Assembly: GCA_037200965.1 (NCBI GenBank)
Contig: JBBCGK010000001.1
Coordinates: 433,992 to 497,991, forward strand
Origin: a bacterium
Lineage (GTDB): Bacteria; Patescibacteriota; Minisyncoccia; Phycocordibacterales; Phycocordibacteraceae
DNA: 64,000 bases
Direction of reading: 5' to 3'
Shown here: positions 1-64,000 of the stretch, one piece after another
Numbering within the stretch: position 1 is the stretch's first letter
Layout of the letters: every line of letters begins with the position of its first letter
The notes under the pieces: generated by a model
Database searches by the model: none
Told to the model about the DNA's origin: nothing
The model's input: only the letters and a program-made list of their open reading frames with translations
Program-made: the position numbers and the translations under genes

Positions 1-404
1 TGCAGCCCAGGGTATCAAGGGACATGCTGATCTGGCGTCATCCCCACCTTCCTCTCCCGTGAGGGAGCAGTCTCGCCTGACATATATAACAGGCAACGGG
101 GGTTGCGTTCGTTACCCCACTGAAGGGAACAGTTCAAACCACGAACTGACGACGACCATGCATCACCTGTCCAGCACCCTCGAAGGCTCCGTCCCTTTCG
201 GGTCGGATGCAGCTGGATTTCTAACCCTGGTAAGGTTCTTCGCTTGCCGACGAATTAAGCCACATGTTCCACCACTTGTGCGAGTCCCCGTCTATTCCTT
301 TGAGTTTTAAGCTTGCGCTCGTACTACCCAGGCGGCTCGCTTATCGCGTTAGCTTAGCCCCACAGAGGGTCGATACTCCGTAGAGCGAGCGAGCAACGTT
401 TAGG

Positions 405-436
<32 letters not shown>

Positions 437-698
437 ATCCCCTGGCTTTCGTGTGTGAGCGTCAGGAACGTACCAGTCTATTGCCTTCGCCTTTGGTGTT
501 CCCCATGATATCAACGGATTTCACCCCTACACCATGAGTTCCATAGACCTCTTACGCCCTCGAGCCGTACCGTTTCCCGTGCGGACCGGAAGTTGAGCTC
601 CCGGATTTTACGCGAGACTAATACGGCCGCCTTGACACCCTTTACGCCCAGTGATTCCGGATAATGCTCGGGGCCTCTGTATTACCGCTCCTGCTGGC

Positions 699-1633
699 CA
701 TCGTGTGTGGCATGCCGCACGGGCATGCCGCTCATATCGCTATGAGGATCGGACTATATCATCACCCACCAATACTGATGGGGCTCGGCGTGTAGTCTCT
801 GAGGGGTCAAAGTATATATTCCGATGATCAGAAGGAAGCTTGTACCTGAAACAGGGCAGGATGTAAGGGGCGACGGTTCTTGTAAACGCGTCGCGTCCTT
901 CTTTCCCGATATACAGTTTCGGATACCGCTTCCCGCGGCACAGCGACAAATAGGTTTTTGCCGCGATGCCGAATCTCTCTAATAACAGCGCTTGCAGTCG
1001 CTTCACCTCCGATTCCGTGAAAGAATCAGTACTGATGTGGTACGCATAATGGGATTTTGCTCGATAATCGAGCCTCCCATCATCCATGAACCACACCGCG
1101 AGCGTGAGCGGCGACCGGAACAATTCGGTGATATTTCCAGGAACGACCTTCTCGCGTCCCGCGTAGAAGATTTTGCGCATGTCTTCGAGGTTCTCGAAGA
1201 AACGCGTTCCGAAATACCACTGTTTCGTATCCGGTCTTTGCTTCGGAGGAGTTTTGACGAGATGCGCGAAGTGACTATAAAGCCACACTACATACTCCTT
1301 TCGTTCCTCCGATTGCTTTACCTGCAATCGGGTGCCTCGATAGCCGTTAAACTCGAGATTTCCATCTCCGAGCATGAGGCCTACGAGCACATCCCGTTGT
1401 TGCTTCGAGAGCGCACAGATCATCTTCACAATTATACTCGACTTCCCTGCTGATTGTCTCTTGGGATCTGATTTTGATTTCAAAGAAATCTAAACCAGAC
1501 GCAGTCCACAAGAGAGTTCCAGCATATAGCCAAGTTTTCGATCTCGATTTCTCGAGAAAGCTGCACGCGGTAACGAACGGTTCGTGAGAACCGTTCGATT
1601 TGCTCCAATGCGCAGAGCCACCTGCGCACGTGT
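699..1633 (-). mobile_element. Group-I-like intron in 16S rRNA (~935 nt) inserted inside the 515F universal primer site (about E. coli position 516)
   Basis: rRNA exon sequence ...CTAACTCTGT | intron | GCCAGCAGGAGCGGTAATAC. The non-rRNA sequence between contains a LAGLIDADG ORF and shares conserved blocks (ATCGGACTATATC, CGGCGTGTAGTCTCTGAGG, CTTCCCTGCTGATTG) with the 23S introns. Confidence 0.7.
740..1483 (-). CDS. LAGLIDADG homing endonuclease encoded in the 16S intron
   Basis: Motif LVGLMLGDGNL near the N-terminus and a typical LAGLIDADG length. The ORF lies entirely inside rRNA-interrupting sequence. The true start may be the internal Met at ~1423. Confidence 0.75.
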   Translation of the reverse strand: MKSKSDPKRQSAGKSSIIVKMICALSKQQRDVLVGLMLGDGNLEFNGYRGTRLQVKQSEERKEYVVWLYSHFAHLVKTPPKQRPDTKQWYFGTRFFENLEDMRKIFYAGREKVVPGNITELFRSPLTLAVWFMDDGRLDYRAKSHYAYHISTDSFTESEVKRLQALLLERFGIAAKTYLSLCRGKRYPKLYIGKEGRDAFTRTVAPYILPCFRYKLPSDHRNIYFDPSETTRRAPSVLVGDDIVRSS

Positions 1634-2223
1634 ACAGAGTTAGGAGCCCCTTATTCCCCGGGTACCGTCAATTACTTCGTCCCCGGGAAAAGCTGTTTAC
1701 GTACCTAAGCACTTCGTCCAGCACGCGGCGTCGCTCCGTCAGGCTTGCGCCCATTGCGGAATATTCTCGTCTGCGGCCTCCCGTAGGAGTATGGGCCGTA
1801 TCTCAGTCCCATCGGTGGGGGTCAGCCTCTCAGCTCCCCTAAACGTCGTAGCCTTGGTGAGCCATTACCTCACCAACTAGCTGATATTACGCAGGTGACT
1901 CCCGGAGCAATAAATCTTTACTCTCGCGAGACCATCGGGAATTACCCAACCTTTCGGCTGGCTATGCCCGACTCCGGGGGATCTCCCTGCGCGTTACTAC
2001 CTCGTTCGCCACTGCCCTTGCGGGCCGTTCGACTTGCATGACTTATCCACGCCGCCAGCATTCATCCTGAGCTAGGATCAAACTCTCATTAAGAATAGGC
2101 GGAACAAAACAAAACATAACTTACAGGTTTTCTTGCACCCCCAAGACCGTGCCGGTCCTGGGGACTTTATTCGTATGTCAGAGAGCAAATAAAACCGGCC
2201 CCCTGTGGGGCAGGTAAAGCCAT

Positions 2224-2250
2224 ACTATAGGAGGGCGGGAGGGGCGTCAA
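2224..2250 (-). promoter_or_regulatory. Putative sigma70-type promoter upstream of 16S (TTGACG -15 nt- TATAGT on the minus strand)
   Basis: Reverse complement of 2224-2250 reads TTGACGcccctcccgccctccTATAGT, ~140-170 nt upstream of the 16S 5' end. Spacer length is suboptimal. Confidence 0.25.
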
Positions 2251-2347
2251 GAGGCGTTTTGATGGGCGTCGTAACGAACCGGAGACCCTTTGGACAGGCC
2301 TTAGCGCTTATGGTATATCTGGCCCAGATCCAACGGAGATTACGCAC

Positions 2348-2833
2348 ATGGGAACTCGGGTAGCCGACATGGCCAAGGCCATGGGAATGTCCTATATAGA
2401 CCTGAACCGCCGACTCTTTCCAGTCAACGCTCCCGCCAGGCTGGTGCCGACCATTGAAGAACTCGAGGAGGAACTGGAAGAATCTGAGACGATGGGCGAG
2501 GTCGCGTACGTCATAAACGAAACGAAGCCCGGAAGCCCCCTCAGGCACCGGGCAACCCAGAAACACTATGCGCTCTGGATCAAAGCCCGTGACGAAGCGC
2601 GCACGATTGCTGAGTGGTACGAAGTGCATCGCTTCGCGCGATTCGACAAGCAACGCGACGCTGCCAGGGCCAAGATCGACAATATCTTCGAGTCGAAATT
2701 CAATGCGGCAGACACTCTCCCGAAACTCATGGAACTTTGGGAAGCGTTGCCGCGGAAGAGCAGGACTTTCGGCTATCTGCGGACACGCATGCTCTTCAAG
2801 ATCGCCGAATACTACCAAGATGAAGGGGGATGA
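2348..2833 (+). CDS. Hypothetical protein (161 aa)
   Basis: Protein-like composition. The overlapping minus ORF 2225-2818 is Arg-rich and looks antisense. No recognisable domain. Confidence 0.4.
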   Translation: MGTRVADMAKAMGMSYIDLNRRLFPVNAPARLVPTIEELEEELEESETMGEVAYVINETKPGSPLRHRATQKHYALWIKARDEARTIAEWYEVHRFARFDKQRDAARAKIDNIFESKFNAADTLPKLMELWEALPRKSRTFGYLRTRMLFKIAEYYQDEGG

Positions 2834-2958
2834 ATCTTTGAAAGGGCCTGCGGAAACGCGGGCCCTTCACTGTTTCCCTTATAAAACGATTCTTACCTCC
2901 GACAAGTTGCATGCGGCGTTGAAAAGCGTATGCTGGTTGAAGCCGTCAAACCTTACCT

Positions 2959-3651
2959 ATGAGCGCATCACCGCGGGAGCGTGTTGTCGTGTCTGTCGGA
3001 GGGTCTCTTATCGTCCCTGAGGGGATCGATGCTTCATTTCTCGCGCGCTTCCGCGAGCTTATTCTCAAAAAGATTTCCGAGGGCTTTTCTTTTTATATCA
3101 TCACGGGCGGCGGGAAGACCGCGCGCAGCTATCAGGAAGCCGCGCATCTTGTTCGCGGCGATCTCCCGCGCGAAGACCTCGATTGGCTCGGCATCCACTC
3201 GACCAGACTCAACGCGCACCTCATGCGCACGCTTTTTCGCGAGCAGGGGCACGCGAAGATCGTAAAGGATCCGACAATGGTCCCTGAGGAAAGCCCGGTT
3301 ATCATCGGTGCCGGATGGAAGCCCGGCTGGTCGACCGACTATTGCGCCGTGCTTGCGGCAAAGGCGCTCGGCGCGAAGCGCCTCGTGAACCTGTCGAATA
3401 TCGACTACGTATACGACAAAGACCCGAGGAAATTCGAGGGTGCGAAGAAGCTTGAAAAACTATCCTGGAGCGAGTTCCGAAGCCTTATCCCTGCCGAGTG
3501 GGATCCGGGGCTCTCTTCCCCGTTCGATCCGGTAGCGGCCAAGGAAGCGGAGGCGCTTGGTCTTGAAATCGCCATCATGAACGGCGCGCGTCTTGATGAA
3601 TTTGAAAACTATTTAGAAAATAGGAACTTCGAGGGAACGGTCATTTCATAA
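2959..3651 (+). CDS. pyrH: UMP kinase, archaeal-type amino-acid-kinase family
   Basis: VVSVGGSLI...ITGGGKTAR...GWKPGWSTDYCAVLAA...NIDYVYDKDP match the archaeal UMP kinase pattern. Confidence 0.7.
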   Translation: MSASPRERVVVSVGGSLIVPEGIDASFLARFRELILKKISEGFSFYIITGGGKTARSYQEAAHLVRGDLPREDLDWLGIHSTRLNAHLMRTLFREQGHAKIVKDPTMVPEESPVIIGAGWKPGWSTDYCAVLAAKALGAKRLVNLSNIDYVYDKDPRKFEGAKKLEKLSWSEFRSLIPAEWDPGLSSPFDPVAAKEAEALGLEIAIMNGARLDEFENYLENRNFEGTVIS

Positions 3652-3656
3652 CGAAA

Positions 3657-3676
3657 CGGGCCGCTTTCGCGGCCCG
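3657..3676 (+). terminator. Hairpin terminator after pyrH (CGGGCCGC-TTTC-GCGGCCCG)
   Basis: Perfect 8-bp GC stem 6 nt after the pyrH stop, between convergent genes. Confidence 0.45.
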
Positions 3677-3692
3677 CAAGTTGGGGAAGACC

Positions 3693-4589
3693 TTAGTGAT
3701 ATAGGAATGAGGAATCCGACATCACGACCTGTCCGAGCGACAGGTCTTTGACCCATCCCGGCATTTCAGTCCGATGCTCATGCACGAGCGCGGCGAGGCG
3801 CAACTGCATGCTCGCCTCGGAACCTGTGATTTTCTTCTCTTCGATCTCACGCAGCACTCGGGCGATCTTGTCGGCAAGATACGGCGCAAGCGCTCCGGTA
3901 AACACGTTGAGCTGCATACCGGACCTGTCTCTGGTCTCTTGCGGGCCCAATGCCTGATAGTGCGTCGCAAGAAGTCCCTGGAGCGATGCGTTCGGCTTGA
4001 GCCTGAAGTCGACTGAAACGAGAGCATGGATGGTATAGCCCCCGTACCAGGCAACTGTGACCGGTACAATAGCGGAACGGCGCCAGACCGGCACCGGGAC
4101 GCTACGTACTTCCAGGCGTTCGGCCTGCACGATCTGCCCCGGCAAGAGCATCCGGCCATCGTCGGTTATCCGCACATACCCAGGAGCGGTACCGAGCAGA
4201 TGTCCGCCTTGGTTTATGTAGAGCGCCGCCGCAGTCGGCATGAGGGCGAGCAGCGTGAAGACGCTCAGCGTGATCGGGATAGCTTCGTCGGTCGCTTCGT
4301 AGAACCAGTACAGCGGACCGAAGTATTTGCGCGTCTTTCCTGTCCAATCATCTGTCCACACGAGAATAAGCGCGTAGGCACTGAGACAGATAACGCCGCC
4401 CGCCGACACCCAGATCGGCGTCCATTCCCAGAACGCGGCATTGTCTTCCATGGCGCTCACCCCATAGGCGTCCAATAGATACAGGGACGAAAAAAGAAAA
4501 GCGGCGACACTCACGGCGAAACCGGCAGCAATAAAGGCGGTCCGGCCCAGCCAGTGTGGGAGCTCGAAGCTCCGCGTTGTTGCAGTCAT
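3693..4589 (-). CDS. Hypothetical integral membrane protein (298 aa)
   Basis: Multiple hydrophobic helices in the N-terminal half; C-terminal soluble region; no confident family. Confidence 0.5.
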   Translation of the reverse strand: MTATTRSFELPHWLGRTAFIAAGFAVSVAAFLFSSLYLLDAYGVSAMEDNAAFWEWTPIWVSAGGVICLSAYALILVWTDDWTGKTRKYFGPLYWFYEATDEAIPITLSVFTLLALMPTAAALYINQGGHLLGTAPGYVRITDDGRMLLPGQIVQAERLEVRSVPVPVWRRSAIVPVTVAWYGGYTIHALVSVDFRLKPNASLQGLLATHYQALGPQETRDRSGMQLNVFTGALAPYLADKIARVLREIEEKKITGSEASMQLRLAALVHEHRTEMPGWVKDLSLGQVVMSDSSFLYH

Positions 4590-4675
4590 TGGATTATCCT
4601 CCGTAACGAGCTTGGTTGCCTAAGGCATTATAGCAGATAAACGTGGCACTGTAAAACGACGACGTCCACTGATCG

Positions 4676-5227
4676 TTATCTTGAAACTTCCGAGAGGATC
4701 CGGTCTATCTGCTTATGAAGCTCTTCGAGCGTGCCGTCGTTGGTGATTGTAAAGTCAGCCGAATCAATGACGGCACGGATATTGTGCTTTGCCGGATCGT
4801 TCGATGCTATTTCCCGCTCGTTGTCCTCGACAAACTTCTCAAAAGAAACCTGATCGGTCTCGGTTCCCCGCTTCCGTATACGTTCGTAGCGCGCTCTGAC
4901 ATCCGCGTCCACGCCCAGGATTATGGCCCCGTGCTCCCGGAGGAAATTCGCCTCTCCGAGCGTATGCAATGACTCGATGATAACATCGGCTCCGTACGAT
5001 TGCGCGCGCTTCAGAAGCTCTCCCGTGATATATCCGGCTCCATGTTTCGCGCGTAAATCGTTCGCGACGATGCTCAGATTATCGCGAACGCGCGGAAGGC
5101 CCCGGCGATCCACTTCTTCCCAGAGAAAGTTACGAACCGAGAAATGTGTAAATCCTTGTTCTTCGACCAAGTACTCGACCACCGTTCCCTTCCCCGCCCC
5201 GAGCGTCCCGGCGATACCGAGAATCAT
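4676..5227 (-). CDS. P-loop nucleoside/nucleotide kinase family protein (CoaE/dNMP-kinase-like)
   Basis: N-terminal Walker A GIAGTLGAGKGTV; size 183 aa; stop adjacent to the secF start. Confidence 0.5.
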   Translation of the reverse strand: MILGIAGTLGAGKGTVVEYLVEEQGFTHFSVRNFLWEEVDRRGLPRVRDNLSIVANDLRAKHGAGYITGELLKRAQSYGADVIIESLHTLGEANFLREHGAIILGVDADVRARYERIRKRGTETDQVSFEKFVEDNEREIASNDPAKHNIRAVIDSADFTITNDGTLEELHKQIDRILSEVSR

Positions 5228-5230
5228 GGG

Positions 5231-6139
5231 CTATTTCTTCGCGAACCGGTGCGCGAGCGGGATAAGGAGCGGGGCGGAGCGGCAGATGGAAGAGAACGTT
5301 CCGGCGACGACGCCGACGAGCATCACGAGCGCGAAGTTGACGGTCACGGGCGCGCCGAAGAAAACGAGTGCGAGGAGTGCGAGCGCGACCGTGAGCCCGG
5401 TATTGATGGAGCGCGTCATGGTCTCGTCGATCGACTTGCCGATCGTCGTCTCGAACGATTCCTTAAGCCCGGTCTTCTCGTTCTTCGCAAGGTGCTCGCG
5501 GACGCGGTCGAAAATGACGATAACGTCGTTCACGCAGTACCCGAGAAGGGCAAGAAGGGCGACCACGAAGAGCGAATCGACTTGAGCGCCCGTGAAATGG
5601 CACAGCGCCGCGAAGAAGCCGGTCGGCACGATGATGTCGATCGCGAGCATGGCGACGACGGTAAGACCGTAGGTCCAGCCGGGGACCGGAGGCGGGACTT
5701 TCCGGAACGCCCAGGCGATATAGAGCACGATGGCGAGGACGACCGCGAGGATGGCCCAGATCGCTTTCTTGCCAAGCTCGGTGCCGAGAGCAGGCCCGAC
5801 GCTCGTGAATTTGTCTTCGGTGAACTCCGCCGTGCCGCCAAGGGTAAGCGCGGAAAGGACTGCCTCGTGTTCCGCGGGAGTGAGCGTCCGGGTACGAAGC
5901 GTTACGCCCGTCTCTCCCGACTGGCGGAGCGATATTTCCCCGAGCGCGACCCGGTCGGTAACGCTCTTCTTAAGCACGTCGAGCGAAGGCTCGGACGTGG
6001 TGTACGTGGCCTCAAGGAGCGACCCGCCCGTGAAATCGATGCCGAGCGGAAGACCGAAGAAGACGATGGCGCCGAGCGCGGCGGCAAGGATGACTCCGGT
6101 GATCCAGAAGAACAGCGTGCGATGGTTGACGATATACAT
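5231..6139 (-). CDS. secF: Protein translocase subunit SecF
   Basis: IDFTGGS motif; six-TM architecture; directly downstream of secD. Confidence 0.85.
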   Translation of the reverse strand: MYIVNHRTLFFWITGVILAAALGAIVFFGLPLGIDFTGGSLLEATYTTSEPSLDVLKKSVTDRVALGEISLRQSGETGVTLRTRTLTPAEHEAVLSALTLGGTAEFTEDKFTSVGPALGTELGKKAIWAILAVVLAIVLYIAWAFRKVPPPVPGWTYGLTVVAMLAIDIIVPTGFFAALCHFTGAQVDSLFVVALLALLGYCVNDVIVIFDRVREHLAKNEKTGLKESFETTIGKSIDETMTRSINTGLTVALALLALVFFGAPVTVNFALVMLVGVVAGTFSSICRSAPLLIPLAHRFAKK

Positions 6140-6142
6140 ACG

Positions 6143-7444
6143 TTATTTGCGAAGCCCGCTACCAGTAAGAAAACGCCATGCCCCCGTGTTTGCTTCGGGC
6201 AGTATCGCAAGCAGGAAGATGCGCGAGACGGTGACGGCGGAGACGAGCGAAGCGATGACGCCGAGCGCGAAAACGAGCGCGAAGCCCTGGATGAGGCTCG
6301 TTCCGAGCCAGAAGAGAATCACCGCGGAAATAAGCATCGTAAGGTGGCCGTCCCTGATCGCGGGCCACGCGCGGCTGAAGCCGATGTGCGCGGCTTCGCG
6401 GGGCCCCTTCCCTTCGCGAAGCTCTTCCTTGATGCGCTCGAAGATGAGCACGTTCGCGTCGACCGCCATACCGACCGATATGATAAGCCCCGCGATGCCG
6501 GAGGCGGTAAACGTGACCGGAATGAATTTCATCACGGAAAGGACGAGCGCGAGATAGCCGACGAGGGCAACGTCCGCGACCAGGCCCGGAAGACGGTACC
6601 AAAGAAGCATGAAAACCGCGACCAGGAGGAATCCGACGATGCCGGCAAGCACTCCGGCGGTAATGGCGTTCGCGCCAAGAGTCGGCCCCGCGGTGTTCGA
6701 ACCGATAAGTTCGATCGGGACCGGAAGCGCGCCGAAGTTAAGGTTCTGCACCAGGCTCTTCGCTTCGGTCGCGTTGAACTTACCGGTAATGGTTGCGGTG
6801 CCGCCCGGAATCGCCTCCTGAATGACGGGCGTCGAAATCGGCGAGCCGTCGAGGAAGATGCCGAGTATGTCGCCGACGTGCTCGCTCGTGATTTTCTCGA
6901 AAAGCTTCGCGCCTTCGTCGTTGAACTTGAGAAGGACAATAGGGCTTCCAAGCACGTTGCTTGCGCCGCCGTTCCCGAATTCAAGCGACGCATTCGCAAG
7001 ATACTGGCCGGTGAGTCCGGTCGAGACGAACTCGGTCGTCGTGCCGACCGTCTTCTGGAGCCGGAATTCGAGCACCGGCGTCTTGCCGATCGCGTCGACC
7101 GCGGCCTTCACGTTCGTGACGCCCGGGAGATCGACGATAAGGCGGTCTTCCGCCTGGCCGTTGAGGGTGCTCGCCCGCTCGGTCTGGACGAGGGGTTCCG
7201 CGACGCCGAAGAGGTTCACGCGGCGCTCGATAACCTGATGAAGCGACGCGAGGGCGCCCGGGCGGCTTGCCTCAGCGATCGAGGCAGTATCCGCCTTATA
7301 GGTGAGTTCGGTACCTCCCGCAAGGTCGAGGCCGAGCTTGAAGCGCCACGGGGACTCGGGATTGGCCTGGGTCGACCAGACGAACCATATAAGCGCGGCT
7401 CCTATGATAAGGAGCCCGATGGCGGCAAGCCGATGATGCTTCAT
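6143..7444 (-). CDS. secD: Protein translocase subunit SecD
   Basis: LGLDLAGGTELTY periplasmic-domain signature; C-terminal TM bundle GMAVDANVLIFERI. Confidence 0.85.
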   Translation of the reverse strand: MKHHRLAAIGLLIIGAALIWFVWSTQANPESPWRFKLGLDLAGGTELTYKADTASIAEASRPGALASLHQVIERRVNLFGVAEPLVQTERASTLNGQAEDRLIVDLPGVTNVKAAVDAIGKTPVLEFRLQKTVGTTTEFVSTGLTGQYLANASLEFGNGGASNVLGSPIVLLKFNDEGAKLFEKITSEHVGDILGIFLDGSPISTPVIQEAIPGGTATITGKFNATEAKSLVQNLNFGALPVPIELIGSNTAGPTLGANAITAGVLAGIVGFLLVAVFMLLWYRLPGLVADVALVGYLALVLSVMKFIPVTFTASGIAGLIISVGMAVDANVLIFERIKEELREGKGPREAAHIGFSRAWPAIRDGHLTMLISAVILFWLGTSLIQGFALVFALGVIASLVSAVTVSRIFLLAILPEANTGAWRFLTGSGLRK

Positions 7445-7504
7445 GATGGGCCTAGTATAAGGAATTAGGGGCCGGATGCAACCGCATCCGAACCAGGTGG
7501 AATC

Positions 7505-7804
7505 TTATTCAAAAAGATCGGCATGGGTGCCGGTGCGGTGGAGGATAATACTGGATTCCGTGACGGCATAGACGAGGAGCCAGTCGGGTTCGATATGGCA
7601 TTCGTCGGTTCCTTTCCACTCCCCTTGAAGGGGGTGAGGCTTGTAGTCCGGGGGAAGGCTGCCTTGAGCCGCAAGCAAGCGCGTGACGGCCACCATCTTC
7701 TCTCGATCTTTCCCCCGTTTTAACTGACGCCGGATATCTTTCTTGAACCGGCTTGTTTGAAGAAGAATCCTCATGCGCGCATAGCGCGCAACTCCTTCTC
7801 CCAT
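7505..7804 (-). CDS. yafQ: Type II toxin YafQ (RelE/ParE superfamily mRNA interferase)
   Basis: DYKPHPLQGEWKGTDECHIEPDWLLVY...HRTGTHADLF closely matches the YafQ signature. Confidence 0.75.
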   Translation of the reverse strand: MGEGVARYARMRILLQTSRFKKDIRRQLKRGKDREKMVAVTRLLAAQGSLPPDYKPHPLQGEWKGTDECHIEPDWLLVYAVTESSIILHRTGTHADLFE

Positions 7805-8040
7805 GCATCGAACGATTTCGGCTTCAGCAGCCCGCGGCCCTTACGGGCATCGCGGATGACTTTTGCGGTTTCGGCGTTGGGGATATTGGTACTGAACGGG
7901 AGTCCTTGGTTGAGGGTTACTTGCGTATAGAAGAGCGTAACGGCATCCGTCGGGGAGAGGCCGATTCTCGAAAGCACCGCCTCTCCCCTGCGCTTGAGCG
8001 AGGGTTCCATGCGGGCTCGTACCGTTGCGGTTTTTGCCAT
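7771..8040 (-). CDS. dinJ: Type II antitoxin DinJ (RelB family)
   Basis: VRARMEPSLKRRGEAVLSRIGLSPTDAV...GLPFSTNIPNAETAKVIRDARKG matches DinJ. Overlaps the yafQ start by ~34 nt. Confidence 0.7.
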   Translation of the reverse strand: MAKTATVRARMEPSLKRRGEAVLSRIGLSPTDAVTLFYTQVTLNQGLPFSTNIPNAETAKVIRDARKGRGLLKPKSFDAWEKELRAMRA

Positions 8041-8078
8041 ATGCGCAGTGTAGCCCATTTGGGCTACACTTGCAAATC

Positions 8079-8891
8079 CTAAGAGTATTCGGCGAGCTCG
8101 ATAACGTTCTCAAACAGTTTCGCAACGGCGACCGGACCCACTCCTCCCGGGACGGGCGTAAAAAGAGAACATTTTTCGGCACCCGCCGGATCGGCATCTC
8201 CCCTTATAACGCCGCCGGACTCGGAGGTGCCCGCATCGATAAGGATGACTCCCTCCTTGATTATCTCAGGCTTCACAAGCCCCGCGGAACCCGCGCCCGC
8301 GACGATAATGTCCGCGCCGGAAAGCATGCGCGCGAGCTCTTCCGGAGCCGTTTCGATGGTCGCTATGGAAACGTCCGCACCTTGGCGGTTAAGCCATGTC
8401 GCAACCGGAGCGCCGACCAGCCAGCCATTCCCTATGACTACAGCCTTCTTCCCCGCTATCGATACGCCCCTCACTATTTCCGCGACCGCGCCGACGACCG
8501 GCGGCAGGAGCGCGCCGTCTTCTCCTCTTTCAAACCGCGCCCGGGCCGCGGACGAAAGCACGTCAGCGTCTTTTTCCACAGGAATCGCGTCGAGTACCGC
8601 CTGCGTATCGACCGTGGCCGGAAGCGGAAGCTGTACGATGAGCGCGTCTTCCGTAGCGGCCGTGACCGCGGCGATGAGCTCGGTTGTGGTCGCGGTCTCC
8701 GGGAGCGTCTGCACGATCATCCCGATACCGGCCTCCGCGGCGCGCTTTTCTTTGATCTTAAGATACGACGCCGTCGCGGCATTGCCCCCGCAGGCAACCA
8801 CGCGAAGCGTCGGCATGCGTCCGAGCTGTTCGGAACGCGCTCTGGCGCGCGAGAGTATATCCGCTGCGAGTCTCTTTCCGTCGAGAATCAT
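8079..8891 (-). CDS. folD: Bifunctional methylene-THF dehydrogenase/cyclohydrolase FolD
   Basis: MILDGKRLAADIL...LPLP...GKKAVVIGNG..VG.PVA...TPVPGGVGP. Start taken at the internal Met; the six-frame ORF extends spuriously upstream. Confidence 0.8.
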   Translation of the reverse strand: MILDGKRLAADILSRARARSEQLGRMPTLRVVACGGNAATASYLKIKEKRAAEAGIGMIVQTLPETATTTELIAAVTAATEDALIVQLPLPATVDTQAVLDAIPVEKDADVLSSAARARFERGEDGALLPPVVGAVAEIVRGVSIAGKKAVVIGNGWLVGAPVATWLNRQGADVSIATIETAPEELARMLSGADIIVAGAGSAGLVKPEIIKEGVILIDAGTSESGGVIRGDADPAGAEKCSLFTPVPGGVGPVAVAKLFENVIELAEYS

Positions 8892-9952
8892 TTGTGGCGG
8901 CGCGCGCTTTCGGGCACGAACGACTCGTACGCGCCGTTGGTGTAATAGAAGGCGTCGAAGCTCGGGTAAGCATATGCATATCCGAGTTCCCTCGTAACTT
9001 TCGAGCCGTCGACCGCGATGGGATACGAATAGCTTTTCCAGGCCCCCTTGCCGGTCGGAATCTTCCCGCGCGAAAGATGCCAAAATACGAAAAACGGGAA
9101 GCGCACCATCCACGGATATACGGGAAGCAGCCGCTTCCCCACCGCCTTCGCCATATCGGGCCCGAGAACAACCGGACCCGGAGGGCAGATATTGAAGACC
9201 TCGTATCCCTTGACCGGTTCGCCAAACGCGAGACGCTCGACGATACCGACGACGTCGTCCTCGTGTATGAACTGCCGGAGCCACTTAGGCGTGACCGGAA
9301 CAAAGGAAACCATGCCGGAGACGAGACGATAGGCGAAGGAATCCTTGAGCTGCCCCGAAAGCGCGGCCTGAAGCCCGAACCGGATACGCATGAACCGCCC
9401 GCGGGGGCCCGTGATGGCCGCGGGGCGCACGACGGCGACGTTCACCCGCTTATCGCTTTTCGCATATTTCTCTTCGAGATGCTCCTCGGCAATCCTCTTC
9501 TCTTCCGCATATAGATAGTCCATTTTTCGGAACGGCTCGTCTTCCGCATACCGGTGTCCGGTCGAGTTGTCGGGATACGCGCCATAGGAAGCGACGGTGG
9601 AGAAATGGATCAGGCGCTCGACCGAAGGTTCGCCGAGCGCGAAATCGAATACCGCGTCGGATCCGTCGATATTCCACTTCCACGTAAGCGCATGATCGCC
9701 GTACACCTCCCGTATCTGCCACGCGGTGTGGATCACGATATCCGGCCTTTCCGCCCGCGCCCGCTCCTGCCAGGTCCCGTCGGAAGTATTGGCCTCTATA
9801 TAGAGAAGCTTCGGTTCCTTGGCGAGCAGTTCCGGAAGCGGTTCTTTATCGACGCCGATGATGCGTCCGATGTCCTCGCGCTTCGCGAAGCGTTCGACGA
9901 GCATGGCGCCTACATACCCTGCCGCCCCGGTGATGAGTATCGTGCGCTTCAT
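8888..9952 (-). CDS. NAD-dependent epimerase/dehydratase (extended SDR)
   Basis: N-terminal Rossmann ILITGAAGYVGAMLV; 354 aa; 4-nt overlap with the folD start. Confidence 0.7.
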   Translation of the reverse strand: MKRTILITGAAGYVGAMLVERFAKREDIGRIIGVDKEPLPELLAKEPKLLYIEANTSDGTWQERARAERPDIVIHTAWQIREVYGDHALTWKWNIDGSDAVFDFALGEPSVERLIHFSTVASYGAYPDNSTGHRYAEDEPFRKMDYLYAEEKRIAEEHLEEKYAKSDKRVNVAVVRPAAITGPRGRFMRIRFGLQAALSGQLKDSFAYRLVSGMVSFVPVTPKWLRQFIHEDDVVGIVERLAFGEPVKGYEVFNICPPGPVVLGPDMAKAVGKRLLPVYPWMVRFPFFVFWHLSRGKIPTGKGAWKSYSYPIAVDGSKVTRELGYAYAYPSFDAFYYTNGAYESFVPESARRHK

Positions 9953-9953
9953 A

Positions 9954-19691: not shown

Positions 19692-20852
19692 CTGCGTGAT
19701 ATTTAGCCTTACCGGTTAGTTCCGGCAGATTCATTCGAGCTATTCGTGTCTCGAACTACTCAGGAACGGAAGCACAAGAGAGATCTCTATTTCGCGTACG
19801 GGGCCATTACCCTCTGGGGCGCTGCTTCCCAGCAGCTTCCGCTATAGAGACCTTTTGTAACTCCTGCCGTATAAATACGGCGCTTCCGCCCTACAACCCC
19901 GAAGATCGAAACCTTCGGTTTGGGCTCTTCCCGTTTCGCTCGCCGCTACTAAGGGAATCGCGAGAGACGTGTTCCACCCCCTCGACGAATCGAGGAGCCG
20001 GAACACGGCTCGCTGTTGTTTTCTATTCCTCCGGGTACTGAGATGTTTCACTTCCCCGGGTACGCTTCCATCCTCTGTCGAGGCGGATTCCCGATATACG
20101 GGAGGGTTTCCCCATTCGGAAATCTTCGGATCAAAGGCTATAAGCCGCCTCCCCGAAGCATATCGCTGGCTGATCGCGTCCTTCATCGCTCACGCAAGCC
20201 TAGGCATCCACCGTGCACCCTTATGTCTCCTGTGCGGAGATCTGTTCACCACAATCTGATAGCACTTGCATTTTGCTGACCGCACGGGCTTAGCCCATAC
20301 GGTTTTGCTTACCATCTATACGTATTCGTATGTCAAAGGGCGCACTATCCACGCGATTTTTCCGACTAAAAAACCGCTCAGAGGAGCGGTCGCATTTGCA
20401 TGCAAGGCCTTCCGGCCTTTATCCGCTACTCGTTGTTAGGGTTTTTCGGGTCGGTATCACGTGTAGGGAGAGTATAGGGGAGGGGGCAAAGGCTGTCAAC
20501 AAGGGCATGAGTGGGTGGTTTATAAGGTCCGCCCGCAGATTTGACAAGAATATAGAACTAGTCCATAGTTATATACGAAACAGTGGAGAGTCGGCCTAAA
20601 GGCCGATATGCTCATATGAAGCCAGGAGTTACGCCTCAGATGAAGGAAACAACCAGGACTGCTAAGGAGCGGCGCGAGCGGTCAAGAATTGCCATGTTGA
20701 TTGTCGGCATTCCTGTTATTTCGATCGTTCTGGCACTGATCGGGTTAGGGGTTCTTCTCTTGCATGGGCCCTTTTGACGGACTGATGTGTTGGGAGTGCG
20801 AAGCGAGCAATCGCTTCCCTCCCTGCCCATCGGTTTTTGTTTTTATAGACTA

Positions 20853-20892
20853 AAAACAAACACGCCGCGCTTCTGCGCGGCGTGTTTGTTTT
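20853..20892 (-). terminator. Rho-independent terminator (AAACAAACACGCCGCGC-TTCT-GCGCGGCGTGTTTGTTT) downstream of the membrane protein gene
   Basis: 17-bp perfect stem flanked by T/A runs, 15 nt after the stop at 20908. Confidence 0.6.
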
Positions 20893-20907
20893 AAAACCCG
20901 AGAAACC

Positions 20908-21588
20908 TTATCCGACCTGCTCGCGAACCTTGTCGATGTAGCGGGCAGCCGCTGCCTGGCCGCCAAGGCCGAAGGCAAGGCCCACCGCCAGGGAAACCGC
21001 GATGACGACGCCCGTGAAGAGGGTCTGCACGAAGGCGGTCGCGACCTGAAGCTGCGCGAGCGCCGCGAGGATCGCGAAGATCCAGATCGCCCATCTTGCG
21101 ACGGAGCCGAGGAAGTTCGCCGACGGCATGTTCGCCGCGCGCGCTGCGCCCGCGACGAGGTTCTGCACCACGTCCGCGATCACCGCTGCGACGAGAAGGA
21201 TAAGGACGGCCACGATAACCTGCGGGAGATACCCGAGCACTACTTCGCGAAGGAAGATCGTCACGTCGGAGAGCCCGAGTACGTCGAGGGACGCGATGAG
21301 GAACACGACGATGAAGAACCACTTGACCAGGGCGCCAAGGAACGCGCCGGAGTTAAGGGTGAATCCTGCGCGGGTGAGGACGCGCTCTACGCCCGCCGAA
21401 CGGAGCGCCTGATCGACGCGGATCGAGTTAATGATCTGCGCGACCACGCGGCCGACGCCTGCGCCGATAAGCCAACCGATGACGAAGATGATGATCGCGA
21501 CGACGAGCGTCGGGATGAACTGCACGAGGCCGTAGAAGAGACCCAAAAACGACTGGCTGAGCACGTCTGACCAAGTAGTGAGAAACAT
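20908..21588 (-). CDS. Membrane protein with duplicated conserved TM-helix repeats (MscS-related TM_helix-like family)
   Basis: Two similar hydrophobic repeat units (…GAGVGRVVAQIINSIRVDQAL… / …VAGAARAANMPSANFLGSVARW…). Family assignment tentative. Confidence 0.5.
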   Translation of the reverse strand: MFLTTWSDVLSQSFLGLFYGLVQFIPTLVVAIIIFVIGWLIGAGVGRVVAQIINSIRVDQALRSAGVERVLTRAGFTLNSGAFLGALVKWFFIVVFLIASLDVLGLSDVTIFLREVVLGYLPQVIVAVLILLVAAVIADVVQNLVAGAARAANMPSANFLGSVARWAIWIFAILAALAQLQVATAFVQTLFTGVVIAVSLAVGLAFGLGGQAAAARYIDKVREQVG

Positions 21589-21735
21589 AGTGTGGGTAGT
21601 TTTTATAATTGTCCCTCGAGGCTGCCTCTCTTGGAACGGTTATCCGGTAAAGCCGGCCCGGGTCTCCCCGTGTGGCCTGCTGTCTATAAGTGTAGCAGGG
21701 ATGGGCAAAAACAGCCTTTCGGGTGTGGATAGTTT

Positions 21736-22347
21736 TTAGGAAGGTTTGAGCCCTATTTTATCGAAAATGGCCCGGTGCGGATAGTCGAGAACGTTCCGTA
21801 TGAGGCGGTCGTAGACGCCCAGACGGTAGCGGAAGTCTTCCGTGGAGAACGAGGCGTAGCGTATCTCGCGCCCGAGCTCGGCTTCGATGCCGTGAACCGC
21901 TGCCTTAAGCGCCCGCTCGACAAGCTTGTCGCCTACGATAAGCAAGTCGATCTCGGATTCGGCGACGCCCGTGAAGAGCCCTGAAGTAACGACAAGGCGA
22001 AGAGTTCCTCCTTTTCTAAGTGCGGCCAGAACTTCGGCATTCTCCACGTTCGTCGTCGTGCGCACGAAGTCGGCAAGCGCGTCGTAATACGGGAAACGCT
22101 TCTCGGCGGCATACCCGCTTCCCCGCTTCTTGATAACGCCCGCGGCGGCAAGGGTGCTTATCTCCTTGCGCGCCGCGGCTTTTGAAAGCTTCGTCCGGAA
22201 TGCCGCGTCGGAAACGGAGAACGCGGATGCGGGGTTGAAAATGAAAAGACGAAGGAGCTTGAGGCGGGCGTTCGAGCCGAAGAGTTTCGCGAGCGGATCC
22301 ATATTCGATTCCGCGCATTCTACCGCGCTTCGAAGTCCCGTGTCCAA
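21736..22347 (-). CDS. Hypothetical protein (203 aa)
   Basis: ORF preceded by a terminator hairpin; no confident domain. Confidence 0.4.
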   Translation of the reverse strand: MDTGLRSAVECAESNMDPLAKLFGSNARLKLLRLFIFNPASAFSVSDAAFRTKLSKAAARKEISTLAAAGVIKKRGSGYAAEKRFPYYDALADFVRTTTNVENAEVLAALRKGGTLRLVVTSGLFTGVAESEIDLLIVGDKLVERALKAAVHGIEAELGREIRYASFSTEDFRYRLGVYDRLIRNVLDYPHRAIFDKIGLKPS

Positions 22348-22356
22348 GCCTTGACG

Positions 22357-22400
22357 AAAACAACAAAAAACGCCCTGTGGGGGCGTTTTTTGTTGTTTTC
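22357..22400 (-). terminator. Long hairpin terminator immediately downstream of rplL
   Basis: CGAAAACAACAAAAAACGCCC-TGTG-GGGCGTTTTTTGTTGTTTTCG, ~20-bp stem. Confidence 0.6.
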
Positions 22401-22409
22401 GCTTTCGGA

Positions 22410-22883
22410 TTATTTGAGCGTAACCTTCGCTCCTGCCTCCTCGAGCTTCTTCTTGAGTTCATCGGCTTCCTCCTTCTTCATGTCGGCCTTCACGACCGAC
22501 GGAGCCGCGTCGACGAGATCCTTCGCCTCCTTGAGACCAAGGCCGAGCGCCTCCTTCACCACCTTGATGACGGCGATCTTCGATGCGCCGGAGTCGGTAA
22601 GTTCGACGGTTGCGGTCGACTTCCCTTCCTCGGCGGGACCCGCGGCTGCGGGACCCGCGACCGCGACTGCCGCAGCCGAGACGCCGAACTTCTTCTCGAG
22701 CACCTTCACGAGTTCTGAGAGCTCAAGAACAGTCATGTTCTCAACTTCCTCGACAAGCTTCTTGAACTTTGCCGGTACCTCCACCTTCTCCTCTTCTTTC
22801 GGGGCTGCCGCAGGAGCCGGAGCCGCCTCCGGCGCAGCTGCCTCGGGGGCCGCCGCTTCCTCTACCTTCTTTTCTTCGTCCAT
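22410..22883 (-). CDS. rplL: 50S ribosomal protein L7/L12 with an Ala/Pro/Glu-rich N-terminal extension
   Basis: ...[23 protein letters not shown]...[31 protein letters not shown]...[10 protein letters not shown]. Confidence 0.85.
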
Positions 22884-22908
22884 AGTAATGAGTTAAATGG
22901 GAATAAAG

Positions 22909-23403
22909 TTATGCCGCTTTCTTTTCCGCGATCTTGTTGAGCGCGACCACGAATCCCTGGATAGGGCTATTGATCACGTTCACGAACATGCCGCGAAGCA
23001 CCGGTACCGGCGGGATGGTGGCGATGGCCGTCATCTGGCCCGCATCCGCGAATGCGTTCTCGAACACGCCGCCGACAATCGCGAGCGCTTCCTTGAGCTT
23101 CTTCGCGTGCTCGTAGATCGAGCGGGCGGGAAGCGTCGCGTCTCCCTTGCCCCAGGCGATCGCGATTTCTCCGGCAAGCTCCGGAACGTCTCCGGTATAG
23201 CCTCGCTCGGCGAGCGCGCGACGGATAAGCGTCTTCTTCGCGACATAGAACCCGACGCCCTCGGCGCGAAGCGCCTTGCGCATTTTGGTCGTGTCCGCGA
23301 CCGAAAGCTTGTGGAAGCGCACGAATACGACCGAAGCCGCTTCGCCAAGCGCGCCCTTGAGCTTTTCAACGATGTCTACTTTCTTTTGTTTGGTGATTGC
23401 CAT
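22909..23403 (-). CDS. rplJ: 50S ribosomal protein L10
   Basis: MAITKQKKVDIVEKLKGALGEAASVVFVRFHKLSVADTTKMRKALR... Start at the internal Met (the six-frame ORF over-extends upstream). Confidence 0.8.
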   Translation of the reverse strand: MAITKQKKVDIVEKLKGALGEAASVVFVRFHKLSVADTTKMRKALRAEGVGFYVAKKTLIRRALAERGYTGDVPELAGEIAIAWGKGDATLPARSIYEHAKKLKEALAIVGGVFENAFADAGQMTAIATIPPVPVLRGMFVNVINSPIQGFVVALNKIAEKKAA

Positions 23404-23660
23404 GTGATTTGTTAGTACGAAACGACACTGGTCCCGGAAGCTTTCGCTTCCGGGACCGAAGGAGGGCTCGACCTCTTTCACCCCGCATGAGGGGATCAAG
23501 ATGTGCCTCGGCAGGGTTTACGGCCTTTCGGGCCACCTGCTGTCTTCGGTCCGTACCCGGCCACCATACTAAATGGTGGCCGATAAGGCAAGCGCCGCTT
23601 CATGAAGGTTCTTCATGAAATCTTCGTAATCCGTAGGTTCTACTGATTGCGTTCCCCTTA
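23404..23660 (-). promoter_or_regulatory. Structured rplJL leader (candidate L10 autoregulatory leader)
   Basis: ~250-nt untranslated region with several GC-rich hairpins (e.g. GGTCCCGGAAGC...GCTTCCGGGACC) upstream of rplJ. Confidence 0.35.
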
Positions 23661-23681
23661 GAAACCGTTACCCTCTACACT

Positions 23682-24359
23682 ATGCGCATCCTTATCGTGG
23701 AAGACGAGCCGCAGCTCGCCGAAAACCTCAAGAAGGGCCTTGAAATGAAGGGGTTCGCCGTCGACTGGGTCGCCGAGAGCGAGAAGGCGCGGACCCGGAT
23801 CATGCTCTATAAGAACGAGTACGACCTCATACTCCTTGACCTCATGCTTCCGGGCCTCGGAGGCGACGCCATCTGCCGGGAAGCCAGGGAAGCGGGGGTG
23901 AAGACGCCGATCATTATCCTCACCGCCAAGGCCGAAGCCGAAGAGAAGGTGTCGCTCCTCAACTCGGGAGCGGACGACTACGTCGTAAAGCCGTTCTCGT
24001 TCGACGAGCTTGTCGCCCGCATAAACGCCGTGCTGCGGCGCCCCGAAAGCGCGCTTCCCGCCGCGCTTACCGTCCGCGATATCATTCTTGACCCGGCAAC
24101 GAGACAAGTCACCAAAGCCGGCGAGAAAATCGCGCTTACACTCAAGGAATACTCTCTCCTCGAATACTTCATGCGCCGGCCGGGCGAAGCGCTTACCCGG
24201 GAAGACGTGCTCGATCATGTCTGGAATTTCGACTTCTCCGGGTTCAGTAACGTGCTTGACGTGCATATGAAGAATCTCCGCAAGAAGCTCGACGATTACG
24301 CGGGCGGCACTCCCCTCTTCGAGACGGTGCGGGGCGTAGGGTACCGCCTGAATCCGTAA
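23682..24359 (+). CDS. OmpR/PhoB-family response regulator
   Basis: Receiver domain (ILIVEDEP...LDLMLPG...K) plus a winged-helix C-terminal domain (...VWNFDF...VDVHMKNLRKKL...GVGYRL). Confidence 0.85.
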   Translation: MRILIVEDEPQLAENLKKGLEMKGFAVDWVAESEKARTRIMLYKNEYDLILLDLMLPGLGGDAICREAREAGVKTPIIILTAKAEAEEKVSLLNSGADDYVVKPFSFDELVARINAVLRRPESALPAALTVRDIILDPATRQVTKAGEKIALTLKEYSLLEYFMRRPGEALTREDVLDHVWNFDFSGFSNVLDVHMKNLRKKLDDYAGGTPLFETVRGVGYRLNP

Positions 24360-24360
24360 C

Positions 24361-24528
24361 ATGGCCGATATCCCCCACGACATCCGCAGTTCCCTCGCGA
24401 TCATCAAGAGCGGTACCGAACTCGCGCTCATGAATCCCGGGCTTGATCCTGAGTCGAAAAAGATATTCGATTCCACGCTTCGCGAAATCGACCGCATACA
24501 CGAACTTCTGAAACAGCTTCCGAAATAA
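24361..24528 (+). CDS. 55-aa HisKA-like micro-ORF (possible remnant of the cognate sensor kinase)
   Basis: PHDIRSSLAII resembles the H-box (SHELRTPL) of histidine kinases. Starts 1 nt after the response-regulator stop; no ATPase domain follows. Confidence 0.3.
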   Translation: MADIPHDIRSSLAIIKSGTELALMNPGLDPESKKIFDSTLREIDRIHELLKQLPK

Positions 24529-24541
24529 AATCCGGGTAAAT

Positions 24542-24569
24542 CAAAACCGCCCCGTACGGGGCGGTTTTG
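24542..24569. terminator. Bidirectional hairpin terminator (CAAAACCGCCCC-GTAC-GGGGCGGTTTTG)
   Basis: Perfect 12-bp stem between convergent genes. Confidence 0.6.
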
Positions 24570-24586
24570 ATTTCTAGCGTGAGAAT

Positions 24587-26143
24587 TTACTTAATCCACG
24601 CACGGGTCTTCGGACCGAAGTAGCCAGCAGCAGGCGTGATGCCGACCGATGCCTGGTACTTTGCGAGCGCGGCCTGGGTAAGGGCCCCGAAGAGGTCGGT
24701 TTCCATACCAGCCGACCCTGGTCCCGTCGCGGCGACCATGAAGCCATGTGCGTTGAGCCACATCTGGAGAGCCTTCACGTCGGCTCCGCTTGAACCGATG
24801 GTGAGGTCGCGGGTGAAGGAAGCCGAAACTCCTCCCATCGCGTTTGCCTGCGCCATAAGTGCTGCGAGCTGCGCGTTGAGGGCTGCAAGCTGCGCTTCTA
24901 CGCTCGTCGAGGTGGTAGTCGTGGTGGTGGTAGAACCGGAAGTGCTCGAGCTCGAAGAAGACGAGCCGCCGGAGCTGTGGTGATGGCTTCCGCCACCGCC
25001 ACCGTTTGTGCTTCCCGCGCCCGCTCCCACTTCAACGTCGGTGCTGTAAGTGAAGGCGGTTCCTGCGACAGCGGCCGTACAGGTAACCATGACATCGTCT
25101 TCGGTACAGGTGACATCCGTATTCGAAGCAAGCTGCCCGTTCAGTGCTTCAACGACCTGCTGGGCAGTAACATCGGTTCCGGAGCTGTAACTATAATCAG
25201 TATCGTTGATCGTTACCGTGTACTTCGCGCGAATGACGCTTCCCGGAGTAAAGGTAACTACCTGTGCGGTCGTGCCGTAGTTAGAATCGCCAAGGACGAT
25301 TGACCCGTTCGCTCCGTTCGCCCGCGTGAAGGTCAGGTTGGCCGCGCTCGGGTTCGTTACAACGTATGCGCCCGTCGAGCCGTAGCTGGTACCGCCGGTG
25401 TACGTAGCAGCAGCGAGAGCCGCAGCAACTTGATTCGCGGTGAGCACGGACGTGCCGAGGTTGATGACGACACCGTCAACCGTCACCGAATGGTCGCCAG
25501 CGTTTGCCGGGAGACCAGCGGGAATGACGACGGTCGTCGTTGCCGGGATGGCGTTTGCGCCCCCGGCAAGCGCGGTGAGCGTAAATCCTGCGTTCGTCAC
25601 GCCTTCGGCCCAATAGCCAGAGTTGACGGCAATATTTCCTGCTGCGCCAGCCGTGTCGTTTGTCAGGACCAGGATTCCCCCGCCGCTGTTAGAGGACGTA
25701 ATGGTGAGTGCGGAGGTGACTCCATTGATTGCCGTGTTGATAAGTGCGGCAACGCTTGCGGCGTCGGTCGCGGCGCTAACTGCGATCTCGATGCCTCCTG
25801 CTACGCCGTTGGCATCTTTACAAGCCTGGGCCGTACCCGCATCGCTTGAAAGCGAGTTATCCACGTCGAAGTAGAAACAGACCGCGGTCGCGGCGACTCC
25901 GGTGTGCGAGAGGATGAAGTAATCGTTGTTCGCGAGGTTCGCTTTCGCGACGGCCGTCAGGGTTGACGTTGCCGCGATTGCTACGGTACCGCCGGTAAGG
26001 GCGATAGCCGGGATCGAAGCGGTCTCGGTATTGGCCACAGTTTCCTGTGCGGTCAGGGTCGGCGTGACCGCTGCAAGCCCGACCGAAGGAAGGACAAGAA
26101 GCGCGAGCGCCAGGACCGGGGTTAATAGGGCAAGCTTTTTCAT
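24587..26143 (-). CDS. Secreted cell-surface protein with a C-terminal coiled-coil and peptidoglycan-binding domain
   Basis: Signal peptide MKKLALLTPVLALALLVLPSVGLAA; T/S/G-rich body; AQLAALNAQLAALMAQ then FTRDLTIGSSGADVKALQMWLNAHGF...GYFGPKTRAWI (PG_binding_1-like). Confidence 0.6.
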   Translation of the reverse strand: MKKLALLTPVLALALLVLPSVGLAAVTPTLTAQETVANTETASIPAIALTGGTVAIAATSTLTAVAKANLANNDYFILSHTGVAATAVCFYFDVDNSLSSDAGTAQACKDANGVAGGIEIAVSAATDAASVAALINTAINGVTSALTITSSNSGGGILVLTNDTAGAAGNIAVNSGYWAEGVTNAGFTLTALAGGANAIPATTTVVIPAGLPANAGDHSVTVDGVVINLGTSVLTANQVAAALAAATYTGGTSYGSTGAYVVTNPSAANLTFTRANGANGSIVLGDSNYGTTAQVVTFTPGSVIRAKYTVTINDTDYSYSSGTDVTAQQVVEALNGQLASNTDVTCTEDDVMVTCTAAVAGTAFTYSTDVEVGAGAGSTNGGGGGSHHHSSGGSSSSSSSTSGSTTTTTTTSTSVEAQLAALNAQLAALMAQANAMGGVSASFTRDLTIGSSGADVKALQMWLNAHGFMVAATGPGSAGMETDLFGALTQAALAKYQASVGITPAAGYFGPKTRAWIK

Positions 26144-26243
26144 CGTTAAATTAAAGTTGAGACTAATAAATACTTCTTCAGTATACCTACGCACTCCGCA
26201 TGAAGATAAGTTATCCCCCATTGGTTCTTCCCTCCCTCAAACG

Positions 26244-26272
26244 CAAAACCCCCGCTTTCGCGGGGGTTTTGC
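26244..26272 (-). terminator. Hairpin terminator (AAAACCCCCGC-TTTC-GCGGGGGTTTT) downstream of the 26326-28302 gene
   Basis: Perfect 11-bp stem ~55 nt after the stop. Confidence 0.55.
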
Positions 26273-26325
26273 TGCCTGACAACTCGTCTGGCTAACGTGT
26301 TCCGGAACGAATCCCGGAAAGCTCG

Positions 26326-28302
26326 TTAGTCAGCCGTGATGTACACAGCGTCGGTCTCGTAGTCCGCATTGTCGAGGTCGACATTGAACTTCGAGAGCGG
26401 CGTGAGGTCATTCTCTACAGAGTAGTTGACCTCAGCGAGCTGGATCGCGTACTGACCGGTGCCGGTCAAGGTGAGCGGATCAAGAGTGACGGTGAGCGTG
26501 AACGTTTCCGTCGCGCCTGCGTCAACCTTGAAGTTTCCGTTCTTCGTGTGCGCCGTCGAAGAAAGCGTTGCCGTCTTCGAGTCGAACGCGACCGAGGTGG
26601 TTGCACCGTTCTTGATGATGTCGTAGACCGCACCGGCAGTGTCGTTGCCAAGCGTCGAGCTTGCAGCCGTCTTACCGATGAAGATCGGATCATCCTCGTC
26701 AGCCGTCACATCGAACTTGATGATGAAGGTACCGTACGCATCGGAGTTGTCGGTCGAAGCCGTTACCGATTGCGAGGTGCTCTTCGGCGCGACATCGAAG
26801 CCGGTCTCCGAGACCATGTGGTCTTCAGAGGTTGCCGAGCCGGAGATGTCGGTCGATTCGACTTCGTCACCGCTTTCGACGCCCTCAGCCTCTACGCTCG
26901 AGTGATCGATCGCGAAGGTGATGGTGTTCGGAAGGTCGGAAGCGTATCCGCTGTCCGAAGCGAACTCGACGGAGAGGGTGAAGGTCTTGGTGCTGTCACC
27001 GTCAACCTGCGCCTCAATGTCGTCAAAGTCGATGGTTCCGTCATCGTTGATGTCGCCATCGTACTCATCATCGCCGTCGGAGACGGTCGCCTTCCGGATG
27101 ATATCCGATACATCGGCGGTGTTGAAGAGATCAGAGCTCGTCGCGACCGTGATGGTGAAGTCGGTGATGAGCGTATCCGCGTTGTCCTTGTTGCGGACAT
27201 CCCATGCGAATACGTCATATGCGTCCGAGGACTGGTCGTTCTCGACCTTAAGGGTCGTGGCATCCGGATTCTCGTCGCTTTCGCGGATCGAGAGGTCACC
27301 GTTCTCCTCGGCCTGGAAGTCGAAGCCAACCTTGTCGCTCGTCTTACCCGTGTACTGCTGGATGCCAGCGGCATCGATTGCGCGGATACCCTGGTCGGTC
27401 TCTACGGAGAGATCGAAGGATCCGTCATCGACATCGTCGTCGTCCATGTTGTCCGCGATGTCCGCTGCGAAGGTGAGCTCGGCAGTGCTGCCGTCCCTCA
27501 CCATGTAATCGAAGCCGGAAACCGAGATAGTGTAGACGCCGTCATCCTGGTCATCCCAATCGGCACGGCTGTCGGCATTGACATCGGCAAGCTTCTTGCC
27601 GTTGCCCCATACCGAGATCGTGTCGAAGTAGTCCCAAGGGCGCTCGCTTGCGGAACCCGAACCGGTGAATTCCACCGTGAGTTCTGCGCGCTGCACGTTC
27701 ACGTCACCGCCGTCAACGTCGAACTTCGCCGTTGCAAGCTTGACGTCCTGCTCGCCTTCCGCGCCGTCTCCGTCCTCCGAGCGGAGGTCGAAGTCAGTGA
27801 GGTCCGCCTCGCCGCCCTTAAGGGTCGTCGTGGTGGTCGTGGTCGAGCCGCCAGTCGTGGTGGTCGTGGTGGTCGTAGCGGACATCGAAGCGACCTTGGC
27901 GCGAGTGATCGGACCGAAGTAGCCTGCTGCCGGGCTTACGCCGTTTGCAGCCTGCCATGCGGCGAGAGCCGCCTTGGTCTGAGCACCGAAGTAGCCGGTT
28001 GCGCCAGCTGGGATCGCGAAGCCTTTCGCGATGAGCCAGGTCTGGAGCGCGGTTACGTCTGCGCCGGTCGAACCGATGGTGAGGTCACGAGTGAACGTGG
28101 TGCTCGTCGTGGTGGTCGTAGAGCCGTTCACCTGCGCCTGAAGCGCTGCGATGGTCTGCATGAGCGTCGCGATCTGCGCCTGGAGATCCGCCTGGCTCTG
28201 TGCGTGTGCCGGAGCAACTGCCGCAACAAAGGAAAGCGAAGCCGCCATAGCGAGACCGGCCGCAACTGCAGCGATCTTGGAGATCGAAGTTGCTTTAGTC
28301 AT
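26326..28302 (-). CDS. Secreted acidic surface protein with an N-terminal coiled-coil, PG-binding domain and Thr-rich linkers
   Basis: Signal peptide; QADLQAQIATLMQTIAALQAQV; FTRDLTIGSTGADVTALQTWLIAKGF...GYFGPITRAKV; long D/E-rich C-terminal region. Confidence 0.6.
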   Translation of the reverse strand: MTKATSISKIAAVAAGLAMAASLSFVAAVAPAHAQSQADLQAQIATLMQTIAALQAQVNGSTTTTTSTTFTRDLTIGSTGADVTALQTWLIAKGFAIPAGATGYFGAQTKAALAAWQAANGVSPAAGYFGPITRAKVASMSATTTTTTTTGGSTTTTTTTLKGGEADLTDFDLRSEDGDGAEGEQDVKLATAKFDVDGGDVNVQRAELTVEFTGSGSASERPWDYFDTISVWGNGKKLADVNADSRADWDDQDDGVYTISVSGFDYMVRDGSTAELTFAADIADNMDDDDVDDGSFDLSVETDQGIRAIDAAGIQQYTGKTSDKVGFDFQAEENGDLSIRESDENPDATTLKVENDQSSDAYDVFAWDVRNKDNADTLITDFTITVATSSDLFNTADVSDIIRKATVSDGDDEYDGDINDDGTIDFDDIEAQVDGDSTKTFTLSVEFASDSGYASDLPNTITFAIDHSSVEAEGVESGDEVESTDISGSATSEDHMVSETGFDVAPKSTSQSVTASTDNSDAYGTFIIKFDVTADEDDPIFIGKTAASSTLGNDTAGAVYDIIKNGATTSVAFDSKTATLSSTAHTKNGNFKVDAGATETFTLTVTLDPLTLTGTGQYAIQLAEVNYSVENDLTPLSKFNVDLDNADYETDAVYITAD

Positions 28303-28840
28303 AACTTGGTGTGCTTGTTTAATTTGGAACGCATGCGTCCGCGGCGTAACTGATAAGGTGCCGCGGCGCGCATGCGCGTTTTAAGTAATGTGAGTTCGCA
28401 CAAGAACTTCGCACTTTCAAACTACCCCGCGAAACGCGGTATCGACCTGCGCTCCCCGGGTTAGTTGGCAAGGTTTGGCGGAATTCGGCGGTTCTTTCGT
28501 AGAGGTAAAGCGGTCGTTCGGTACTCCGTTTTAGCAAACGGGCAAACACGCGGATGCTCCCGCGATTTTCTATGTACGCGCTTTCACGCGTTATTTCATT
28601 TTCAAAGTCCGGTCACTTCTGCCTGCTGCCCCGTATACAGTGACTGGATCAAAGTATACGGGATAGCCGCGGCGTTCTATACCGCAAGAAGCCTGTATGA
28701 ATGTGGATAACCGACTCCGCCTGGAAAACACAAAGAGGCCGTTTCCGGCCGCAGTCGTGATTACCGGTAGGTCGTCACCACATATAGAAGATACCTCCTG
28801 CGGCGGCCTAAGTCAATCTACCTCTAACTACCCAAAGAAA

Positions 28841-29626
28841 TTATGAAGGCTGCCCGGCAAGGCGATATGAGGTCCACCTGCGTTCCCCCGCTTTAATCAC
28901 AACTCCTTCATCGACAAGGGCCTGGAGCTCCCGCTGGATAGTCTTCTCGCTTACGTCTCGTATTACCATCGAAACATCCTTTATATAGAGGGGGCCTTTC
29001 CCGCGCAGTACGGCAAGTACGGCATCGCGGCGTCCTGATTTGCGCGGTTTGTCCGATATTTGTCCTATATGTCCTATATGCTCCGGGCGGTTCGCCGGTG
29101 TCCCCGGACGCGATTGCGGAATGGGTTTTACAAGCGTCTGAATGTTTCTTTGCGTCAGGATCTTGGCGAGTTCGGCAAGGGTCGGCGTGTTCTCAAGCAT
29201 GACGCGCGGCTCCTCATAGGCAGCAACTTCCTGGAGAAGTTCCCGGGCCTCATGCGCGATTAGGTCGGCATTCATGGAAGAGAGGAGGCCTCCGGTACGG
29301 GCGATCGCCAAAACACTTGAGAGCGCAAGAAGCTCGCGGGAAAGAGCCTCGCGCGCTTCTCGCGGTGCGAGTATCGCGCCGTCTATGAGGCCGACGGCGA
29401 CCGCGTCGATCTTGTCTCTTAGAGAGGGCGCGCGGGAAAATGCCGGACTTACTAAATGCACGGCTTTCGCGAGGCGCTCCGCTTTCTTGTAAATGAATAC
29501 GCGACGTATGTCCTTATCGAATATGTTGGAGAATATGCTCTTCTCTAGGACAAAGTCAGACAAGTCGGGGTTATAAGGACGCTGTGCGCTTGACTGGATT
29601 TCTGGATGTTGTCCTTTTTCCGCCAT
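28841..29626 (-). CDS. Hypothetical protein with a C-terminal winged-helix (putative transcriptional regulator)
   Basis: C-terminus RRDAVLAVLRGKGPLYIKDVSMVIRDVSEKTIQRELQALVDEGVVIKAGERRWTSYRL resembles a DeoR/MarR-type wHTH. Confidence 0.4.
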   Translation of the reverse strand: MAEKGQHPEIQSSAQRPYNPDLSDFVLEKSIFSNIFDKDIRRVFIYKKAERLAKAVHLVSPAFSRAPSLRDKIDAVAVGLIDGAILAPREAREALSRELLALSSVLAIARTGGLLSSMNADLIAHEARELLQEVAAYEEPRVMLENTPTLAELAKILTQRNIQTLVKPIPQSRPGTPANRPEHIGHIGQISDKPRKSGRRDAVLAVLRGKGPLYIKDVSMVIRDVSEKTIQRELQALVDEGVVIKAGERRWTSYRLAGQPS

Positions 29627-29731
29627 AAAGTCTTTTATGTAGTTCGTCCTTGAGAAGGAGTATATGTCTTATATACCGCTCGCGCAAATGTGTATAACAC
29701 CGCCAGAAAACCTAAGTGGTACAATGCTTAA

Positions 29732-31969
29732 ATGAAGAAAGCCAAGAAGAAAAATGTCGAGACGTACGAAACGCTGTTGCGGATCGCTGCGGCCATAGTA
29801 CTTCTCGCCCTTGGCGCGCTTATGGGACTTGCGGCGTTCGCGGACCTTGGCGGATCTCCTCTTGCGGGTCCAGTCGGCTCTACGATATTCGGGTTTGCGT
29901 ATCTTCTCGTCGGTATCGGCGCATTTCTTCTGCCGCTCCTTATGATTTGGCTTGGAATCTATGCGGGTTTCAGGCGTCCGCGCATCGCGCCCCTTACCGC
30001 AGCCGGTACCGCGCTCATCCTCGCTGCGGTGCTCGCTTTCGCCGGGCTGTTTTCCAAAACCGTCGGAGGCCTTGCAGGTGCTTCCCTTGGAGACGAACTT
30101 CAACAGTTCTTCGGATTTTGGGGGGCGCTTGTCCTGGTACTTGCGATAGCAGCTGCGGGGATCGTTATCGTAAGCGATGTGGCGGCCATAGTACGTGTAC
30201 TGGTAAACGCGCTCGCCGCGCTTGGCCGGGCAATCGGGAACGCGTGGCTTGCGGCGATTGCGCGCAGGCGCGAACGAAGGCTTGAGCGACAGGCGCAGGA
30301 GCTTGAAGACAACATTGCTACAGAATCTTCGGAAACGGAGGCCGAAGTGGCACCACAGGAAGTATCGGATGAGCTCGTCGAGCGAGACCCGCTCGTCACG
30401 ATGTTTAACGAAAGCCCGTCCCAAGCCCGTGCGGCGTCCCCCGGCGGCATCCCGAGCTTTGATGCCGAGTACGACGCCCCTCCCCTCTCACTCCTTGGGG
30501 GCGACAAGGGCAAGCCTGACGTAGGCGACATAAAGGCGAACGCCAATATCATCAAGCGCACGTTCCAAAATTTCGGCATTAACGTGGAGATGGACGAAGT
30601 ATCGGTTGGCCCTACCGTCACGCGCTACGCGATAAAACCGGCGGAAGGAGTGCGACTTTCAAAAATAATATCGCTCCAAAACAACCTTGAGCTTGCACTC
30701 GCCGCGCATCCCGTGCGCATCGAGGCGCCGATCCCAGGCAAGTCGCTTGTCGGTATCGAGGTCCCGAACGCCTCAAAAGCGACCGTGGGCCTCGGCGGCG
30801 TTATGGGCGCGCCGGAGTGGACCAAGAGCGCGAAGCCGCTTCTCGCGGCGCTTGGCCGTGATATCACCGGCACGCCGCACTACGTGAACATCGCGAAGAT
30901 GCCGCACGGACTTGTCGCGGGCGCGACCGGTTCCGGAAAGTCGGTTGCCATGCACGCAATCATCACTTCCCTGCTCTATCGGAACGGCCCGAACCAGCTG
31001 CGGTTCATCATGGTCGACCCGAAGCGCGTCGAGCTCACCCTCTATAACGGCATCCCCCACCTTCTCACGCCCGTCATCACCGACTCGAAGAAGGCGATCC
31101 TTGCGCTTAAGTGGGCGGCGAAGGAAATGGAACGCCGCTACAACATCCTCGAGGCCGAGACCGTGCGCGATATTGATTCCTATCACGCGACCGTCTTTGA
31201 GCCCGCAAAGAAACTTAAGGGCGAGGCGCGCCCGGAAGCGATGCCGTTCATTGTCATCGTCATCGACGAGCTCGCCGATATTATGCAGACCTATCCGCGG
31301 GAACTCGAAGCGGCTATCGTGCGCCTTGCGCAGATGAGCCGCGCCGTGGGCATCCACCTGGTCCTTTCGACACAGCGCCCTTCGGTGAATGTCATCACCG
31401 GCCTCATCAAGGCGAACGTGCCAACGCGTATGGCGCTTCAGGTGGCCTCGCAGATCGATTCGCGCACCATTCTCGACTCGGGCGGCGCCGAAATGCTTCT
31501 TGGCGCCGGGGACATGCTCTATCTCTCGGCCGATATGCAAAAGCCGGTACGCATCCAGACCGCCTATATAGGAGAGGGTGAAGTGAAGAAGGTGGTGCAG
31601 TATATAAAAAAGAACAATGCGGGCGATCTTTCTTCGCTTGACCTTGGAGGTACAGGCGGCGCATCTGAAGGCCCGAATGACGCGATCCTCATGGCGGGAG
31701 AAGATGACGACGTGGACGACGACCTCTACACACAGGCAAAGGCAGCGGTCGAAGAAGCGGGCCGGGCTTCCACGTCGTACCTGCAGCGCAAGCTCCGCAT
31801 CGGATATTCCCGCGCGGCCCGCCTCATGGATCTCCTTGAGGCCAAGGGGGTCATCGGCACTGCCGATGGCAGTAAGCCCCGAGAGGTGCTCACGGCAGCG
31901 GGAGCCGCGGCAGCCGCGTCTTCCGCCGATCTCTCCCCTTCCGAAGATGAAGAACCGTCAGTCTTCTAG
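29732..31969 (+). CDS. ftsK: DNA translocase FtsK/SpoIIIE
   Basis: N-terminal TM domain; motor domain with Walker A GATGSGKS and HLVLSTQRPS; C-terminal gamma wHTH (…YLQRKLRIGYSRAARLMDLLE…). Confidence 0.85.
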   Translation: MKKAKKKNVETYETLLRIAAAIVLLALGALMGLAAFADLGGSPLAGPVGSTIFGFAYLLVGIGAFLLPLLMIWLGIYAGFRRPRIAPLTAAGTALILAAVLAFAGLFSKTVGGLAGASLGDELQQFFGFWGALVLVLAIAAAGIVIVSDVAAIVRVLVNALAALGRAIGNAWLAAIARRRERRLERQAQELEDNIATESSETEAEVAPQEVSDELVERDPLVTMFNESPSQARAASPGGIPSFDAEYDAPPLSLLGGDKGKPDVGDIKANANIIKRTFQNFGINVEMDEVSVGPTVTRYAIKPAEGVRLSKIISLQNNLELALAAHPVRIEAPIPGKSLVGIEVPNASKATVGLGGVMGAPEWTKSAKPLLAALGRDITGTPHYVNIAKMPHGLVAGATGSGKSVAMHAIITSLLYRNGPNQLRFIMVDPKRVELTLYNGIPHLLTPVITDSKKAILALKWAAKEMERRYNILEAETVRDIDSYHATVFEPAKKLKGEARPEAMPFIVIVIDELADIMQTYPRELEAAIVRLAQMSRAVGIHLVLSTQRPSVNVITGLIKANVPTRMALQVASQIDSRTILDSGGAEMLLGAGDMLYLSADMQKPVRIQTAYIGEGEVKKVVQYIKKNNAGDLSSLDLGGTGGASEGPNDAILMAGEDDDVDDDLYTQAKAAVEEAGRASTSYLQRKLRIGYSRAARLMDLLEAKGVIGTADGSKPREVLTAAGAAAAASSADLSPSEDEEPSVF

Positions 31970-31984
31970 GGCGCCGAAGACGCC

Positions 31985-32311
31985 ATGCTAGTCCGTATAG
32001 CTATCCCCCTGGTACTTCTCGCCATTCTTGGCTTCGGGGTCGTGAAAGGACTGCCGCTTGTCCTCGGGCCCCGCATCGTCCTTTCTTCCCCCGCAGACGG
32101 GGCCGTTATTCCCGACGGATTCCTCGTGGTCTCCGGCACCGCGTACCGGATCGACTCGCTCACCCTCAACGGCGCAAAGATTCTCCCGGAGGCCAGCGGG
32201 CACTTCGAGAAGCTCCTGGTACTCCCTTCGGGGCATACTATACTGTCCCTGACCGCCGCCGACCGCTTCGGGAGGTCCACGATCCTTCGCCGCACGGTCG
32301 TCGTTCCGTAG
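31985..32311 (+). CDS. Small membrane-anchored hypothetical protein (108 aa)
   Basis: N-terminal hydrophobic helix; 16 nt after ftsK. Confidence 0.4.
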   Translation: MLVRIAIPLVLLAILGFGVVKGLPLVLGPRIVLSSPADGAVIPDGFLVVSGTAYRIDSLTLNGAKILPEASGHFEKLLVLPSGHTILSLTAADRFGRSTILRRTVVVP

Positions 32312-32361
32312 TCCTTTGTTTCAGATTTATTTCATAACTTACCCGTTAGCCTTACGAAACC

Positions 32362-33411
32362 ATGGCCGCCAAGAAATCCGCAAAGACCGCAGAAAAAGAA
32401 AATCAGGCCGAAGGGGCCGCGCCTCAGTCCGACAAGCAGAAGTCTATCGACCGTGCGATCAAGGAAATCCAGACCAAGTTCGGCGATGAGGCCATCATGA
32501 CGTATGGCTCCACTTCCCCGGCAAAAATCGCATTCGTTCCGACGGGCTCGATCGGGCTCGACGCGGCGCTCGGGATCGGCGGGCTTCCCCGCGGCCGCAT
32601 CATCGAAATATACGGGCCAGAATCCTCAGGCAAGACGACGCTTGCGCTCCATGTGATAAGCGAAGCACAGAAGCTTGGCGGCATCTGCGCGTTCGTCGAC
32701 GCCGAACATGCGCTTGATCCGGAATACGCACGCAGGATCGGCGTACGGCTCCAAGAGCTTTTGATATCGCAGCCGGATACCGGCGAACAGGCGCTCGAGA
32801 TCGTCGAGAGCCTCGTGCGCGCCGGCTCGGTCGACGTGATCGTGGTCGACTCGGTCGCCGCGCTTACCCCGAAAGACGAGATCGAGGGCGACATGGGACA
32901 GGCCCAGATGGGCAAGCAGGCCAGACTCATGTCCCAGGCGCTCAGGAAGCTCACGGCCATCACCGCGAAGTCGAAGACCATCATCATTTTCATCAACCAG
33001 ATCCGCATGCAGCTCGGCGTGATGTTCGGGAATCCCGAGACGACGACCGGCGGCAAAGCCCTCAAGTTCTATACTTCCGTGCGCCTCGACATCAGGCGCA
33101 TCGCATCCATCAAGAAGGGCGAAGAAGTTGTCGGCGGGAGGGTGCGGGTGAAGGTGGTGAAGAACAAGGTGGCGGCGCCCTTTAAGACCACCGAGTTCGA
33201 TCTCCTCTATAACGAAGGCATCAGCCGCGAAGGCGAGCTTATCGCGCTTGGTGAGAAGTATGAGCTCGTGCAGAAATCAGGCAATACGTACAAATTCGGC
33301 GAACAGAAGCTTGCCGTCGGGTACGATGCTTCGCGCACCTTCCTCAGGGAGAACAAGGCTATCGCGAACGATCTTCTGAAGCAGATCAGAGCGAAGCTTG
33401 CGGAGGGGTAA
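32362..33411 (+). CDS. recA: Recombinase RecA
   Basis: [12 protein letters not shown] (Walker A), [22 protein letters not shown], canonical length 349 aa. Confidence 0.9.
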
Positions 33412-33417
33412 ATTCTT

Positions 33418-34158
33418 ATGAGGGAAGGATACGTCGCTCCGAAGCAATCAGGTGAGACATCGCCTGAAATGCGGATTACCGCTTGTATCGGAGCAAAGGC
33501 GGATTTCGACCCGTACACACGAGCAGATATACACGATTTGGACGCCATCCCCGTCGACTATTACGGGAACACAAAAAAATGGAACCGCTTCAATCAACTT
33601 AATGGAGGCGAGGGTACCTATGTAATTTCGGCCATCGATGCAAGCAATAAGGAATCGAAAGATTATCTCGACTGTACCGGTCTTGCCGCCGTAGGCACGG
33701 ATAAGAGATCTGGTGAAACTGTTTCGCTTTTGACTCATCAAGACCCCAAACAGATCGTACAAGAACACCGCGATCGGTACATTGTCGATATGACATCGCG
33801 TTTAATGGAATTGCATGACAACTGCTCCCCTCATTCAATCGATGTGATGCTTTTTGGTGGAGCGGCAAGGAATTCCGAAGATATGAAAGGGTACCGAGAA
33901 TCAATTATGCTTCTAAGGAAACTGTGCGAAAAGACCCTAGGCATCGATCCGCATGTCGTAGTAGGACCGAACAATCCTGATTTTAATCAATGGGATTGGG
34001 AGGTTGGAGCGGTACTCGATACCAAGCATCGGCGACTTTATATTACTCGAGCGCCACAAGATACAGTTCGTGATGCCGAAACTAGTTTTGGATTCAAAGC
34101 TTCTGAACTCGAAAACGTCGAGAGGCGGTGGCGAAACCCTTCCAACGGAAAAACTTAA
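33418..34158 (+). CDS. Hypothetical protein (246 aa), noticeably lower GC than its neighbours
   Basis: Clean ORF 7 nt after recA; ~45% GC by eye against ~60% flanks; no recognisable domain; not RecX-like. Confidence 0.5.
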   Translation: MREGYVAPKQSGETSPEMRITACIGAKADFDPYTRADIHDLDAIPVDYYGNTKKWNRFNQLNGGEGTYVISAIDASNKESKDYLDCTGLAAVGTDKRSGETVSLLTHQDPKQIVQEHRDRYIVDMTSRLMELHDNCSPHSIDVMLFGGAARNSEDMKGYRESIMLLRKLCEKTLGIDPHVVVGPNNPDFNQWDWEVGAVLDTKHRRLYITRAPQDTVRDAETSFGFKASELENVERRWRNPSNGKT

Positions 34159-34177
34159 TGGGTATCGTTTAGAATTT

Positions 34178-34513
34178 CTAGGCTTGTACTGAAATAGCAG
34201 CAGAAAAAACAAACGCCCGCGCGGTCTCGCGCGCAAGATAGACAACCGCCACGAGCACGACGAGCGAAAGCAGCTGTACCGGCAGGCGTGTGTCAAGAAA
34301 TGCAGAGACCCAGAAGTGCATAAAGGCGTTTATATGCGCGAGCGACGGCGCGTTCGCAAATACCTTCGCCACCCACACTTCCCTGCCGATGCCGTAGAGC
34401 GCGAATGCGGCAAGAATAAGTGCCCCGGTCTCGAGGCTCAGGGCCATGCGCGAAGCGCGTATGATGCGCACCCGGCGCATCACGGTTTTCTGGATCGCAG
34501 AGGTTGGTTCCAT
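34178..34513 (-). CDS. Small membrane protein, candidate anti-sigma factor
   Basis: 111 aa with two hydrophobic helices, immediately downstream of the ECF sigma gene (14-nt gap). Confidence 0.35.
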   Translation of the reverse strand: MEPTSAIQKTVMRRVRIIRASRMALSLETGALILAAFALYGIGREVWVAKVFANAPSLAHINAFMHFWVSAFLDTRLPVQLLSLVVLVAVVYLARETARAFVFSAAISVQA

Positions 34514-34526
34514 ACGGAAAAGATAA

Positions 34527-35111
34527 CTAGCGCTGCTTGTTAAAAGTTTCCCTGAAAAGCTTCTTCGCCCGGTGTACCCGCGTCTTCACGGCCGAGACGC
34601 TCGCGCCTTCTATTCGCGCCATTTCCTCTTGGTTTTTTCCTTCAAGGAATTGGAGTCTCAAAAGCCTTGCGGCGGACTCCGGAAGCTTCGCGAGCGCCTG
34701 GAGCACCTCGTCCCTAGCGGTAAGGTCAGCAACGAAATCCTCGCGGTCGGCGATGCGCTCGAAGCTTTCGGGCTCTAACTCGGTGCGCACGCCCCGCTCG
34801 GCTTTCAGTTTCTGATACTTGGTATAGGCGACCCGGTTGAGGATGGCATACGCCCAGGAAGAGAAGCTCGCGCCCTCCTGGGCCTCATAGCGGTCGGCGT
34901 AGAGGTATATGCGGGTGAAGGCGTCCTGCACCGCCTCTTCCGCGTCCTCGTCGCTCCGGAGTATCGCTTTGGCCCGCCGGAGCAGGGGTGCCTCGTAGCG
35001 GGCGACGAGGATGGCGAAATGCTCGGGAGAACTTCGGGAAAGGACGAGTATCTCGGCGTCGGGAAGCTCGGGGGCCGCCTCTCTTGAAAAGCTCATAATA
35101 GCCTGTATCAT
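34527..35111 (-). CDS. ECF-type RNA polymerase sigma factor
   Basis: Region 2 (…VQDAFTRIYLYADRY…SWAYAILNR…) and region 4 HTH (…LQFLEGKNQEEMARIEGASVSAVKTRVHRAKK…). Confidence 0.75.
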   Translation of the reverse strand: MIQAIMSFSREAAPELPDAEILVLSRSSPEHFAILVARYEAPLLRRAKAILRSDEDAEEAVQDAFTRIYLYADRYEAQEGASFSSWAYAILNRVAYTKYQKLKAERGVRTELEPESFERIADREDFVADLTARDEVLQALAKLPESAARLLRLQFLEGKNQEEMARIEGASVSAVKTRVHRAKKLFRETFNKQR

Positions 35112-35186
35112 ACGCTACATCCGCGGGTCGGACATTTTTTATAACCGCCCTTCCCCGCCGTTAGTTTCAAGCACTAATCAATCCCT

Positions 35187-35762
35187 ATGGCAGTACTCAG
35201 CTACAACGAGATAGTCCCGAAGGTCGTGATCGAATACGAAGGCGCTCCGTACGAGGTGCTCTCCTCGCACGTGTTCCGCATGCAGATGAGGAAGCCCGTG
35301 AACCAGACCAAGCTCCGAAGCATGCTCACGGGCAAGGTCACCGAGATATCCTTTCACCAGAGCGAAACGGTCAAGGAAGCCGATATCTCGACTATGGAAG
35401 CGAACTATCTCTATACCAACCGCGGCCAGTCGTGGTTTGCCGAAACCGGCAACGCGAAGAACCGTTTCTTTTTCGAGGAGGACGCCGTATCTGACAAGGT
35501 GAAATACCTGGTCCCAAATTCGGAAGTCGAGATATTCCAATACGAGGGCAAGCAGGTCTCCGTGAAGATTCCGGTCAAGATCGATCTTAAAGTCACCGAC
35601 GCTCCCCCGGCCGTCAAAGGAAACACCGCCCAGGGCGGCAGCAAGCTCGTCACGCTTGAGAGCGGGGCGACCGTAAACGTTCCGCTCTTCATAAACGAGG
35701 GGGATATCCTCCGCCTCAACACGGACACGGGCGAATACGTGGAACGGGTCGAGAAAGCGTAA
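35187..35762 (+). CDS. efp: Elongation factor P
   Basis: Three-domain EF-P pattern including ...KGNTAQGGSKLVTLESGATVNVPLFINEGD... Confidence 0.85.
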   Translation: MAVLSYNEIVPKVVIEYEGAPYEVLSSHVFRMQMRKPVNQTKLRSMLTGKVTEISFHQSETVKEADISTMEANYLYTNRGQSWFAETGNAKNRFFFEEDAVSDKVKYLVPNSEVEIFQYEGKQVSVKIPVKIDLKVTDAPPAVKGNTAQGGSKLVTLESGATVNVPLFINEGDILRLNTDTGEYVERVEKA

Positions 35763-35765
35763 AGC

Positions 35766-35797
35766 GAAATGGCGGGACCCCGGGGTCCCGCCATTTA
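35766..35797 (+). terminator. Hairpin terminator after efp (AAATGGCGGGACCCC/GGGGTCCCGCCATTT)
   Basis: Perfect 15-bp palindrome 4 nt after the efp stop. Confidence 0.55.
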
Positions 35798-35817
35798 CTG
35801 CAGCTCCGTTTCTTCGA

Positions 35818-36369
35818 TCATCGTGACCTCCGGCCGGTCCGAACGGTCACGGAAGAGTCCGAAGCGACGAACGTCAGTCCGTCAGGCGTAAGCGCGTAGG
35901 GAAGGAGGAAATATGATTTTCCCTGCGGTACGCCATATTCGCCTTCCCGTCCGAACCATTGCGAGCGAATACCAAAGACGGTGAAAACCCGCGCGACCGC
36001 GATTACGCGGCACGCTCCCGCGCCGGAGATCGCGACAAATCGCGCTCTTGCTACGCGTAGCGATACCGCATGCTCGAGCCTCTGCGTCATGTCGTGCCGA
36101 GCTACCGCTTGAACGACTGGTTCCGGCCATTTCAAACATTCAGCCGCTTTCACGCTTGCCGCCCGAATCTCGGCTACAGTCAATCGCCCGCCGACCGCTG
36201 ACGGGCGATCATACAGGTCGACAGACCAATCAAGCGCCATGATGAACATCATCCCGAGCGTGAATATGATGCTCGACCTCGGGATTGCCGCCTCTACTTC
36301 GGCAAGCAGTCTTTGCAACGTTTTGAGCCCAAGCACCGCAGCGCGCCGAGGCCAGGTTTGAATCCGCAT
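35818..36369 (-). CDS. Hypothetical protein (183 aa)
   Basis: ORF only; Arg/Ala-rich; no domain recognised; could be spurious. Confidence 0.3.
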   Translation of the reverse strand: MRIQTWPRRAAVLGLKTLQRLLAEVEAAIPRSSIIFTLGMMFIMALDWSVDLYDRPSAVGGRLTVAEIRAASVKAAECLKWPEPVVQAVARHDMTQRLEHAVSLRVARARFVAISGAGACRVIAVARVFTVFGIRSQWFGREGEYGVPQGKSYFLLPYALTPDGLTFVASDSSVTVRTGRRSR

Positions 36370-36460
36370 CGCTTTCGGGCCTCGTTAAGGTACGGGCGGC
36401 ACCCCGTGTGCCGCCGCTTCCTGAAGCGGAGAGTGCCACAGCAAAAATGTAAACGCAAGA

Positions 36461-36479
36461 AGGCGGTAAAAACCGCCTT
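36461..36479 (-). terminator. Hairpin terminator downstream of rpsR (AGGCGGT-AAAA-ACCGCCT followed by T-run on the minus strand)
   Basis: Stem-loop 23 nt after the rpsR stop. Confidence 0.5.
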
Positions 36480-36501
36480 CTTGTAGTTTGCCTAACGAGA
36501 A

Positions 36502-36708
36502 TTACGCCGCGAGGTACGGCATGAGGGCCATGTAGCGGGCGCGCTTTATCGCCTGCGTGATATCGCGCTGCTTTCCGGCCGGAAGTCCGGTGCGCTTTCT
36601 GGGGAGCATCTTCGCGTGCGGGCTCGTGAACTGGCGAAGATATTCCACATCCTTGTAATCGATGTGCTTCTTAAGCTCTACCTCTTCCCGTTCGGATTGA
36701 TATGCCAT
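36502..36708 (-). CDS. rpsR: 30S ribosomal protein S18
   Basis: ...RKRTGLPAGKQRDITQAIKRARYMALMPY. Confidence 0.85.
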   Translation of the reverse strand: MAYQSEREEVELKKHIDYKDVEYLRQFTSPHAKMLPRKRTGLPAGKQRDITQAIKRARYMALMPYLAA

Positions 36709-36718
36709 AGGTGATTAT

Positions 36719-37168
36719 TTAAAACGGAATGTCTTCCGGGTTGATGTCTTCGTCCGGGTACTGGATCTCGTCGGCGGGCGCGCCCTTGTCCTGGCTTCCC
36801 TCTCCCGCGCCCTCCTGGCCGCGGGTACCTCCGCCCATTCCGGCACCCGCAGGACCGAACTGGAAGTTCTCGACGACGATCTCGGAGCGGTACTTCTTCT
36901 GCCCTTCGCTCTCCCAGGAACGGGTCTGCATGCGGCCTTCGACGAAGATCGCCTTGCCTTTCTTCATGTACTGGCCGATAACTTCCGCCTGGCGGCCGAA
37001 CGCCACGATGTTATGGAACTCGGTCGACTCCTGCTTCGCCCCCTCCTTGTTCTTGTATGTACGGTTGGTCGCGATCGAAAACGACGCGACTTGCTGGCCC
37101 GAAGGGAGCGCGCGGAGTTCCGGATCGCGGGTGAGGTTGCCGTAGACGAAAGCTTTGTTGAGATACAT
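36719..37168 (-). CDS. ssb: Single-stranded DNA-binding protein
   Basis: OB-fold N-terminus (MYLNKAFVYGNLTRDPELR...), Gly-rich linker, acidic DIPF C-terminal tail. Confidence 0.85.
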   Translation of the reverse strand: MYLNKAFVYGNLTRDPELRALPSGQQVASFSIATNRTYKNKEGAKQESTEFHNIVAFGRQAEVIGQYMKKGKAIFVEGRMQTRSWESEGQKKYRSEIVVENFQFGPAGAGMGGGTRGQEGAGEGSQDKGAPADEIQYPDEDINPEDIPF

Positions 37169-37180
37169 CTGGGTAAGGTA

Positions 37181-37669
37181 TTAGACGGTCGTAGCCGTTT
37201 CAAGCGCCGCGTCGAGCTCGACTTCGGAGATGCCCTCCTCCTTTTGCGGAACCTGCATGCGGATAGAGCGCAGATCGGCCGCATGACGAGCGGCCTCACG
37301 GTCAGTCTTCACATCGATAAAGCGAATGATGCGCTTCTCTTCCCCCGCTTTCGAGATAACTGCAGCATGTCCTTCGCCTTTCGCTTCATATGCGATCCAT
37401 GCGAAGAACGCGCTGTTGAAGTCGCGGCGTCCGCCTACATCGCTTCTTGAGATGGTGTACGCGAGCGGGATACTTTCCGGCTCTCCCTCGGCAACGATCT
37501 CGCCTGCGGCTTCTGCCGCATCGCGGATGCCCTGATAGACCTTCTTCACTTCCTCGCTTGGAAGCTCGGGGTCGATATGGAAACCAAGCTCGTATACGCG
37601 GGCCTCGCCATCATCGATGTCGGCGTCGAATTCCGCGCTCTCCGCTGCCTGATCCTTCTTCTTGGCCAT
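37181..37669 (-). CDS. rpsF: 30S ribosomal protein S6 with an acidic N-terminal extension
   Basis: ...RVYELGFHIDPEL... S6 core; conserved rpsF-ssb-rpsR gene order. Confidence 0.8.
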   Translation of the reverse strand: MAKKKDQAAESAEFDADIDDGEARVYELGFHIDPELPSEEVKKVYQGIRDAAEAAGEIVAEGEPESIPLAYTISRSDVGGRRDFNSAFFAWIAYEAKGEGHAAVISKAGEEKRIIRFIDVKTDREAARHAADLRSIRMQVPQKEEGISEVELDAALETATTV

Positions 37670-37726
37670 AATAGGGGCATCCTAGCACGCTGCCCTACCC
37701 CTCGCAAGGCAGCTTTAAAGCGTAAA

Positions 37727-38542
37727 TCAGGCGAGCTTAAAGATCCGCCTGGCGTTTATAAGAAGCGCTTCGCGGACAGTTTCGACTTCCTCCCCGCGGA
37801 TGCGGGCGATGGCGGAGACGACATCCATGACGGCCAAAGGATCGTTCCTCTTCCCCCTGCGGGATGAGGGAGCGACGTAGGGAGAATCGGTTTCGGAGAG
37901 AAGGTGCGTAAGGGGCGCGGCGCGTACCACCTCGTCATAGTCGTGGGTAAAAGTGAGCACGGCCGTATAGGACGTAGTGAAATCAAGCGCGAAGAGCTTG
38001 CGCGCCTCTTCGATGCCGCCTACGAAGAAATGTACATTTCCGGTAAGGCGGTCTCCGTGCTCGCGCTTCGCGCTTTCGAGAATATCGATGAGATCGCTAT
38101 ATGCGTCGACCGTTCCCTTGGAAGGCCGCGCATGAATCATCAGGGGCTTCCCGGTCTCGGCTGCAAGCACGACATGGCTCTCGAATACCGCTCGCTGTTT
38201 TTTCTTCGCTTCGTCGCTTGTATCAACGGGGCGGAAATAGTCTAGCCCGCACTCCCCTATCGAAACTACCTTCGGGTGCGCGGCAAGCGAGCGGAAGGCC
38301 GTCTCGTCGAATCTTTCTTCGGGCGTGTCGTTCGGATGGAGTCCGACAGAGGCGTAGAAGTCGGGACGGCTCTCCACGAGGACTATCGCCTGCTCGGAAG
38401 ACTTCCGGTCGACGCCGACAACGATGCCGCCGACCTCATTCTCCGCAAGATTCTCGAAGAGCCTTCCTCGGTCCTCGTCGAACAGGTCGAACTGGACGTG
38501 GCAATGCGCATCGAAATACTTCATGCGGTTGAACGATAGCAT
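37727..38542 (-). CDS. tatD: TatD-family metal-dependent DNase/hydrolase
   Basis: YFDAHCHV…GLHPND…SIGECGLDY…MIHAR…HFFVGG…SETDSPY motifs. The start may be the Met at 38524. Confidence 0.75.
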   Translation of the reverse strand: MLSFNRMKYFDAHCHVQFDLFDEDRGRLFENLAENEVGGIVVGVDRKSSEQAIVLVESRPDFYASVGLHPNDTPEERFDETAFRSLAAHPKVVSIGECGLDYFRPVDTSDEAKKKQRAVFESHVVLAAETGKPLMIHARPSKGTVDAYSDLIDILESAKREHGDRLTGNVHFFVGGIEEARKLFALDFTTSYTAVLTFTHDYDEVVRAAPLTHLLSETDSPYVAPSSRRGKRNDPLAVMDVVSAIARIRGEEVETVREALLINARRIFKLA

Positions 38543-38558
38543 AAAAAGGTCTGAGTGA

Positions 38559-38594
38559 GTTGCACAACCTCCTTTTTACGAACGATCCTGCAGG
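38559..38594. repeat. Array repeat R1 (36 nt, perfect)
   Basis: Exact sequence match. Confidence 0.95.
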
Positions 38595-38603
38595 TTAAAA
38601 GCC

Positions 38604-38912
38604 GTGACTGATTTTCATCGAAAGCACGGCTACGACGTGGGGACCGGGAACATGGCGGTCATGTCGCTCAGAATTGGACTACTCATAGAAGAACTGGGTG
38701 AACTCCACGCCGTGGTTTCAAAGGGTGTTGGCGACATTTCAGAGGAACACGCAGACCTCTTGTATCTACTTCTTGGAAACTGCGTCACGCTTGGTATTGA
38801 TATAGAAACTGCTTTCTTTGCAAAACATGCCATTAACATGCGGAGGGAAGCCAAGGTAGTGAGGGGGAACCGCCGTGTATCGGATTGGTCCCATGAAAAA
38901 TCTCAGGAATGA
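38604..38912 (+). CDS. MazG-like nucleoside triphosphate pyrophosphohydrolase (MazZ-like)
   Basis: ...LIEELGELHAVVSKGVGDISEEHADLLYLLLGNCVTLGID... is the MazG EExxE/D helix pattern. ~100 aa; 4-nt overlap with the downstream PurA-like gene. Confidence 0.55.
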   Translation: MTDFHRKHGYDVGTGNMAVMSLRIGLLIEELGELHAVVSKGVGDISEEHADLLYLLLGNCVTLGIDIETAFFAKHAINMRREAKVVRGNRRVSDWSHEKSQE

Positions 38913-39940
38913 AAGCTACAGTCATCATCGGTGCGCAGTATGGCAGCGAAGGAAAAGGTAAGATTGCAGCTTATCTTTCAGATGAGTTCGCTCGTGCAGT
39001 TCGAACTGGCGGGCCAAACTCGGGGCATACCGTCGAGCGCAATGGCACGTTCTATCAAGTTCGAGCGGTCCCTAGTGCCTTCGTGAACCAACAATGTCGC
39101 CTCGCGATTGGTGCCGGGGCCATAATAAACACTGCCGTACTATTAGGAGAATTAACGGCATGTGGTATTGTCGAGGGGCGTTTGATAGTTGACCCTCAGG
39201 CTGTCATAATTGATGAAGAATATCAAAATTCGGAACTAGATTTAATCAGTTCGATTTCGTCCACCGGACAAGGCGTTGGTGCAGCAATCGCAGCTAAGGT
39301 CTTACGTCGGAAAGTAACTCTCGCAAGAGACGTGCCCGAGTTGCGGCCACTGCTTGCCGATGTTGCTGGCACGATCAATTCCGAACTCCAACAAGGCCTA
39401 GCTGTAATGATTGAGGGGTCGCAAGGATTTTTCTTGAGTTTGCATCATGGTTACTATCCGTTTGTAACAGGCAGGGAAACGACCGCAAGTTCATTTTGCG
39501 CCGAAGTAGGAATCGGTCCCAAAGATGTGGGTCAAGTGATTGGAGTTCTCCGCACCCACCCGATTAGAGTTGGCGGCCCTTCGGGACCTCTTCAAGACGA
39601 AATCGATTGGCAGACCGTCACCGCCGAGTCGGGCTACCCAACACCGCTGTTAGAGATAACTACCGTTACCAAACGAATTCGACGCGTCGGGAGGTTCTCA
39701 ATGGCCGAAGCTAAACGATCTTTGATGATCAATTCGGCGACCCAAATTGCTTTAAACTTCGTCGACTACTTGGACCATGCAAACTTTGGACTTAGAAGCT
39801 ACACCGCACTGACTGCTTCAACAAAAAAATTCATCGACGCACTAGAGACACAAACGGGAGTTCCCGTTTCGCTGGTGGGCACGGGGCCCCGTAACAGCGA
39901 TATGATAGACTTACGACGCGAAAAGAACCTCCCCCATTAG
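38909..39940 (+). CDS. Short adenylosuccinate-synthetase-family protein with GSEGKGK P-loop (PurZ-like, archaeal/phage type)
   Basis: GAQYGSEGKGKI (Ser where PurA has Asp13), GGPNSGHT, EGSQGFFLSLHHGYYPFVT, RVGGPSGP, TVTKRIRRVGRF, TGPRNSD. 343 aa, lacking the long bacterial PurA insertions. Confidence 0.65.
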   Translation: MKATVIIGAQYGSEGKGKIAAYLSDEFARAVRTGGPNSGHTVERNGTFYQVRAVPSAFVNQQCRLAIGAGAIINTAVLLGELTACGIVEGRLIVDPQAVIIDEEYQNSELDLISSISSTGQGVGAAIAAKVLRRKVTLARDVPELRPLLADVAGTINSELQQGLAVMIEGSQGFFLSLHHGYYPFVTGRETTASSFCAEVGIGPKDVGQVIGVLRTHPIRVGGPSGPLQDEIDWQTVTAESGYPTPLLEITTVTKRIRRVGRFSMAEAKRSLMINSATQIALNFVDYLDHANFGLRSYTALTASTKKFIDALETQTGVPVSLVGTGPRNSDMIDLRREKNLPH

Positions 39941-39948
39941 ATACCAGC

Positions 39949-40701
39949 ATGAAAAACCAATACTTTGGCGACTTGAGCGACTATAAGAAGTACGGTTTGC
40001 TGCGCACACTTTCGATTGAGGGTGAGTGCTCGCTCACTGTGTGTTGGATGCTGACGCGAGATGATCAAAGTACCGACGGGCGGCATACAACTTATTTGGC
40101 GGACGTAAGAGAATGGCGCAACCATGAGCCGTTGGTATTTGATCTACTCGCGGACGCAGTCTTCAAAAATTCCCGTAATCTCGAAATAGTTGAAAAGTCC
40201 GGACTAATACCGAACTCAAACTACTTTCGTGAGGAAATCGGCGATGCTCCCTCCCAACGGGAAGCTTTTTTTGCCCGATTGGCAGATGAAGCCCGCAATT
40301 CTGATATTGTGTTCTTGGACCCCGACAACGGCCTTGAAGTGAAGTCAGTCCCCTATGGCTCCAAGGGAGCACATAAGTACATTTATCGGTCTGAAATCGA
40401 AAAGTTATCTCGGAATGGACTTTCAATCTTGCTGTATCAACATTTTGGTCGGAAAGAACGGTCTGAGTTTATCCGAGCTATTGCATTGAAACTCATCGAT
40501 TGGCTGAATGTGGAGGAAGTATTTTCACTTCGGACGACGCATACCGTATTTTTTCTTGTGCCGAAAGCTGCCCACAGGTCGCGAATAGATCGATCCCTCC
40601 AGGCAGTAAATAGACAATGGGGAGATAAGATCTTTATCGAGATACACTCTAAGGAGTCTGTATCAACGGTTACAACGAAAAATCAGTTAGACCTACTCTA
40701 A
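39949..40701 (+). CDS. Hypothetical protein (250 aa) completing the MazG-PurZ-like cassette
   Basis: Clean ORF 8 nt after the PurZ-like stop; lower GC; no HD motif (so not obviously DatZ); unknown function. Confidence 0.45.
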   Translation: MKNQYFGDLSDYKKYGLLRTLSIEGECSLTVCWMLTRDDQSTDGRHTTYLADVREWRNHEPLVFDLLADAVFKNSRNLEIVEKSGLIPNSNYFREEIGDAPSQREAFFARLADEARNSDIVFLDPDNGLEVKSVPYGSKGAHKYIYRSEIEKLSRNGLSILLYQHFGRKERSEFIRAIALKLIDWLNVEEVFSLRTTHTVFFLVPKAAHRSRIDRSLQAVNRQWGDKIFIEIHSKESVSTVTTKNQLDLL

Positions 40702-40774
40702 GTAAGTGAGCAACATGGATATTGGAAAGGAGCCTGACTTCGCCTCGGATGCCTACTTTGATAATCCGCAACAA

Positions 40775-40810
40775 GTTGCACAACCTCCTTTTTACGAACG
40801 ATCCTGCAGG
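40775..40810. repeat. Array repeat R2 (36 nt, perfect)
   Basis: Exact sequence match. Confidence 0.95.
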
Positions 40811-41427
40811 ACGATATCCACAAATCACTGCTGCGCAGCGCGGGCCTCGCGCATCTCTCGGCGGATGAGATTGGGGACTTGAGGGACTTGGCAGCGCATG
40901 AGCTACGGAATGAGACCGCGGACCGCGGTGGTCTCATGGCGGGATTGCGACTGCGCCTGCAACAATGCGACACACGGCTATCACGCCTTACAGACGCGCT
41001 CCTCGACCACCTCATCGAAAAGCAGGAATACGAAGCCAAGAAGGCCGCGCTCCTGGGCGAGCGGCGCGAACTGCTAGACAAACTGGAAAGCCCGGAGGCT
41101 TCGCGTCAACCCGCCGACGGCGTGCTGCAAGCATTGGAACTGCCAGATGTCGTGGAAACACGCTACGAAATGGCTTTGCCGGACCAACGGCGCCGCATTG
41201 CGTCTGCAATCGCTTGGAACCTAACTGGTAGCGGAAAAGAGGCCGTACCTGAGCTGAAATCTCCGTACCGGGAGATCGTACAGTGGCGTCTTTCCAATCC
41301 GGTGCGCCGTAACGGGGAGCGATCGGAACCTGACATAAAGCTGCTATACGAAGCGCTCAAAGAAGTCTGCCGGCGAGAAGACAAGCCGCCGCAACGTCCC
41401 CAACGTCCTGATGTCTCCGGCATATAA
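40811..41427 (+). pseudogene. 5'-truncated ORF beginning inside repeat R2 (C-terminal ~200 aa of a larger protein; coiled-coil, possibly relaxase/recombinase-associated)
   Basis: The reading frame is open from within R2 (…CTTSFLRTILQDDIHKSLLRSAGLAHL…) with no start context. Ends overlapping the T4CP-like gene. Confidence 0.35.
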
Positions 41428-42724
41428 GGCGACATACTTTTTCGAGAATTGTCGCGCCTTATGCCGCGTGAATGTCAGGCAGATGCTGTTCTGCATGGAT
41501 GCGAGCATCAGCTACTTCGCCCGCACCAACTTCCGCAACCGAAACCAGCTCTTCGGTGTGAGGCAAGCCGACCGTCTTTCGCACCTGTACGTCATCGGCA
41601 AGACTGGCACGGGCAAGTCCACCCTCCTTGAAACCCTCGCCCGGCAAGACCTTCGGGCCGGGCGCGGCTTCGCCCTCATAGACCCGCACGGCGATCTCGT
41701 GGAACGGATCGCGAGGGACGCGCCGGAAGCCGTCTATCTGAACGCCCCCGATCCCTCCCAGCCCTTCGGCTATAATCCGCTCCGGAGGGTCAGGGACGAC
41801 AAGATACCGCTTGCCGTCTCGGGCTTCCTCGAAACCCTCAAGAAGCTCTGGCCCGACGCGTGGGGCGTGCGCATGGAGCACGTCCTTAGGAATACGCTGT
41901 ATGCGCTATTCGAGCAGGAGGATGCGCGGCTTCCCGATATCCTCCGCCTCTATGCCGACGAGACATACCGGAAGGCGCTCGCCAAGGGGATTAGGAACGA
42001 TACCGTCCGCCGCTTCTGGCTCCATGAGTTCGAGCACTTCCACTTTCGCCAGAGGGCGGACGCCGTGGCTCCGATACAAAACAAGATCGGGGCGCTCCTT
42101 GCCGACCCCACGCTCTATCGCATCCTCGTCGAGCCAAAGGAGGATATCCGCTTCCGTGCCCTCATGGACGGCGGCGGGGTTCTTCTGGTCAATCTCTCGA
42201 AGGGCAAACTTGGCGAGGACAGCTCGCACATCCTCGGCGCGCTCATCGTCTCGACCCTGGGCCTTGCTGCCTTTAGTCGGGCCGACAGTCCCCCAACCTC
42301 CCGCCGCCCTTTCTTCGTCTATATCGACGAATTCCAGTCCTTCACGACCCTTATGCTCGCCGACATGATGTCGGAGCTGCGGAAGTACGGCGTGGGCCTT
42401 ACCTTGGCGCACCAATATATGCACCAGCTTGAACCCGAGATACGGCATGCGGTTCTGGGGAACGCTGGGACGCTCATATCATTCCGTGTTGGCCCCGAGG
42501 ATGCGTCAATCCTGGCGAAGGAGTTTCAGCCGACGTTTGACACACACGATCTCCTGAACCTGCCTAACCACCATATCTATCTGAAGCTGATGATTGATGG
42601 GGTGCCGGGCGGGGCGTTTAGTGCAAATACAGTCGATCATTCGACGCGGGGAGAGACAAAGCTCGCACCGCTACGAAGGACTTCAGACTTGAATGCGGGC
42701 GAAAGCGCGTCTGACTATGTGTGA
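41411..42724 (+). CDS. FtsK/HerA-superfamily ATPase resembling type IV secretion coupling protein (TraD/TraG/VirD4-like, no TM domain)
   Basis: Walker A YVIGKTGTGKSTLLETL; Walker B FFVYIDEFQSF; C-terminal LAHQYMHQL similar to the T4CP QS..QL motif. Confidence 0.55.
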   Translation: MSPAYKATYFFENCRALCRVNVRQMLFCMDASISYFARTNFRNRNQLFGVRQADRLSHLYVIGKTGTGKSTLLETLARQDLRAGRGFALIDPHGDLVERIARDAPEAVYLNAPDPSQPFGYNPLRRVRDDKIPLAVSGFLETLKKLWPDAWGVRMEHVLRNTLYALFEQEDARLPDILRLYADETYRKALAKGIRNDTVRRFWLHEFEHFHFRQRADAVAPIQNKIGALLADPTLYRILVEPKEDIRFRALMDGGGVLLVNLSKGKLGEDSSHILGALIVSTLGLAAFSRADSPPTSRRPFFVYIDEFQSFTTLMLADMMSELRKYGVGLTLAHQYMHQLEPEIRHAVLGNAGTLISFRVGPEDASILAKEFQPTFDTHDLLNLPNHHIYLKLMIDGVPGGAFSANTVDHSTRGETKLAPLRRTSDLNAGESASDYV

Positions 42725-42859
42725 GCGGGATCACGTTTTTTTGCAGATGGCACGCCCGCGTGGGCTGTTTTGGTAATTGCCATAGCGTCTTGGCAACAAC
42801 TGGGCGTCAGTACCTGGCTTCCCTCACAGGTTGAATATATTACAGTATAGCTCAACCAT

Positions 42860-43864
42860 ATGTTGAGTCGCCGCATGCCCGGTATTACCGAATTACTTTT
42901 GAAAATCGCGCCCAAGATCGGCGCAAAAGTGCTGATCGAGCCTGAGTGGGGCTACGTCGGGCAAATCGCCTTCCGAAGCGGTCGCAAGCGGTACTTCCGG
43001 TTCTCCAGCGTTGACGTGAATACGCTGGGCGCATCGGAAGTCGCGAAGGACAAAGATTTTGCGAACTTCTTCATGAAGCACATGGGTTATCCCATCGTGA
43101 AAGGAAAAACGTTCTTCCGGGACGACTGGGCAGAGACAATCCGCTCCAAGCGAAAGATCACGGCCGCCTATCGATACGCGCGACGGCTGGGATTTCCGGT
43201 GATTGTGAAGCCTAACAGCGGCAGTCAGGGGAAAGCAGTATGCTTGGCTCGCACGAAGCGTCAATTCTATCGCGGAATGCGGGCGACCTTTGAGGTGGAC
43301 AAAGTCGCGCTTGTCCAAATACCTGTTTCAGGAAAAGACTACCGCATCGTGGTCTTGGACCGAGAAATCATTTCGGCGTACTACAGGGTTCCGCTAAGCG
43401 TCGTCGGCAATGGAAAAGCTTCCGTAGCGGCGTTGCTCAAGTCGAAGCAGAAAGAGTTTCGGCGCGCCGGGCGCGACACGGCGATCAGGGCCGACGATCC
43501 GCGCATAGCGGAAAAGCTCGAGCATCAGGGACTGAGCTTCGCTTCCGTTCTCCGAAAGGATCAAAAGGTTTTTCTTTTGGATAACGCCAACCTTTCGACG
43601 GGCGGCGAATCGGAAGACGTAACGGAAAGCGTGCACAAGGAGTTCAGGAAAATCGCGGTGTCGCTTACGAGGGATATGGGACTGCGCCTGTGCGGCGTCG
43701 ATCTCATGATAGACGGGGATATCTCGGAGCCGCCCAAAACGTATTGGGTGCTTGAAGTCAATTCGGCCCCGGGGCTCGATCATTATGCGAAAAGCGGCGC
43801 GGCACAAAACAAAATCGTCGAAAAGATGTATACGACGGTGCTTAAGAGCTTGGATCGTGACTAG
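42860..43864 (+). CDS. ATP-grasp family enzyme (RimK/cyanophycin-synthetase-like ligase)
   Basis: ...GFPVIVKPNSGSQGKAV..., ...DYRIVVLDREIISAYYR..., C-terminal ...LCGVDLMIDGD...YWVLEVNSAPGL. Confidence 0.55.
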   Translation: MLSRRMPGITELLLKIAPKIGAKVLIEPEWGYVGQIAFRSGRKRYFRFSSVDVNTLGASEVAKDKDFANFFMKHMGYPIVKGKTFFRDDWAETIRSKRKITAAYRYARRLGFPVIVKPNSGSQGKAVCLARTKRQFYRGMRATFEVDKVALVQIPVSGKDYRIVVLDREIISAYYRVPLSVVGNGKASVAALLKSKQKEFRRAGRDTAIRADDPRIAEKLEHQGLSFASVLRKDQKVFLLDNANLSTGGESEDVTESVHKEFRKIAVSLTRDMGLRLCGVDLMIDGDISEPPKTYWVLEVNSAPGLDHYAKSGAAQNKIVEKMYTTVLKSLDRD

Positions 43865-43956
43865 CTCGTGTATAGTCCATACGACCGATCTTCCTGACAC
43901 CAATAGGCATCGGCCAAATCGTGATTGCTGACCAACGTTTTGCGCCGAGCGACCGC

Positions 43957-44247
43957 CTAGTCGGGATCGTAGGGATTATTGGTATCCGTGCCATTGCGCG
44001 AGGAACCAGACGGCGAACTATACGGATCGACGCGCTTGTGACCTTGCTCGCCCGTATAGGGGTTCACGTTTGGATACGTCGAGTAATTGTTATAGGGATT
44101 GCTGTCAGGCGATGAGCGATGGTGTGGCGGAACATACGTGCCGTCCTTCCGCACATAGCCTCTGACACTGACGTCCTTCGCTGCCGCCTCAGCGCCAGTG
44201 GCCAGCAGGGTCGTGAAGACCAAAAGGGCGGCAAAAATCTTGCGCAT
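43957..44247 (-). CDS. Small secreted Pro/Tyr/Asn-rich protein
   Basis: Signal peptide MRKIFAALLVFTTLLATGAEAAA; then low-complexity PYNNYSTYPNVNPY. Confidence 0.4.
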   Translation of the reverse strand: MRKIFAALLVFTTLLATGAEAAAKDVSVRGYVRKDGTYVPPHHRSSPDSNPYNNYSTYPNVNPYTGEQGHKRVDPYSSPSGSSRNGTDTNNPYDPD

Positions 44248-44357
44248 ATTAACTCCGATCAAAAATGCGGCTCGATGCTAGTTTAGTGGCTGGCGCAGGG
44301 CCAGAGGAATAATCTTCGCAAGCGTGCGTCAGGCCACGCCCTACGGTAACGCGTCGA

Positions 44358-45341
44358 TCAGTTCGCCTCGTCGAAAATCCCATTCAGGATCGCCCCAAGC
44401 CGCACCCCTGCCGCCTGCAAGCGCTCTTCCACGATGGCGGCGCGGTCTTCCTTGTAGTTGCCGTCGGGCGCGAAGACGCGAACGGCGCCACCGGTATACG
44501 TCTCGCTGTCTTCGGAATAGCGGCAGGTGGTGCCGGAGAGCGTACAGTATCCGGTGTCGGGCGCGCGGGAGACGGTGAGCGATTCGTTGGCCCATACCAT
44601 CGGATCGAGCGACGCCTTCCACGTTGCCCGCTGCTCGTCCGTGATTTCCTTTTGAAGAACATTGCCAAACGCCTCGCGCCCAGGGCCTGCTGGCTTCGTC
44701 TGCGCGATGTGGAGATCACGCATGACTTGTTCGGGAATGCAGGTGTCCCACACGGTATGGAGCGCGGTTTTGCCGTCATAGGCGCAGCCCGAGACGCCCT
44801 TCACGCCGACGCTGTTGCCGCCGCGATCATCGGCATACGAAATGTGGAGCGGCTGGTGTATGTCGCCGAGCCAGTGCCCGAGGAATTTGAGGGCCGTGCG
44901 CTTCTTGTCGGTTGAGGCATTCGGGTCTTTGAGGATGGCGATATCGGCGGGGATGGCCGTGAAAAGGCACGTCGCCGCATTCACGCACTTGGCCTCGGGG
45001 AAGCTCGTCCAATCGCGCGGCATATTGATGAAGTGCTCCGCCCTCCGGCTGCTTTGCACATCGCCCTTCTCGTCCGGCCAGGTGCAGGCCCCGTGGAAGG
45101 TTCTCGGTATCTCCTTGCCGTCAGCGTCCTTAAGCGGGGTTTCTGAGCGGATAAGCTTGTTGACCGCCTTGCGGGCCGTCGGCGTGAGCTCCTTGTATGC
45201 GATCTCGCAGACCGCCTCGTGGCCGGTGCCGCCGAAGGCGAGGGCACCGCTCGTTGTGAGACAAAGACTGACGAAGCCACCAGCTCCAAACAGCGCAAGA
45301 AGAACCCGCCGACGTCCACCCATGTACCCGCTCCCCCTCAC
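44358..45341 (-). CDS. Secreted S1/P1-family zinc-dependent nuclease
   Basis: N-terminal signal, then the ...FGGTGHEAV... (W/GH motif) and ...LKFLGHWLGDIHQPLH... zinc-ligand motifs characteristic of S1-P1 nuclease. Confidence 0.7.
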   Translation of the reverse strand: MRGSGYMGGRRRVLLALFGAGGFVSLCLTTSGALAFGGTGHEAVCEIAYKELTPTARKAVNKLIRSETPLKDADGKEIPRTFHGACTWPDEKGDVQSSRRAEHFINMPRDWTSFPEAKCVNAATCLFTAIPADIAILKDPNASTDKKRTALKFLGHWLGDIHQPLHISYADDRGGNSVGVKGVSGCAYDGKTALHTVWDTCIPEQVMRDLHIAQTKPAGPGREAFGNVLQKEITDEQRATWKASLDPMVWANESLTVSRAPDTGYCTLSGTTCRYSEDSETYTGGAVRVFAPDGNYKEDRAAIVEERLQAAGVRLGAILNGIFDEAN

Positions 45342-45453
45342 TATTCGTGCCCAGGATGCGAGGACTCGCCCTAGCCGAAGAACGGATGATGCCCGGATGA
45401 TTTCACCCGTCCAAGAGGAATGTGCGCCTTAGACTTCGTATCGGGCCGGGCCT

Positions 45454-46359
45454 ATGCTGCTTCTATTGGTGGGGTGTTTCTCAGGGGGTATTGGCATGAC
45501 TAGCGGCACGCGAGTTTTTCCGACGCGTTCGTATCGGGCATCATTTCCCATTCATGCGCTTCTTGCCGTCTTCGCGCTTCTCGTCGCGGGTGCGTATGGC
45601 CCGGCCGGTTCGGCCTTGGCCGCGACCAGCGCGGCGTCCTTCTGCCTTGACGCATGCCCCGAGGGCGCGCCGGCAAAGAACAAGACGGTCGTGCACCATG
45701 TCTATGCGCTCAGCTCGAACCCCGACACGAAATTCGCCGATTGGGTCGCGTACAAGATCTCCAAAGCGACCATCGGGTCGAACTGTTCGCGCAAGTGGGC
45801 GAAGGACCCGGACCTAGCGGCCGGCACCACGCTCAAGCCCGCCGATTACAAGGACATCAGTGCGGCGCTCCAGTCCGACCGGGGCCATCAAGCGCCCTTG
45901 GCAAGCCTATGCGGCTCGAAGTTCAATGCCGAGGCGAACTATCTCTCGAACATCACCCCACAAAAGTCCGACCTCAATCAGGGCGCATGGGTGCGGCTCG
46001 AAACCGCCGAACGCAAGCTCATTACGGGCGGCACCGCGAAGACCGTGTATACCGTCACCGGGACGCTCTACGAAAAGAAGATGCCGCCGCTTCCCAAGGC
46101 GAGCGTCAAGCACAAAGTCCCTTCGGGCTATTGGAAGATCGTCGCCGTCGAGACGGACGACGGGATCGACGCCGTGGCGTTCGTCATGCCGCAGGATACA
46201 CCCAAAGCCGCCGATTATTGCGAAACGCGCACCACCATCGGCGACGTTGAGACGCGCTCGGGCCTCAAGTTCTTCCTCGATCTCAACGAGACCGACCGCA
46301 CGCAGCTTGAGGAGAGCGAGGCGAAGACCGGCCTCTATGAGGATTTGGGCTGCGAGTAG
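45454..46359 (+). CDS. Secreted DNA/RNA non-specific endonuclease (Serratia NucA family)
   Basis: Signal-anchor, then SDRGHQAPLAS (the DRGH catalytic motif) and downstream Asn/Glu residues. Confidence 0.7.
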   Translation: MLLLLVGCFSGGIGMTSGTRVFPTRSYRASFPIHALLAVFALLVAGAYGPAGSALAATSAASFCLDACPEGAPAKNKTVVHHVYALSSNPDTKFADWVAYKISKATIGSNCSRKWAKDPDLAAGTTLKPADYKDISAALQSDRGHQAPLASLCGSKFNAEANYLSNITPQKSDLNQGAWVRLETAERKLITGGTAKTVYTVTGTLYEKKMPPLPKASVKHKVPSGYWKIVAVETDDGIDAVAFVMPQDTPKAADYCETRTTIGDVETRSGLKFFLDLNETDRTQLEESEAKTGLYEDLGCE

Positions 46360-46381
46360 CACGAGCGCGGGAAGATACGGC

Positions 46382-46669
46382 ATGCGCAAGGCATTCATAC
46401 TGACGCTGGTGGCGTTCTCCGCACTTGCGGCAACCCCACTCATCGCGCGGACCACGGATGCGGAAGTCCGGGGACAAATGATCCGCGAGTCCATCGCAAG
46501 CTATCCCGGCAACTGCCCGTGTCCGTACAGCACGATGCGAAACGGGCGCTCCTGCGGCGGGCGAAGCGCGTACAGTCGGCCCGGCGGATATGCTCCGCTG
46601 TGCTACCCGTCTGACGTTTCGGACGATATGGTGCGCGGCTATCGAAGCACGCATGGGCTCGGGAACTGA
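46382..46669 (+). CDS. Small secreted Cys-rich protein (95 aa)
   Basis: Signal peptide MRKAFILTLVAFSALAATPLIA; 6 Cys; begins 20 nt after the nuclease stop. Confidence 0.35.
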   Translation: MRKAFILTLVAFSALAATPLIARTTDAEVRGQMIRESIASYPGNCPCPYSTMRNGRSCGGRSAYSRPGGYAPLCYPSDVSDDMVRGYRSTHGLGN

Positions 46670-46865
46670 TCGATCCGATTGATATCTGGCGAAGCGCGCA
46701 AACGCTCATCTCGCTCTATGGCGATGAGGCGGAACAGTTCGCGCTTCGCCGCGCCGCTACCCTGCTCGGCGAAGGAGACCGGGAGGGCCATGCGGCAATG
46801 GCAAGCGTTGCGGAAGCGGTGAAGAAGCTGCGGCAGGAGCGGCCCGAAAGCGGCGATGCCGTCCA

Positions 46866-47273
46866 CTAGTCGGCGTCCGGCAGCTTATCGGAAGCCTCGG
46901 CAAACTCCCGCACCAGCGCGACGATGTGCTTGCGCCGGGCGGGCGACTTGACCTGCGCGAACGCTCTCGCAAGCGCCCGCCCGTCGGCGCTCGAAAGCAG
47001 CGGCATTTCTTCCGCGAACAGTGCCGAACGGGCTTTGTCGTATGCCTCGGAAACGAAGTATTCCCAGGGCAGATCAAGCACCACCATCATCCGCAACAGC
47101 GCTTCAAGCGGCAGCCGGTTGGTTCCCTTTTCATACTTCTGCATCTGTTGGAAACTAACGCCGAGGCGCTTTCCGAGAGCGAGTTGCGACAGGCCGCGCA
47201 GCGTCCGTGCGGCAAATATCTTTTGGCCGATAATCTTATTGATCTCTGACGAACTGTGCTTGCGCGGGGCCAT
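46866..47273 (-). CDS. XRE-family (Cro/C1-type HTH) transcriptional regulator
   Basis: IGQKIFAARTLRGLSQLALGKRLGVSFQQMQKYEKGTNRLPLEAL. Confidence 0.6.
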   Translation of the reverse strand: MAPRKHSSSEINKIIGQKIFAARTLRGLSQLALGKRLGVSFQQMQKYEKGTNRLPLEALLRMMVVLDLPWEYFVSEAYDKARSALFAEEMPLLSSADGRALARAFAQVKSPARRKHIVALVREFAEASDKLPDAD

Positions 47274-47349
47274 TCTCAATCCCGTTATACTATCGATCTC
47301 GCAAATTCTATGGCGCGAAAACCCCATTGTCGCGCGCAATCTCAGCCTG

Positions 47350-48333
47350 TTACGCCTCCTTCATCCACTCCCGGTGCATGCGCTCCCATTCCGGGCGCGG
47401 CGCTTCGAACTCTTCCCGGAACCACGGCATATGCTCTGGCACGAAGACCGTCTCGCGCAGGAACGCGAGCGTCGATTTGACGGCGGGTTTTGCGGCATGC
47501 ACGCGGTTATATGAGATGTAGAGCTTGCCGGGAAGGCGAAACGCAAGCGGAAGGGCGACGAGGTCCGGGTCGCCAAGCGCGTGGTAGGTAGGTGCGAGCG
47601 CGATGCCCGCGCCAAAATGCAGGCACCGCTCGAAGAAGCTCGTCTGGTTGGTGAGGATCGACACGTTCTTGACGACGTTTCCGCCCGACCATGCGGCCCA
47701 GGATGCCGTGCGCGTCTGATACTGGGCGAGATCGAGCAACCGGTGCTCGCTAAGCGCTTCGCTCGTCTGCGGCGTCCCGTGTTTTTGCAGATAGGACTTC
47801 GACGCGAACAGGGCGTAATGGACGGTCGCGAGCGGCCTCGACACCTGATCCGAATTTCCCGGATCGTAGAAGTGGATGCGGATGTCGAAGCTGTCGCTTC
47901 GGGGCGCGGTGATGTCCTGATCGGGCGATACCTTGAGCTCAATGTTCGGATGCCGTTCGAGGAAGCTCGGCATGAACTGCGCCAGCCAGAGGCTCGCAAC
48001 CCCGTCCGCGACCAGGATGCGGCAGTCGCCTTGAACGCTGCCTCCGCTGTCCTTCGCGTCCCTGCGAAGGAGCGCAATGCATTTGCGCGCCTCAAACGCG
48101 TTCGGAAGCAGACGTTCGCCGAGGTCGGTGAGCGCGCAGCCGTCGGTGCCGCGTATGAATACGCGCCCGCCGATCCACTGTTCGAAGCTGCGCAGCCGCT
48201 TGCTCACGGTTGCCTGCGTTGATCCGAGCATCGCCGCGGCCCGCTTGATGCTGCCGCCCTCGGCGATTGCGAGAAAATAGCGGAGATCGTTCCACTGCTC
48301 GGGCGAGGGGTCATCACTATTGGAAAGTACCAT
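47350..48333 (-). CDS. LysR-family transcriptional regulator
   Basis: N-terminal HTH WNDLRYFLAIAEGGSIKRAAAMLGSTQATVSKRLRSFEQWIGGRVFIRG... plus a substrate-binding domain; divergent from the GNAT gene. Confidence 0.7.
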   Translation of the reverse strand: MVLSNSDDPSPEQWNDLRYFLAIAEGGSIKRAAAMLGSTQATVSKRLRSFEQWIGGRVFIRGTDGCALTDLGERLLPNAFEARKCIALLRRDAKDSGGSVQGDCRILVADGVASLWLAQFMPSFLERHPNIELKVSPDQDITAPRSDSFDIRIHFYDPGNSDQVSRPLATVHYALFASKSYLQKHGTPQTSEALSEHRLLDLAQYQTRTASWAAWSGGNVVKNVSILTNQTSFFERCLHFGAGIALAPTYHALGDPDLVALPLAFRLPGKLYISYNRVHAAKPAVKSTLAFLRETVFVPEHMPWFREEFEAPRPEWERMHREWMKEA

Positions 48334-48434
48334 CTTCCGTCCCTTGGCTTCCGGGCGGCGATAATCGAATGGCAATTTAAGCTCCGGCAACAAAAAAATG
48401 CATAAGGCGCCAGGCGGCGCCGTGGAGTAATTCC

Positions 48435-49601
48435 TTGGAAAAGAACGATTTTAGCGCGATACGAAGCGGTACCTACGGGCCCGAACATGCCGCAGCGCAT
48501 CCCGATGGGGGAAGCGTATGGCTGCGTCCGGCCGGGGTCGGGGATATTCCGTTTGTGCATAGCCTGACCGTCTCGGACATCTCCGCCGAAACGGCACCGG
48601 AGGAGGTTATTCGGGCTGTTCACGCCCGCAATCCCGATGCCCTGTGGCTTATCGAGCGCCAAAGAGGCGGGGAGCCACCGGCCCCTATCGGCTATTTCGG
48701 CTTCCTGCCGCTCACCGATCCCGGTCTCGACGCGCTCAAGGAAGGCGCGCTCGACCGCAAGAGCCCGCCGCTTGAGCTTGTGGCCGAGGGCGGCACGCGT
48801 CCGGCGGCGGTGTACGTGTGGGGCGTCGTGGCGCATCGCCTAGTGCGGGTCACCGCGCCGCTCCTCACCCTCGCGCTTTCGCCTTACATCGACGTTCCCT
48901 TCTACACCGTCTCCCAGACCGAAGAGGGGCTGCGCTCGGCCCGTAGGCGCGGCTTCGTGCCGGTCGATGCGCGGATCGGCGACCGGGGCGGGCTCGTGCT
49001 GCTGCCGCTTGGCAGCCTTCTTGCGCCGCCGCCAAGCAAAGTCGCGCAGCTCGACGTGATCGTGGCCTCGAACGCCGAGCACCTCATGATGTGCGCCTAT
49101 GTTCGCGGCGTGGTGTTCGGCGCGGAGCAGCTCGCCCCCTACCGCGAGGAATTCGACGGCAACGACTTCTGCGGCATCCAGCTTCTGGGGTTCGTGAACA
49201 ACGAGCCTGCGGCAGTGCTTCGCATCCGTCACTTCGCGTCATTCGCGAAATTCGAGCGGTATGCCGTGCTCGAGCGCTTCCGCAAAACGCGGATCAAGTA
49301 CGAAATCCTGGAGTTCGGAATCGAGCTGTGCCGCCGCAAGGGATACACGAAGCTCTACGCGCACTCGCAGGTGCGCCTCGTCCGCTTCTATGAGCGGTTC
49401 GGCTTTCGTCTGTGCGCCGCGCAGCGTCCGCTCGTCTTCGCGGATCACGAATACGTCGAGATCGAAGCCGACCTCGCGCCGCATCCCGAGGCGATCACGA
49501 CCGCCACCGATCCCTACGTGATCATCCGACCCGAAGGGGCGTGGGACAGGCGCGGCGTTCTTGACCAGTCAGCGGCACGGCCCGCGACTAATCCCGTCTA
49601 G
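48435..49601 (+). CDS. GNAT-family acetyltransferase (two GNAT-like halves)
   Basis: C-terminal half ...AVLRIRHF...ELCRRKGYTKLYAHSQVRLVRFYERFGF fits the acyl-CoA N-acyltransferase fold; divergently paired with LysR. Confidence 0.55.
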   Translation: MEKNDFSAIRSGTYGPEHAAAHPDGGSVWLRPAGVGDIPFVHSLTVSDISAETAPEEVIRAVHARNPDALWLIERQRGGEPPAPIGYFGFLPLTDPGLDALKEGALDRKSPPLELVAEGGTRPAAVYVWGVVAHRLVRVTAPLLTLALSPYIDVPFYTVSQTEEGLRSARRRGFVPVDARIGDRGGLVLLPLGSLLAPPPSKVAQLDVIVASNAEHLMMCAYVRGVVFGAEQLAPYREEFDGNDFCGIQLLGFVNNEPAAVLRIRHFASFAKFERYAVLERFRKTRIKYEILEFGIELCRRKGYTKLYAHSQVRLVRFYERFGFRLCAAQRPLVFADHEYVEIEADLAPHPEAITTATDPYVIIRPEGAWDRRGVLDQSAARPATNPV

Positions 49602-49603
49602 GA

Positions 49604-49840
49604 GTGCTCGACATGGCCGGAACGCTCGATTGCTTTGTCCGCCTTGTTGAACTCGACACCTGCGTGCGTGAGTTGGCACAGCGCAAGCGCGCGAATAATA
49701 GGATCAGCATATCCGATCTTGATGACGTTCTCCTGGCGCTTGCTGAAGCTCGGGAAACGATCCAGGACGACGCGTATGACGAGATGGCGAGGCGGCGAGC
49801 GATAACAACGGCGGACATAATGCAGTTCGCAAAAGATTAG
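49604..49840 (+). CDS. Small hypothetical protein (78 aa)
   Basis: ORF 2 nt after the GNAT stop; no domain. Confidence 0.25.
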   Translation: MLDMAGTLDCFVRLVELDTCVRELAQRKRANNRISISDLDDVLLALAEARETIQDDAYDEMARRRAITTADIMQFAKD

Positions 49841-50107
49841 CGAAAGCGCGCGGCTCTATTCAAAACGCGGCCTACGACAAGTTCGCAACTATTCGTCCGA
49901 CAACACTCGCCCGATAACGGATCATTCGGCAACCAGAGGATAATGAGTATATCGCGGGAGCGAAGCATAGGAGACGATGCAGTGCATAGTCCGTCATAAA
50001 TTCAACGGCGGCATCCTGATGGTAGCTGTATAACAGCGTGGTGCCGGAACTTCCCCTTGTAGCCAATACCGGGCTTCGTTACAAAGCTTCAAGGGGAGGC
50101 TATATGC

Positions 50108-51743
50108 ATGCTTAATCACACCTTTGGAGTGATCTCGCTGGGTCGTTTCCTCACTGCTATACGTCCTGCGCGTTATGCGGTCCGCTCTGCCAATCGAACA
50201 CGCTTCGGCCAAGGGCTGGTCTCGGTCCGCACCCTAGTCGTCGCTGCGTGCGTTGCAATGAGTTGGCTAGCCGCATTGCCGCAAGCCGCCATCGCGAGCA
50301 GCGTCTTGATGAGCGTGCCAGGCGAAAGCGACGTAAACTCGGCGGGTGCCTTCACATATTCACTTCCTATTGCAGTTCCGCCCGGGACTGCCCGCATCGT
50401 ACCGCGACTGTCGCTTGATTATTCCAGTCAAAGCGGCAATGGCCTCCAAGGCCTCGGCTGGTCGCTTTCCGGATTGCCGGCAATAGGAAGATGCGCGCGC
50501 ACGGTGGCGCAAGACGGCGTGCATGGCAGTGTCAATTACGACGGCAGCGACAAATTCTGCTTGGAAGGCCAGCGCCTAGTCGCCCTAAGCGGCGTCTATG
50601 GCGCGAACAATACGGAATATCGTACCGAAATAGAGAGTTTCACCAAAATTATTTCATACGGAACGGCGGGTAACGGGCCAGCCTCGTTCAAAGCGTGGAC
50701 CAAGTCCGGTCAAATCCTGGAATTCGGAAACACGGCGGATTCCCGTATCGAAGCGGTCGGCAAGACAACGGTGCGCGCGTGGGCCGTCAATAAGGTTTCC
50801 GATGCCAAAGGAAACTACGTCACGGTCGAATACACCGACGACCAAACTAACGGAGAGGCGTATCCGGTTCGGATTGATTATACCGGCAATCCCAACGCAA
50901 CGCCGGTGGTTATGCCGTACAATTCCGTGCAGTTCACATACACAACGCGCGCAGATATCACGATTGCCTATCAGGCCGGTTCGCAGCAGAAGATCACAAA
51001 ACTTCTCACCAATATTAAGACTTATCAAGCCGCGAATTTGGTTTCCGACTATCGCCTTGCCTATCAAGCCGGCTCATCGCTCGCACATTCGCGTCTAACG
51101 TCCATCACGTTATGTGATGGGTCGGGTACGCCGGTATGCCTTGCCCCCACGACCTTTGGCTGGCAGGGTGGCAGCGGTAGCCTGCCGACAATGACCGGGA
51201 CCGCATCCACTATCATTCCGACGCAAAGCGGTGATTTCAACGTTGACGGATTAACAGACCCCTTTGTCAAAGCCCCGTATTTTGGAACTCAGAGCGGAAC
51301 GTTCGTCGCGAGCGGCATGACTATAAGCTATACCGACCCCATATCGGGATTGCCGTGGTCGGGTCTAACGGCTTTCCCCAACACAATGGTCGGGTTTGTA
51401 TTGGGTGATACCGACGGAGACGGGTATAGCGACGTCACCGCGATGCGGGGTATCGCACATGGCGCTTATGCCAGGTTGGTGGTTACGCGCAACGACCAGC
51501 TCGGAAATCTTGGTCAGATCGGCCTGATCGATCCGCTGCATGCTGGCGCCATATTCAGCGGCGACTTCAATGGAGACGCGCGCACGGACGTTTTCGTGAC
51601 GGGTGTAGCTTCTTATAACAGTACGACGTATCTGAGCCTGGGGACCGGATCGTTCACCGCCATCAACATGAGTTCGGTATATGAACCCATCACGACCGCC
51701 GATTTTGATGGTGACGGATGCACCGATTTCTTGGGATCGACTA
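50108..51743 (+). pseudogene. N-terminal fragment of a Tc-toxin TcB/SpvB-like protein with FG-GAP/VCBS-type repeats, truncated by repeat R3
   Basis: SLPIAVPPGTARIVPRLSLDYSSQSGNGLQGLGWSL (SpvB N-terminal signature); GDFNGDARTD, DFDGDGCTD repeats. The ORF runs without a stop into R3 and then into nonsense. Confidence 0.6.
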
Positions 51744-51779
51744 GTTGCACAACCTCCTTTTTACGAACGATCCTGCAGG
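51744..51779. repeat. Array repeat R3 (36 nt, perfect); truncates the SpvB-like gene
   Basis: Exact sequence match; translated in frame as CTTSFLRTILQ at the end of ORF 50108. Confidence 0.95.
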
Positions 51780-51793
51780 TTTCCGTTAATCTT

Positions 51794-53134
51794 CTAAGTC
51801 TCTTGTTGAGACGCAACACAGCCCCACGCCGCTTTTACCGAGTCATAGATAAAGCCTACCGTCAGAACCTTGGATATAACCGTCGTGGTTGGCAACGCCG
51901 TGCCTTCTGCCACGAACGACGCCCCCCAGGTAATCGCCCGGGCCGTACCGTCGTCTTTGATCCTGAAGATGAGCGTCTGGAAGTTCGTGGGTGTACCGGA
52001 GAGATTTGTCGTCATCGACGTGATCGCGGTCGCAAGAGCAGTAATCGTCACGGCGTCGCACCCATCGCTATTCACTGTAGGGGTTGCCGAAGAAACAATC
52101 GTCGTTATGCGTGGAGTATTTCTCTTATTTGCAAGAGTCTGTGTACCATTGTTAGTCACGACACTGTCAGCGTTTGTGCCTGCAACCGAGATTCTCAAAT
52201 CTCCTGTTCCAACGGTAAGCACTCCTGAGGTGTGCGTTGCAACCCAGTTACCGTTACTAATGTTCCAGGTAAAACCAGTAGCACTAAAGAGATCGGCCCA
52301 TCCAAGCGCGGTCGTCCCAAGAGCGGCAATATCATTCGTGACCGGGGAAAGAGCGGAGGAGGTAAGTTGTATCGTTCCTGTTCCGTTGATAGCCAGACCA
52401 AGCGTATTGGTTGTAGGAAGGTAGAGGCGATTACCGGTAGCAGTTGAAGAGGTAGGAGCAAAGCCAGCCGCAGTTGCCAGCGATGCCAACGTCAAAGCTC
52501 CGGCGTCGGTCAAGGTTGCATTGGTGGATGTTGCTTGTGCGCCGCGCGAAGTACCATCGGACCGAAGTATAGATTCATCTGTGGCAAAAGTGGCGGCAGC
52601 GGTGACTACATTACTCGGTATATCGCTTGTAAGAGCGACGGTACCCGTGGACGCCGGAAGGGTAATGGTGTTAGTTCCAGCGATTGCCGTAGGGACGAGG
52701 GCGATGGTACCGGAAGTTGAACCCGAGAAGGTTACACCCTGGGTACCGGAAATGATGCCAGTGGTGTCAGCAATAAGCACTGCCGAGTTCTGGATCAGCT
52801 TACCAGTGGTAGTGTCGAAGCGGGCCACGGCGTTATCAGTTGCTGAAGCCGGGCCTACAACATAGGTAGCAAGGGAAGCAGTCGTAGGAATAACATAGCC
52901 GCTTTGGAGCGCTATAGCGATCGTTCCGGAAGTAGTGATCGGTACGCCGGATACCGTAAGTCCTGTCGGTACCGTAGCGTCAACGGATGTAACCGTACCT
53001 CCTCCTCCGGGGAGGTCTATAAGAAGCCTGTGCGTCGTCGGGTCTGCATATAGACGCACAGGCGTCTTGCCGTCAGCGCTTGAAGCTGCTATCAGCGTTG
53101 GAACATCGTTCTGGTCTCGGTAAGCATCAGCCAT
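51794..53134 (-). CDS. Thr/Ser/Gly-rich beta-repeat protein resembling a phage tail fibre/adhesin
   Basis: 446 aa; N-terminus ...IAASSADGKTPVRLYADP...; low-complexity T-rich repeats (…TSGTIALVPTAIAGTNTITLPASTGTVALTS…). Confidence 0.45.
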   Translation of the reverse strand: MADAYRDQNDVPTLIAASSADGKTPVRLYADPTTHRLLIDLPGGGGTVTSVDATVPTGLTVSGVPITTSGTIAIALQSGYVIPTTASLATYVVGPASATDNAVARFDTTTGKLIQNSAVLIADTTGIISGTQGVTFSGSTSGTIALVPTAIAGTNTITLPASTGTVALTSDIPSNVVTAAATFATDESILRSDGTSRGAQATSTNATLTDAGALTLASLATAAGFAPTSSTATGNRLYLPTTNTLGLAINGTGTIQLTSSALSPVTNDIAALGTTALGWADLFSATGFTWNISNGNWVATHTSGVLTVGTGDLRISVAGTNADSVVTNNGTQTLANKRNTPRITTIVSSATPTVNSDGCDAVTITALATAITSMTTNLSGTPTNFQTLIFRIKDDGTARAITWGASFVAEGTALPTTTVISKVLTVGFIYDSVKAAWGCVASQQET

Positions 53135-53136
53135 AA

Positions 53137-53298
53137 TCAGGTACTTTGTACGAGTAATTCCCCGGCACTATTGGCGTAGAGCACCACAGGCGTCTTGCCG
53201 TCAGCGCTTGAGACAGCCATGAGTGCAGGAACAAAGTTTGCGTCCCGCAGATCGTCTACCGGCCCAAAGTCCGACCCGGTAGTGTCGTCGTCCGCCAT
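53137..53298 (-). CDS. Short N-terminal paralog fragment of the tail-fibre-like protein, starting next to repeat R4
   Basis: ...VPALMAVSSADGKTPVVLYANSAG... mirrors the N-terminus of the 51794-53134 protein (...IAASSADGKTPVRLYADP...). Confidence 0.3.
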   Translation of the reverse strand: MADDDTTGSDFGPVDDLRDANFVPALMAVSSADGKTPVVLYANSAGELLVQST

Positions 53299-53327
53299 AA
53301 GCGCATGTGTTGAAGGGTCAGCAACGA

Positions 53328-53363
53328 GTTGCACAACCTCCTTTTTACGAACGATCCTGCAGG
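53328..53363. repeat. Array repeat R4 (36 nt, perfect)
   Basis: Exact sequence match. Confidence 0.95.
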
Positions 53364-53460
53364 AGTATGAGTACTGATACCGTCCAATCTGCCATTGAAT
53401 ATGCGCGACACTCGCCGTCGTGACGACGTTGAGTTAAGTCAATGGCGATTTATGTTACTG

Positions 53461-53982
53461 TCACCGGACCGGCACGAACCCTTCGGGAAGAAACTGCGTC
53501 GGGTCCTTCCACGGTTCAATAGCAACTGCTTTGGGGTATTTGCTTATCATGTAAGCATCGGTGCAATACACCAAACTTTCGGGATCATCGTCCGAAGGCT
53601 CAAGGCCTGAAAATTCAACCATCACAGATTTCTGGTTGGTAATTTTTCCAAAGGTGTCAATGAACCGCTTGATTTTGTCAAACTCACGCACAAAATCGTC
53701 GGGCTCAAATAGATAGGAATACACTACTACTGTATTCTCGCCGACGATCCGTTCGGAACCGTCCTCATTTTTCACGCGGAAACGCCCAGCGGCGAGCGGC
53801 AATTGGGTTACACCGCCATTGATCCGCACCATAATTTCCATGGCGCTATCGACCCATTTGTCAAAATTTTCAACAGGCTTCTGATCGCGATCTTGGTTAG
53901 GCAAATAAACTGCAAACCGTTGTACCGATTCAGATGTATCGGCACCTAGCGCGGTCTTGAGGTCAAAATCTACGAGCGCCAT
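53461..53982 (-). CDS. Hypothetical protein (173 aa), low-GC
   Basis: Clean ORF; no domain recognised. Confidence 0.45.
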   Translation of the reverse strand: MALVDFDLKTALGADTSESVQRFAVYLPNQDRDQKPVENFDKWVDSAMEIMVRINGGVTQLPLAAGRFRVKNEDGSERIVGENTVVVYSYLFEPDDFVREFDKIKRFIDTFGKITNQKSVMVEFSGLEPSDDDPESLVYCTDAYMISKYPKAVAIEPWKDPTQFLPEGFVPVR

Positions 53983-54068
53983 GATCGCTTCCTATTAGCC
54001 ATCAATGAAAAGGCCCCATAGCCGGGGCCTTAAAGTAGGCAAAATGCCAAATTGCAACGCTGATGCCG

Positions 54069-54725
54069 CTACCGCGGTCTTGAAGGTCTCCGAATTCCGA
54101 GCACCGTTTTAGGGTCCCGCTTGATCTTTAGAAACCGTCCAAATCCCGAACGAGCGTCTTCAGGTTTCTCCGCTTGTTGGGAAGCTGAACGAATCGCTGT
54201 CACTATCTCGTTAGCAGCTTCTGATATGGGCGGCAAATTTTGCCGGTTATAGTCGCCTGGCGGGATTCCCGCGTGCTTCTTTTTCATATGATTTTCTCCT
54301 GTTTCTTCACAGGGTTGCGACCCATCGGTCTCAGCCCCGTGTTGATCGGGAGAAAGCCCTTCAAGAATCGGGCCGCGTACGTCGGTTTCCCAGGTTAAGG
54401 CTTCGACGCGAATATCCTGGCCACGGTCCGTCCTTATGCTTTCGCGATGGGGACCATACCCACATAGTACCACAGCGGCATGCGTAGTCGCGCCCGAAAT
54501 CTCGTGGACTATATCCGCAGCAGCGCCAATACCAGCGCCCGTTACTATCAAGTCATAGACCATCAAGATGCGATCACCGGAAAGCGGTTTGTCTGCCGTT
54601 ATTGCTACGCCCTTCGCCCAACGCGTCTCGCGATAGATGCAGGCGGGCAATCCGGTTTCGGCGACGAGGGACGAGAGCATCGAAATCGCGCCGACCGGCC
54701 CCATCTCTTTTTCGATAAAGCACAA
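54069..54725 (-). CDS. Phosphoribosyltransferase (type I PRTase) domain protein
   Basis: ILMVYDLIVTGAGIGAAADIV is the PRPP-binding motif (VLLVDDVLTTGGT-like). Starts 13 nt from repeat R5. Confidence 0.55.
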   Translation of the reverse strand: MCFIEKEMGPVGAISMLSSLVAETGLPACIYRETRWAKGVAITADKPLSGDRILMVYDLIVTGAGIGAAADIVHEISGATTHAAVVLCGYGPHRESIRTDRGQDIRVEALTWETDVRGPILEGLSPDQHGAETDGSQPCEETGENHMKKKHAGIPPGDYNRQNLPPISEAANEIVTAIRSASQQAEKPEDARSGFGRFLKIKRDPKTVLGIRRPSRPR

Positions 54726-54738
54726 TCGCGTAATGCCG

Positions 54739-54774
54739 GTTGCACAACCTCCTTTTTACGAACGATCCTGCAGG
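54739..54774. repeat. Array repeat R5 (36 nt, perfect); truncates the patatin-like gene
   Basis: Exact sequence match; read through as SCRIVRKKEVVQ by the minus-strand ORF. Confidence 0.95.
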
Positions 54775-55372
54775 AAACCATGAGAGAACCCGAGTTGATC
54801 TCGGTGGCCACGATCTTCAAAGGCGACAACTCGTTAAATTCCTCATAGTTCAGGTCAGCGAACCGAATTCGATCAGGCACTCCATCGTGATCACGACCAT
54901 TTGCGGCATATAATTCCCGCATACGTTCTCGAAGAACTGTGTTGATGAATTCACGAATGGGCGTTGTGGTGAAAAAGCCTAAGTGCCGCCATATGCGCAG
55001 CATTCCAAACGTAACTAGGGGAGCTGTTAAAAAAGACAATAATACACCCCCCAACGCCGTAGCGGACAATGCCCATCGAAGTCCCTGGCGGAGGCGAACA
55101 AATCTACGCCAATCATCAGCCCCCAATAACGTTACGGGGGTCAAGTTATGTAGGCTGAGAATATTTTGATCCCTAATGTCGGGATTCATCAAAGTCGAAG
55201 CACTGTATCCCGCCGCGACTAGCGTTGCCACGATCGCGCCAGCTGACGCCCCGGCTACACCTACGAAGGCGAGCCCATTCTTCGCGGCACCCTCCAAAGC
55301 ACCAATATGCGCTATGCCCTTAGCACCGCCACCTTCGAATATGCCAAAGGCTGGCCTCTTAGCGTCCATCAC
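54775..55372 (-). pseudogene. Patatin-like phospholipase, 3'-truncated by repeat R5
   Basis: GIFEGGGAKGIAHIGAL (oxyanion-hole GGGxxG) and GASAGAIVA (GxSxG nucleophile). The ORF is read through R5 before the catalytic Asp (DGG) region is reached. Confidence 0.6.
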
Positions 55373-55505
55373 TGTATGTATCCTTTCGCAAATCAGGTCG
55401 GGGCCTGCACAAACGACAGAACATCGGACAGGCTGGTGAAATAATGAGATACCAGCCTTCGCACATTGCTGTTCCGCATACAGATACAGCAGTTGCTAGT
55501 TCAAA

Positions 55506-57077
55506 TCAGTTCAGTTGCTCCCGCACCAACGAAAGATCGTTGAACAACGTTCTCGTAAGATTCGGGATTTTTTCCAGTTTGTCTGCTTGTATTAACTTCG
55601 CCATAAAACGAATGCTTCCCTCCACTCGCTCGTCATAGAATATTTCGTGCAGAAACTTCCGCCCCTGCCGCAAATCCGTAGCATCAAACAGAAATTCCAG
55701 CTTGGCTTCGTTATCGACCATAGCAACTGCACGCCAAAAGAATCGAGGAAAATTCGCTGTCAGGAGGCTCTTGCGGACTATCTTGCTTAGGGAGGAGCGC
55801 GAAACAATCTCGCGTTTCAGATCGCTTGGGCCATTCAAAAATATGTCCCACTCGAAACGAGCCATATCACTATTGCTCGATAATTTTTTAAGCATCTCTA
55901 AAATATGATCAAATGCCAGGATAGCATCGTACACGTCGTCAAATCGGACGCGAATTTTGCTATAGAGCGGCACGAGACACAAATCCGCGCGAGCACGGGT
56001 TATCTTCGTCCCACGCTTTCGAGACCAAGTTGTCGTTATGATGTTAGATGGGCCGCTCAGCTTGATCTCAGAGTATGGGCCGATGCCGTCGTCATGCGCA
56101 TACAGTTTGGTTATGCGCGTCGCCCGTAGAAGAAAACCCGTGCGAGGTTCGGGTACTATGGGACCAGTTGTGGGCCCAAGGCCGCTGAGTGCGACCGCGT
56201 GAAATGCTCGTTTGCTTTTCTTGGAGCGTTCTAAGTTGAAGTCAAAACTCAGAATGATCGGAATATTGCCCCTCAAGAATGCATTTGCTGCGGCTTGGAT
56301 ATTGGCTCGCTCGGGCGTCATAAACAAATCCGCTTCGAGACCGACATTGCGCAAAACGCCAGCCATTTGATCGATATCCAAGCCGTCGTTCGGGAGAGCT
56401 AGGCCAGCTGTTGGCAGCGAAGCAAACGCTCGTTTGGTTATTTCAATAGGTGATAAGATTGGATTGTCATACAAATTCGCCGTGCCATGCAGTGTAGTCC
56501 ACAGAGCGCTGGTAGCGCATGCGCCAACCTCTCGGTCTTGTTCTTGAAAAGGCAGCGCACGTACAGGCAGATCTATGCCGAAAAGATTTGGTACATATCC
56601 GCGCTCAGTGAGGAAGCGACTCGATGGATTACTCCCAACCGGCGCCAAACACGTTCGCCCAATGATGGTTTCGGGAAGAGGTTTGACAACTACAAAGCCG
56701 TGATATCCCAAGACGTCGAACCTACACTCACCGCGGCCCGAAACGAAAAGCGCTTCGACCATATCTTTATCGAACGGTTGCCGAAAAAAGTGAATTCGTG
56801 AACATTCTTTCGGATAGTTCGCGTGGCATCTCGCGTAGTATCCTGTATGATCTTCGGCGAAATGCTTGTCGATGTAGTCGCGCTCAAATACAAGAGTTTC
56901 GATTTTCGCGGCTTCACAGTAACGAGCTAGAAAAATGACCTGGGGCTTTTGTGCAATTTGCTCCAGTCTAGGTTTAAATGCTCCGGCAACAAAAAGCGCT
57001 ACCAAGTTCTCTCGATTGTACTTGAGTACTTGGTAGCGCTCGCCCATGTGATCTAACTGAATATCCGCGTACGTCAC
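55506..57077 (-). CDS. Hypothetical protein (523 aa) with a possible Cys-His peptidase-like motif
   Basis: Large clean ORF in array segment E; GACATSALWTTLHG is the only suggestive motif. Confidence 0.45.
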   Translation of the reverse strand: MTYADIQLDHMGERYQVLKYNRENLVALFVAGAFKPRLEQIAQKPQVIFLARYCEAAKIETLVFERDYIDKHFAEDHTGYYARCHANYPKECSRIHFFRQPFDKDMVEALFVSGRGECRFDVLGYHGFVVVKPLPETIIGRTCLAPVGSNPSSRFLTERGYVPNLFGIDLPVRALPFQEQDREVGACATSALWTTLHGTANLYDNPILSPIEITKRAFASLPTAGLALPNDGLDIDQMAGVLRNVGLEADLFMTPERANIQAAANAFLRGNIPIILSFDFNLERSKKSKRAFHAVALSGLGPTTGPIVPEPRTGFLLRATRITKLYAHDDGIGPYSEIKLSGPSNIITTTWSRKRGTKITRARADLCLVPLYSKIRVRFDDVYDAILAFDHILEMLKKLSSNSDMARFEWDIFLNGPSDLKREIVSRSSLSKIVRKSLLTANFPRFFWRAVAMVDNEAKLEFLFDATDLRQGRKFLHEIFYDERVEGSIRFMAKLIQADKLEKIPNLTRTLFNDLSLVREQLN

Positions 57078-57538
57078 ACTGTGAACGGGATACGCCGACG
57101 GTCAGGAGAAATCTGGTTGGCTTGTTCTCGACTTTCAATTGCCTTGAGCATTGGCGAAAGACGCTTAGCGACTTGCGCAGTAAGATCAGTTCTGGAGGCC
57201 GTCGCCTTGGACTTGGGCCGTGCAGAACTCTTCGTCTTTTTGTGACGCATAGCGCAACCTCCAATTTCGGTGAGCAGGATGTTGCCCTCAGTTCCAGCCC
57301 GGCGGGTATAAACTCCAACACGGGGATCAAAATCAAGCTCATGGACTTGACTTCCTGGAACGGGGCCGCCTAGGGCTCCCCTGTAACGAATCAGCCCTGT
57401 TCTTAACGTACCACGAGCGCCTTCGTATCCCCAATATTTTGTATGTGGATAATCCACCAACACAAGTTCTTTGAATGGTGAGGCTGGCCGTTGCCTTTCC
57501 TCAGTGGCGTCGCCGTCCGTTGACCCAATCGCCTGCAT
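57074..57538 (-). CDS. Hypothetical protein (154 aa)
   Basis: 4-nt overlap with the downstream 523-aa gene; no domain. Confidence 0.3.
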   Translation of the reverse strand: MQAIGSTDGDATEERQRPASPFKELVLVDYPHTKYWGYEGARGTLRTGLIRYRGALGGPVPGSQVHELDFDPRVGVYTRRAGTEGNILLTEIGGCAMRHKKTKSSARPKSKATASRTDLTAQVAKRLSPMLKAIESREQANQISPDRRRIPFTV

Positions 57539-57677
57539 AACAATTTAATGCCTTCCTTCTGGCAGCAGACCACTAGGAGCGGCAGACGGCCGTTCATTAT
57601 CAGCGTGGATCATTGGCTGGACCGAGCCCCAATCGGTGACTGATTCGTACGGCTAAAGACCGCTCGGGTCAACTAAG

Positions 57678-57713
57678 GTTGCACAACCTCCTTTTTACGA
57701 ACGATCCTGCAGG
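57678..57713. repeat. Array repeat R6 (36 nt, perfect), cas-proximal
   Basis: Exact sequence match; 32 nt from the cas2 stop codon. Confidence 0.95.
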
Positions 57714-57745
57714 AGTCCGTGTATATTGAGCGGTAACGCGAATTA

Positions 57746-58042
57746 CTAGACAATCTCAAAGGACTTGATCTTATAATACTCCCCGATAACGGCATCGGCA
57801 GTTGAATTAAGTGCGCATGATTTGCAGGAAGAAAATAGATGCAGCCGATCCCGTTTTCCCGTGAATAGCGATCGCATCTTCATTTCAAATTCCCGGCGCT
57901 CCTTAAAGGAAAGGCGTCCGACGTAGAGAGTCTGTTGAAGTGCGGATAAACCATAGTCCTTTGATAACTTTTCCGCGCGGATCTGGCGCTGCCGATTGGC
58001 GGTTCTCCAGGCGACTATTGCAAGGAAGCATGGATCATTCAT
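57746..58042 (-). CDS. cas2: CRISPR-associated endoribonuclease Cas2 (beta1 Asp apparently replaced: LAIVAW)
   Basis: 98 aa; ...RQRQIRAEKLSKDYGLSALQQTLYVGRL... fits the Cas2 alpha1/beta3 pattern (…YGxRxQxSVFxC…); 4-nt overlap with cas1; 32 nt from R6. Confidence 0.55.
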   Translation of the reverse strand: MNDPCFLAIVAWRTANRQRQIRAEKLSKDYGLSALQQTLYVGRLSFKERREFEMKMRSLFTGKRDRLHLFSSCKSCALNSTADAVIGEYYKIKSFEIV

Positions 58043-59094
58043 GGTGCCGCATATTCAAACGGCACATATAAGGGCGCTTTTTCAAGAAATACCCGGCTTA
58101 AGAGCTCGCTCTGTTCCGTAATGGTATTGCGGAGCGTACGGCGTTTCCCGTGATGGAGGACTTTCGACTCGAGGCGCTTAAGCACCGCCTCAACCACCTT
58201 GCTCTTTCCTTGCGCAGAAAGCCGATATTCGATCTTGCTTACCTGCTCGAAATCGCCGCGCTTGCCAAGTTCCTGAGAAATGAAGAGCGGCATGACTGCA
58301 GCGTCGACGACGGGGACCCGAAACTCTTCGACCAGATCGAGGACGAGCGCGGGCTTGCCGTAACGCTCGGAATGATAAAGTCCGAGATACGGGTCGAGAC
58401 CGATATAAAGGCACGCCCGCTCGACTTCGTTATAGAGGATGCCGTATCCGTAATTAAGAGCGCTGTTGAACTTGTCCCTGCCTTGCGGTATCCGGCCCGG
58501 GAACTTAAAAAGCGATTTCATGCCTTGCCAATAGCGCTCTGCAATGGATCCTTCAAGGCCAAGCAGTTCCTCGTTCACCCGGTTGCTCGGAAGCAGCTTC
58601 GCTATCGACTCAAAAACCGCCTCCGCCTGCATCCGCTCCTTCGCATTCTCCGCACCGTATCGGTCGGCAAGATGGCGCATAAAGCGGATTTGGTTGCGGC
58701 ACTTACCGACAACGAAGGTACGCGCAAGTTCGAAGGATTTAGCCGGATCGGAGGAAGTCGTAAGCTGTGCGCGGCGCAATGTCGCGAGCCCCTTCGGGTC
58801 GCTTGAGAAAATGCGCCCGACGGGTTTCCCAAATGCGCCGAGATAGACGATATCGACTTCGTGCTCGAGCGCGAGTTGCACCGCATGCATGGAAATGGAG
58901 GACGGACGGAGTATGACGATCTTAGCAAGCCGCCGGACCGGATACTCCTTCTTAACCCGGAGAAGCTTTACCGCAGTTCCCCGCTTGCGACGCCTGCCAC
59001 CCCCAAGCGGCTTTCGCGGAACCGGGAGACTGACCGTAATACGCTCGCCCGTCGCGCCGATGAAGCTGCCATAGGTATCTATCAGCAAATCCAT
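58039..59094 (-). CDS. cas1: CRISPR-associated integrase Cas1
   Basis: NSALNYGYGILYNEVERACLYIGLDPYLGLYHSERYGKPALVLDLVEEFRVPVVDAAV is the hallmark Cas1 catalytic-region signature; 351 aa. Confidence 0.85.
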   Translation of the reverse strand: MDLLIDTYGSFIGATGERITVSLPVPRKPLGGGRRRKRGTAVKLLRVKKEYPVRRLAKIVILRPSSISMHAVQLALEHEVDIVYLGAFGKPVGRIFSSDPKGLATLRRAQLTTSSDPAKSFELARTFVVGKCRNQIRFMRHLADRYGAENAKERMQAEAVFESIAKLLPSNRVNEELLGLEGSIAERYWQGMKSLFKFPGRIPQGRDKFNSALNYGYGILYNEVERACLYIGLDPYLGLYHSERYGKPALVLDLVEEFRVPVVDAAVMPLFISQELGKRGDFEQVSKIEYRLSAQGKSKVVEAVLKRLESKVLHHGKRRTLRNTITEQSELLSRVFLEKAPLYVPFEYAAP

Positions 59095-59149
59095 GGGGCG
59101 TATATACTACCGCCTTGACCTAGTGTCAAGGATCACGCAACGCCCTCGC

Positions 59150-60580
59150 TTACCCAAGCCTCGGAAACAGATTCTCCGGTTTCTTATTTTCCGTAACCGC
59201 CTCTTTTATTTTCTCGCTCGTCGACGGCATGAAAGGACTGAGGAAACGGGCAATCCAATAGAGCTCGGCGGCGAGCCCGGCAATGATCGCTCTTCCCTTT
59301 TCCGGATCGTTCTTCACGAGCTTGAACGGCTCTTCGGCCGTGATGCGTTCGTCGGCAGCTTGTATGCGCGCGAATATGTAATCGAGCGCCTGATCGAAAC
59401 GGAAAGCTGCGAACGCATCAATATATTCTTTCGGAAACGCTTCCGACGGGGCAGGACGCGCGACCGGCTCCGGAAGGTGCGTCTCGGCAAGCTTCATCAC
59501 ACGCGCGACGAGGTTCCCGAGGCCGTTCGTAAGATTCGCGGTATACCACTCATCAAGCCGCTCCCACGTGACATCGGAATCTTCAACCGGATGCACGTGC
59601 CGAAGCAGCATGTAGCGGGTGGCGTCCGTACCGTATTTCGCAACAAGCTCGCCCGGGCTTATGACATTCCCGAGACTCTTGCTCATCCGCTGCCCGCCGG
59701 AATTTATGAATCCGTGATAGAAGACCTGATCGGTGTTCTTAATGCCGGCCGAAAAGAGCATCGCCTGCCACATAAGCGACTGGAATCGCACCTGATCCTT
59801 CCCTGCCGTCTGGAGCGTTTGTCCTTCCTCCCAGAACTTCTTGAAATTGCCGTCCGCGTCTCCGGGCCATCCGAGCGCCGAGATGTAGTTCGTAAGAGCG
59901 TCGAACCAGACGTACATAACCTGCGTATCGTCTCCCGGAACCGGAACCCCCCACGAAAGCCGCGCTTTCTCGCGCGAGATACTGAAATCCTCGAGCCCTC
60001 CTTTCACGAAGCTGAGCGCCTCCTCCCTCCTCCACTCAGGAATTACGACATCCGGACGGGCGAGGTACTCGATCAGGCGGTCCTGATACTTTGAATATCT
60101 AAAGAAATGATTTTCTTCCGAAATCTCCTGGAGCTCGAGATTTGGGTGGAGCACGCAATGCCCGTCGGCCAGCTCCTTTTCCGTCTTGTACGCTTCGCAT
60201 CCGACGCAATACCAGCCAACATAGGCCTTCTTATATATATCCCCCGCTGCCTCGCACCGCTTCCACATCTCCTCGGCAGCCCTGATATGCTCGGGGCTCG
60301 TCGTCCGCATGAACCCGTCGTTAGTGAGTGCGAGCGTCTCCCTAAGCGAGCGTACCCGTCCCGCATAGTCGTCGACGTAGGCCTGCACATCCTGTCCTAC
60401 TTTTTCGGCTGACTGGAATATCTTTTGCCCGTGCTCGTCGGTTCCAGTCGAGAAAAATACTTCTTCGCCAGAAAGCCGCCAGAAACGCGCAAGCGCGTCG
60501 GCCTGCACAAGCTCGAGCGCGAAGCCGATATGCTGATCGGCATTCACGTACGGAATCGTTGTCGTTACGTATCTCGCCAT
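59150..60580 (-). CDS. metG: Methionyl-tRNA synthetase
   Basis: HIGFALE (HIGH-like), zinc knuckle CVGCEAY...CVLHP, KMSKSLGN. Confidence 0.85.
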   Translation of the reverse strand: MARYVTTTIPYVNADQHIGFALELVQADALARFWRLSGEEVFFSTGTDEHGQKIFQSAEKVGQDVQAYVDDYAGRVRSLRETLALTNDGFMRTTSPEHIRAAEEMWKRCEAAGDIYKKAYVGWYCVGCEAYKTEKELADGHCVLHPNLELQEISEENHFFRYSKYQDRLIEYLARPDVVIPEWRREEALSFVKGGLEDFSISREKARLSWGVPVPGDDTQVMYVWFDALTNYISALGWPGDADGNFKKFWEEGQTLQTAGKDQVRFQSLMWQAMLFSAGIKNTDQVFYHGFINSGGQRMSKSLGNVISPGELVAKYGTDATRYMLLRHVHPVEDSDVTWERLDEWYTANLTNGLGNLVARVMKLAETHLPEPVARPAPSEAFPKEYIDAFAAFRFDQALDYIFARIQAADERITAEEPFKLVKNDPEKGRAIIAGLAAELYWIARFLSPFMPSTSEKIKEAVTENKKPENLFPRLG

Positions 60581-61630
60581 TTATGCCGCAAGGCGCGCGC
60601 GCTCCCTGCGCGCCTTGTCAATGTCGCTCACGAACTCCTGGAGAATCGCCGCGAGCGGGACCGAGAGGAAAACCCCGAGGAACCCGGCGAGTTCCCCGCC
60701 CGCGATAAGGGCGACGATGACGAGGAGCGGCGGCACGCCGATGATCTTCTTCACCACGAGCGGGTAGATGAGGTTCGCCTCGAACTGGTTCACGACGACG
60801 AAGAGCCCGGCGACAATGAACGCAAGGGGCGTCCCGCCGAATGTCCAGGCGACGACGATCGCCGGAACCGCCGCGATGAAGGAGCCGAAGACCGGGATGA
60901 TTTCGCACATCGCCGTGAAGATGCCAAGAAGCAGAGCATAGGGAACGCCGAGAATGAGGAGGCCGAGATAGACGAGAATGCCTGCGAGAAGCGACATGAG
61001 AAGCTGTCCCTGCATCCAGAGGCCGATCTTCTGCTGCGAACGCCGCCAGAGGCCGACGACATACTGCTCCTTCGAGACCGGCGTGATGAGGCGTATGAAA
61101 TCCTCGACGCCCGACTCCTGCACGGAGAAATAAAACGAGAGGACGATAACGAGGAAGAGCGAGAACGCGCCGCCGAAGAACGCGGCAAGAAGATTGATCG
61201 CGCCTTGGGAACCGGCCGCAAGCCCGTCGCGAAGCGCGAGCAGCTCGCCAAGCACGTTGCCTCCCCCGCCCTGGTCGGTGAGCGAAGCGGGAAGATTCAC
61301 GCTCTCAAGATAGTGCGGGACGCTTGAGAAGAAGCCGCCCGCCTCGTCGAGTATCGGCGGGAAGAAGAAAAACAGCACGATGAACACCGCGCCGAACACG
61401 ATGAGATACATGGCAAGGACCGCCAACACGCGCGGGAAGCGGTACCGCATAAAGAAATGCACGCCGGGGCGTATCGCCGAGGCGAGGACGACGGCGGTAA
61501 TGAGGAGAAGCACGAGGCCCTTGAGCGTCCAGAGGGCATAGGCGCCCGCGGCGATAACGAGCGCCATGAGCATCGTTCCCGGGGTGATGGTGATCGAGAA
61601 CTGCTTATCCATGGCGGAATAGTAACACAA
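60581..61630 (-). CDS. AI-2E family transporter (PerM/UPF0118)
   Basis: 8 TM helices; ...EIIPVFGSFIAAVPAIVVAW... signature; abuts metG. Confidence 0.7.
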   Translation of the reverse strand: MCYYSAMDKQFSITITPGTMLMALVIAAGAYALWTLKGLVLLLITAVVLASAIRPGVHFFMRYRFPRVLAVLAMYLIVFGAVFIVLFFFFPPILDEAGGFFSSVPHYLESVNLPASLTDQGGGGNVLGELLALRDGLAAGSQGAINLLAAFFGGAFSLFLVIVLSFYFSVQESGVEDFIRLITPVSKEQYVVGLWRRSQQKIGLWMQGQLLMSLLAGILVYLGLLILGVPYALLLGIFTAMCEIIPVFGSFIAAVPAIVVAWTFGGTPLAFIVAGLFVVVNQFEANLIYPLVVKKIIGVPPLLVIVALIAGGELAGFLGVFLSVPLAAILQEFVSDIDKARRERARLAA

Positions 61631-61677
61631 AGGGCGCTCCGAATGGAGCGCCCTGAGTTTCCGTTTCCGGCACTCCT

Positions 61678-62199
61678 TCAGCGTGCCGCAGCGCCAAGCT
61701 GCTCGTCGGGGAGCCTGTCGTCGGGCGACATGAAGAGCGCAACCACCCCAAGGACGACAGACAGAAATCCGAATCCCGGATTAGCTCCGAGGCCTGCGGA
61801 GAGGAGCACGAGCGCGGGCATGGTGAGCGAAATCGTCGTCGCCCCCAAGTGGAGGACCGGGTGTTCGATCGCGTTCACGCTGCGCGGATAGCCGAAGTCC
61901 GAGACGTAAAGCAGAAGAAGCAGTGTGGCTGCGGTACTCGCGACGCCGATCACCCAAGAACCGCCGAGGAAAAGCATGACGGTGCCCGCGGCCGCAAAGA
62001 CTGCCGAAGGCGCCGCAATGGTTGCCTGCATTTTATTCATCTTTTGCAGGATGCCCATGCCGACCGCAAGCAAGAATACAATACCCATCACCCTATTCTG
62101 CTGGGCGAGCACATTGACATGAAACAGGGAGCTGGTGACGTAAAAGTACAAAGGACCGGTTGCCATGAGGGCAGCCGCGAATATCTTGTTCATGAGCAA
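61678..62199 (-). CDS. Hypothetical polytopic membrane protein (173 aa)
   Basis: Five or six hydrophobic helices; no family recognised. Confidence 0.4.
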   Translation of the reverse strand: MLMNKIFAAALMATGPLYFYVTSSLFHVNVLAQQNRVMGIVFLLAVGMGILQKMNKMQATIAAPSAVFAAAGTVMLFLGGSWVIGVASTAATLLLLLYVSDFGYPRSVNAIEHPVLHLGATTISLTMPALVLLSAGLGANPGFGFLSVVLGVVALFMSPDDRLPDEQLGAAAR

Positions 62200-62285
62200 T
62201 CTCCCGATTTGGCACGCAGGATGCGGGCCGAGCCTCTGAGCAGCAGAGTAGCGCTGCTTGTAGAAAGTGCAAGAGGTTCTTCTGC

Positions 62286-63683
62286 TTATGAAAGCGTTGC
62301 CCTTAGTCTCTCGGCAACCTGCCCGACCGTAAGGCGCTCCTGCGCTCCGGTATCCCGGTCGCGAAGCGTCACGGTGTCCTTAAGTTCCGGCATCTCCCCG
62401 AGCGTATCGAAGTCGATTGTCACGCACCAGGGCGTTCCGATCTCGTCCTGCCTCCGGTAGCGCTTGCCGATGTTGCCGTTATCGTCCCAGGCGATTGCCG
62501 GATGGATCTTCTTAAGGGCCGCGCGCACTTCCCTCGCCTTTTCGACGAGTTCCGGCTTGTTTTTGAGGAGCGGAAAGACCGCCGCTTTCACCGGCGCGAC
62601 CTTCGGCGAGAGCGCGAGACGTATCCGCTTTTCTCCGCCAAGTTCGTCCTCCTGATACGCATCGAGAAGAATCGCGAAGAACAGGCGCCCGACACCTCCC
62701 GAGGATTCTATGATGTGCGGGATGAAGCGGGTGCCGCTTTCTTCGTCGAAGTAATCGAGCGACTTCCCGCTTCCTTTCGAGTGCTGCGTAAGGTCGTAAT
62801 CGCCGCGCGCGTGAATACCCTCGAGCTCGTCGAACCCCCACGGGAAACGATATTCGATATCCCACGCGTCTTTCGCATAGAACACGAGATTCTCATGCCG
62901 TTTCCAGCGAAGATTGTCCGCGTCAAATCCCAGTTCGAGGATCGCATTCCATCGGTACTCCCTGAGTTTCTCGTACTCGGACATCTCCTGCTCCGGACGC
63001 GTAAAATACTGCATTTCCATCTGTTCGAACTCGCGCCCGCGAAAGAGAAACTGCCGCGGCGATATTTCGTTCCGGAACGCCTTGCCGATCTGCGCGATGC
63101 CAAACGGCAATTTCATGGGGTTCGAGTCGAGCACGTTCTTGTAGTCCACGTAAATGCCCTGGCATGTCTCTCCGCGAAGATATGCCGGGGCGCTGCCCTG
63201 TTCGGTGAAGTCGCCGAGATTCGACTTCACGAGCAGATTGAACTTTCGCGCCAGAGAGAAATCGTGGCTCCCGCACTTCTCGCACGCGATTTCCGCCCGG
63301 TGCGCGTCGAAGAGCTTGTTTATCTCGTCCTCGCTCATCTTCTCGTCAGCCACGATTCCTATCGATTCGAGCGCCTTATCAACCCGTATGCGCGTATTGC
63401 ACACCTTGCACTCCGCCATCGGGTCTGAGAAGCCTTTCGTATGGCCGCTCGCTTCCCAGACGCGCGGATTCATGAAGATCGCCGCATCGAGGCCGACGAT
63501 ATCGTCCCGATCGTATACCATCTTTCTCCACCACTGCGCTTTCAGGTTGTTTTCGAGTTCGACGCCGAGAGGGCCGAAATCGTAGACCCCGGCGAAACCG
63601 CCGTAGATTTCGGAGCTCGGATACACGAACCCCCGGCGCTTCGCGAGCGACACGATCTTCTCCATCTTGTCCGCAGCCTCCAT
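62286..63683 (-). CDS. glyQS: Glycyl-tRNA synthetase, dimeric archaeal/eukaryotic type
   Basis: Class II motifs and ...SGGVGRLFFAILLDAY...; anticodon-binding C-terminus; 465 aa. Confidence 0.8.
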   Translation of the reverse strand: MEAADKMEKIVSLAKRRGFVYPSSEIYGGFAGVYDFGPLGVELENNLKAQWWRKMVYDRDDIVGLDAAIFMNPRVWEASGHTKGFSDPMAECKVCNTRIRVDKALESIGIVADEKMSEDEINKLFDAHRAEIACEKCGSHDFSLARKFNLLVKSNLGDFTEQGSAPAYLRGETCQGIYVDYKNVLDSNPMKLPFGIAQIGKAFRNEISPRQFLFRGREFEQMEMQYFTRPEQEMSEYEKLREYRWNAILELGFDADNLRWKRHENLVFYAKDAWDIEYRFPWGFDELEGIHARGDYDLTQHSKGSGKSLDYFDEESGTRFIPHIIESSGGVGRLFFAILLDAYQEDELGGEKRIRLALSPKVAPVKAAVFPLLKNKPELVEKAREVRAALKKIHPAIAWDDNGNIGKRYRRQDEIGTPWCVTIDFDTLGEMPELKDTVTLRDRDTGAQERLTVGQVAERLRATLS

Positions 63684-63711
63684 ATCGAATCCGTTATAGC
63701 AAAGCCGCGGA

Positions 63712-64000
63712 TTATTGCACGTCCGACGTGTCCGGACGGTACGCCGGATCGCGGTCCATTTGCGTCGTGACGACGCTTCCCTGTCCCGTGACCGTCACCT
63801 GCGCGAAACGGTCGACGCCCGTGATCGTCGGCGCGTTTACCAAGACCGGACTTCCCCCGCGCTGGTTGACGCTTGGCGTGAAGCCGATCTGGAACATCGC
63901 CTGAGCCGAGGCGCCTGCGGCTATGTCGCCCGCGCTCCAGGTAACGGTGCGGGACGACGGGTTATAGGAAACGGAACCGTCGGCGGGAGAGGTCGCGCCG
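63712..64000 (-). CDS. C-terminal part of a gene continuing beyond the window end (hypothetical)
   Basis: Minus-strand frame is open to the window edge; T/S/G-rich. Confidence 0.25.
   Translation of the reverse strand, partial: GATSPADGSVSYNPSSRTVTWSAGDIAAGASAQAMFQIGFTPSVNQRGGSPVLVNAPTITGVDRFAQVTVTGQGSVVTTQMDRDPAYRPDTSDVQ

Follow-up and report, generated by a model that had tools for sequence, protein, structure and literature searches.

The Cas1-Cas2 complexes that have been characterized measure out prespacers of roughly 30-40 bp, and a fixed spacer length, imposed by this ruler, is regarded as one of the defining properties of CRISPR adaptation; array finders, too, cap the length of spacers. 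Casposons, which are self-synthesizing transposons, demonstrate that the chemistry of Cas1 does not intrinsically require a short substrate: a Cas1-family casposase inserts kilobase-scale DNA and duplicates its target. Burstein et al. (2016, PMC4742961) reported "partial cas operons" in CPR genomes and took them for remnants subject to negative selection.

Here, we describe a locus on a Patescibacteria (CPR) chromosome that is most likely a CRISPR-type adaptation locus with kilobase-sized spacers of foreign double-stranded DNA, integrated by Cas1-Cas2 without a length ruler. We consider this reading well founded but short of secure, and the short prespacers of the characterized complexes count against it. 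Within the window (the whole 64-kb stretch analyzed here, part of a 960-kb genome), the locus spans positions 38559-59094 and consists of cas1, cas2, a leader of 32 nt, and six identical 36-nt repeats, in that order. The adaptation-module integrase gene cas1 (58039-59094, minus strand; 351 aa) matches TIGR00287 (E = 1.4e-65, 221 bits against a cutoff of 71.7). The best PDB matches of its product are CRISPR Cas1 proteins (7cr6, 1.8e-31, and 4n06), the motifs GLEG, GLDPYLGLYH, and LDLVEEFR are conserved, and the catalytic E/H/D/E motifs are intact, with E181, H241, D253, and E256 invariant among 26 relatives (family alignment A2). The adjacent cas2 (57746-58042, minus strand; 98 aa), which overlaps the cas1 stop codon, is divergent. 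It scores below the gathering score of Pfam CRISPR_Cas2 (E = 0.0034) and lacks the canonical N-terminal YD while containing WxTRN, CxxC, and an FEIV tail; a profile of 20 members of this Cas2 family nevertheless matches only Cas2 chains in PDB (best E = 3.7e-4).

The repeats (GTTGCACAACCTCCTTTTTACGAACGATCCTGCAGG) are direct, on the minus strand, and free of mismatches: R1, the leader-distal copy (38559-38594), R2 (40775-40810), R3 (51744-51779), R4 (53328-53363), R5 (54739-54774), and the leader-proximal R6 (57678-57713), within which the Logan unitig L001 breaks. Together they span 38559-57713, starting 32 nt downstream of the cas2-cas1 pair (57746-59094, minus strand), and enclose five segments, A to E, of 2180, 10933, 1548, 1375, and 2903 nt. 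No match to the repeat occurs in shuffled sequence, the flanks of the six copies show no similarity to one another, and covariation support for a hairpin in the repeat was not significant. The start codon of the minus-strand gene tatD (37727-38542) is 16 nt away from R1. This distal copy is not degenerate, and the identity of all six copies is unusual for an old array, an observation that counts against ruler-free capture. The leader (57714-57745, minus strand), which separates the cas2 stop codon from the first repeat, is conserved, its length and 3' end (...GGCT/CCTGCA in relatives) being kept across about 50 related loci.

Canonical CRISPR adaptation, as represented by an outgroup with 37-nt repeats, shares with this locus and its relatives a Cas1 with an intact active site, Cas2, a short leader, direct repeats, 36-37 nt long and identical, whose ends are conserved (CCTGCA...TTGTGCAAC), foreign inserts with an identifiable protospacer, and the placement of the array on one side of the cas genes. 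Whereas canonical spacers are uniform at about 35-40 nt, those of the giant-spacer loci range from 140 to 10933 nt, are highly variable, and contain both whole and cut genes; these loci further differ in their short arrays (1-8 repeats), a leader of only about 30 nt, a strongly divergent Cas2, and the lack of Cas4, which is absent here as well, and of effectors. Judged by what is generally expected of CRISPR, Cas1, an adjoining Cas2, near-identical direct repeats (23-50 nt) in one orientation beside a leader, and foreign spacers are found, whereas short uniform spacers (about 20-70 nt) are not. Neither are an interference module and crRNA processing: no gene for Cas3, Cascade, Cas9, Cas10, Cas12, or Cas13 is present in the window, nor any effector gene in the gene calls of six related loci (L002-L007), which reach as far as 10 kb to either side of cas1. 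Identity with casposons was rejected. The locus has Cas2 and neither PolB nor terminal inverted repeats, its Cas1 is closer to CRISPR Cas1 (7cr6, see above) than to casposase (6opm, 7.6e-20), the cargo is arbitrary foreign DNA rather than the element itself, and the target is a CRISPR repeat beside a leader.

An array of this kind could be simulated by an assembler that chained unrelated contigs through a common 36-nt CRISPR repeat, especially as the window derives from a wrapped circular contig that ends inside spacer B (between 46708 and 46709), and the short-read contigs of relatives often end at the repeat. We find this explanation scarcely credible. The source assembly was produced by hifiasm-meta from PacBio HiFi reads with a mean length of 18.3 kb, and unitig L128 bridges the wrap point of spacer B (42578-49173) at 100% identity. 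The independent assembly GCA_015655515.1 contains the same array at 99.9-100% identity, with spacers B to E in the same order, and the same architecture recurs in more than 20 unrelated assemblies, including the complete 876-kb chromosome OY969557.1. In addition, a 6.6-kb contig of GCA_015689235.1 retains six spacer-B genes in the order of the window (from the 163-aa gene to Endonuclease_NS), with a seventh gene at the position of the HTH gene, a comparison that rests on gene order, with an exact protein match for Endonuclease_NS only. Individual spacers also appear as Logan unitigs of their own, from two SRA runs: L120 is exactly spacer A, L121 is spacer C with 28 nt of each repeat, and L125 and L126 are spacer D. 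No polymorphism at the leader end was seen in the organism's own population, GCA_015655515.1 having the same spacers, and this counts against ruler-free capture.

Spacer A (38595-40774), which encompasses a MazG-domain fragment, a PurA-like gene, a 250-aa ORF, and 20 codons from the start of a P450 gene, is of foreign origin and has an exact donor. All 2180 of its 2180 nt are identical to positions 5687-7866 of L117, that is, 2042936-2045115 of JBBCBH010010880.1, internal to the 4.0-Mb contig of another bacterium from the same PacBio HiFi deadwood metagenome. The donor sequence proves that both ends of the spacer are gene cuts: at one end, a 297-aa kinase+MazG gene is entered at codon 193, and at the other, a 402-aa P450 gene breaks off after its codon 20. 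Both genes are intact in the donor. Together with the kilobase size of the segments and their ends at arbitrary points within genes, such an exact copy of a neighboring bacterium's DNA points to a Cas1-Cas2 integrase that has lost its length ruler. For spacers B to E, no donor was found; that a single spacer of the five has an identified donor counts against this reading. The tetranucleotide signatures of four of the five spacers (A, B, C, and E) fall outside the range of size-matched host DNA: spacer B (r = 0.81 against the host) is below every 10.9-kb host chunk, spacer E (r = 0.50) is below every size-matched chunk, and r is 0.27 for spacer C, the protein of which has 379 relatives in IMG/VR viral contigs.

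The donor also bears on the possibility that the 36-nt repeat is a site, akin to attC or dif, at which a tyrosine or serine recombinase inserts circularized cassettes. Ordered gene-sized segments parted by direct repeats would be expected under such a scheme, and recombinase fragments do occur, from a serine recombinase in spacer B and from a Phage_integrase in a spacer of L005. These ORFs, however, are truncated cargo; the arrays have no linked recombinase gene that is intact, their only conserved neighbors being cas1-cas2. The donor of spacer A has no copy of the repeat within its 13-kb locus and hence no site to recombine with, the cassettes cut genes at both ends, and the repeat has homologues among bona fide CRISPR repeats, all of which makes site-specific recombination highly improbable. 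With integrons, the locus has in common an ordered, one-sided store of gene-sized DNA beside the gene of a presumed capture enzyme. It has no IntI, though, and the repeat is not an imperfect palindrome of the attC type; and whereas each integron cassette is a complete ORF lacking a promoter, the segments of this locus begin and end within genes. Identity with integrons was accordingly rejected, given that there is no integrase gene by the array, that the cassette ends cut genes, and that the donor contains neither the repeat nor an attC-like site. The sequence-only reading had likewise set integrons and transposition aside, a view borne out by the absence of an integron integrase, of attC-like structure, and of transposon-like ends.

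The same reading had claimed that segment boundaries cut through genes, and five such cuts can be demonstrated by homologue alignment, domain coverage, or donor sequence, so that at least 5 of the 10 segment ends lie within genes. Neither of the two cuts in spacer A was on its list. Spacer B (40811-51743, 10933 nt) carries a serine-recombinase tail, a HerA/TrwB-like ATPase, ATP-grasp, S1/P1 nuclease, NucA-type nuclease, HTH, LysR, and GNAT genes, and a truncated SpvB gene. The tail (40813-41427, plus strand), read from the R2 junction, encodes the C-terminal part (~200 codons) of a large serine recombinase; it matches residues 314-502 of 525-aa proteins (P0243) that have Resolvase, Recombinase, and Zn_ribbon_recom domains, with comparable matches in 518-543-aa relatives. 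About 313 N-terminal codons are thus missing. The earlier view that this ORF is 5'-truncated agrees with the homology, but the accompanying statement that it has no start codon does not hold, given a TTG at 40879 and an NCBI gene call from 40936.

At the opposite end of spacer B, the predicted truncation of a Tc-toxin/SpvB-like gene by R3 was confirmed. Residues 42-542 of the ORF at 50108-52228 align to residues 38-543 of homologues of 940 and 938 aa (P0135, P0178), the SpvB homologues being proteobacterial, at 45-50% identity; the alignment stops at "...DFDGDGCTDFL", three codons ahead of R3, and the remainder of the ORF has no homology. The SpvB/FG-GAP fragment proper (50108-51743, plus strand) contains 545 codons; compared with homologues of about 890-950 aa, it has lost about 400 C-terminal residues, including further FG-GAP repeats and TcdB_toxin_midN. 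In spacer E (54775-57677, 2903 nt), next to ORFs of 154 and 523 aa, R5 cuts a patatin-like gene ahead of the catalytic Asp, again as had been proposed. The first 199 codons remain (54775-55372, minus strand), corresponding to positions 2-118 of 191 in Pfam Patatin; the fragment carries GGGAKG and GASAG, contains no DGA/DGG motif, and ends with "...ATEINSGSLMV" immediately ahead of the residues encoded by the repeat. Spacer D (53364-54738, 1375 nt) includes a 173-aa ORF and a PRTase-like ORF that is open into R5. The latter is probably 5'-truncated as well, by about 60 N-terminal residues, judging from a weak match (E = 0.006) that places the PRPP-binding motif at residues 52-65, against 115-128 in APRT. 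Spacer C (51780-53327, 1548 nt) encodes a 446-aa phage-type protein (51794-53134, minus strand; phrog_3030, E = 9.5e-23). Open frames of at least 100 codons run into junctions somewhat less often (22%) than into random internal positions (35%), so the placement of the ends may not be wholly independent of the genes.

Genes would also be split if a mobile 36-nt element, similar to a MITE or REP, had inserted repeatedly into native CPR DNA, and the identity of the copies would fit a recent spread. Yet the halves of the cut genes are not adjacent across the repeats, the SpvB fragment being followed by unrelated phage-type DNA; the copies share one orientation and one locus, always downstream of cas2; the composition of the segments is foreign; and spacer A corresponds to part of a stretch of genes that are intact in another organism. 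We see next to no likelihood in such an origin.

A comparison with related loci places the array in a family with cas1-cas2, a conserved leader of ~30 nt, and 37-nt repeats that is represented in Patescibacteria and FCPU426. Its 20 non-redundant arrays invariably lie downstream of cas2 and behind the leader, sharing the strand of cas2, and comprise 39 true spacers that range from 140 to 10933 nt in length, with a median of 1473. In a neighbor-joining tree of Cas1, the giant-spacer loci form one clade, and every array with a period of 72-78 nt falls outside it. The outgroup Cas1 genes adjoin these normal arrays, the 37-nt repeats of which (CTTGCA...AAAACAAGGAnTGCAAC; Methanospirillum, Methanocalculus, and Bacteroidales, L042, L046, and L048) are related to those of the giant-spacer loci.

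These observations bear on the idea that ordinary CRISPR arrays have decayed, losing the interference genes, and that the long stretches are secondary, produced by insertion of mobile DNA, rearrangement between repeats, or deletion rather than by direct Cas1-Cas2 integration of kilobase fragments. In favor of decay, the loci hold cas1-cas2 only, as did the CPR partial operons regarded as remnants (PMC4742961), and rearranged cas1 fragments lie beside repeats in some relatives. Against it, none of the 39 spacers is 30-40 nt long, each insert sits exactly between intact identical repeats, and the ends of spacer A are clean, with an exact match internal to the donor contig and no transposon or IS features. 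Furthermore, the giant-spacer trait is monophyletic and clade-wide, and the Cas1 catalytic residues, leader, and repeat are conserved across a large clade with 392 protein clusters (E<=1e-30). On this evidence, decay appears unlikely. The CPR partial cas operons very probably are the same kind of loci, consisting of cas1-cas2 without effectors in Parcubacteria-type genomes. In the literature searched, we found no published description of kilobase-spacer arrays with these repeats.

The proposal that linear foreign fragments were integrated as in spacer acquisition is supported by the presence of cas1-cas2, the kinship of the repeats, the donor of spacer A, the composition of the segments, the viral relatives, and the recurrence across the clade. 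Under ruler-free integration, the divergent Cas1-Cas2 would join the two 3'-OH ends of any available fragment to the leader-proximal repeat, one at each border, and gap repair would then duplicate the repeat, such that each insert would be bracketed by identical copies. The chemistry would be that of normal spacer acquisition and casposon integration, minus the ruler that fixes prespacer length. The ends of the fragments would be set by breakage rather than by gene boundaries, which would place segment borders inside genes. The fragments may come from mobile elements and phages of neighboring bacteria, possibly including the host of the epibiont. Because the module is not accompanied by interference genes, the captured fragments would play no part in classical crRNA-guided immunity; most likely, foreign DNA is stored here to supply raw material for the gain of genes or, alternatively, to act as a memory based on long RNA or homology.

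More tentatively, this Cas1-Cas2 clade might have been repurposed in Patescibacteria, spreading to FCPU426, from immunity to length-unrestricted capture of environmental or host DNA, becoming a Cas1-driven functional analogue of integrons that writes kilobase stretches of the genomes of neighbors, of mobile elements, and of phages into a chromosomal array of episymbionts. Although we deem this possible rather than probable, it would amount to a previously unrecognized route of horizontal gene acquisition in episymbionts with reduced genomes. The mega-spacers would then be a readable record connecting uncultivated CPR with the organisms on which they feed, in this case with the bacterium of JBBCBH010010880.1 (4.0 Mb), and those that match a donor uniquely could link episymbionts to hosts or neighbors straight from metagenomes. 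A large natural clade that inserts fragments of 0.14-11 kb would show that the length ruler can be lost, bridging spacer acquisition and casposon transposition in a living system, with implications for the long-standing problem of the origin of CRISPR adaptation from a transposase. Standard CRISPR finders would miss such arrays, and the partial cas operons of CPR bacteria would gain a testable function. A compact two-protein integrase writing kilobases of DNA at a 36-nt site would also be of clear technological interest.

Gene cuts also occur in other members of the family, namely in L020 (an ndk fragment), L022 (a TPR fragment), and L034 (an NHL propeller). L004 and L002 are 100% identical over 4279 nt, the identity ending with the final base of the first repeat, beyond which L004 continues into foreign DNA of 69% GC; such a strain-level difference directly after the first repeat is a feature shared with canonical CRISPR adaptation. 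In L034, L081, and L110, repeats abut cas1 fragments, an arrangement that simple capture at the leader end does not account for. In L002, an 18-nt duplication, seen once, flanks the entire cas1-cas2-leader-repeat unit.

A 36-nt direct repeat, GTTGCACAACCTCCTTTTTACGAACGATCCTGCAGG, is present in six copies in the window, starting at 38559 (R1), 40775 (R2), 51744 (R3), 53328 (R4), 54739 (R5) and 57678 (R6), all on one strand and with no mismatches, where none would be expected by chance. The sequences flanking the six copies show no mutual similarity. Between the repeats lie five segments, here also called spacers: A (38595-40774, 2180 nt), B (40811-51743, 10933 nt), C (51780-53327, 1548 nt), D (53364-54738, 1375 nt) and E (54775-57677, 2903 nt). 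The cas2 gene (57746-58042, minus strand) begins 32 nt beyond R6 and is followed by cas1 (58039-59094, minus strand), metG, a permease gene and glyS; in the orientation of the cas genes, the repeat reads CCTGCAGGATCGTTCGTAAAAAGGAGGTTGTGCAAC. At the other end, R1 is located 16 nt from the start of tatD, with rpsF-ssb-rpsR, efp and recA as neighbours. By sequence comparison, the identification of Cas1 is unambiguous, with a score of 221 bits on TIGR00287 and catalytic motifs that align with those of solved Cas1 structures, and the divergent Cas2 is recognized at the level of the family profile. No effector cas genes were found in the 64-kb window, and a promoter and terminator scan of the array yielded counts not above those in shuffled sequence. 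The cas-sense strand of the repeat folds at -10 kcal/mol; because covariation of this hairpin across 44 repeats of the family described below is not above that in shuffles (90/500), we claim no RNA structure for the repeat.

Creation of the array by mis-assembly is excluded for practical purposes by the HiFi data and by independent assemblies. The window belongs to a 960,259-bp contig (JBBCBH010010897.1) from a deadwood metagenome sequenced with PacBio HiFi (mean read length 18.3 kb) and assembled with hifiasm-meta, and it wraps around the contig ends inside segment B, at 46708|46709. A Logan unitig from HiFi run SRR28211700 spans this point (42578-49173) at 100% identity, so the contig is circular and segment B is contiguous. 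The unitig itself terminates within spacer B, at 42578 and 49173, as might happen if part of B also occurs in other sequences of the sample, perhaps those of a donor or of a variant. The independent assembly GCA_015655515.1 preserves this order for cas1-cas2, spacers E, D and C and the initial ~4.4 kb of B, with identities of 99.9-100%. In a third assembly, GCA_015689235.1, a 6.6-kb contig carries six spacer B genes, from the one for a 163-aa protein to the one for a 131-aa product, in the order of the window, with a seventh gene in the place of the HTH gene; this is a comparison of gene order, in which only the Endonuclease_NS protein is exactly matched. Single spacers are also recovered as unitigs from two SRA runs, with the unitig breaks lying inside the repeats.

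The host of the array is a CPR/Patescibacteria bacterium, as indicated by its unlinked, intron-bearing rRNA genes and by its closest Cas1 proteins, which come from metagenome-assembled genomes (MAGs) of Kaiserbacteria, Paceibacterota and Parcubacteria. The 16S gene (1-2093) is split by an insertion with a LAGLIDADG ORF (740-1483) and, in the arrangement typical of CPR, is not linked to the 23S-5S genes; the 23S region (14762-20235) contains a group I intron (16313-16529) and LAGLIDADG ORFs at 15323-15778 and 17187-17726.

The sequence-only reading held that the segment ends cut through genes, and the three truncations it listed are all confirmed. In the SpvB/FG-GAP ORF that starts at 50108 and is cut at R3, residues 42-542 align to residues 38-543 of ~940-aa proteobacterial homologues, at which point the match ends; about 400 residues, including TcdB_toxin_midN, are absent, and translation through R3 is meaningless. 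The patatin ORF, which runs downwards from 55372, meets R5 directly after '...ATEINSGSLMV'; it retains the GGGxKG and GxSxG motifs, lacks the Asp motif and covers only positions 2-118 of the 191 in the Pfam profile. The frame open from R2 (40813-41427), likewise described as 5'-truncated, corresponds to residues ~314-502 of large serine recombinases of 518-543 aa and is devoid of the catalytic, recombinase and zinc-ribbon domains. A comparison of long open frames that extend into the junctions with those at random internal positions is compatible with gene-blind cutting, the test being noisy in GC-rich DNA. At the R4 end of spacer C, a 62-codon ORF extends from the junction to just upstream of a 446-aa phage-type gene, the first ~25 codons of which are 74% identical at the DNA level to part of this ORF (similar stretches 53046-53119 and 53174-53247); the ORF could be either a paralogue that was cut or a separate gene of small size.

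For segment A, the donor is present in the same metagenome. Its PurA-like protein is also encoded on a 4,003,360-bp contig, JBBCBH010010880.1, of which the entire segment is an exact 2180-nt substring (2042936-2045115). In the donor, this stretch begins at codon 193 of a nucleotide-kinase and MazG gene (297 aa) and stops 20 codons into a P450 gene (402 aa), both of which are intact there, and no copy of the repeat was found in the 13-kb donor locus. Given the exact match inside intact donor genes and the lack of a repeat there, segment A of the CPR bacterium is a sub-fragment of the DNA of another organism, and it is bounded by repeats and by nothing else. No recombinase is linked to the array and the donor locus offers no site, which contradicts insertion through site-specific recombination. 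Against a spreading mini-element stand the confinement of the repeats to one locus, their shared orientation and the halves of the cut genes, which are not adjacent.

The donor stretch sits within an island with genes for an integrase, AlpA and a TrwB-type coupling protein. The island (window 38604-40701; donor locus L117, 5111-7793) encodes the kinase-MazG fusion, a short PurA-like enzyme and a conserved 250-aa protein. This nucleotide-metabolism trio is reminiscent of the phage Z-genome (PurZ/MazZ/DatZ) clusters without matching them. The PurA-like protein scores 361.8 bits on the archaeal-type PurA model PRK04293, just under the model cutoff, versus 219 bits for PurZ (cutoff 300), and identification of segment A as a phage PurZ module was rejected. 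No close named relatives of the donor P450 were found.

The other segments also appear alien to the host. The tetranucleotide signatures of segments A, B, C and E are less host-like than that of every size-matched host piece in the window. Among the genes of segment B are LysR, GNAT, Tc-toxin and T4CP/HerA-like ones, with relatives in proteobacteria or on phages and plasmids, and the 446-aa protein of segment C has 379 relatives in viral contigs; for the 523-aa protein of spacer E, no viral relatives were found. Exact-protein look-ups for donors of spacers B, C, D and E returned only the contigs and unitigs of the array itself, and neither PLSDB plasmids nor INPHARED phages yielded a match in a megablast search with the complete array. 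Spacer B also carries two adjacent nuclease genes in divergent orientation (44358-46359), one for an S1/P1 nuclease (minus strand) and one of the NucA/Endonuclease_NS type (plus strand), which, if expressed, could help a nucleotide-scavenging CPR cell.

An exact scan for the repeat in genome and metagenome contig collections returned no matches, and relatives were gathered with Cas1 as the probe, yielding 109 related loci. Every sufficiently long locus with a Cas1 at least ~40% identical shares a common plan of cas1, cas2, a conserved leader of ~30 nt ending in ...GGCT and a repeat, which in the family is a 37-nt sequence, CCTGCAnnnnnnnGTCGCAAAAAGGAnATTGTGCAAC. In the 20 non-redundant family arrays with at least two repeats, the 39 true spacers range from 140 to 10933 nt (median 1473), and none is of ordinary CRISPR size. 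The Kaiserbacteria locus L005, for example, has spacers of 1332, 1379, 1340 and 2377 nt, and a complete 876-kb chromosome (OY969557.1) carries eight repeats. Genes are cut in other family members as well: a 386-nt spacer corresponds to positions 57-134 of the NDK profile, a 673-nt spacer to an internal TPR fragment, and an NHL propeller runs into a repeat. Cas1 proteins with at most 39% identity (from Methanospirillum, Methanocalculus, Bacteroidales and others) are encoded beside normal arrays with a period of 72-78 nt, the 37-nt repeats of which are recognizably related to those of the family. In a neighbour-joining tree of Cas1, a single clade holds the giant-spacer loci, and none of the normal arrays belongs to it. 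Decay from a normal array would leave unexplained the complete lack of short spacers, the conservation of the integrase, leader and repeat, and the monophyly of the giant-spacer loci. In two samples there are strains that share a stretch of 4279 nt at 100% identity; it ends with the last base of the first repeat, past which one strain has flanking sequence and the other foreign DNA of 69% GC, the picture that leader-proximal acquisition would give.

Identical repeats bracket every insert, the inserts are foreign and gene-blind, leader and repeat are conserved, and the only linked genes encode a Cas2 and an intact, conserved Cas1. From these sequence features, we infer that long dsDNA is inserted at the leader-proximal repeat by Cas1-Cas2 in a full-site reaction, after which gap repair would duplicate the repeat; the reaction would amount to normal adaptation without the measurement of length. 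Such integration by Cas1-Cas2 is mechanistically plausible, since the Cas1-homologous casposases insert kilobase DNA with duplication of their target. The lost ruler, and with it the altered spacer length, may trace to the divergent Cas2, which has WxTRN, CxxC and an FEIV tail. Across the clade (the protein encoded at 57746-58042 and 20 family sequences), Cas2 lacks the canonical N-terminal YD/Asp, and W12, N16, both cysteines of the CxxC pair (C73 and C76) and an FEIV-like motif at the C-terminus are nearly invariant. When both strands of the 39 clade spacers (from loci L005-L110 and the window) are counted, the 3'-terminal base is A in 33 of 78 cases versus a background of 24.8%, a weak enrichment (binomial p=5e-4) that may arise because the integrase, or the nuclease generating the fragments, favours certain ends.

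The locus has the Cas1, Cas2, repeat, leader and protospacer of a CRISPR array but not its short uniform spacers, and no effector was found in the window. It works like CRISPR adaptation, its outcome recalls an integron or the action of a casposase on cargo of foreign origin, and it is itself neither a casposon nor an integron. As to the stored DNA, we favour promiscuous capture that could feed gene gain in a reduced genome; it might also serve as a long-RNA or homology-based memory, or be a non-adaptive by-product. In the literature covered, from which subscription journals were mostly absent, we found no description of long, giant or kilobase spacers or of such cas1-cas2-only loci in Patescibacteria, and the paper behind the deadwood metagenome does not mention CRISPR. 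Earlier work on CPR noted only 'partial cas operons' (PMC4742961).

The cas1-cas2-leader-repeat module seems to multiply or move inside a genome. One non-CPR MAG (MFD05512.bin.1.167; loci L022, L026, L032 and L034) harbours four or more modules that are nearly identical (99.7-100%), and a single contig carries two of these at a distance of 12 kb; loci L024, L025 and L040 are from FCPU426 MAGs. In locus L002 (9969-9986 and 11419-11436), and also in L003, an exact 18-nt duplication, AGGGAGTATGAGCGGGAT, surrounds the cas1-cas2-leader-single-repeat unit; it resembles a target-site duplication and suggests that the module may have inserted as a unit. When the family was tested for such duplications around the whole cas1-cas2-repeat unit, only this strain (L002/L003) showed one. 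Repeats also abut truncated cas1 genes, with residues 112-346 after the repeat in L034 (9966-10002), residues 1-250 before it in L081 (2230-2266) and residues 1-115 before it in L110 (6093-6129); fragments of cas1 itself thus act like spacer content or like sites of integration. Repeats abutting cas1 fragments also accompany the multi-copy modules of an FCPU426 MAG, and simple capture at the leader end does not account for this arrangement in any of these relatives.

What the first reader, a model, noticed from the sequence alone, without database searches (positions are those of the whole stretch)
40811..42724. Segment B opens with conjugation-like machinery: a truncated coiled-coil ORF followed by a T4CP-like ATPase
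The 437-aa protein has Walker A and B motifs (YVIGKTGTGKSTLLETL; FFVYIDEFQSF) and a C-terminal QYMHQL motif like the QS..QL of VirD4/TraG coupling proteins, but lacks an N-terminal membrane anchor. It is translationally overlapped with the upstream 5'-truncated ORF. In conjugative elements the gene preceding the coupling protein is often the relaxase.

This suggests segment B derives from a conjugative or mobilisable element rather than a phage.
Basis: inference. Interest (0 to 1): 0.5.

Follow-up and report, generated by a model that had tools for sequence, protein, structure and literature searches.

The report
Captured mobile-element fragment in kilobase-spacer CRISPR array
The flagged genes are a dead piece of a recombinase gene and an intact, membrane-less relative of conjugative coupling ATPases, and they sit at the start of a 10.9-kb piece of foreign DNA lying between two copies of a CRISPR-type repeat, in a tiny-genome (CPR) bacterium whose Cas1-Cas2 array holds kilobase-long inserts instead of short spacers.

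Summary
The ORFs and motifs are real, and the ATPase is TrwB/VirD4-like. Pfam TrwB_AAD_bind scores 36.5 bits. The AlphaFold model (pLDDT 89.6) matches TrwBdeltaN70 best (E 6e-14), and there is no membrane segment.

Three parts of the interpretation fail. The upstream ORF is the last ~40% of a large serine recombinase, not a relaxase. The real ATPase start is M29 (41495, 409 aa), so the two ORFs do not overlap. The window holds no relaxase or T4SS genes.

The "segment B" border at 40811 is the edge of an exact 36-nt repeat. That repeat occurs six times (38559 to 57713), and its last copy lies 32 nt from cas2-cas1 (57746-59094). The five intervening "spacers" are 2180, 10933, 1548, 1375 and 2903 nt. 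Related Paceibacterota genomes have tatD next to metG, so the whole 20.6 kb is lineage-specific. Insert S1 is 100% identical to part of an island on a 4-Mb contig of the same assembly and cuts genes at both ends.

Other CPR cas1-cas2 loci show the same repeat family, either as one copy or as arrays with 0.2-7.7 kb spacing, and never as normal arrays.

Best reading: Cas1-Cas2 captured long foreign fragments, and the ATPase is a passenger on one of them. The integration mechanism is inferred, not shown.

The parts
40811..41427 (+). 3' remnant (about 205 codons) of a large serine recombinase gene. The Resolvase, Recombinase and Zn-ribbon domains are missing.
   Evidence: BLASTP gives 61% identity to residues 304-514 of the 516-aa recombinase of L001, E 5e-84. 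phrog_95 integrase matches at profile positions 457-549 of 651. Nucleotide homology to L001 starts exactly at 40812.
41495..42724 (+). Intact gene for a soluble TrwB/VirD4-like P-loop ATPase (409 aa). The longest ORF starts at 41411.
   Evidence: Pfam TrwB_AAD_bind 36.5 bits, TraG-D_C 22.1, DUF87 25.6. PDB profile search finds TrwB at 2e-6. AF2 pLDDT is 89.6. Foldseek finds TrwBdeltaN70 at E 5.6e-14, TM 0.60-0.65. The start is set by the homologue alignment and the NCBI annotation.
38559..38594 (-). Repeat R1, the copy farthest from cas. Cas-sense sequence: CCTGCAGGATCGTTCGTAAAAAGGAGGTTGTGCAAC.
   Evidence: Exact 36-nt match. Six copies are found against 0 expected.
38595..40774 (.). Insert S1, 2180 nt. 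It holds a 5'-cut MazG/PRA-PH gene, a PurZ-like adenylosuccinate-synthetase homologue, a 250-aa ORF and the first ~20 codons of a P450 gene.
   Evidence: All 2180 bases are identical to L082, the 4.0-Mb contig of the same assembly, where the flanking genes are intact.
40775..40810 (-). Repeat R2.
40811..51743 (.). Insert S2, 10,933 nt. In order: recombinase remnant, ATPase, ATP-grasp, S1-P1 nuclease, NS endonuclease, HTH, LysR, GNAT and a 3'-cut SpvB/FG-GAP gene.
   Evidence: Open frames of 204 and 560 codons run into its two ends.
51744..51779 (-). Repeat R3.
51780..53327 (.). Insert S3, 1548 nt, holding a 446-aa ORF of unknown function.
   Evidence: A Logan unitig of 1604 nt equals S3 plus the repeat edges.
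53328..53363 (-). Repeat R4.
53364..54738 (.). Insert S4, 1375 nt. It holds a 173-aa ORF and a PRTase-like ORF that appears 5'-cut.
54739..54774 (-). Repeat R5.
54775..57677 (.). Insert S5, 2903 nt. It holds a 3'-cut patatin-like gene and ORFs of 523 aa and 154 aa.
57678..57713 (-). Repeat R6, the cas-proximal copy.
57714..57745 (-). 32-nt leader-like spacer between the cas2 stop and the first repeat. It is partly conserved across loci and ends in GGCT or GACT.
57746..58042 (-). cas2-like gene, 98 aa.
   Evidence: A profile of 7 orthologues hits Cas2 structures 7f84_A and 4qr0_A at E about 8e-4. The gene always follows cas1 in this clade.
58039..59094 (-). cas1, 351 aa.
   Evidence: Pfam Cas_Cas1 1.1e-63. 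TIGR00287 scores 221.5 bits against a cutoff of 71.7. It aligns to solved Cas1 7cr6 at 1.8e-31 with the GLEG, LYH and LDLVEEFR motifs intact.
37727..38542 (-). tatD, the native chromosomal flank.
   Evidence: Pfam TatD_DNase. It is adjacent to metG in relatives L095 and L094.
59150..60580 (-). metG (MetRS), the native chromosomal flank.

Best explanation
Shown: Window 40811-42724 is the first 1.9 kb of a 10.9-kb block of foreign DNA (S2, 40811-51743). The block lies between two identical copies of a 36-nt CRISPR-type repeat, in a circular ~0.96-Mb Candidatus Paceibacterota (CPR) contig. It opens in the middle of a large serine recombinase gene, of which only the C-terminal ~205 codons survive. 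The next gene is complete and encodes a soluble TrwB/VirD4-like ATPase with a P-loop nucleotide-binding domain and an inserted all-alpha domain but no membrane anchor.

Shown for the family, inferred for function: In other bacteria this ATPase family belongs to integrative islands. It typically sits beside an intact serine recombinase, an HTH regulator and two unknown proteins (about 167 and 447 aa). ArdC, DUF3768, DUF932, RadC, ParB, Replic_Relax and often a second 700-1000-aa T4CP-like paralogue lie nearby. It probably acts there as a hexameric DNA-dependent NTPase that processes the excised element or hands it on for transfer.

Inferred: In this genome it is a passenger without partners. 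S2 is one of five kilobase inserts (S1-S5) in an array of six perfect repeats that begins 32 nt after cas2-cas1. The most likely mechanism is that the Cas1-Cas2 integrase joined the ends of long linear DNA fragments to the two borders of a repeat. Gap repair then duplicated the repeat, as in ordinary spacer acquisition but without a length ruler and without any effector. The fragments would come from neighbouring bacteria or their mobile elements.
For: ATPase identity:
- The family is very large: more than 7999 90%-clusters and 5258 50%-cluster representatives at E<=1e-30.
- Island context is shown.

Recombinase remnant.

Host: RecA's best named relatives are Paceibacterota/Patescibacteria at 85-89% identity. 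The contig is 960,259 bp, and the window runs from its last base (46708) to its first (46709).

Array:
- Six exact 36-mers are found against 0 expected by chance. No degenerate copy exists within 13 mismatches.
- cas1 and cas2 are adjacent to the last copy.
- Relatives L095 and L094 have tatD directly next to metG, so 38543-59149 is an insertion.
- All 2180 bases of S1 are identical to an island on a 4.0-Mb contig, and its ends fall inside genes that are intact in that contig. The donor carries no repeat at those ends.
- Inserts lack terminal inverted repeats, and long open frames run into their ends.
- The junctions recur in independent short-read and Logan assemblies.

Generality:
- About 25 CPR cas1-cas2 loci carry the same repeat family (CCTGCA-N22/23-TTGTGCAAC). 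Wherever the preceding sequence was examined, it lies about 32 nt after the cas2 stop.
- Multi-copy loci have spacings of 1369/1416/1377/2414 (L100), 1299/1519 (L105), 7709 (L103), 4796, 586 and 220.
- No locus of this clade has a normal array. Distant Cas1 loci have periods of 73-77 nt.
- Strains with an identical leader and repeat differ immediately after the repeat.
Against: - No experiment supports this, and I know of no precedent for full-site integration of kilobase DNA by a Cas1-Cas2 complex. The mechanism rests on anatomy alone.
- S1 looks the youngest insert (100% identical to its donor), yet it is the farthest from cas. This does not fit strictly leader-proximal acquisition.
- Donors of S2-S5 were not found. 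That S2 is a single fragment is inferred from the absence of internal repeats.
- Most related loci are short contigs with only one repeat.
- The repeat matches no Rfam CRISPR-DR family and shows no covariation.
- Only 64 kb of the 960-kb contig was inspected, so effector genes elsewhere cannot be excluded.
- For the ATPase, no relaxase or T4SS is linked in the window. Its role in the native islands is untested. A weak mad8 (defence) match exists.
Confidence: 0.6

Rival explanations
1. First reader's model. Segment B is part of a resident conjugative or mobilisable element in which a relaxase gene (now truncated) is translationally coupled to a type IV coupling protein that feeds DNA to a T4SS.
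For: - The ATPase has T4CP-like sequence and fold.
- Family members sit in islands with ArdC, DUF932, ParB and Replic_Relax.
- IMEs that encode their own coupling protein are documented (PMC5704250).
Against: - The upstream ORF is a serine recombinase C-terminus.
- The true start is M29, so there is no overlap.
- There is no membrane anchor.
- The window holds no relaxase or T4SS genes.
- NCBIfam TraD/VirD4 models score 23-37 bits against cutoffs of 366-648.
- The recombinase is cut exactly at a CRISPR-type repeat.
Confidence: 0.07
2. The 36-nt repeats are attachment-site cores. Each block is a mobile element that integrated site-specifically into the same att site using its own serine or tyrosine recombinase, which duplicated the core (attL/attR). 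The link to cas1-cas2 is incidental.
For: - S2 starts with a serine recombinase gene.
- One L100 insert holds a Phage_integrase fragment.
- Tandem accretion of islands at a single att site is a known phenomenon (general knowledge).
Against: - S1 has no recombinase, and its donor locus lacks the 36-mer at either end.
- The S2 recombinase is truncated by the repeat itself, so it could not have made the junction.
- Most inserts (S3-S5 and the L100 and L105 inserts) encode no recombinase and carry cut genes at their ends.
- The repeat lies about 32 nt after the cas2 stop wherever that was examined, and downstream of cas1-cas2 in about 30 loci in unrelated chromosomal contexts.
Confidence: 0.1
3. 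The ATPase is a HerA/FtsK-type NTPase of an anti-phage defence system (mad8-like) or a phage packaging-type ATPase. It is unrelated to conjugation.
For: - PADLOC mad8 matches at 9.7e-17.
- phrog_5156 matches at 2.7e-46, and there is a weak terminase hit.
- Relatives at 26-28% identity occur in Bacillus phages SPO1 and G.
- HerA structures appear among the fold hits.
Against: - No other mad gene or PADLOC hit is found among the neighbours.
- TrwB ranks above HerA in both the sequence search and the fold search (E 6e-14 against 6e-11).
- Genomic context is dominated by recombinases and conjugation-associated accessory genes.
Confidence: 0.12
4. Assembly chimera. Unrelated contigs were joined through a shared 36-mer, so the array of kilobase blocks does not exist in any cell.
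For: All sequences are metagenome-derived. S1 is shared at 100% identity with another contig of the same assembly.
Against: - The same junctions and order appear in a 22-kb and a 10.8-kb contig of GCA_015655515.1, in a 6.6-kb contig of GCA_015689235.1 (that contig by gene order only; its DNA could not be fetched), and in Logan unitigs from two runs. The unitigs break at or next to repeat edges.
- An unrelated CPR contig (L100, 137.9 kb) and several JGI contigs show the same architecture with different repeats and inserts.
Confidence: 0.03

Closest known systems
TrwB / VirD4 / TraD type IV coupling proteins (Pfam TrwB_AAD_bind PF10412, TraG-D_C PF12696)
   Same: It has a P-loop NBD with Walker A and B and the QxxxQL motif at the homologous position. 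A helical domain of about 110 residues is inserted in the NBD. Its size matches the cytoplasmic part of TrwB (TrwBdeltaN70). TrwB is the best PDB match by both sequence and fold.
   Different: It has no N-terminal transmembrane segment. Identity to TrwB is only about 18%, with TM-score 0.60-0.65. NCBIfam TraD/VirD4 equivalog models score far below their cutoffs. It is not linked to a T4SS and only sometimes to a putative relaxase (Replic_Relax, 8 of 70 loci). Its usual neighbour is a serine recombinase.
Large serine recombinases (Resolvase + Recombinase + Zn_ribbon_recom, e.g. phage or ICE integrases, TnpX)
   Same: The upstream ORF is 61% identical to the C-terminal 210 residues of such a protein, which sits beside the orthologous ATPase in L001.
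   Different: The catalytic and DNA-binding domains are absent. It is a dead remnant cut at nucleotide 40811.
CRISPR adaptation module (Cas1-Cas2 integrase, leader and repeat array)
   Same: cas1 is bona fide and its catalytic motifs are intact. A cas2-like gene follows it. The 36-37-nt direct repeats are perfectly conserved within a locus and have conserved ends. The array starts just after cas2, and a repeat flanks each insert on both sides. Content next to the leader-proximal repeat varies between strains.
   Different: The 'spacers' are 0.18-10.9 kb instead of about 30-40 nt and carry whole or cut genes. No effector or Cas4 lies nearby. The leader is only about 32 nt. Many loci have a single repeat. 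There is no Rfam CRISPR-DR match.
Casposons (Cas1-solo transposons)
   Same: A Cas1-family integrase is associated with insertion of kilobase-sized DNA and duplication of the target.
   Different: Here cas1-cas2 stays outside the inserts. The inserts have no terminal inverted repeats and no PolB. The duplicated target is a fixed 36-nt repeat, and the inserts are unrelated random fragments.
Integrons (IntI tyrosine recombinase, attI/attC cassette arrays)
   Same: The overall layout is similar: a fixed integrase module followed by an array of kilobase units separated by a repeated site.
   Different: There is no tyrosine recombinase and no attC hairpins. The units are often cut genes in either orientation, which suggests raw fragment capture rather than cassette exchange.

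Membership tests
Type IV coupling protein (VirD4/TrwB/TraD) | P-loop NTPase domain with Walker A and B, matching the family's Pfam model | tested here: met
   GKTGTGKS is at residue 63 and FFVYIDEF at 301. PF10412 scores 36.5 bits against a cutoff of 20.5, and PF12696 scores 22.1 against 22.
Type IV coupling protein (VirD4/TrwB/TraD) | All-alpha domain inserted in the NBD, with overall TrwB-like fold | tested here: met
   The AF2 model (pLDDT 89.6) has helices 101-211 inserted between strands. Foldseek's top 33 hits are all TrwBdeltaN70 chains, at E 5.6e-14 to 2.3e-12, TM 0.59-0.65, over about 400 columns.
Type IV coupling protein (VirD4/TrwB/TraD) | N-terminal transmembrane anchor that docks the hexamer at the T4SS channel | tested here: not met
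   The maximum Kyte-Doolittle 19-mer score in residues 1-100 is 0.77. Homologues start about 5 residues before the conserved core.
Type IV coupling protein (VirD4/TrwB/TraD) | Genetic linkage to a relaxase and a T4SS (mating-pair formation genes) | tested here: not met
   None is present in the window. Across 70 related loci, Replic_Relax occurs in 8 and no T4SS gene cluster was seen.
Type IV coupling protein (VirD4/TrwB/TraD) | Reaches the curated NCBIfam TraD/VirD4 family thresholds | tested here: not met
   SXT_TraD scores 36.7 bits against a cutoff of 366. conj_TOL_TraD scores 28.4 against 647.55. TraD_Ftype scores 23 against 521.35.
   There are no Pfam or NCBIfam hits. The only homology found is to a serine recombinase C-terminus.
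Large serine recombinase | N-terminal Resolvase catalytic domain, Recombinase domain and Zn ribbon | tested here: not met
   Only residues equivalent to 304-514 of 516 remain. The frame is closed upstream of 40771. It is a remnant, not a functional member.
CRISPR-Cas locus | cas1 and cas2 adjacent to an array of identical direct repeats | tested here: met
   cas1 scores 221.5 bits on TIGR00287. The cas2-like profile hits Cas2 structures at E about 8e-4. There are six exact 36-nt repeats, the first 32 nt from cas2.
CRISPR-Cas locus | Spacers of uniform short length (about 26-72 nt) | tested here: not met
   The spacers are 2180, 10933, 1548, 1375 and 2903 nt. The same kilobase spacing occurs in L100, L103 and L105.
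CRISPR-Cas locus | Effector (interference) genes, and crRNA made from the repeat | tested here: inconclusive
   No effector family was found in 38-64 kb or in relatives' loci. The rest of the 960-kb contig was not seen. The cas-sense repeat RNA folds at -10.4 kcal/mol, z -2.5, but shows no covariation.
Casposon | Terminal inverted repeats and a PolB carried inside the element together with cas1 | tested here: not met
   Insert ends match in 2-9 of 20 positions as inverted repeats. cas1 lies outside the inserts, and no polymerase domain was hit.
MADS defence system (mad8) | Presence of the other mad genes in an operon | tested here: not met
   Only the ATPase hits PADLOC (mad8 at 9.7e-17). The five neighbours tested have no hit.

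The most novel reading that the evidence does not exclude
A clade of Cas1-Cas2 integrases in Patescibacteria (Paceibacterota and relatives) no longer records short immune memories. Instead it works as a gene-capture platform, analogous to an integron. It inserts kilobase-long fragments of environmental or host DNA at a single 36-37-nt repeat next to cas2 and duplicates the repeat each time. It thereby feeds foreign genes into the tiny genomes of these symbionts. Examples here are a coupling-type ATPase from a mobile island and a PurZ/MazZ fragment 100% identical to DNA of a co-occurring 4-Mb bacterium. The shared fragment could also point to the unknown host of this CPR lineage.
Probability: 0.45. 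Interest if true: 0.92.

Novelty: new variant of a known kind. Interest (0 to 1): 0.78.

Why it matters
Taken alone, the ATPase and recombinase pair is an ordinary, decayed scrap of an integrative island. Its only wider value is to flag a very large, uncharacterised family of membrane-less coupling-protein relatives: 5258 50%-identity clusters at E<=1e-30.

What matters is where the scrap sits. If Cas1-Cas2 really inserted it, CRISPR integrases can capture kilobase DNA in nature. That would be a new route of horizontal gene acquisition in CPR bacteria. It would also be a living intermediate between casposons and CRISPR adaptation, and a candidate length-independent, sequence-targeted DNA integrase for genome engineering.

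The 100% identical 2.2-kb fragment shared with a 4-Mb genome is also a concrete, testable clue to who this uncultured symbiont lives with.

Tried and rejected
- **Relaxase hypothesis for the upstream ORF.** Rejected. It has no Pfam or NCBIfam hit, and homology to a serine recombinase is strong.
- **Window as a concatenation of contigs.** Rejected. The window crosses the start of a 960-kb record that appears circular, and all junctions recur in other assemblies.
- **PADLOC.** Only a lone mad8 hit was found, with no system around it. The MADS preprint gave no function for mad8.
- **Exact 36-mer search in JGI metagenome contigs.** It found 0 hits. Relatives have diverged middles, and were found instead through Cas1.
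- **Rfam search of 38.4-59.2 kb.** There were no hits at E<=1.
- **RNAalifold on 20 repeat variants.** The only supported stem is invariant and shows no covariation, so it is uninformative.
- **Single-sequence AlphaFold model of the 98-aa ORF.** pLDDT was 48, so the model was unusable and not fold-searched. A PDB profile search was used instead.
- **Functions for conserved island neighbours c3 (167 aa), c5 (447 aa) and c12 (134 aa).** Pfam, PHROGs and NCBIfam gave no hits.
- **Donors of S2-S5.** No match was found among the 179 fetched loci, apart from homologues of the ATPase and recombinase-remnant genes themselves.
- **Literature searches.** Searches for kilobase or giant spacers and for stand-alone Cas1-Cas2 in CPR found nothing relevant. 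This covers the held library only and does not prove novelty.
- **ORF calling.** Neighbours in the 80 genome loci were called with my own crude longest-ORF caller, so gene counts are approximate.
Full report
**1. The observation**

ORF 41411..42724 (+, 437 aa) and the upstream open frame ending at 41427 both exist.
- Walker A (GKTGTGKS, residue 63), Walker B (FFVYIDEF, 301) and QYMHQL (335) are present.
- No 19-residue window reaches transmembrane hydrophobicity. The maximum is 1.51 overall and 0.77 in the first 100 residues.
- The claimed translational overlap does not hold. Homologues are about 390 aa and begin at the position of M29. NCBI annotates the protein as 409 aa (MEJ0053614.1, 'DUF87 domain-containing protein'). 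The gene therefore starts at 41495, 67 nt after the upstream stop.

**2. What the two ORFs are**

The ATPase:
- It passes the Pfam thresholds for TrwB_AAD_bind (36.5 bits), TraG-D_C (22.1) and DUF87.
- It falls far below every curated NCBIfam TraD/VirD4 cutoff.
- The best solved relative by sequence is TrwB (2e-6), followed by DotL.
- An AlphaFold2 model built on 119 sequences is confident (pLDDT 89.6, pTM 0.87). It has a helical block (residues about 101-211) inserted in the P-loop domain.
- Foldseek ranks 33 TrwBdeltaN70 chains first (E 5.6e-14 to 2.3e-12, TM 0.59-0.65, about 400 aligned columns), ahead of HerA, DotL, VirB4 and Cagbeta.
- It therefore has the architecture of the cytoplasmic part of a type IV coupling protein but lacks the membrane anchor.

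The upstream frame has no Pfam or NCBIfam hit. It aligns at 61% identity (E 5e-84) to residues 304-514 of a 516-aa Resolvase/Recombinase/Zn-ribbon protein that precedes the orthologous ATPase in locus L001. It also hits the integrase family phrog_95. It is the 3' remnant of a large serine recombinase, not a relaxase.

**3. The ATPase family and its usual home**

- The family is very large. More than 7999 90%-identity clusters hit. At the 50% level there are 5258 representatives with E<=1e-30. Many of these are fused to extra domains of 300-800 aa.
- In 80 genome loci, all from MAGs, I called ORFs and clustered the neighbours. The loci span Alpha- and Gammaproteobacteria, Acidobacteriota, Bacteroidota, Patescibacteria and others.
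- A recurrent module is: a 167-aa protein, an HTH_31 regulator, a 447-aa protein (or Phage_rep_O), a serine recombinase and then the ATPase.
- 56 of 70 loci have at least one mobile-element marker within 10 kb: Ser recombinase 28, P4-type Tyr integrase 19, ArdC 12, Replic_Relax 8, DUF3768 7, DUF932 6, ParB 5, RadC 5, and a 700-1000-aa T4CP-like paralogue 11.
- A cultured example is a Sulfitobacter mediterraneus plasmid, with the order recombinase, a small hypothetical gene, DUF3768, ATPase.
- Eleven CPR/Gammaproteobacteria loci carry a longer subtype in a conserved SecDF context. They form a different subfamily.
- This supports a mobile-element origin. A role in conjugative mobilisation remains an inference, because no T4SS is linked and the putative relaxase is only occasional. 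IMEs that carry their own coupling protein are documented (PMC5704250).

**4. Why the recombinase is cut at 40811**

- The window comes from contig JBBCBH010010897.1 (960,259 bp) of GCA_037975565.1 and crosses its ends: window 46708 is the last base of the record and 46709 the first. I therefore treat the contig as circular.
- RecA's closest named relatives are Candidatus Paceibacterota/Patescibacteria at 85-89% identity. The host is a CPR bacterium.
- Aligning the two borders of the low-GC block upstream of the finding showed the same 36 nt at both: GTTGCACAACCTCCTTTTTACGAACGATCCTGCAGG.
- This 36-mer occurs six times in the window, all on one strand and all exact: 38559, 40775, 51744, 53328, 54739 and 57678. 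None is expected by chance, and there is no degenerate copy within 13 mismatches.
- The last copy lies 32 nt from the stop of a 98-aa gene. The profile of that gene family hits Cas2 structures at E about 8e-4.
- A bona fide cas1 lies next to it, its end overlapping the start of the 98-aa gene: Pfam 1.1e-63, TIGR00287 221.5 bits. The GLEG, LYH and LDLVEEFR motifs are intact in an alignment to solved Cas1 structures.
- The intervals between repeats are 2180, 10933, 1548, 1375 and 2903 nt.
Nucleotide homology to the L001 recombinase begins at 40812, one base after the insert begins.

**5. The whole array is an insertion, and its inserts are foreign fragments**

- In two related Paceibacterota genomes tatD lies next to metG. 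In L095 (RecA 94% identical) the two genes overlap by 4 nt. L094 (RecA 89%) has the same neighbourhood. In the window they are 20.6 kb apart, and the gap holds only the repeats, the inserts and cas2-cas1.
- All 2180 bases of S1 are identical to part of an island on a 4.0-Mb contig of the same assembly (L082). There the genes cut by the S1 ends are intact: a 297-aa AAA_18/PRA-PH gene and a 402-aa P450. The 36-mer is absent at those ends.
- S2 starts inside the recombinase gene and ends inside a SpvB/FG-GAP gene. S4 and S5 also carry cut genes.
- Inserts have no terminal inverted repeats (2-9 of 20 matches). Open frames of 100-560 codons run into their ends.
- The architecture is not an assembly artefact. 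The same junctions appear in short-read contigs of GCA_015655515.1 (22 kb and 10.8 kb), in a 6.6-kb contig of GCA_015689235.1 (gene order only; its DNA could not be fetched), and in Logan unitigs. The unitigs break at or next to repeat edges.

**6. Generality**

- The window's Cas1 belongs to a Patescibacteria-specific clade, and no other cas gene was seen in the relatives' loci inspected. A 98-aa cas2-like ORF follows cas1 in the loci where gene calls were available, and cas2-like ORFs of 91-104 aa precede the repeat in five further loci.
- Among the loci fetched for this clade (L097-L100 and 79 metagenome loci, which also include distant Cas1 relatives), about 25 carry a repeat of the form CCTGCA-N22/23-TTGTGCAAC (cas-sense). 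It lies downstream of cas1-cas2, about 32 nt after the cas2 stop wherever the preceding sequence was examined.
- Most are short contigs with a single copy.
- Multi-copy loci have spacings of 1369/1416/1377/2414 (L100), 1299/1519 (L105), 7709 (L103), 4796 (L143), 586 (L120) and 220 nt (L117).
- No locus in the clade has a normal array. Distant Cas1 homologues at 33-35% identity have ordinary arrays with periods of 73-77 nt.
- Contigs from different samples that share an identical cas2-leader-repeat continue with three different sequences right after the repeat. The variant sequences have no match within 10 kb downstream in the reference strain.

**7. Mechanism**

Shown:
- the anatomy of the array;
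- the foreign origin of S1;
- that the 20.6 kb is an insertion;
- that cas1-cas2 and the repeat recur together.

Inferred:
- Cas1-Cas2 inserted long linear DNA at a repeat by the same two-step transesterification and gap repair that duplicates a repeat during spacer acquisition, but without length control.
- The ATPase gene arrived as a passenger on a fragment of an integrative island.
- The ATPase ORF is intact and keeps every residue that is invariant across the 119 aligned family sequences. However, it has lost all its usual partners, so a role in DNA transfer in this genome is unlikely.

Points against:
- There is no precedent and no experiment.
- S1 is the most donor-like insert, yet it is distal to cas.
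- Donors of S2-S5 are unknown.
- The repeat matches no Rfam family and shows no covariation.
- Effectors elsewhere in the contig cannot be excluded.

Rivals, each scored separately:
- att-site accretion of elements by their own recombinases;
- a defence or packaging role for the ATPase;
- assembly chimera;

**8. Comparison and novelty**

- The ATPase works like, and is folded like, a T4CP cytoplasmic domain. It fails two defining features of the family: the membrane anchor and linkage to a T4SS and relaxase. I file it as a T4CP-like protein of an uncharacterised family, not as a coupling protein.
- The upstream ORF is a dead serine recombinase remnant.
- The surrounding array meets the cas1-cas2-plus-repeat criteria of a CRISPR locus. 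It fails the short-spacer criterion and shows no effector. It also fails the casposon and integron criteria.
- Literature searches of the held library found no description of kilobase-spacer Cas1-Cas2 arrays. That is not proof of novelty.
- I rate the pair of flagged genes as ordinary. I rate the context as a new variant of a known kind, with a substantial chance of being a new functional category, namely gene capture by a CRISPR integrase.

Noticed in passing
window 38604-39940 (within S1); intact copy in L082 8071-9992: S1 carries a MazG/PRA-PH gene, which in the donor is fused to an AAA_18 domain (297 aa). Next to it is a 343-aa adenylosuccinate-synthetase homologue that hits phrog_1211 ('2-aminooxy adenylosuccinate synthetase', 6e-72). 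Its N-terminus reads GAQYGSEGKGK, with Ser where PurA has the catalytic Asp; I recall this as a PurZ hallmark and did not verify it. It looks like a mazZ-purZ (2-aminoadenine) cluster sitting in a bacterial island rather than a phage. The S-2L paper notes that MazZ-1 often has N-terminal fusions (PMC8342488).
   Followed up: partly
window 38595-40774 versus L082 8647-10826 (contig JBBCBH010010880.1, 4.0 Mb): A 2180-nt stretch is 100% identical between a 0.96-Mb CPR genome and a 4.0-Mb genome from the same assembly. This implies very recent DNA flow between them, or from a shared element. It may be a clue to the CPR bacterium's host. The taxonomy of the 4-Mb contig was not determined.
   Followed up: partly
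loci L065, L071-L078, L080, L081 (genome contigs): A longer subtype of the ATPase (516-705 aa, about 45% identical) occurs in Patescibacteria and Gammaproteobacteria MAGs. It sits in a conserved, apparently chromosomal context: SecDF-PpiC fusion, a sigma70_r4/HARE-HTH protein, a 477-aa protein and then the ATPase. The 477-aa protein and the ATPase together match the N- and C-halves of the 824-aa phage family phrog_5156.
   Followed up: partly
C-terminus of the ATPase, window 42704-42721, and homologues P0002, P0003, P0015, P0028, P0100: After a disordered linker (pLDDT <50 from residue 386), a subset of homologues ends in a conserved acidic-aromatic tail: SDYV, SDFI, SDFR or SDYF. It is reminiscent of the C-terminal docking tails of TraD or SSB. 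No partner was identified.
   Followed up: no
L082 12018-16916; L040, L046, L011, L015, L017, L026: Islands that carry the small ATPase often also encode a 700-1000-aa T4CP-like paralogue. In several loci it is preceded by a 134-aa protein, and in at least two (L026, L082) a Replic_Relax (PF13814) putative relaxase lies nearby. This suggests a two-ATPase mobilisation module.
   Followed up: partly
window 44358-46359 (within S2): Inside the captured block there are two candidate extracellular nucleases (S1-P1 family and DNA/RNA non-specific endonuclease; secretion not tested) side by side and divergently transcribed, next to a small Pro-rich ORF. They could be useful cargo for a DNA-scavenging symbiont.
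   Followed up: no
window 55506-57077 (-) and 51794-53134 (-): Two large ORFs inside inserts S5 and S3 (523 aa and 446 aa) have no hit in Pfam or NCBIfam and are unique to this population.
   Followed up: no
window 46708/46709: The window runs across the start and end of the 960,259-bp source record, which I take to be circular. This is not a biological junction. A 6.6-kb contig from another assembly spans it by gene order.
   Followed up: yes

Follow-up and report, generated by a model that had tools for sequence, protein, structure and literature searches.

Canonical Cas1-Cas2 complexes of CRISPR adaptation modules measure about 30-40 bp, and CRISPR arrays contain short uniform spacers of about 20-70 bp. 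Casposons likewise depend on a Cas1-family integrase, insert kilobases of DNA and duplicate their target; in these elements, terminal inverted repeats enclose cas1 as well as a family-B polymerase, and arrays are not formed. In integron cassette arrays, the integrase gene is followed by roughly gene-sized units that are separated by short repeats and whose hypervariable content differs between close relatives; the cassettes are promoterless and share one orientation. The orphan (displaced) toxin-tip cassettes of Rhs and CdiA loci are pieces of polymorphic-toxin genes beside repeated sequence; what they retain is the C-terminal toxin with its immunity gene, along with a shared stretch of core-gene sequence. 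To our knowledge, no array with kilobase spacers has been demonstrated to be the work of Cas1-Cas2, and a full-text search of the literature, which covers subscription journals thinly, yielded no description of such arrays.

The locus described here is located in a stretch of 64,000 nucleotides, termed the window, from a tiny-genome (CPR-type) bacterium, and it shows that a Cas1-Cas2 locus holds kilobase pieces of other organisms' DNA in spacer positions. One of these pieces terminates in a frame of the SpvB type, and we consider it probable (about 0.7) that this frame is the end of 10.9 kb of foreign DNA, one 'spacer' of an array that derives from CRISPR and was built by a Cas1-Cas2 integrase on its own. 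The locus resembles a CRISPR adaptation module in its cas1 gene with conserved active-site residues, its cas2-like gene, the identical direct repeats of 36-37 nt just after cas2, a leader-repeat junction that is present in most relatives and the similarity of the repeat to CRISPR repeats of the nearest archaeal relatives. The units of this and related arrays, however, measure 140-10,933 bp (median about 1.5 kb) and contain genes, and short uniform spacers are absent. A solved casposase (6opm) belongs to the detectable structural relatives of the window Cas1, but in contrast to casposons all six repeats are direct, one cas1-cas2 pair per array lies outside the units, and no DNA polymerase of casposon type was found among the window ORFs scanned or conserved around the related loci. 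The likeness to integrons is limited by the lack of an IntI tyrosine recombinase, by identical repeats instead of variable attC sites and by gene fragments in both orientations. With Tc toxin loci of the TcB/Rhs type, the toxin gene piece has the first 545 residues in common, i.e. the SpvB N-terminal domain and FG-GAP blades; its relatives lie upstream of RHS/YD-shell genes with toxin tips (Colicin_E5), whereas the fragment is without these. Unlike in the orphan Rhs/CdiA cassettes, the N-terminal end is retained, and the adjoining repeat is of the CRISPR type and unrelated to the gene.

A truncated Tc toxin gene ends at a CRISPR-type repeat

The junction comprises the following features (coordinates of the window):

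50108..52228, + strand: SpvB/TcB-like ORF, 706 aa as annotated, with toxin homology in codons 1-545
50108..51743, + strand: 5' part of the TcB-like gene (codons 1-545), encoding a signal peptide, the SpvB N-terminal domain and four of seven FG-GAP blades
End-point residues of the SpvB/FG-GAP fragment at the cut: ...DFDGDGCTDFLGS
51744..51779: repeat R3, 36 nt, CRISPR-type, at which the homology to toxin genes breaks off
51780..52228, + strand: non-coding remainder of the 706-aa ORF, formed by read-through and lying antisense to the phage tail-fibre-like gene of the R3-R4 spacer

The preliminary description had assigned this region to the N-terminal part of SpvB/TcB proteins followed by FG-GAP repeats. 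Pfam searches confirmed the assignment, with the SpvB domain (PF03534) at residues 79-249 (E 2.1e-17, 63.7 bits versus a cut-off of 22) and FG-GAP_3 and FG-GAP matches at residues 486-542. Both calcium motifs quoted at that time are among the four motifs of the type D-x-[DN]-x-[DN]-G-x-x-D that were detected at residues 376, 434, 486 and 532. BLASTP homology to relatives stops at residues ~545-552. The boundary falls at codon 545/546, five residues past the fourth calcium motif, and codon 546 holds the first base of R3, in agreement with the earlier statement that the gene ceases to be coding exactly at this repeat. There is no stop codon where the homology ends; the frame continues through R3 into antisense DNA, the last 161 codons of the 706-aa ORF consisting of 12 repeat-encoded codons and an open frame antisense to 51794..53134 (-). 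The gene had been called decapitated, which is correct with regard to the truncation at R3 but not to the end concerned: the C-terminal part was lost and the head kept, with an intact start codon, a Shine-Dalgarno sequence (GGGGAGG) 9 nt upstream and a 267-nt upstream intergenic region.

The TcdB_toxin_midN domain (PF12256) was detected neither in the SpvB ORF by Pfam nor elsewhere in the window, and no RHS/YD shell or C-terminal toxin was found in the ORF or the window, the DNA 3' of the cut being R3 and a phage fragment. The missing C-terminal part is absent from the window according to tblastn searches with the C-terminal halves of five relatives, which resulted only in FG-GAP cross-hits at 51098-51760. 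A complete seven-blade propeller is not present either (four calcium motifs versus seven in the relatives P0058 and P0025), and four of seven blades represent an incomplete fold of the FG-GAP beta-propeller. The SpvB gene fragment is a passenger. Since TcdB_midN, the RHS shell and the toxin domain are lacking in addition to three blades, assembly of a Tc/Rhs toxin complex is not possible. Taken alone, such a broken gene is ordinary, and it is the context that is out of the ordinary.

The cas1 gene, the cas2-like gene and the repeats

The repeats of the window are confined to the region downstream of cas2, and the first copy is located 32 nt after this gene:

58039..59094, - strand: cas1, 351 aa, with conserved Glu, His and Asp/Glu residues aligned with the Cas1 active-site motifs
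57746..58042, - strand: cas2-like gene of 98 aa that overlaps the stop codon of cas1
57714..57745, - strand: leader-repeat junction region, 32 nt from the cas2 stop to R6
57678..57713: repeat R6, 36 nt, proximal to cas2 and the leader
54739..54774: repeat R5, 36 nt
53328..53363: repeat R4, 36 nt
40775..40810: repeat R2, 36 nt
38559..38594: repeat R1, 36 nt, most distal copy of the array, with the tatD start 16 nt away

The cas1 product was identified with PF01867 (E 1.1e-63) and TIGR00287 (221.5 bits versus a cut-off of 71.7). It scores best against Cas1 models of the CRISPR type, and its conserved Glu, His and Asp/Glu residues can be aligned with solved Cas1 structures. Conservation of the cas2-like ORF was seen across 31 loci. 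Its Pfam Cas2 match remains below the cut-off (E 0.0034, 18 bits versus 23.8), its top PDB profile matches are Cas2 proteins with weak scores (E 0.06-0.44), and the usual N-terminal Asp of Cas2 is not evident in this ORF.

The repeat, GTTGCACAACCTCCTTTTTACGAACGATCCTGCAGG, occurs in six perfect direct copies of 36 nt in the window, with none expected from shuffled sequences. It is of the CRISPR type, as these copies lie directly downstream of cas1 and the cas2-like gene; this position, which the preliminary description had not recognised, also makes the two genes the likely capturing machinery. The repeat resembles those of ordinary arrays beside archaeal Cas1 relatives (L036-L041) in the pattern CxTGCA...AAGGA...TGCAAC. 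It matched no Rfam family, and the exact sequence gave no match in public metagenome contigs. Single repeats are predicted to fold into hairpins when read along the cas1 strand, at z values from -2 to -2.8; across 27 distinct repeats, RNAalifold found no consensus structure, pair counts and covariation did not exceed those of shuffled sequences, and the sole pairing left was the invariant terminal TGCA...TGCA. Effector or crRNA-processing genes (cas3/5/6/7/8/9/10/12/13) were not detected among the window ORFs scanned, some of which have no family match, and cas6, cas4 and effector genes were likewise not found within 10 kb in 35 related loci.

Gene content of the array units

The five units of the array are delimited by the repeats as follows:

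38595..40774, R1-R2, 2,180 bp: PurA/PurZ-like adenylosuccinate synthetase, 250-aa ORF, ORF open to the R1 edge
40811..51743, R2-R3, 10,933 bp: orf182, HerA/TrwB-like ATPase, ATP-grasp, S1/P1 nuclease, NucA endonuclease, XRE, LysR, GNAT, orf78, SpvB fragment
51780..53327, R3-R4, 1,548 bp: piece of phage DNA that carries a tail-fibre-like gene (51794..53134, - strand) and a small upstream gene
53364..54738, R4-R5, 1,375 bp: orf173, PRTase-like ORF open to the R5 edge
54775..57677, R5-R6, 2,903 bp: patatin-like gene (54775..55372, - strand), 523-aa and 154-aa ORFs

Compared with the ~35-bp spacers of normal CRISPR arrays, the units of the window are thus 1,375-10,933 bp in length. Truncation at a repeat is seen not only in the SpvB gene. 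The small phage gene lacks about 26 N-terminal codons and is cut at R4, the patatin-like gene is cut at R5 before the catalytic Asp region, and the PRTase-like ORF is probably N-terminally cut at R5.

Related Cas1 loci and their arrays

Sixteen related Cas1 loci, mostly from Patescibacteria, display the same architecture, with repeats of 36-37 nt spaced 140-4,242 bp apart and units in which complete as well as truncated genes occur in either orientation. Together with the window, these 17 arrays comprise 43 units of 140-10,933 bp with a median of 1,473 bp, none being shorter than 100 bp, and 58 of the 60 repeat copies are identical within their own array. At least one repeat right after cas2 is present in every CPR-type locus with downstream sequence except L015 and L027; in L011, which has the most divergent repeat, it was confirmed by exact copies and not by a motif scan. 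The leader-repeat junction is conserved in most relatives, and cas1 and cas2 are the only genes conserved around the arrays (within 10 kb of 35 related loci). In distant archaeal relatives of this Cas1, similar repeats form ordinary arrays with a period of 72-78 bp. By eye, no PAM- or TIR-like motif was visible at the unit ends in 60 junctions.

The gene content of the units raises the question of an integron-like cassette platform, in which the repeats would be recombination sites that collect whole genes for expression, by means of Cas1-Cas2 or an unseen recombinase, and the SpvB gene would be a mis-excised or decayed cassette. Complete ORFs do occur in many units, the unit sizes cluster near 1.3-1.5 kb, which is about one gene, and an ORF of at least 100 codons runs into the repeat at 23% of 86 unit edges, compared with 36% when the flanking genomes are cut at random. 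Moreover, the repeat ends on the cas1 strand with AAGGAGGTTGTGCAAC, a Shine-Dalgarno-like sequence about 9 nt before the unit start; the same AAGGA motif, however, is found in the ordinary CRISPR repeats of archaeal relatives. Cassettes collected for expression fit poorly with mixed gene orientations (unit ORFs on the two strands number 64 and 44), with clear N- and C-terminal truncations at the edges, including cut Pfam domains in L024, L013 and L005, and with units down to 140-386 bp. As Cas1 is the only integrase conserved near the arrays and the repeats within an array are identical, unlike attC sites, we regard such a platform as improbable. The reduced cutting of ORFs and the clustering of sizes nevertheless indicate that capture or retention may not be fully random.

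Insertion of the array between metG and tatD

The cas1-cas2-array block of 20.6 kb is bordered by two native genes:

59150..60580, - strand: metG, native flank upstream of cas1
37727..38542, - strand: tatD, native flank downstream of the array, directly beside metG in related genomes

In 57 of 60 related loci, metG is located directly upstream of tatD in the order AI-2E, metG, tatD, rpsF, ssb. Because of this adjacency, all DNA between metG and tatD can be regarded as inserted, and the SpvB gene as imported DNA and not as a target gene. The two origins that had initially been offered can thus be separated. The captured fragment of a large polymorphic-toxin gene is supported by the position of the block between metG and tatD and by the bracketing repeats R2 and R3, whereas an expansion of the array into a target gene is not supported, given the insertion and the absence of the other gene half from the window. 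The latter reading, in which the block with LysR, GNAT and SpvB is the bacterium's own DNA and the cas1-cas2-repeat module or a growing array landed in the SpvB gene, could explain why the 10.9-kb block differs little in composition from the remaining window and why its size is atypical for related arrays. It is nonetheless quite unlikely, and more so than the cassette platform: the remainder of the gene is found neither beyond R3 nor upstream of cas1, the far side of the block is flanked by R2, another unit and R1, the relatives of the block's genes occur in non-CPR contexts, and the top 120 SpvB homologues listed include neither another copy nor an intact paralogue located on the same contig.

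The source is a metagenome assembly, in which contigs of different organisms might have been joined at a shared 36-nt sequence to give a false junction between SpvB and the repeat. The R3 junction is seen in the deposited 960-kb contig only, and two Logan k-mer contigs recovered from the same run look as though they had been interrupted at repeats, one of them (L048) ending 27 nt into R6 and the tail-fibre contig of 1,604 nt fitting one spacer plus partial repeats, so that the spacer order is without independent confirmation. On the other hand, at least 17 arrays, obtained in independent projects with independent assemblers, share this architecture, the repeats of the window occur only downstream of cas2, and a Logan contig of the same run matches positions 42578-49173 of the window at 100% identity. 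An assembly artefact is therefore very unlikely. The latter contig includes the start point of the deposited record, which supports a closed circle of 960 kb.

Relatives of the toxin gene fragment

Typical SpvB relatives have 890-950 aa and consist of the SpvB domain, seven FG-GAP motifs and TcdB_midN. Their RHS shell is either fused, in an RHS fusion of ~2000 aa, or encoded downstream, where the next ORFs contain TcdB_midN, RHS_repeat/YD-shell and Colicin_E5 domains. The expectation that such N-terminal regions precede RHS/YD repeats and a toxin is thus met by the relatives. The suggested comparison with full-length proteins revealed that the homology ends at R3, while the relatives go on to seven blades and TcdB_midN. 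As the closest full-length relatives are SpvB-FG-GAP-TcdB_midN proteins of ~930 aa, at least ~400 aa are missing from the polypeptide, and this part need not have been an RHS body.

Homologues that naturally end at the cut were also looked for. Two short relatives proved to be broken genes, the first being split and followed by TcdB_midN, RHS and Colicin_E5 ORFs, the second being interrupted by IS66 and continuing as an RHS protein of 1478 aa; on account of these two cases, a natural end at codon 545 was seen in no short relative examined. A stand-alone SpvB and FG-GAP protein of this length, as might be presumed from several of the closest database matches with only 533-697 aa, can be practically dismissed, since both short relatives examined extend past the cut with one further FG-GAP motif, the frame enters the repeat without a stop codon and the fold would be incomplete.

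Proposed mechanism of DNA capture

By analogy with CRISPR adaptation and casposon integration, we infer that Cas1-Cas2 performed the insertion and that acquisition was polar from the cas2 side. Starting from linear double-stranded DNA, Cas1-Cas2 would join each 3' end of the fragment to one end of the cas2-proximal repeat, and gap repair would then duplicate the 36-bp repeat. The enzyme of this lineage appears not to measure the fragment, which would give rise to units of 0.14-11 kb, and a fragment would end wherever the DNA broke, in the present case after codon 545 of the TcB-like gene. The value of the SpvB fragment lies in being a clean marker of how array units end: an otherwise intact toxin gene, accompanied by its promoter region and its neighbours, breaks off where the first base of a repeat begins, which indicates that the units are raw pieces of other genomes and not designed cassettes. 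Arbitrary fragments are also suggested by the ORFs that run into the repeat at 23% of the unit edges, by the cut Pfam domains, the patatin-like and small phage genes, by ORFs on both strands and by unit ends without a visible shared motif. The capture by Cas1-Cas2 may be questioned on the basis of the outlying size of the SpvB unit, its host-like tetranucleotide usage, the donor that was not found and the ORF-sparing edges.

With somewhat less assurance, we favour the broader reading that a large clade of Cas1-Cas2, mostly from episymbionts of the Patescibacteria/CPR, has lost the spacer-length ruler and the effectors and archives kilobase DNA of phages and neighbouring cells between CRISPR repeats, as a natural recorder of long DNA fragments and possibly a route by which foreign genes are sampled or acquired by tiny-genome bacteria, with the truncated toxin gene as one record. 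If Cas1-Cas2 made the junctions, a natural CRISPR integrase can insert DNA of 40 to 300 times the normal spacer length at a defined site, which bears on the spacer-measuring mechanism; the finding would also bear on the evolutionary link between casposons and CRISPR and would be of interest for the development of tools that insert long DNA site-specifically or record DNA. It would likewise revise the view of CPR bacteria as largely devoid of CRISPR-related functions and would make the arrays a direct record of the phages and neighbouring bacteria met by uncultured episymbionts.

Origin of the SpvB unit

With 10.9 kb the SpvB unit is a size outlier, as units in the other arrays reach 4.2 kb at most, within the limit set by the 10-kb flanks visible there. 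Its raw tetranucleotide correlation with the host genome is 0.92, much nearer to the 0.95-0.97 of native chunks than to the 0.25-0.56 of the other four units, and its TETRA z correlation is 0.49 versus 0.55-0.68 for native chunks. Composition as a test of foreignness is thus clear for four units and ambiguous for the SpvB unit, which falls between native chunks and unrelated proteobacterial loci.

The best non-self SpvB match has 51% identity and a donor was not found; the SpvB relatives sit in gene neighbourhoods of the proteobacterial type. The best LysR match has 47% identity, the nearest LysR-GNAT pair outside the window adjoins Ros/MucR and FabH genes, and relatives of the HerA-like gene with 48-56% identity are present in viral contigs. 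The donor of the SpvB unit was presumably a non-CPR organism, judging from gene relatives in proteobacterial-type neighbourhoods and viral contigs but not in CPR ones.

A 6.6-kb contig in the assembly GCA_015689235.1 was observed to have the same gene order, with a HerA protein of at least 90% identity.

The SpvB/TcB-like gene is truncated at a repeat

The 36-nt repeat GTTGCACAACCTCCTTTTTACGAACGATCCTGCAGG occurs in the window as six perfect direct copies, termed R1 to R6 (starting at 38559, 40775, 51744, 53328, 54739 and 57678), where none is expected by chance. The DNA between two neighbouring repeats is referred to as a unit. The third copy, R3 (51744-51779), lies within an open reading frame related to SpvB/TcB genes.

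Features of the repeat array and the adjoining cas genes
38909-39940, + strand: adenylosuccinate synthetase, PurA/PurZ-like, short archaeal/phage type, in the oldest unit (R1-R2)
50108..52228, + strand: SpvB/TcB-like ORF, 706 aa
51780-53327, no strand assigned: phage genome piece in the unit next to the SpvB fragment, with a tail-fibre-like gene and a small upstream ORF
54775-55372, - strand: patatin-like phospholipase gene, GGGxxG and GxSxG present, catalytic Asp region lost at R5
57746-58042, - strand: cas2-like ORF, 98 aa, overlapping the cas1 stop
58039..59094, - strand: cas1 (PF01867, E 1e-63; TIGR00287, 221 bits), directly beside the last repeat copy

The 706-aa product contains the SpvB N-terminal domain PF03534 (aa 79-249, E 2e-17), FG-GAP repeats (aa 486-542) and four calcium-binding motifs (at aa 376, 434, 486 and 532), and the two domain matches bear out the preliminary description of an SpvB/TcB N-terminal region with FG-GAP repeats. 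The 5' end of the gene is intact, with a hydrophobic leader, the ribosome-binding site GGGGAGG and 267 nt of intergenic DNA upstream. The first base of R3 falls in codon 546, and the alignments to relatives stop at this codon, in agreement with the earlier claim that coding ends exactly at R3. Since the final 161 codons consist of the repeat read in frame and the antisense strand of the following gene, the publicly annotated 706-aa SpvB/TcaC protein is a chimeric read-through. The remaining fragment (codons 1-545) is inert cargo and an ordinary pseudogene, the interest of which lies in what it reveals.

The adaptation genes and their relatives

The array (38559-57713) is preceded by a stand-alone module of cas1 and the cas2-like gene (57746-59094, - strand). 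Throughout the clade, Cas1 retains without exception the Glu, His and Asp/Glu residues that correspond to the active-site motifs in alignments with solved Cas1 structures. The cas2-like ORF is kept downstream of cas1 in 31 related loci. Its matches to Cas2 are weak and co-linear (Pfam, E 0.0034, short of the cut-off; PDB profiles, E 0.06-0.44). In the proteins aligned from 13 loci the usual N-terminal catalytic Asp is absent and W12 and a C-x-S-C motif (C73, S75, C76) are invariant, which suggests an altered Cas2 that may bind metal. The first repeat begins only 32 nt beyond the cas2 stop, the repeat intervals are 2,903, 1,375, 1,548, 10,933 and 2,180 bp from cas2 outward, and 16 nt lie between the last repeat and tatD.

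At least 120 Cas1 relatives share at least 50% identity, the named ones being assigned to Paceibacterota, Parcubacteria, Nomurabacteria or the "Patescibacteria group". Scanning species-representative genomes yielded 45 Cas1 loci. In the 35 closer relatives (about 40-85% identity), a 36-37-nt repeat, usually of the form CCTGCA...AAAGGAnnTTGTGCAAC, follows directly after cas2 wherever downstream sequence exists, except in L015 and L027; the repeat of L011, too divergent for the motif scan, was confirmed by three exact copies. A set of 17 arrays, comprising 16 related loci (mostly from Patescibacteria) and the window, contains 43 units of 140-10,933 bp with a median of 1,473 bp and none below 100 bp, and 58 of the 60 repeat copies are identical within their own array. 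Unit lengths are not uniform, and the clustering of 15 of the 43 between 1,228 and 1,591 bp suggests that fragments are preferred or filtered by size. In most loci the bases immediately ahead of the first repeat close with a shared ...GGCT motif, in line with a leader-repeat junction; neither the window nor its closest relative conforms to it. Besides cas1 and cas2, no conserved genes were found within 10 kb of the arrays. Distant archaeal Cas1 relatives (about 30-33% identity; Methanospirillum, Methanocalculus) are accompanied by similar repeats, CTTGCA...AAGGAcTGCAAC, standing in ordinary arrays with a 72-78-bp period. The system looks like a CRISPR adaptation module with units grown to kilobase size.

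In one related locus (L029 9966-11120, on the same contig as L026), a 5'-truncated cas1, cas2 and the leader are bracketed by two repeats; apparently this module, or a copy, was itself taken up as a unit. Loci with cas1 of this type occur on three contigs of the metagenome-assembled genome MFD05512.bin.1.167 (L016; L019; L026/L029). The first ORF of the unit at L029 11121-12204 is open at the repeat edge and has YD-type repeats, the motif ...GDPKG...RDTLGL... and a variable tail. It matched no Pfam family at E 0.001; by these features it resembles the C-terminal end of an Rhs core and would be another polymorphic-toxin fragment, in a related array.

Units as arbitrary fragments

At 23% of the 86 unit edges of the 17 arrays, an ORF of 100 codons or more stays open up to and into the repeat; for random cuts of the flanking genomes the figure is 36%. 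Pfam matches are cut at the edges in L024 (a TrwB-type ATPase from profile position 215, and an FAD-binding domain ending at 220/349), L013 (NDK starting at position 57) and L005 (Ppx/GppA starting at position 105). In the window, the called patatin-like ORF reads through R5 into the neighbouring unit, and on the opposite side of R5 lies a PRTase-like ORF that is open towards it. The 446-aa tail-fibre-like gene and the small ORF are syntenic with the IMG/VR contigs L133, L134 and L136; about 26 codons are missing from the N-terminal end of the small ORF at R4. An N-terminal motif common to these two genes accounts for a 74-nt direct repeat (53046-53119 and 53174-53247). The PurA/PurZ-like gene (phrog_1211, E 6e-72; NF003295, 362 bits, just below the cut-off of 368) could mark the DNA of a phage with 2-aminoadenine (Z-base) metabolism. 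Both strands are used by the ORFs in the units (64 to 44), and no shared motif is visible at the unit ends. The array units are arbitrary fragments.

The most economical reading is the integration of long DNA by Cas1-Cas2: linear DNA would be inserted at the cas2-proximal repeat with duplication of that repeat, and the broken end of the DNA carrying the SpvB fragment would have lain inside the TcB-like gene. The chief alternative, a cassette platform with selection of whole genes, would be in keeping with the modal unit size near 1.3-1.5 kb and an edge truncation somewhat below random; the mixed gene orientation, the clear truncations at edges and the existence of units of 140-400 bp argue against it. 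A Shine-Dalgarno-like AAGGAGG near the 3' end of the repeat would also fit cassettes, but the AAGGA motif is present in ordinary archaeal repeats as well. The locus is similar to CRISPR in cas1, the identical repeats and their position, whereas it differs in spacer length and effectors. A casposon was rejected on account of the direct repeats, the location of cas1 outside the units and the lack of a polymerase; an integron was rejected in view of the missing IntI, the identical repeats and the fragmentary units. No description of Cas1-Cas2 arrays with kilobase units was found in the full-text literature searched, mostly outside subscription journals; a prior description is possible.

Assembly support

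The window matches the GenBank contig JBBCBH010010897.1 (960,259 bp), the first base of which corresponds to window position 46709, inside the SpvB unit (R2-R3). A Logan contig of run SRR28211700 is 100% identical to window 42578-49173 and thereby bridges 46709; the record therefore behaves as a closed 0.96-Mb circle, which is a usual genome size for CPR bacteria. The Logan contig with cas1 and cas2 ends 27 nt into R6, and that with the tail-fibre gene has a listed length of 1,604 nt, about the unit plus partial repeats. Such breaks are expected when a 31-mer assembly meets a 36-nt repeat, and the unit order and the R3 junction therefore rest on the deposited contig only. An assembly chimera at these junctions is unlikely, as the same design is present in many independent assemblies.

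The array is inserted between metG and tatD

Among 80 metagenomic loci with TatD relatives (45-69% identity), several of them on 630-675-kb contigs or from 0.1-µm groundwater filtrates, 60 extend far enough upstream, and in 57 of these tatD is immediately preceded by metG on the same strand. The conserved order in related loci is AI-2E transporter, metG, tatD, rpsF and ssb, and the window keeps it except that cas1, cas2 and the array, 20.6 kb in all, separate metG from tatD. Accordingly, the SpvB-bearing DNA is not ancestral at this site, and growth of the array into a native SpvB gene, proposed earlier as an alternative, is excluded: the whole 20.6-kb block is an insertion. The metG-tatD gap measures 0.5-1.8 kb, rather than less than 100 nt, in L050, L056, L061, L086, L097, L099, L104, L105, L108 and L113.

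Relatives and origin of the SpvB unit

Typical members of the set of 584 SpvB homologues have 890-950 aa and combine SpvB, FG-GAP repeats and a TcdB_toxin_midN domain; P0058 and P0025 contain seven calcium-binding motifs, compared with four in the window copy. The nearest matches (48-51% identity) are shorter, and both of those examined, P0002 and P0006, are broken genes. Downstream of P0002, beyond a 100-nt gap, TcdB_midN is encoded by an ORF of its own, and further on lie genes for two shell proteins, one an RHS/YD-shell protein of 1202 aa and the other a YD-shell protein tipped with Colicin_E5. An IS66 element splits P0006, the remainder of which forms a 1478-aa protein with FG-GAP and RHS parts. 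These downstream parts substantiate the statement that such N-terminal regions precede RHS shells and toxins. The missing C-terminal part was not found elsewhere in the 64-kb window. A naturally short SpvB/FG-GAP protein is excluded, since the two short relatives examined sit in broken-gene contexts and there is no stop codon at the end of homology; no homologue ends naturally at the cut.

Named SpvB relatives belong to Rhizomicrobium, Bradyrhizobium, Thiobacillus and Pseudomonadales, and the two contexts examined are proteobacterial in type (RND efflux, TonB, TetR and MarR genes). A divergent LysR-GNAT pair adjoins the SpvB fragment; its nearest relatives (41-47% identity) are arranged alike, and one such pair is located beside Ros/MucR and FabH genes, a context that is not CPR-like. 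At the opposite end of the unit, a HerA/TrwB-like ATPase has 48-56% identical relatives in viral contigs and a truncated one inside an L024 spacer, and a 6.6-kb contig from another assembly shows the gene order of the SpvB unit with a HerA protein at least 90% identical. By composition the four other units are clearly foreign and the SpvB unit is ambiguous, being nearly as similar to the host genome as host chunks are to one another. The longest unit of the other arrays is shorter than the SpvB unit by a factor of 2.6. We conclude that the SpvB unit was imported, its donor and route being less certain than for the neighbouring units.

Other features of the window

Several short direct repeat families (24-31 nt, 75-96% identity) connect positions 734-1458 and 16317-17747. 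The 15-21 kb stretch has a lower G+C content (0.51-0.54) and deviant tetranucleotide usage and may be another island or repeated element. Two adjacent large paralogous genes (24587-28302, - strand) encode proteins of 544 and 658 aa, both of which contain a peptidoglycan-binding domain, and have 76%-identical segments in common as well as internal GTGGTGGT-type repeats.

What the first reader, a model, noticed from the sequence alone, without database searches (positions are those of the whole stretch)
53364..57677. Segments D and E carry domains typical of anti-phage or toxin effectors (PRTase domain, patatin-like lipase, large unknown proteins)
A type-I PRTase-domain protein starts 13 nt from R5 on the array's putative transcription strand. 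A patatin-like phospholipase (GGGxxG and GxSxG) is truncated by R5. A 523-aa protein has a Cys-His motif, and three other ORFs are unknown. All are co-oriented with cas1-cas2.

Patatin and PRTase domains recur in defence islands as effectors. This raises the possibility that the array functions as a cassette store for defence or offence genes rather than sequence memory.
Basis: inference. Interest (0 to 1): 0.6.

Follow-up and report, generated by a model that had tools for sequence, protein, structure and literature searches.

The report
Kilobase-sized spacers beside stand-alone cas1–cas2
The two stretches are not a store of working defence genes. They are kilobase-long pieces of foreign DNA, cut without regard to gene ends and inserted between identical repeats next to a lone cas1–cas2 pair; this CRISPR-like capture system with giant 'spacers' recurs in many small-genome bacteria and I found no description of it.

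Summary
The sequence features are real. Six perfect 36-nt repeats follow cas1–cas2, and segments D (1,375 bp) and E (2,903 bp) lie between them.

Repeat R5 cuts a gene on each side:
- The patatin-like gene keeps only its first 199 codons; homologues have about 540.
- The PRTase-like gene lacks about 120 N-terminal codons, so its "start 13 nt from R5" is an artefact.

The intact genes are:
- a 58-aa peptide plus a 523-aa papain-like cysteine protease, a pair found elsewhere in defence islands, an ICE and prophage-like contigs;
- a 173-aa partner of the PRTase-like gene.

D and E therefore hold mobile-element or defence-island DNA, but as fragments rather than cassettes.

The wider picture matters more. 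Segment A is a boundary-exact, 100% identical copy of 2,180 bp from a 4-Mb genome in the same assembly. Cas1 relatives in many Patescibacteria and other MAGs carry the same leader motif and repeat family. They have either one repeat or repeats separated by 0.14–10.9 kb (median 1.4 kb, never under 100 bp), the inserts often cut through ordinary genes, and no effector gene is conserved nearby.

Best reading: a Cas1–Cas2 clade integrates long DNA at the leader-proximal repeat. The "cassette store" idea is not supported. The system itself appears undescribed.

The parts
58039..59094 (-). cas1 (351 aa)
   Evidence: Pfam PF01867 1.1e-63. TIGR00287 1.4e-65, with no subtype model above its cut-off. 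Closest solved Cas1 is 7cr6, E 1.8e-31.
57746..58042 (-). cas2 (98 aa), overlapping the end of cas1 by 4 nt
   Evidence: PADLOC Cas2b 9.4e-7. Pfam Cas2 0.0034, below the cut-off. Cas2 is conserved with cas1 in related loci.
57714..57745 (-). 32-nt leader between the cas2 stop and the first repeat; ends ...CAATATACACGGACT
   Evidence: The last ~16 nt match a motif (CCWWTAWTTNCNGGCT) conserved just 5' of the first repeat in 16 related loci.
57678..57713 (-). Repeat R6 (leader-proximal); reads CCTGCAGGATCGTTCGTAAAAAGGAGGTTGTGCAAC in cas1 orientation
   Evidence: Perfect copy. Member of the family CCTGCA-N-TCGNAAAAAGGANNTTGTGCAAC.
54775..57677 (-). Segment E (2,903 bp, GC 0.51 against 0.58 in the flanks)
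   Evidence: No DNA match in the phage or plasmid collections.
57074..57250 (-). 58-aa basic ORF ending SPDRRRIPFTV, overlapping the start of the protease gene
   Evidence: Called in GCA_015655515.1. Conserved upstream partner in homologous loci, with a shared C-terminal motif.
55506..57077 (-). Intact 523-aa papain-like cysteine protease of an unnamed family
54775..55372 (-). Patatin-like phospholipase gene, first 199 codons only; 3' end cut by R5
   Evidence: PF01734 profile positions 2-118 of 191. The best homologues are 520-560 aa and match only their residues ~1-200. The frame is open into the repeat.
54739..54774 (-). Repeat R5
   Evidence: Perfect copy. The Logan unitig L035 carries 29 nt of it joined to segment D.
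53364..54738 (-). Segment D (1,375 bp, GC 0.52)
   Evidence: Recovered as a separate unitig flanked by repeat ends in SRR28211700, and its D-R4 junction in SRR10968228.
54069..54738 (-). PRTase-fold gene, last ~222 codons; 5' end cut by R5
   Evidence: Homologues P0122, P0124 and P0126 are 337-354 aa and extend ~120-135 aa further N-terminal. APRT PRPP-loop match E 0.0065. The homologue model matches only PRTases (Foldseek E 4.8e-7; model pLDDT 52, core 70-90).
53461..53982 (-). Intact 173-aa gene, conserved downstream partner of the PRTase-fold gene
   Evidence: 48% identical to the gene that follows P0122 in L037 (E 5e-51; context). No family hit.
53328..53363 (-). Repeat R4
   Evidence: Perfect copy.
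51780..53327 (-). Segment C: phage tail-fibre-like gene plus a 5'-cut paralogue fragment
   Evidence: phrog_3030 9.5e-23. A 62-codon frame is open at the R4 side. Unitig L096.
51744..51779 (-). Repeat R3
   Evidence: Perfect copy.
40811..51743 (.). Segment B (10.9 kb, GC 0.60): T4CP-like ATPase, ATP-grasp, S1/P1 and NS nucleases, HTH, LysR, acetyltransferase; an SpvB/FG-GAP gene cut at R3 and an unknown gene cut at R2
40775..40810 (-). Repeat R2
   Evidence: Perfect copy.
38595..40774 (+). Segment A (2,180 bp): 5'-cut MazG-like gene, short PurA/PurZ-like gene, 250-aa gene
   Evidence: 100% identical and boundary-exact to L097:7687-9866, on the 4.0-Mb contig JBBCBH010010880.1 of the same assembly. 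There the first gene is a complete 297-aa gene inside an integrase/T4CP/relaxase element. Pfam, PHROGs and NCBIfam.
38559..38594 (-). Repeat R1 (distal), 16 nt from the tatD start codon
   Evidence: Perfect copy. TatD_DNase annotated at 37727-38542.

Best explanation
D and E are two of five spacer-like inserts in a CRISPR-type array whose 'spacers' are kilobases long. A stand-alone Cas1-Cas2 integrase sits in a ~0.96-Mb Patescibacteria-type genome, with no effector gene nearby. It takes linear pieces of foreign double-stranded DNA of almost any length (0.14-10.9 kb seen; median 1.4 kb) and inserts them at the leader-proximal repeat. Each insertion duplicates the 36-nt repeat, as ordinary spacer acquisition does, but without the ~30-40-bp ruler.

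The ends of the captured DNA fall at arbitrary positions, so genes at the edges are truncated.
- E is a piece of a defence-island or mobile-element region. It holds an intact peptide + papain-like protease pair and the first 37% of a patatin lipase gene.
- D is the 3' two-thirds of a PRTase-fold gene plus its intact partner gene.
These genes are passengers, not stored cassettes.

Shown by sequence:
- identical repeats flank every insert;
- the leader motif is conserved;
- related loci have a single repeat, as a naive array would;
- edge genes are truncated;
- one insert has an exact external source;
- the pattern recurs across a Cas1 clade.

Inferred:
- Cas1-Cas2 is the enzyme that does it;
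- insertion is polar, so E would be the newest insert;
- what the archive is used for. My guess, with low confidence, is sequence memory read through long transcripts or an unlinked effector; otherwise it is a by-product of a selfish, mobile cas1-cas2 unit.
For: - Six perfect repeats. R5 cuts genes on both sides, and at least 6 of 10 segment ends cut open frames.
- Segment GC ranges 0.49-0.60 against 0.58 in the flanks.
- Segment A is an exact 2,180-bp copy of part of an integrative element in a 4.0-Mb contig of the same assembly. Homology starts and stops at the repeat edges, and the source has no repeat-like flanks.
- The same order R6-E-R5-D-R4-C-R3-B is found in a second NCBI assembly (99.96% identity). 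Segments A, C and D are recovered as separate Logan unitigs that end inside the repeats.
- Eleven Cas1-relative loci (52-85% identity), including contigs from MFD-labelled MAGs, carry cas1-cas2, a conserved leader motif and a homologous 36-37-nt repeat repeated at 0.18-7 kb spacing. Others carry a single repeat.
- 39 inserts measure 140-10,933 bp, median 1,375, none under 100 bp.
- 58 metagenome contigs carry the repeat family and none has short spacing.
- Only cas1 and cas2 are shared among the loci.
- Inserts in related arrays hold truncated ordinary genes.
- The Cas1 alignment to a solved Cas1 covers the conserved core.
Against: - There is no biochemical evidence that any Cas1-Cas2 integrates kilobase DNA.
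- Only one insert (A) has an identified source; none was found for D or E.
- No PAM or end motif was found.
- Genes cut at their 3' end are rarer at segment ends (8 of 50 with at least 100 codons) than random cuts predict (41%), so cutting may not be fully random.
- 15 of 39 inserts cluster at 1.0-1.6 kb, which is unexplained.
- Many metagenome contigs carry a family repeat with no cas1 within several kb.
- Polarity of insertion was not tested.
- The protease pair in E is intact and could be expressed.
Confidence: 0.7

Rival explanations
1. One reading: the array is an integron-like bank of functional defence or offence gene cassettes. They would be expressed by read-through from cas1-cas2, and D and E would contribute PRTase, patatin and protease effectors.
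For: - The D/E genes are co-oriented with cas1-cas2, and only 32 nt separate cas2 from R6.
- The 58-aa + 523-aa protease pair and the 173-aa gene are intact.
- The protease family lives in defence islands and prophage-like contigs.
- The patatin fragment weakly matches anti-phage phospholipase models.
Against: - The patatin gene keeps 199 of ~540 codons and stops at profile position 118 of 191.
- The PRTase-fold gene lacks ~120 N-terminal codons.
- Other segments hold genes on the opposite or mixed strands, and cut fragments of DnaX, an FAD monooxygenase, MFS, Ppx/GppA and TPR genes.
- There is no integron integrase or attC-like site, and the repeats are identical direct copies.
- No PADLOC system was recognised.
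- Promoter- and terminator-like sites are not above chance.
Confidence: 0.08
2. A once-ordinary CRISPR array was disrupted by mobile-element insertions or by homologous or site-specific recombination at the repeats. On this view Cas1-Cas2 played no part and the kilobase inserts are secondary damage.
For: - Inserts contain mobile-element genes: integrase, T4CP, tail fibre.
- Some degraded loci keep only the cas2 3' end + leader + repeat.
- The cas1-cas2-repeat unit itself is multi-copy in one MAG.
Against: - Not one ordinary-length spacer or spacer remnant flanks any of the 39 inserts. The repeats abut cut genes directly.
- The inserts lack terminal inverted repeats, transposases or complete elements.
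- The source of A is an internal 2.18-kb piece of an element and has no repeat-like flanks.
- The pattern recurs in every array of the clade, and no canonical array uses this repeat family.
Confidence: 0.1
3. Assembly artefact: unrelated contigs were chimerically joined through a shared 36-nt repeat.
For: Short-read contigs often break at the repeat (L001 ends inside R6). Many Cas1-bearing contigs are only 1.2-2.5 kb.
Against: - Two NCBI assemblies give the same order of four inserts, with only 4 SNPs away from the contig end.
- Unitigs from two SRA runs carry insert-repeat junctions.
- The source record is a 960-kb contig. The window runs across its ends, which fits a circular record, and an independent contig spans that join.
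- The same architecture is seen in more than 10 unrelated MAGs, including contigs of 0.3-1.1 Mb.
Confidence: 0.02

Closest known systems
Canonical CRISPR adaptation module (Cas1-Cas2 integrase, leader, repeat-spacer array)
   Same: cas1 and cas2 are adjacent. A short conserved leader motif abuts the first repeat. Identical 36-37-nt direct repeats flank every insert. Related loci with a single repeat look like naive arrays. One insert is copied from foreign DNA with an identifiable 'protospacer'.
   Different: Inserts are 0.14-10.9 kb instead of ~26-72 bp, and their length is not uniform. No effector or crRNA-processing gene lies in the 64-kb window or within ±10 kb of more than 20 related loci. 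No PAM was seen. The cas1-cas2-repeat unit sits in a different genomic context in each genome.
Casposons (Cas1-solo 'casposase' transposons)
   Same: A Cas1-family integrase associated with insertion of kilobase-length DNA and duplication of the target sequence. The ~1.5-kb cas1-cas2-repeat unit has sharp ends and is multi-copy in one MAG. The casposase 6opm is among the solved relatives (E 7.6e-20).
   Different: Cas2 is present. No PolB or terminal inverted repeats were found. The inserted DNA is heterogeneous foreign sequence, not the element itself. Insertions pile up serially at one site into an array. This Cas1 is closer to CRISPR Cas1 (7cr6, 4n06) than to casposase.
Integron gene-cassette arrays
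   Same: Serial kilobase-scale units separated by a recurring short site next to an integrase gene. Some units carry defence- or mobile-element-type genes.
   Different: There is no tyrosine-recombinase IntI and no attC-type imperfect palindromes. The units are not ORF-bounded: genes are cut at the edges and orientation is mixed.
Patatin-like phospholipase effectors of defence systems (for example the phospholipase effector models in PADLOC and NCBIfam)
   Same: The N-terminal GGGxxG and GxSxG motifs are present, and the fragment weakly matches these models.
   Different: Only the first 199 of ~540 residues are encoded. Scores are far below the family cut-offs (19.8 against 400 bits). No partner genes of any known system are present.

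Membership tests
CRISPR-Cas locus (adaptation module + array) | Adjacent cas1 and cas2 genes | tested here: met
   cas1: Pfam 1.1e-63, TIGR00287 1.4e-65. cas2: PADLOC Cas2b 9.4e-7, Pfam 0.0034 below the cut-off.
CRISPR-Cas locus (adaptation module + array) | Array of near-identical direct repeats of ~23-55 nt | tested here: met
   Six perfect 36-nt copies, none expected by chance.
CRISPR-Cas locus (adaptation module + array) | Spacers of short, roughly uniform length (~26-72 bp) | tested here: not met
   Inserts of 1,375-10,933 bp here. Across 39 inserts in the clade the range is 140-10,933 bp, none under 100 bp.
CRISPR-Cas locus (adaptation module + array) | Spacers copied from foreign DNA (a protospacer exists) | tested here: met
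   Met for segment A only: an exact 2,180-bp copy of part of an integrative element in a 4.0-Mb contig. No source was found for D or E.
CRISPR-Cas locus (adaptation module + array) | Effector (interference) genes linked to the array | tested here: not met
   None in the 64-kb window. Only cas1 and cas2 are shared among 22 related loci with ±10-kb flanks. The rest of the genome was not available.
CRISPR-Cas locus (adaptation module + array) | Conserved leader next to the first repeat | tested here: met
   A ~16-nt motif ending GGCT lies directly 5' of the first repeat in 16 loci.
Integron cassette array | IntI tyrosine recombinase, attC sites, ORF-bounded promoterless cassettes | tested here: not met
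   No conserved recombinase other than Cas1. The repeats are identical direct copies. At least 6 of 10 segment ends cut open frames.
Casposon | Cas1 without Cas2, family B polymerase, terminal inverted repeats | tested here: not met
   Cas2 is present. No PolB among the neighbours. No inverted terminal repeats were reported.
Patatin-like phospholipase (PF01734) | Complete domain with the Ser-Asp dyad (GxSxG plus the C-terminal DGA/G motif) | tested here: not met
   GGGAKG and GASAG are present, but the match covers only profile positions 2-118 of 191. The gene ends at R5 after 199 of ~540 codons.
Type I phosphoribosyltransferase | PRPP-binding loop with two acidic residues, and the PRTase fold | tested here: inconclusive
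   No PF00156 hit even at E=10. The loop reads VYDLIVTG, with Tyr replacing one acidic residue, and this is conserved in the family. APRT match E 0.0065 and 1.6e-4 over ~46 residues. The model of homologue P0122 matches only PRTases (Foldseek E 4.8e-7), but its mean pLDDT is 52. The window copy lacks ~120 N-terminal residues.
Known anti-phage defence systems (PADLOC-DB 2.0) | Proteins matching the models of a described system | tested here: not met
   Only a weak phospholipase-effector hit for the patatin fragment (1.9e-4). Nothing for the 523-, 222-, 173- or 154-aa products.
Papain-like cysteine peptidase (clan CA; staphopain/C39-like) | Papain fold with a conserved Gln/Cys/His(/Asp) active site | tested here: met

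The most novel reading that the evidence does not exclude
A widespread clade of stand-alone Cas1-Cas2 modules, mainly in Patescibacteria but also in MAGs labelled FCPU426, proteobacterium and Verrucomicrobiota, has no length ruler. It archives gene-length (0.1-11 kb) pieces of foreign DNA in leader-polarised arrays. That would make it a living intermediate between casposon-type integration and CRISPR spacer acquisition, possibly used as kilobase-scale sequence memory or as a route of horizontal DNA capture from neighbouring or host cells.
Probability: 0.55. Interest if true: 0.9.

Novelty: new variant of a known kind. Interest (0 to 1): 0.8.

Why it matters
If Cas1-Cas2 of this clade really inserts kilobase DNA, several things follow.
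- The accepted picture of CRISPR adaptation as a strictly ruler-measured process would need widening.
- It would give a natural link between casposons and CRISPR arrays, a long-discussed step in CRISPR origins.
- It would offer a candidate enzyme for programmable site-specific insertion of gene-length DNA.
- It would show that ultra-small, probably episymbiotic bacteria keep exact copies of DNA from co-resident large-genome bacteria. Segment A gives a direct donor-recipient pair, which is useful for inferring who interacts with whom.

For the finding as written, the practical message is a caution. Defence-type domains inside such arrays are captured fragments and should not be annotated as functional effectors. 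Two gene pairs seen here may still be worth testing as new defence or toxin modules in their native hosts: the small peptide + papain-like protease, and the PRTase-fold protein + ~150-173-aa partner.

Tried and rejected
- Exact search for the 24-nt repeat core found nothing in the viral, metagenome or genome collections. The central part of the repeat is strain-specific; a degenerate 3'-half pattern then found 58 contigs.
- Pfam, PHROGs, PADLOC and NCBIfam gave nothing for the 523-, 173- and 58-aa products, and almost nothing for the PRTase-like ORF. A profile search of the PDB with the protease family also found nothing, so fold comparison was needed.
- DNA search of D+E against the phage and plasmid collections gave no match. 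Exact-protein look-ups for the D, E, C and B genes returned only the same locus, so no source is known for D or E.
- I looked for a PAM or end motif at 50 insert ends and found none.
- The idea that insert sizes are multiples of ~0.7 kb was dropped once L104 showed 140-590-bp inserts.
- Repeat RNA structure: the cas-sense strand folds (-10.4 kcal/mol, z -2.5). RNAalifold found no consensus. The terminal stem (columns 3-8 with 30-35) is 90% paired, but its 3' side never varies, so there is no covariation evidence. An RNA structure and a DNA inverted repeat cannot be told apart.
- Promoter and terminator scans of D/E were not above shuffled expectation.
- There is no synteny of cas1-cas2 flanks between the window and its closest relatives.
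- Cas1 relatives were absent from viral contigs.
- Seven literature searches found no description of kilobase spacers or of this clade. That is absence in the held library only.

Full report
**What is at the coordinates**

The window carries six perfect copies of the 36-nt sequence GTTGCACAACCTCCTTTTTACGAACGATCCTGCAGG at 38559, 40775, 51744, 53328, 54739 and 57678 (no shuffle produced any). They bound five segments:

| Segment | Coordinates | Size |
|---|---|---|
| A | 38595-40774 | 2,180 bp |
| B | 40811-51743 | 10,933 bp |
| C | 51780-53327 | 1,548 bp |
| D | 53364-54738 | 1,375 bp |
| E | 54775-57677 | 2,903 bp |

On the minus strand the order is metG, cas1 (58039-59094), cas2 (57746-58042), a 32-nt gap, R6, E, R5, D, R4, C, R3, B, R2, A, R1. 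The tatD start codon follows R1 after 16 nt. cas1 is unambiguous (Pfam 1.1e-63, TIGR00287 1.4e-65). cas2 is weaker but recognisable (PADLOC 9.4e-7). The rRNA genes are interrupted by a group I intron, and the closest Cas1 relatives are Kaiserbacteria/Paceibacterota MAGs. The host is therefore a Patescibacteria (CPR)-type bacterium, on a 960-kb contig.

**The genes of D and E**

*Patatin.* ORF 54605-55372(-) has GGGAKG and GASAG and hits PF01734, but only profile positions 2-118 of 191. Its frame runs from segment E straight through R5. A search of 1.8 billion representative proteins shows that its relatives are typically 520-560 aa and align to the window product only over their first ~200 residues, for example P0128 (541 aa, 53% identity, residues 4-198). 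The gene is cut after codon 199, so the C-terminal part of the domain is missing.

*PRTase-like gene.* The frame of ORF 54069-54725(-) is open right into the repeat. Homologues of 337-354 aa extend ~120-135 residues further at the N-terminus, and the window copy begins exactly at the D/R5 boundary. The 'start 13 nt from R5' is therefore an artefact of truncation.

The PRTase label itself is soft:
- There is no Pfam hit even at E=10.
- There is a 46-residue match to the PRPP loop of APRT (E 0.0065; 1.6e-4 at 21 bits against a cut-off of 170).
- The motif VYDLIVTG, in which Tyr replaces one of the two acidic residues, is conserved in the family.
- A model of the full-length homologue P0122 is poor overall (pLDDT 52), but its core (pLDDT 70-90) matches only PRTases in the PDB (Foldseek E from 4.8e-7).

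*The 173-aa gene.* The gene at 53461-53982 is 48% identical to the gene that follows P0122 in another contig. D is therefore the 3' part of a conserved two-gene operon.

The gene is always preceded by a small ORF. Here that ORF is 57074-57250 (58 aa), not the 154-aa ORF. The small ORFs share a C-terminal S-P-E/D-R-R-R-I-P-I/F-T-V motif. Elsewhere the pair sits among PIN-TPR-GreABC, HetE-N, Mrr/M78, NACHT and RelA_SpoT genes, in a conjugative element, and in five IMG/VR contigs. Patatin is not its neighbour there. PADLOC recognises no system in D or E.

**Are the segments cassettes or fragments?**

In this array at least six of the ten segment ends cut an open frame:
- the MazG-like gene at R1;
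- an unknown 204-codon frame at R2;
- an SpvB/FG-GAP gene at R3;
- a tail-fibre-like fragment at R4;
- the PRTase-fold gene and the patatin gene at R5.

Segment GC ranges from 0.49 to 0.60 against 0.58 in both flanks. Segment content is phage-like in C, conjugative-element-like in A and B, and defence-island-like in D and E. Genes in A lie on the strand opposite to cas1-cas2 and those in B are mixed, so the co-orientation seen in D and E is not a rule.

**A source for one segment**

The PurA-like protein of segment A also occurs, 100% identical, on a different contig of the same NCBI assembly (GCA_037975565.1): JBBCBH010010880.1, 4.0 Mb. At the DNA level, window 38595-40774 equals L097:7687-9866 with no mismatch. 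The identity begins at the first base after R1 and ends at the last base before R2.

In the donor, the stretch lies inside an element with an integrase, a T4 coupling protein, AlpA and a relaxase. Its left end falls inside a complete 297-aa kinase/MazG-like gene, of which the window keeps only the last 105 codons. The donor flanks show nothing like the repeat. This is what a 'protospacer' of 2.18 kb looks like, and it rules out recombination between pre-existing repeats for this insert.

**Is it an assembly artefact?**

No.
- A second assembly (GCA_015655515.1) is collinear through R6-E-R5-D-R4-C-R3-B at 99.96% identity, with only four real SNPs.
- Logan unitigs from SRR28211700 carry segment C (L096) and segment D (L035) each ending inside the flanking repeats. 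Segment A is recovered as an exact 2,180-bp unitig (L100).
- SRR10968228 carries the D-R4 junction (L036) and, for segment A, a unitig (L099) that starts 28 nt inside R1.
- The window runs across the ends of the 960,259-bp record, which fits a circular record. An independent contig spans that join.

**The pattern is general**

A genome-collection scan with Cas1 returned 23 loci. In those with 52-85% Cas1 identity, cas1-cas2 is followed by two things: a conserved leader motif (…CCWWTAWTTNCNGGCT) and a homologous 36-37-nt repeat (CCTGCA-N-TCGNAAAAAGGANNTTGTGCAAC). These loci include MAGs labelled Kaiserbacteria, Paceibacterota, Adlerbacteria, Taylorbacteria, Saccharibacteria, FCPU426 and 'proteobacterium'.

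The repeat is either single, or repeated with exact copies at long spacings:

| Locus | Repeat-to-repeat spacing (bp) |
|---|---|
| L011 | 1369, 1416, 1377, 2414 |
| L025 | 1075, 1466, 2095, 1509, 2910 |
| L019 | 710, 2316, 1265 |

Two more long contigs add arrays with inserts from 140 bp to 7 kb. Over 39 inserts the range is 140-10,933 bp, the median is 1,375 bp, 15 fall in 1.0-1.6 kb, and none is under 100 bp.

A degenerate repeat pattern found 58 metagenome contigs. Where two copies are present they are 938-3,609 bp apart, and no contig shows canonical ~70-bp periodicity. Only cas1 and cas2 are shared between loci. No effector is conserved and the flanks are not syntenic. The Cas1 clade is large, with 231 clusters at E ≤ 1e-40.

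Inserts in other arrays again hold cut pieces of ordinary genes:
- DnaX lacking its first ~10 codons;
- a 673-bp insert that is one TPR frame open at both ends;
- FAD_binding_3, profile positions 1-220 of 349;
- a T4CP, profile positions 215-287 of 387;
- Ppx/GppA, profile positions 105-230 of 285;
- an MFS transporter fragment.

A simple statistic is mixed. 37 of 50 ends abut an open frame of at least 60 codons, against 83% for random cuts. But frames running outward with no stop for at least 100 codons are fewer (16%) than random cuts predict (41%), and closer to a just-after-stop control (10%). Cutting is clearly not ORF-bounded, but it may not be fully random.

**How it most likely works**

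The anatomy is that of CRISPR adaptation: an integrase pair, a leader motif, a repeat duplicated at each event, single-repeat loci as expected for naive arrays, and foreign origin. It differs in having no length ruler.

I infer that Cas1-Cas2 of this clade binds the two 3' ends of a long linear duplex and joins them to the two ends of the leader-proximal repeat, as casposases do with kilobase substrates. Gap repair then duplicates the repeat.

On this view E would be the newest insert and A the oldest. A is still 100% identical to its donor, so the whole array is young.

What is shown:
- the structure;
- the truncations;
- the donor of A;
- the recurrence across loci.

What is inferred:
- the enzyme;
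- the polarity;
- any downstream use.

No reader of the archive is visible. Candidate uses are long read-through transcripts acting as antisense or being processed by an unlinked effector. The alternative is no use at all, with the inserts as by-products of a selfish unit. In favour of the selfish reading, the ~1,504-bp cas1-cas2-leader-repeat unit has sharp ends. It occurs three times at 99.7-99.9% identity, with unrelated flanks, in one MAG.

The patatin gene is truncated by R5, the Cys-His protein is real, and the genes are co-oriented. It needs one correction: the PRTase-like gene is also truncated, and its domain call is weak.

The 'store of defence cassettes' is not supported, because both named effector-like genes are broken by the repeat and related arrays hold arbitrary gene fragments.

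**Novelty**

Seven full-text searches found no description of kilobase-length spacers or of this Cas1 clade. I rate the system a new variant of a known kind: a CRISPR-type adaptation module with casposon-like substrate length.

Noticed in passing
L019, L022, L027: 9899-11402 (also L020, L026): The unit made of ~100 bp upstream, cas1, cas2, leader and first repeat (~1,504 bp) has sharp homology boundaries. It occurs three times at 99.7-99.9% identity, with unrelated flanks, in one MAG (MFD05512.bin.1.167). The adaptation module itself looks mobile or recently duplicated. No target-site duplication or inverted ends were seen.
   Followed up: partly
window 55506-57250 (-); L003, L004, L008, L105-L109: A conserved two-gene module: a 58-76-aa basic peptide ending SPERRRIPITV, overlapping or abutting a ~520-aa papain-like cysteine protease. 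It has no Pfam or PADLOC family and occurs in defence islands, a conjugative element and prophage-like contigs. It may be an undescribed defence or toxin-antitoxin pair.
   Followed up: partly
window 53461-54738 (-); L037:3060-4630: A PRTase-fold protein with a non-canonical VYDLxVTG loop (~340 aa) and a 150-173-aa partner form a conserved operon of unknown function. The family is very rare: 6 hits in 5.8 billion proteins.
   Followed up: partly
window 38595-40774; L097:6178-15956: The donor of segment A is an integrative or conjugative element in a 4.0-Mb genome. It encodes a kinase/MazG-like fusion, a short archaeal-type PurA/PurZ-like synthetase (NF003295 361.8 bits; PurZ model 219 bits) and a P450. 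These are nucleotide-modification-type genes usually discussed for phages with 2-aminoadenine (Z-base) genomes.
   Followed up: no
L043, L066, L069, L088: Metagenome contigs in which only the last 28 codons of cas2 survive, plus the leader and one repeat, preceded by unrelated DNA. These are either decayed loci or captured pieces of another such locus.
   Followed up: no
window 1-2093 and 14762-20235: The rRNA genes are interrupted. The 16S match is split in two pieces, and the 23S spans 4.3 kb with a group I intron (16313-16529). ORFs at 740-1483, 15323-15778 and 17187-17726 look like homing endonucleases by eye; this was not tested. Such interruptions are typical of CPR bacteria.
   Followed up: no
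window 37727-38542 and 59150-60580: The cas1-cas2 pair and its 20.5-kb array lie exactly between metG and a tatD-family gene, both on the minus strand. From my own knowledge this gene pair is adjacent in many bacteria, which suggests insertion into an operon. Not tested here.
   Followed up: no
window 53046-53119 and 53174-53247: A 74-nt direct repeat (74% identity) inside segment C reflects two adjacent paralogous tail-fibre-like N-termini. The upstream copy is cut by R4.
   Followed up: partly
39 inserts in the window, L011-L025, L103, L104, L072, L074, L078, L081: Insert sizes span 0.14-10.9 kb, but 15 of 39 fall between 1.0 and 1.6 kb, about the size of the cas1-cas2-repeat unit itself. 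No end motif explains this.
   Followed up: partly
L017:13814-14875: An insert in an Adlerbacteria array encodes a 353-aa protein with a canonical PRTase loop (YVLVDDVISSG) but no Pfam hit. It is unrelated to the window's PRTase-like gene, so this is probably coincidence.
   Followed up: no
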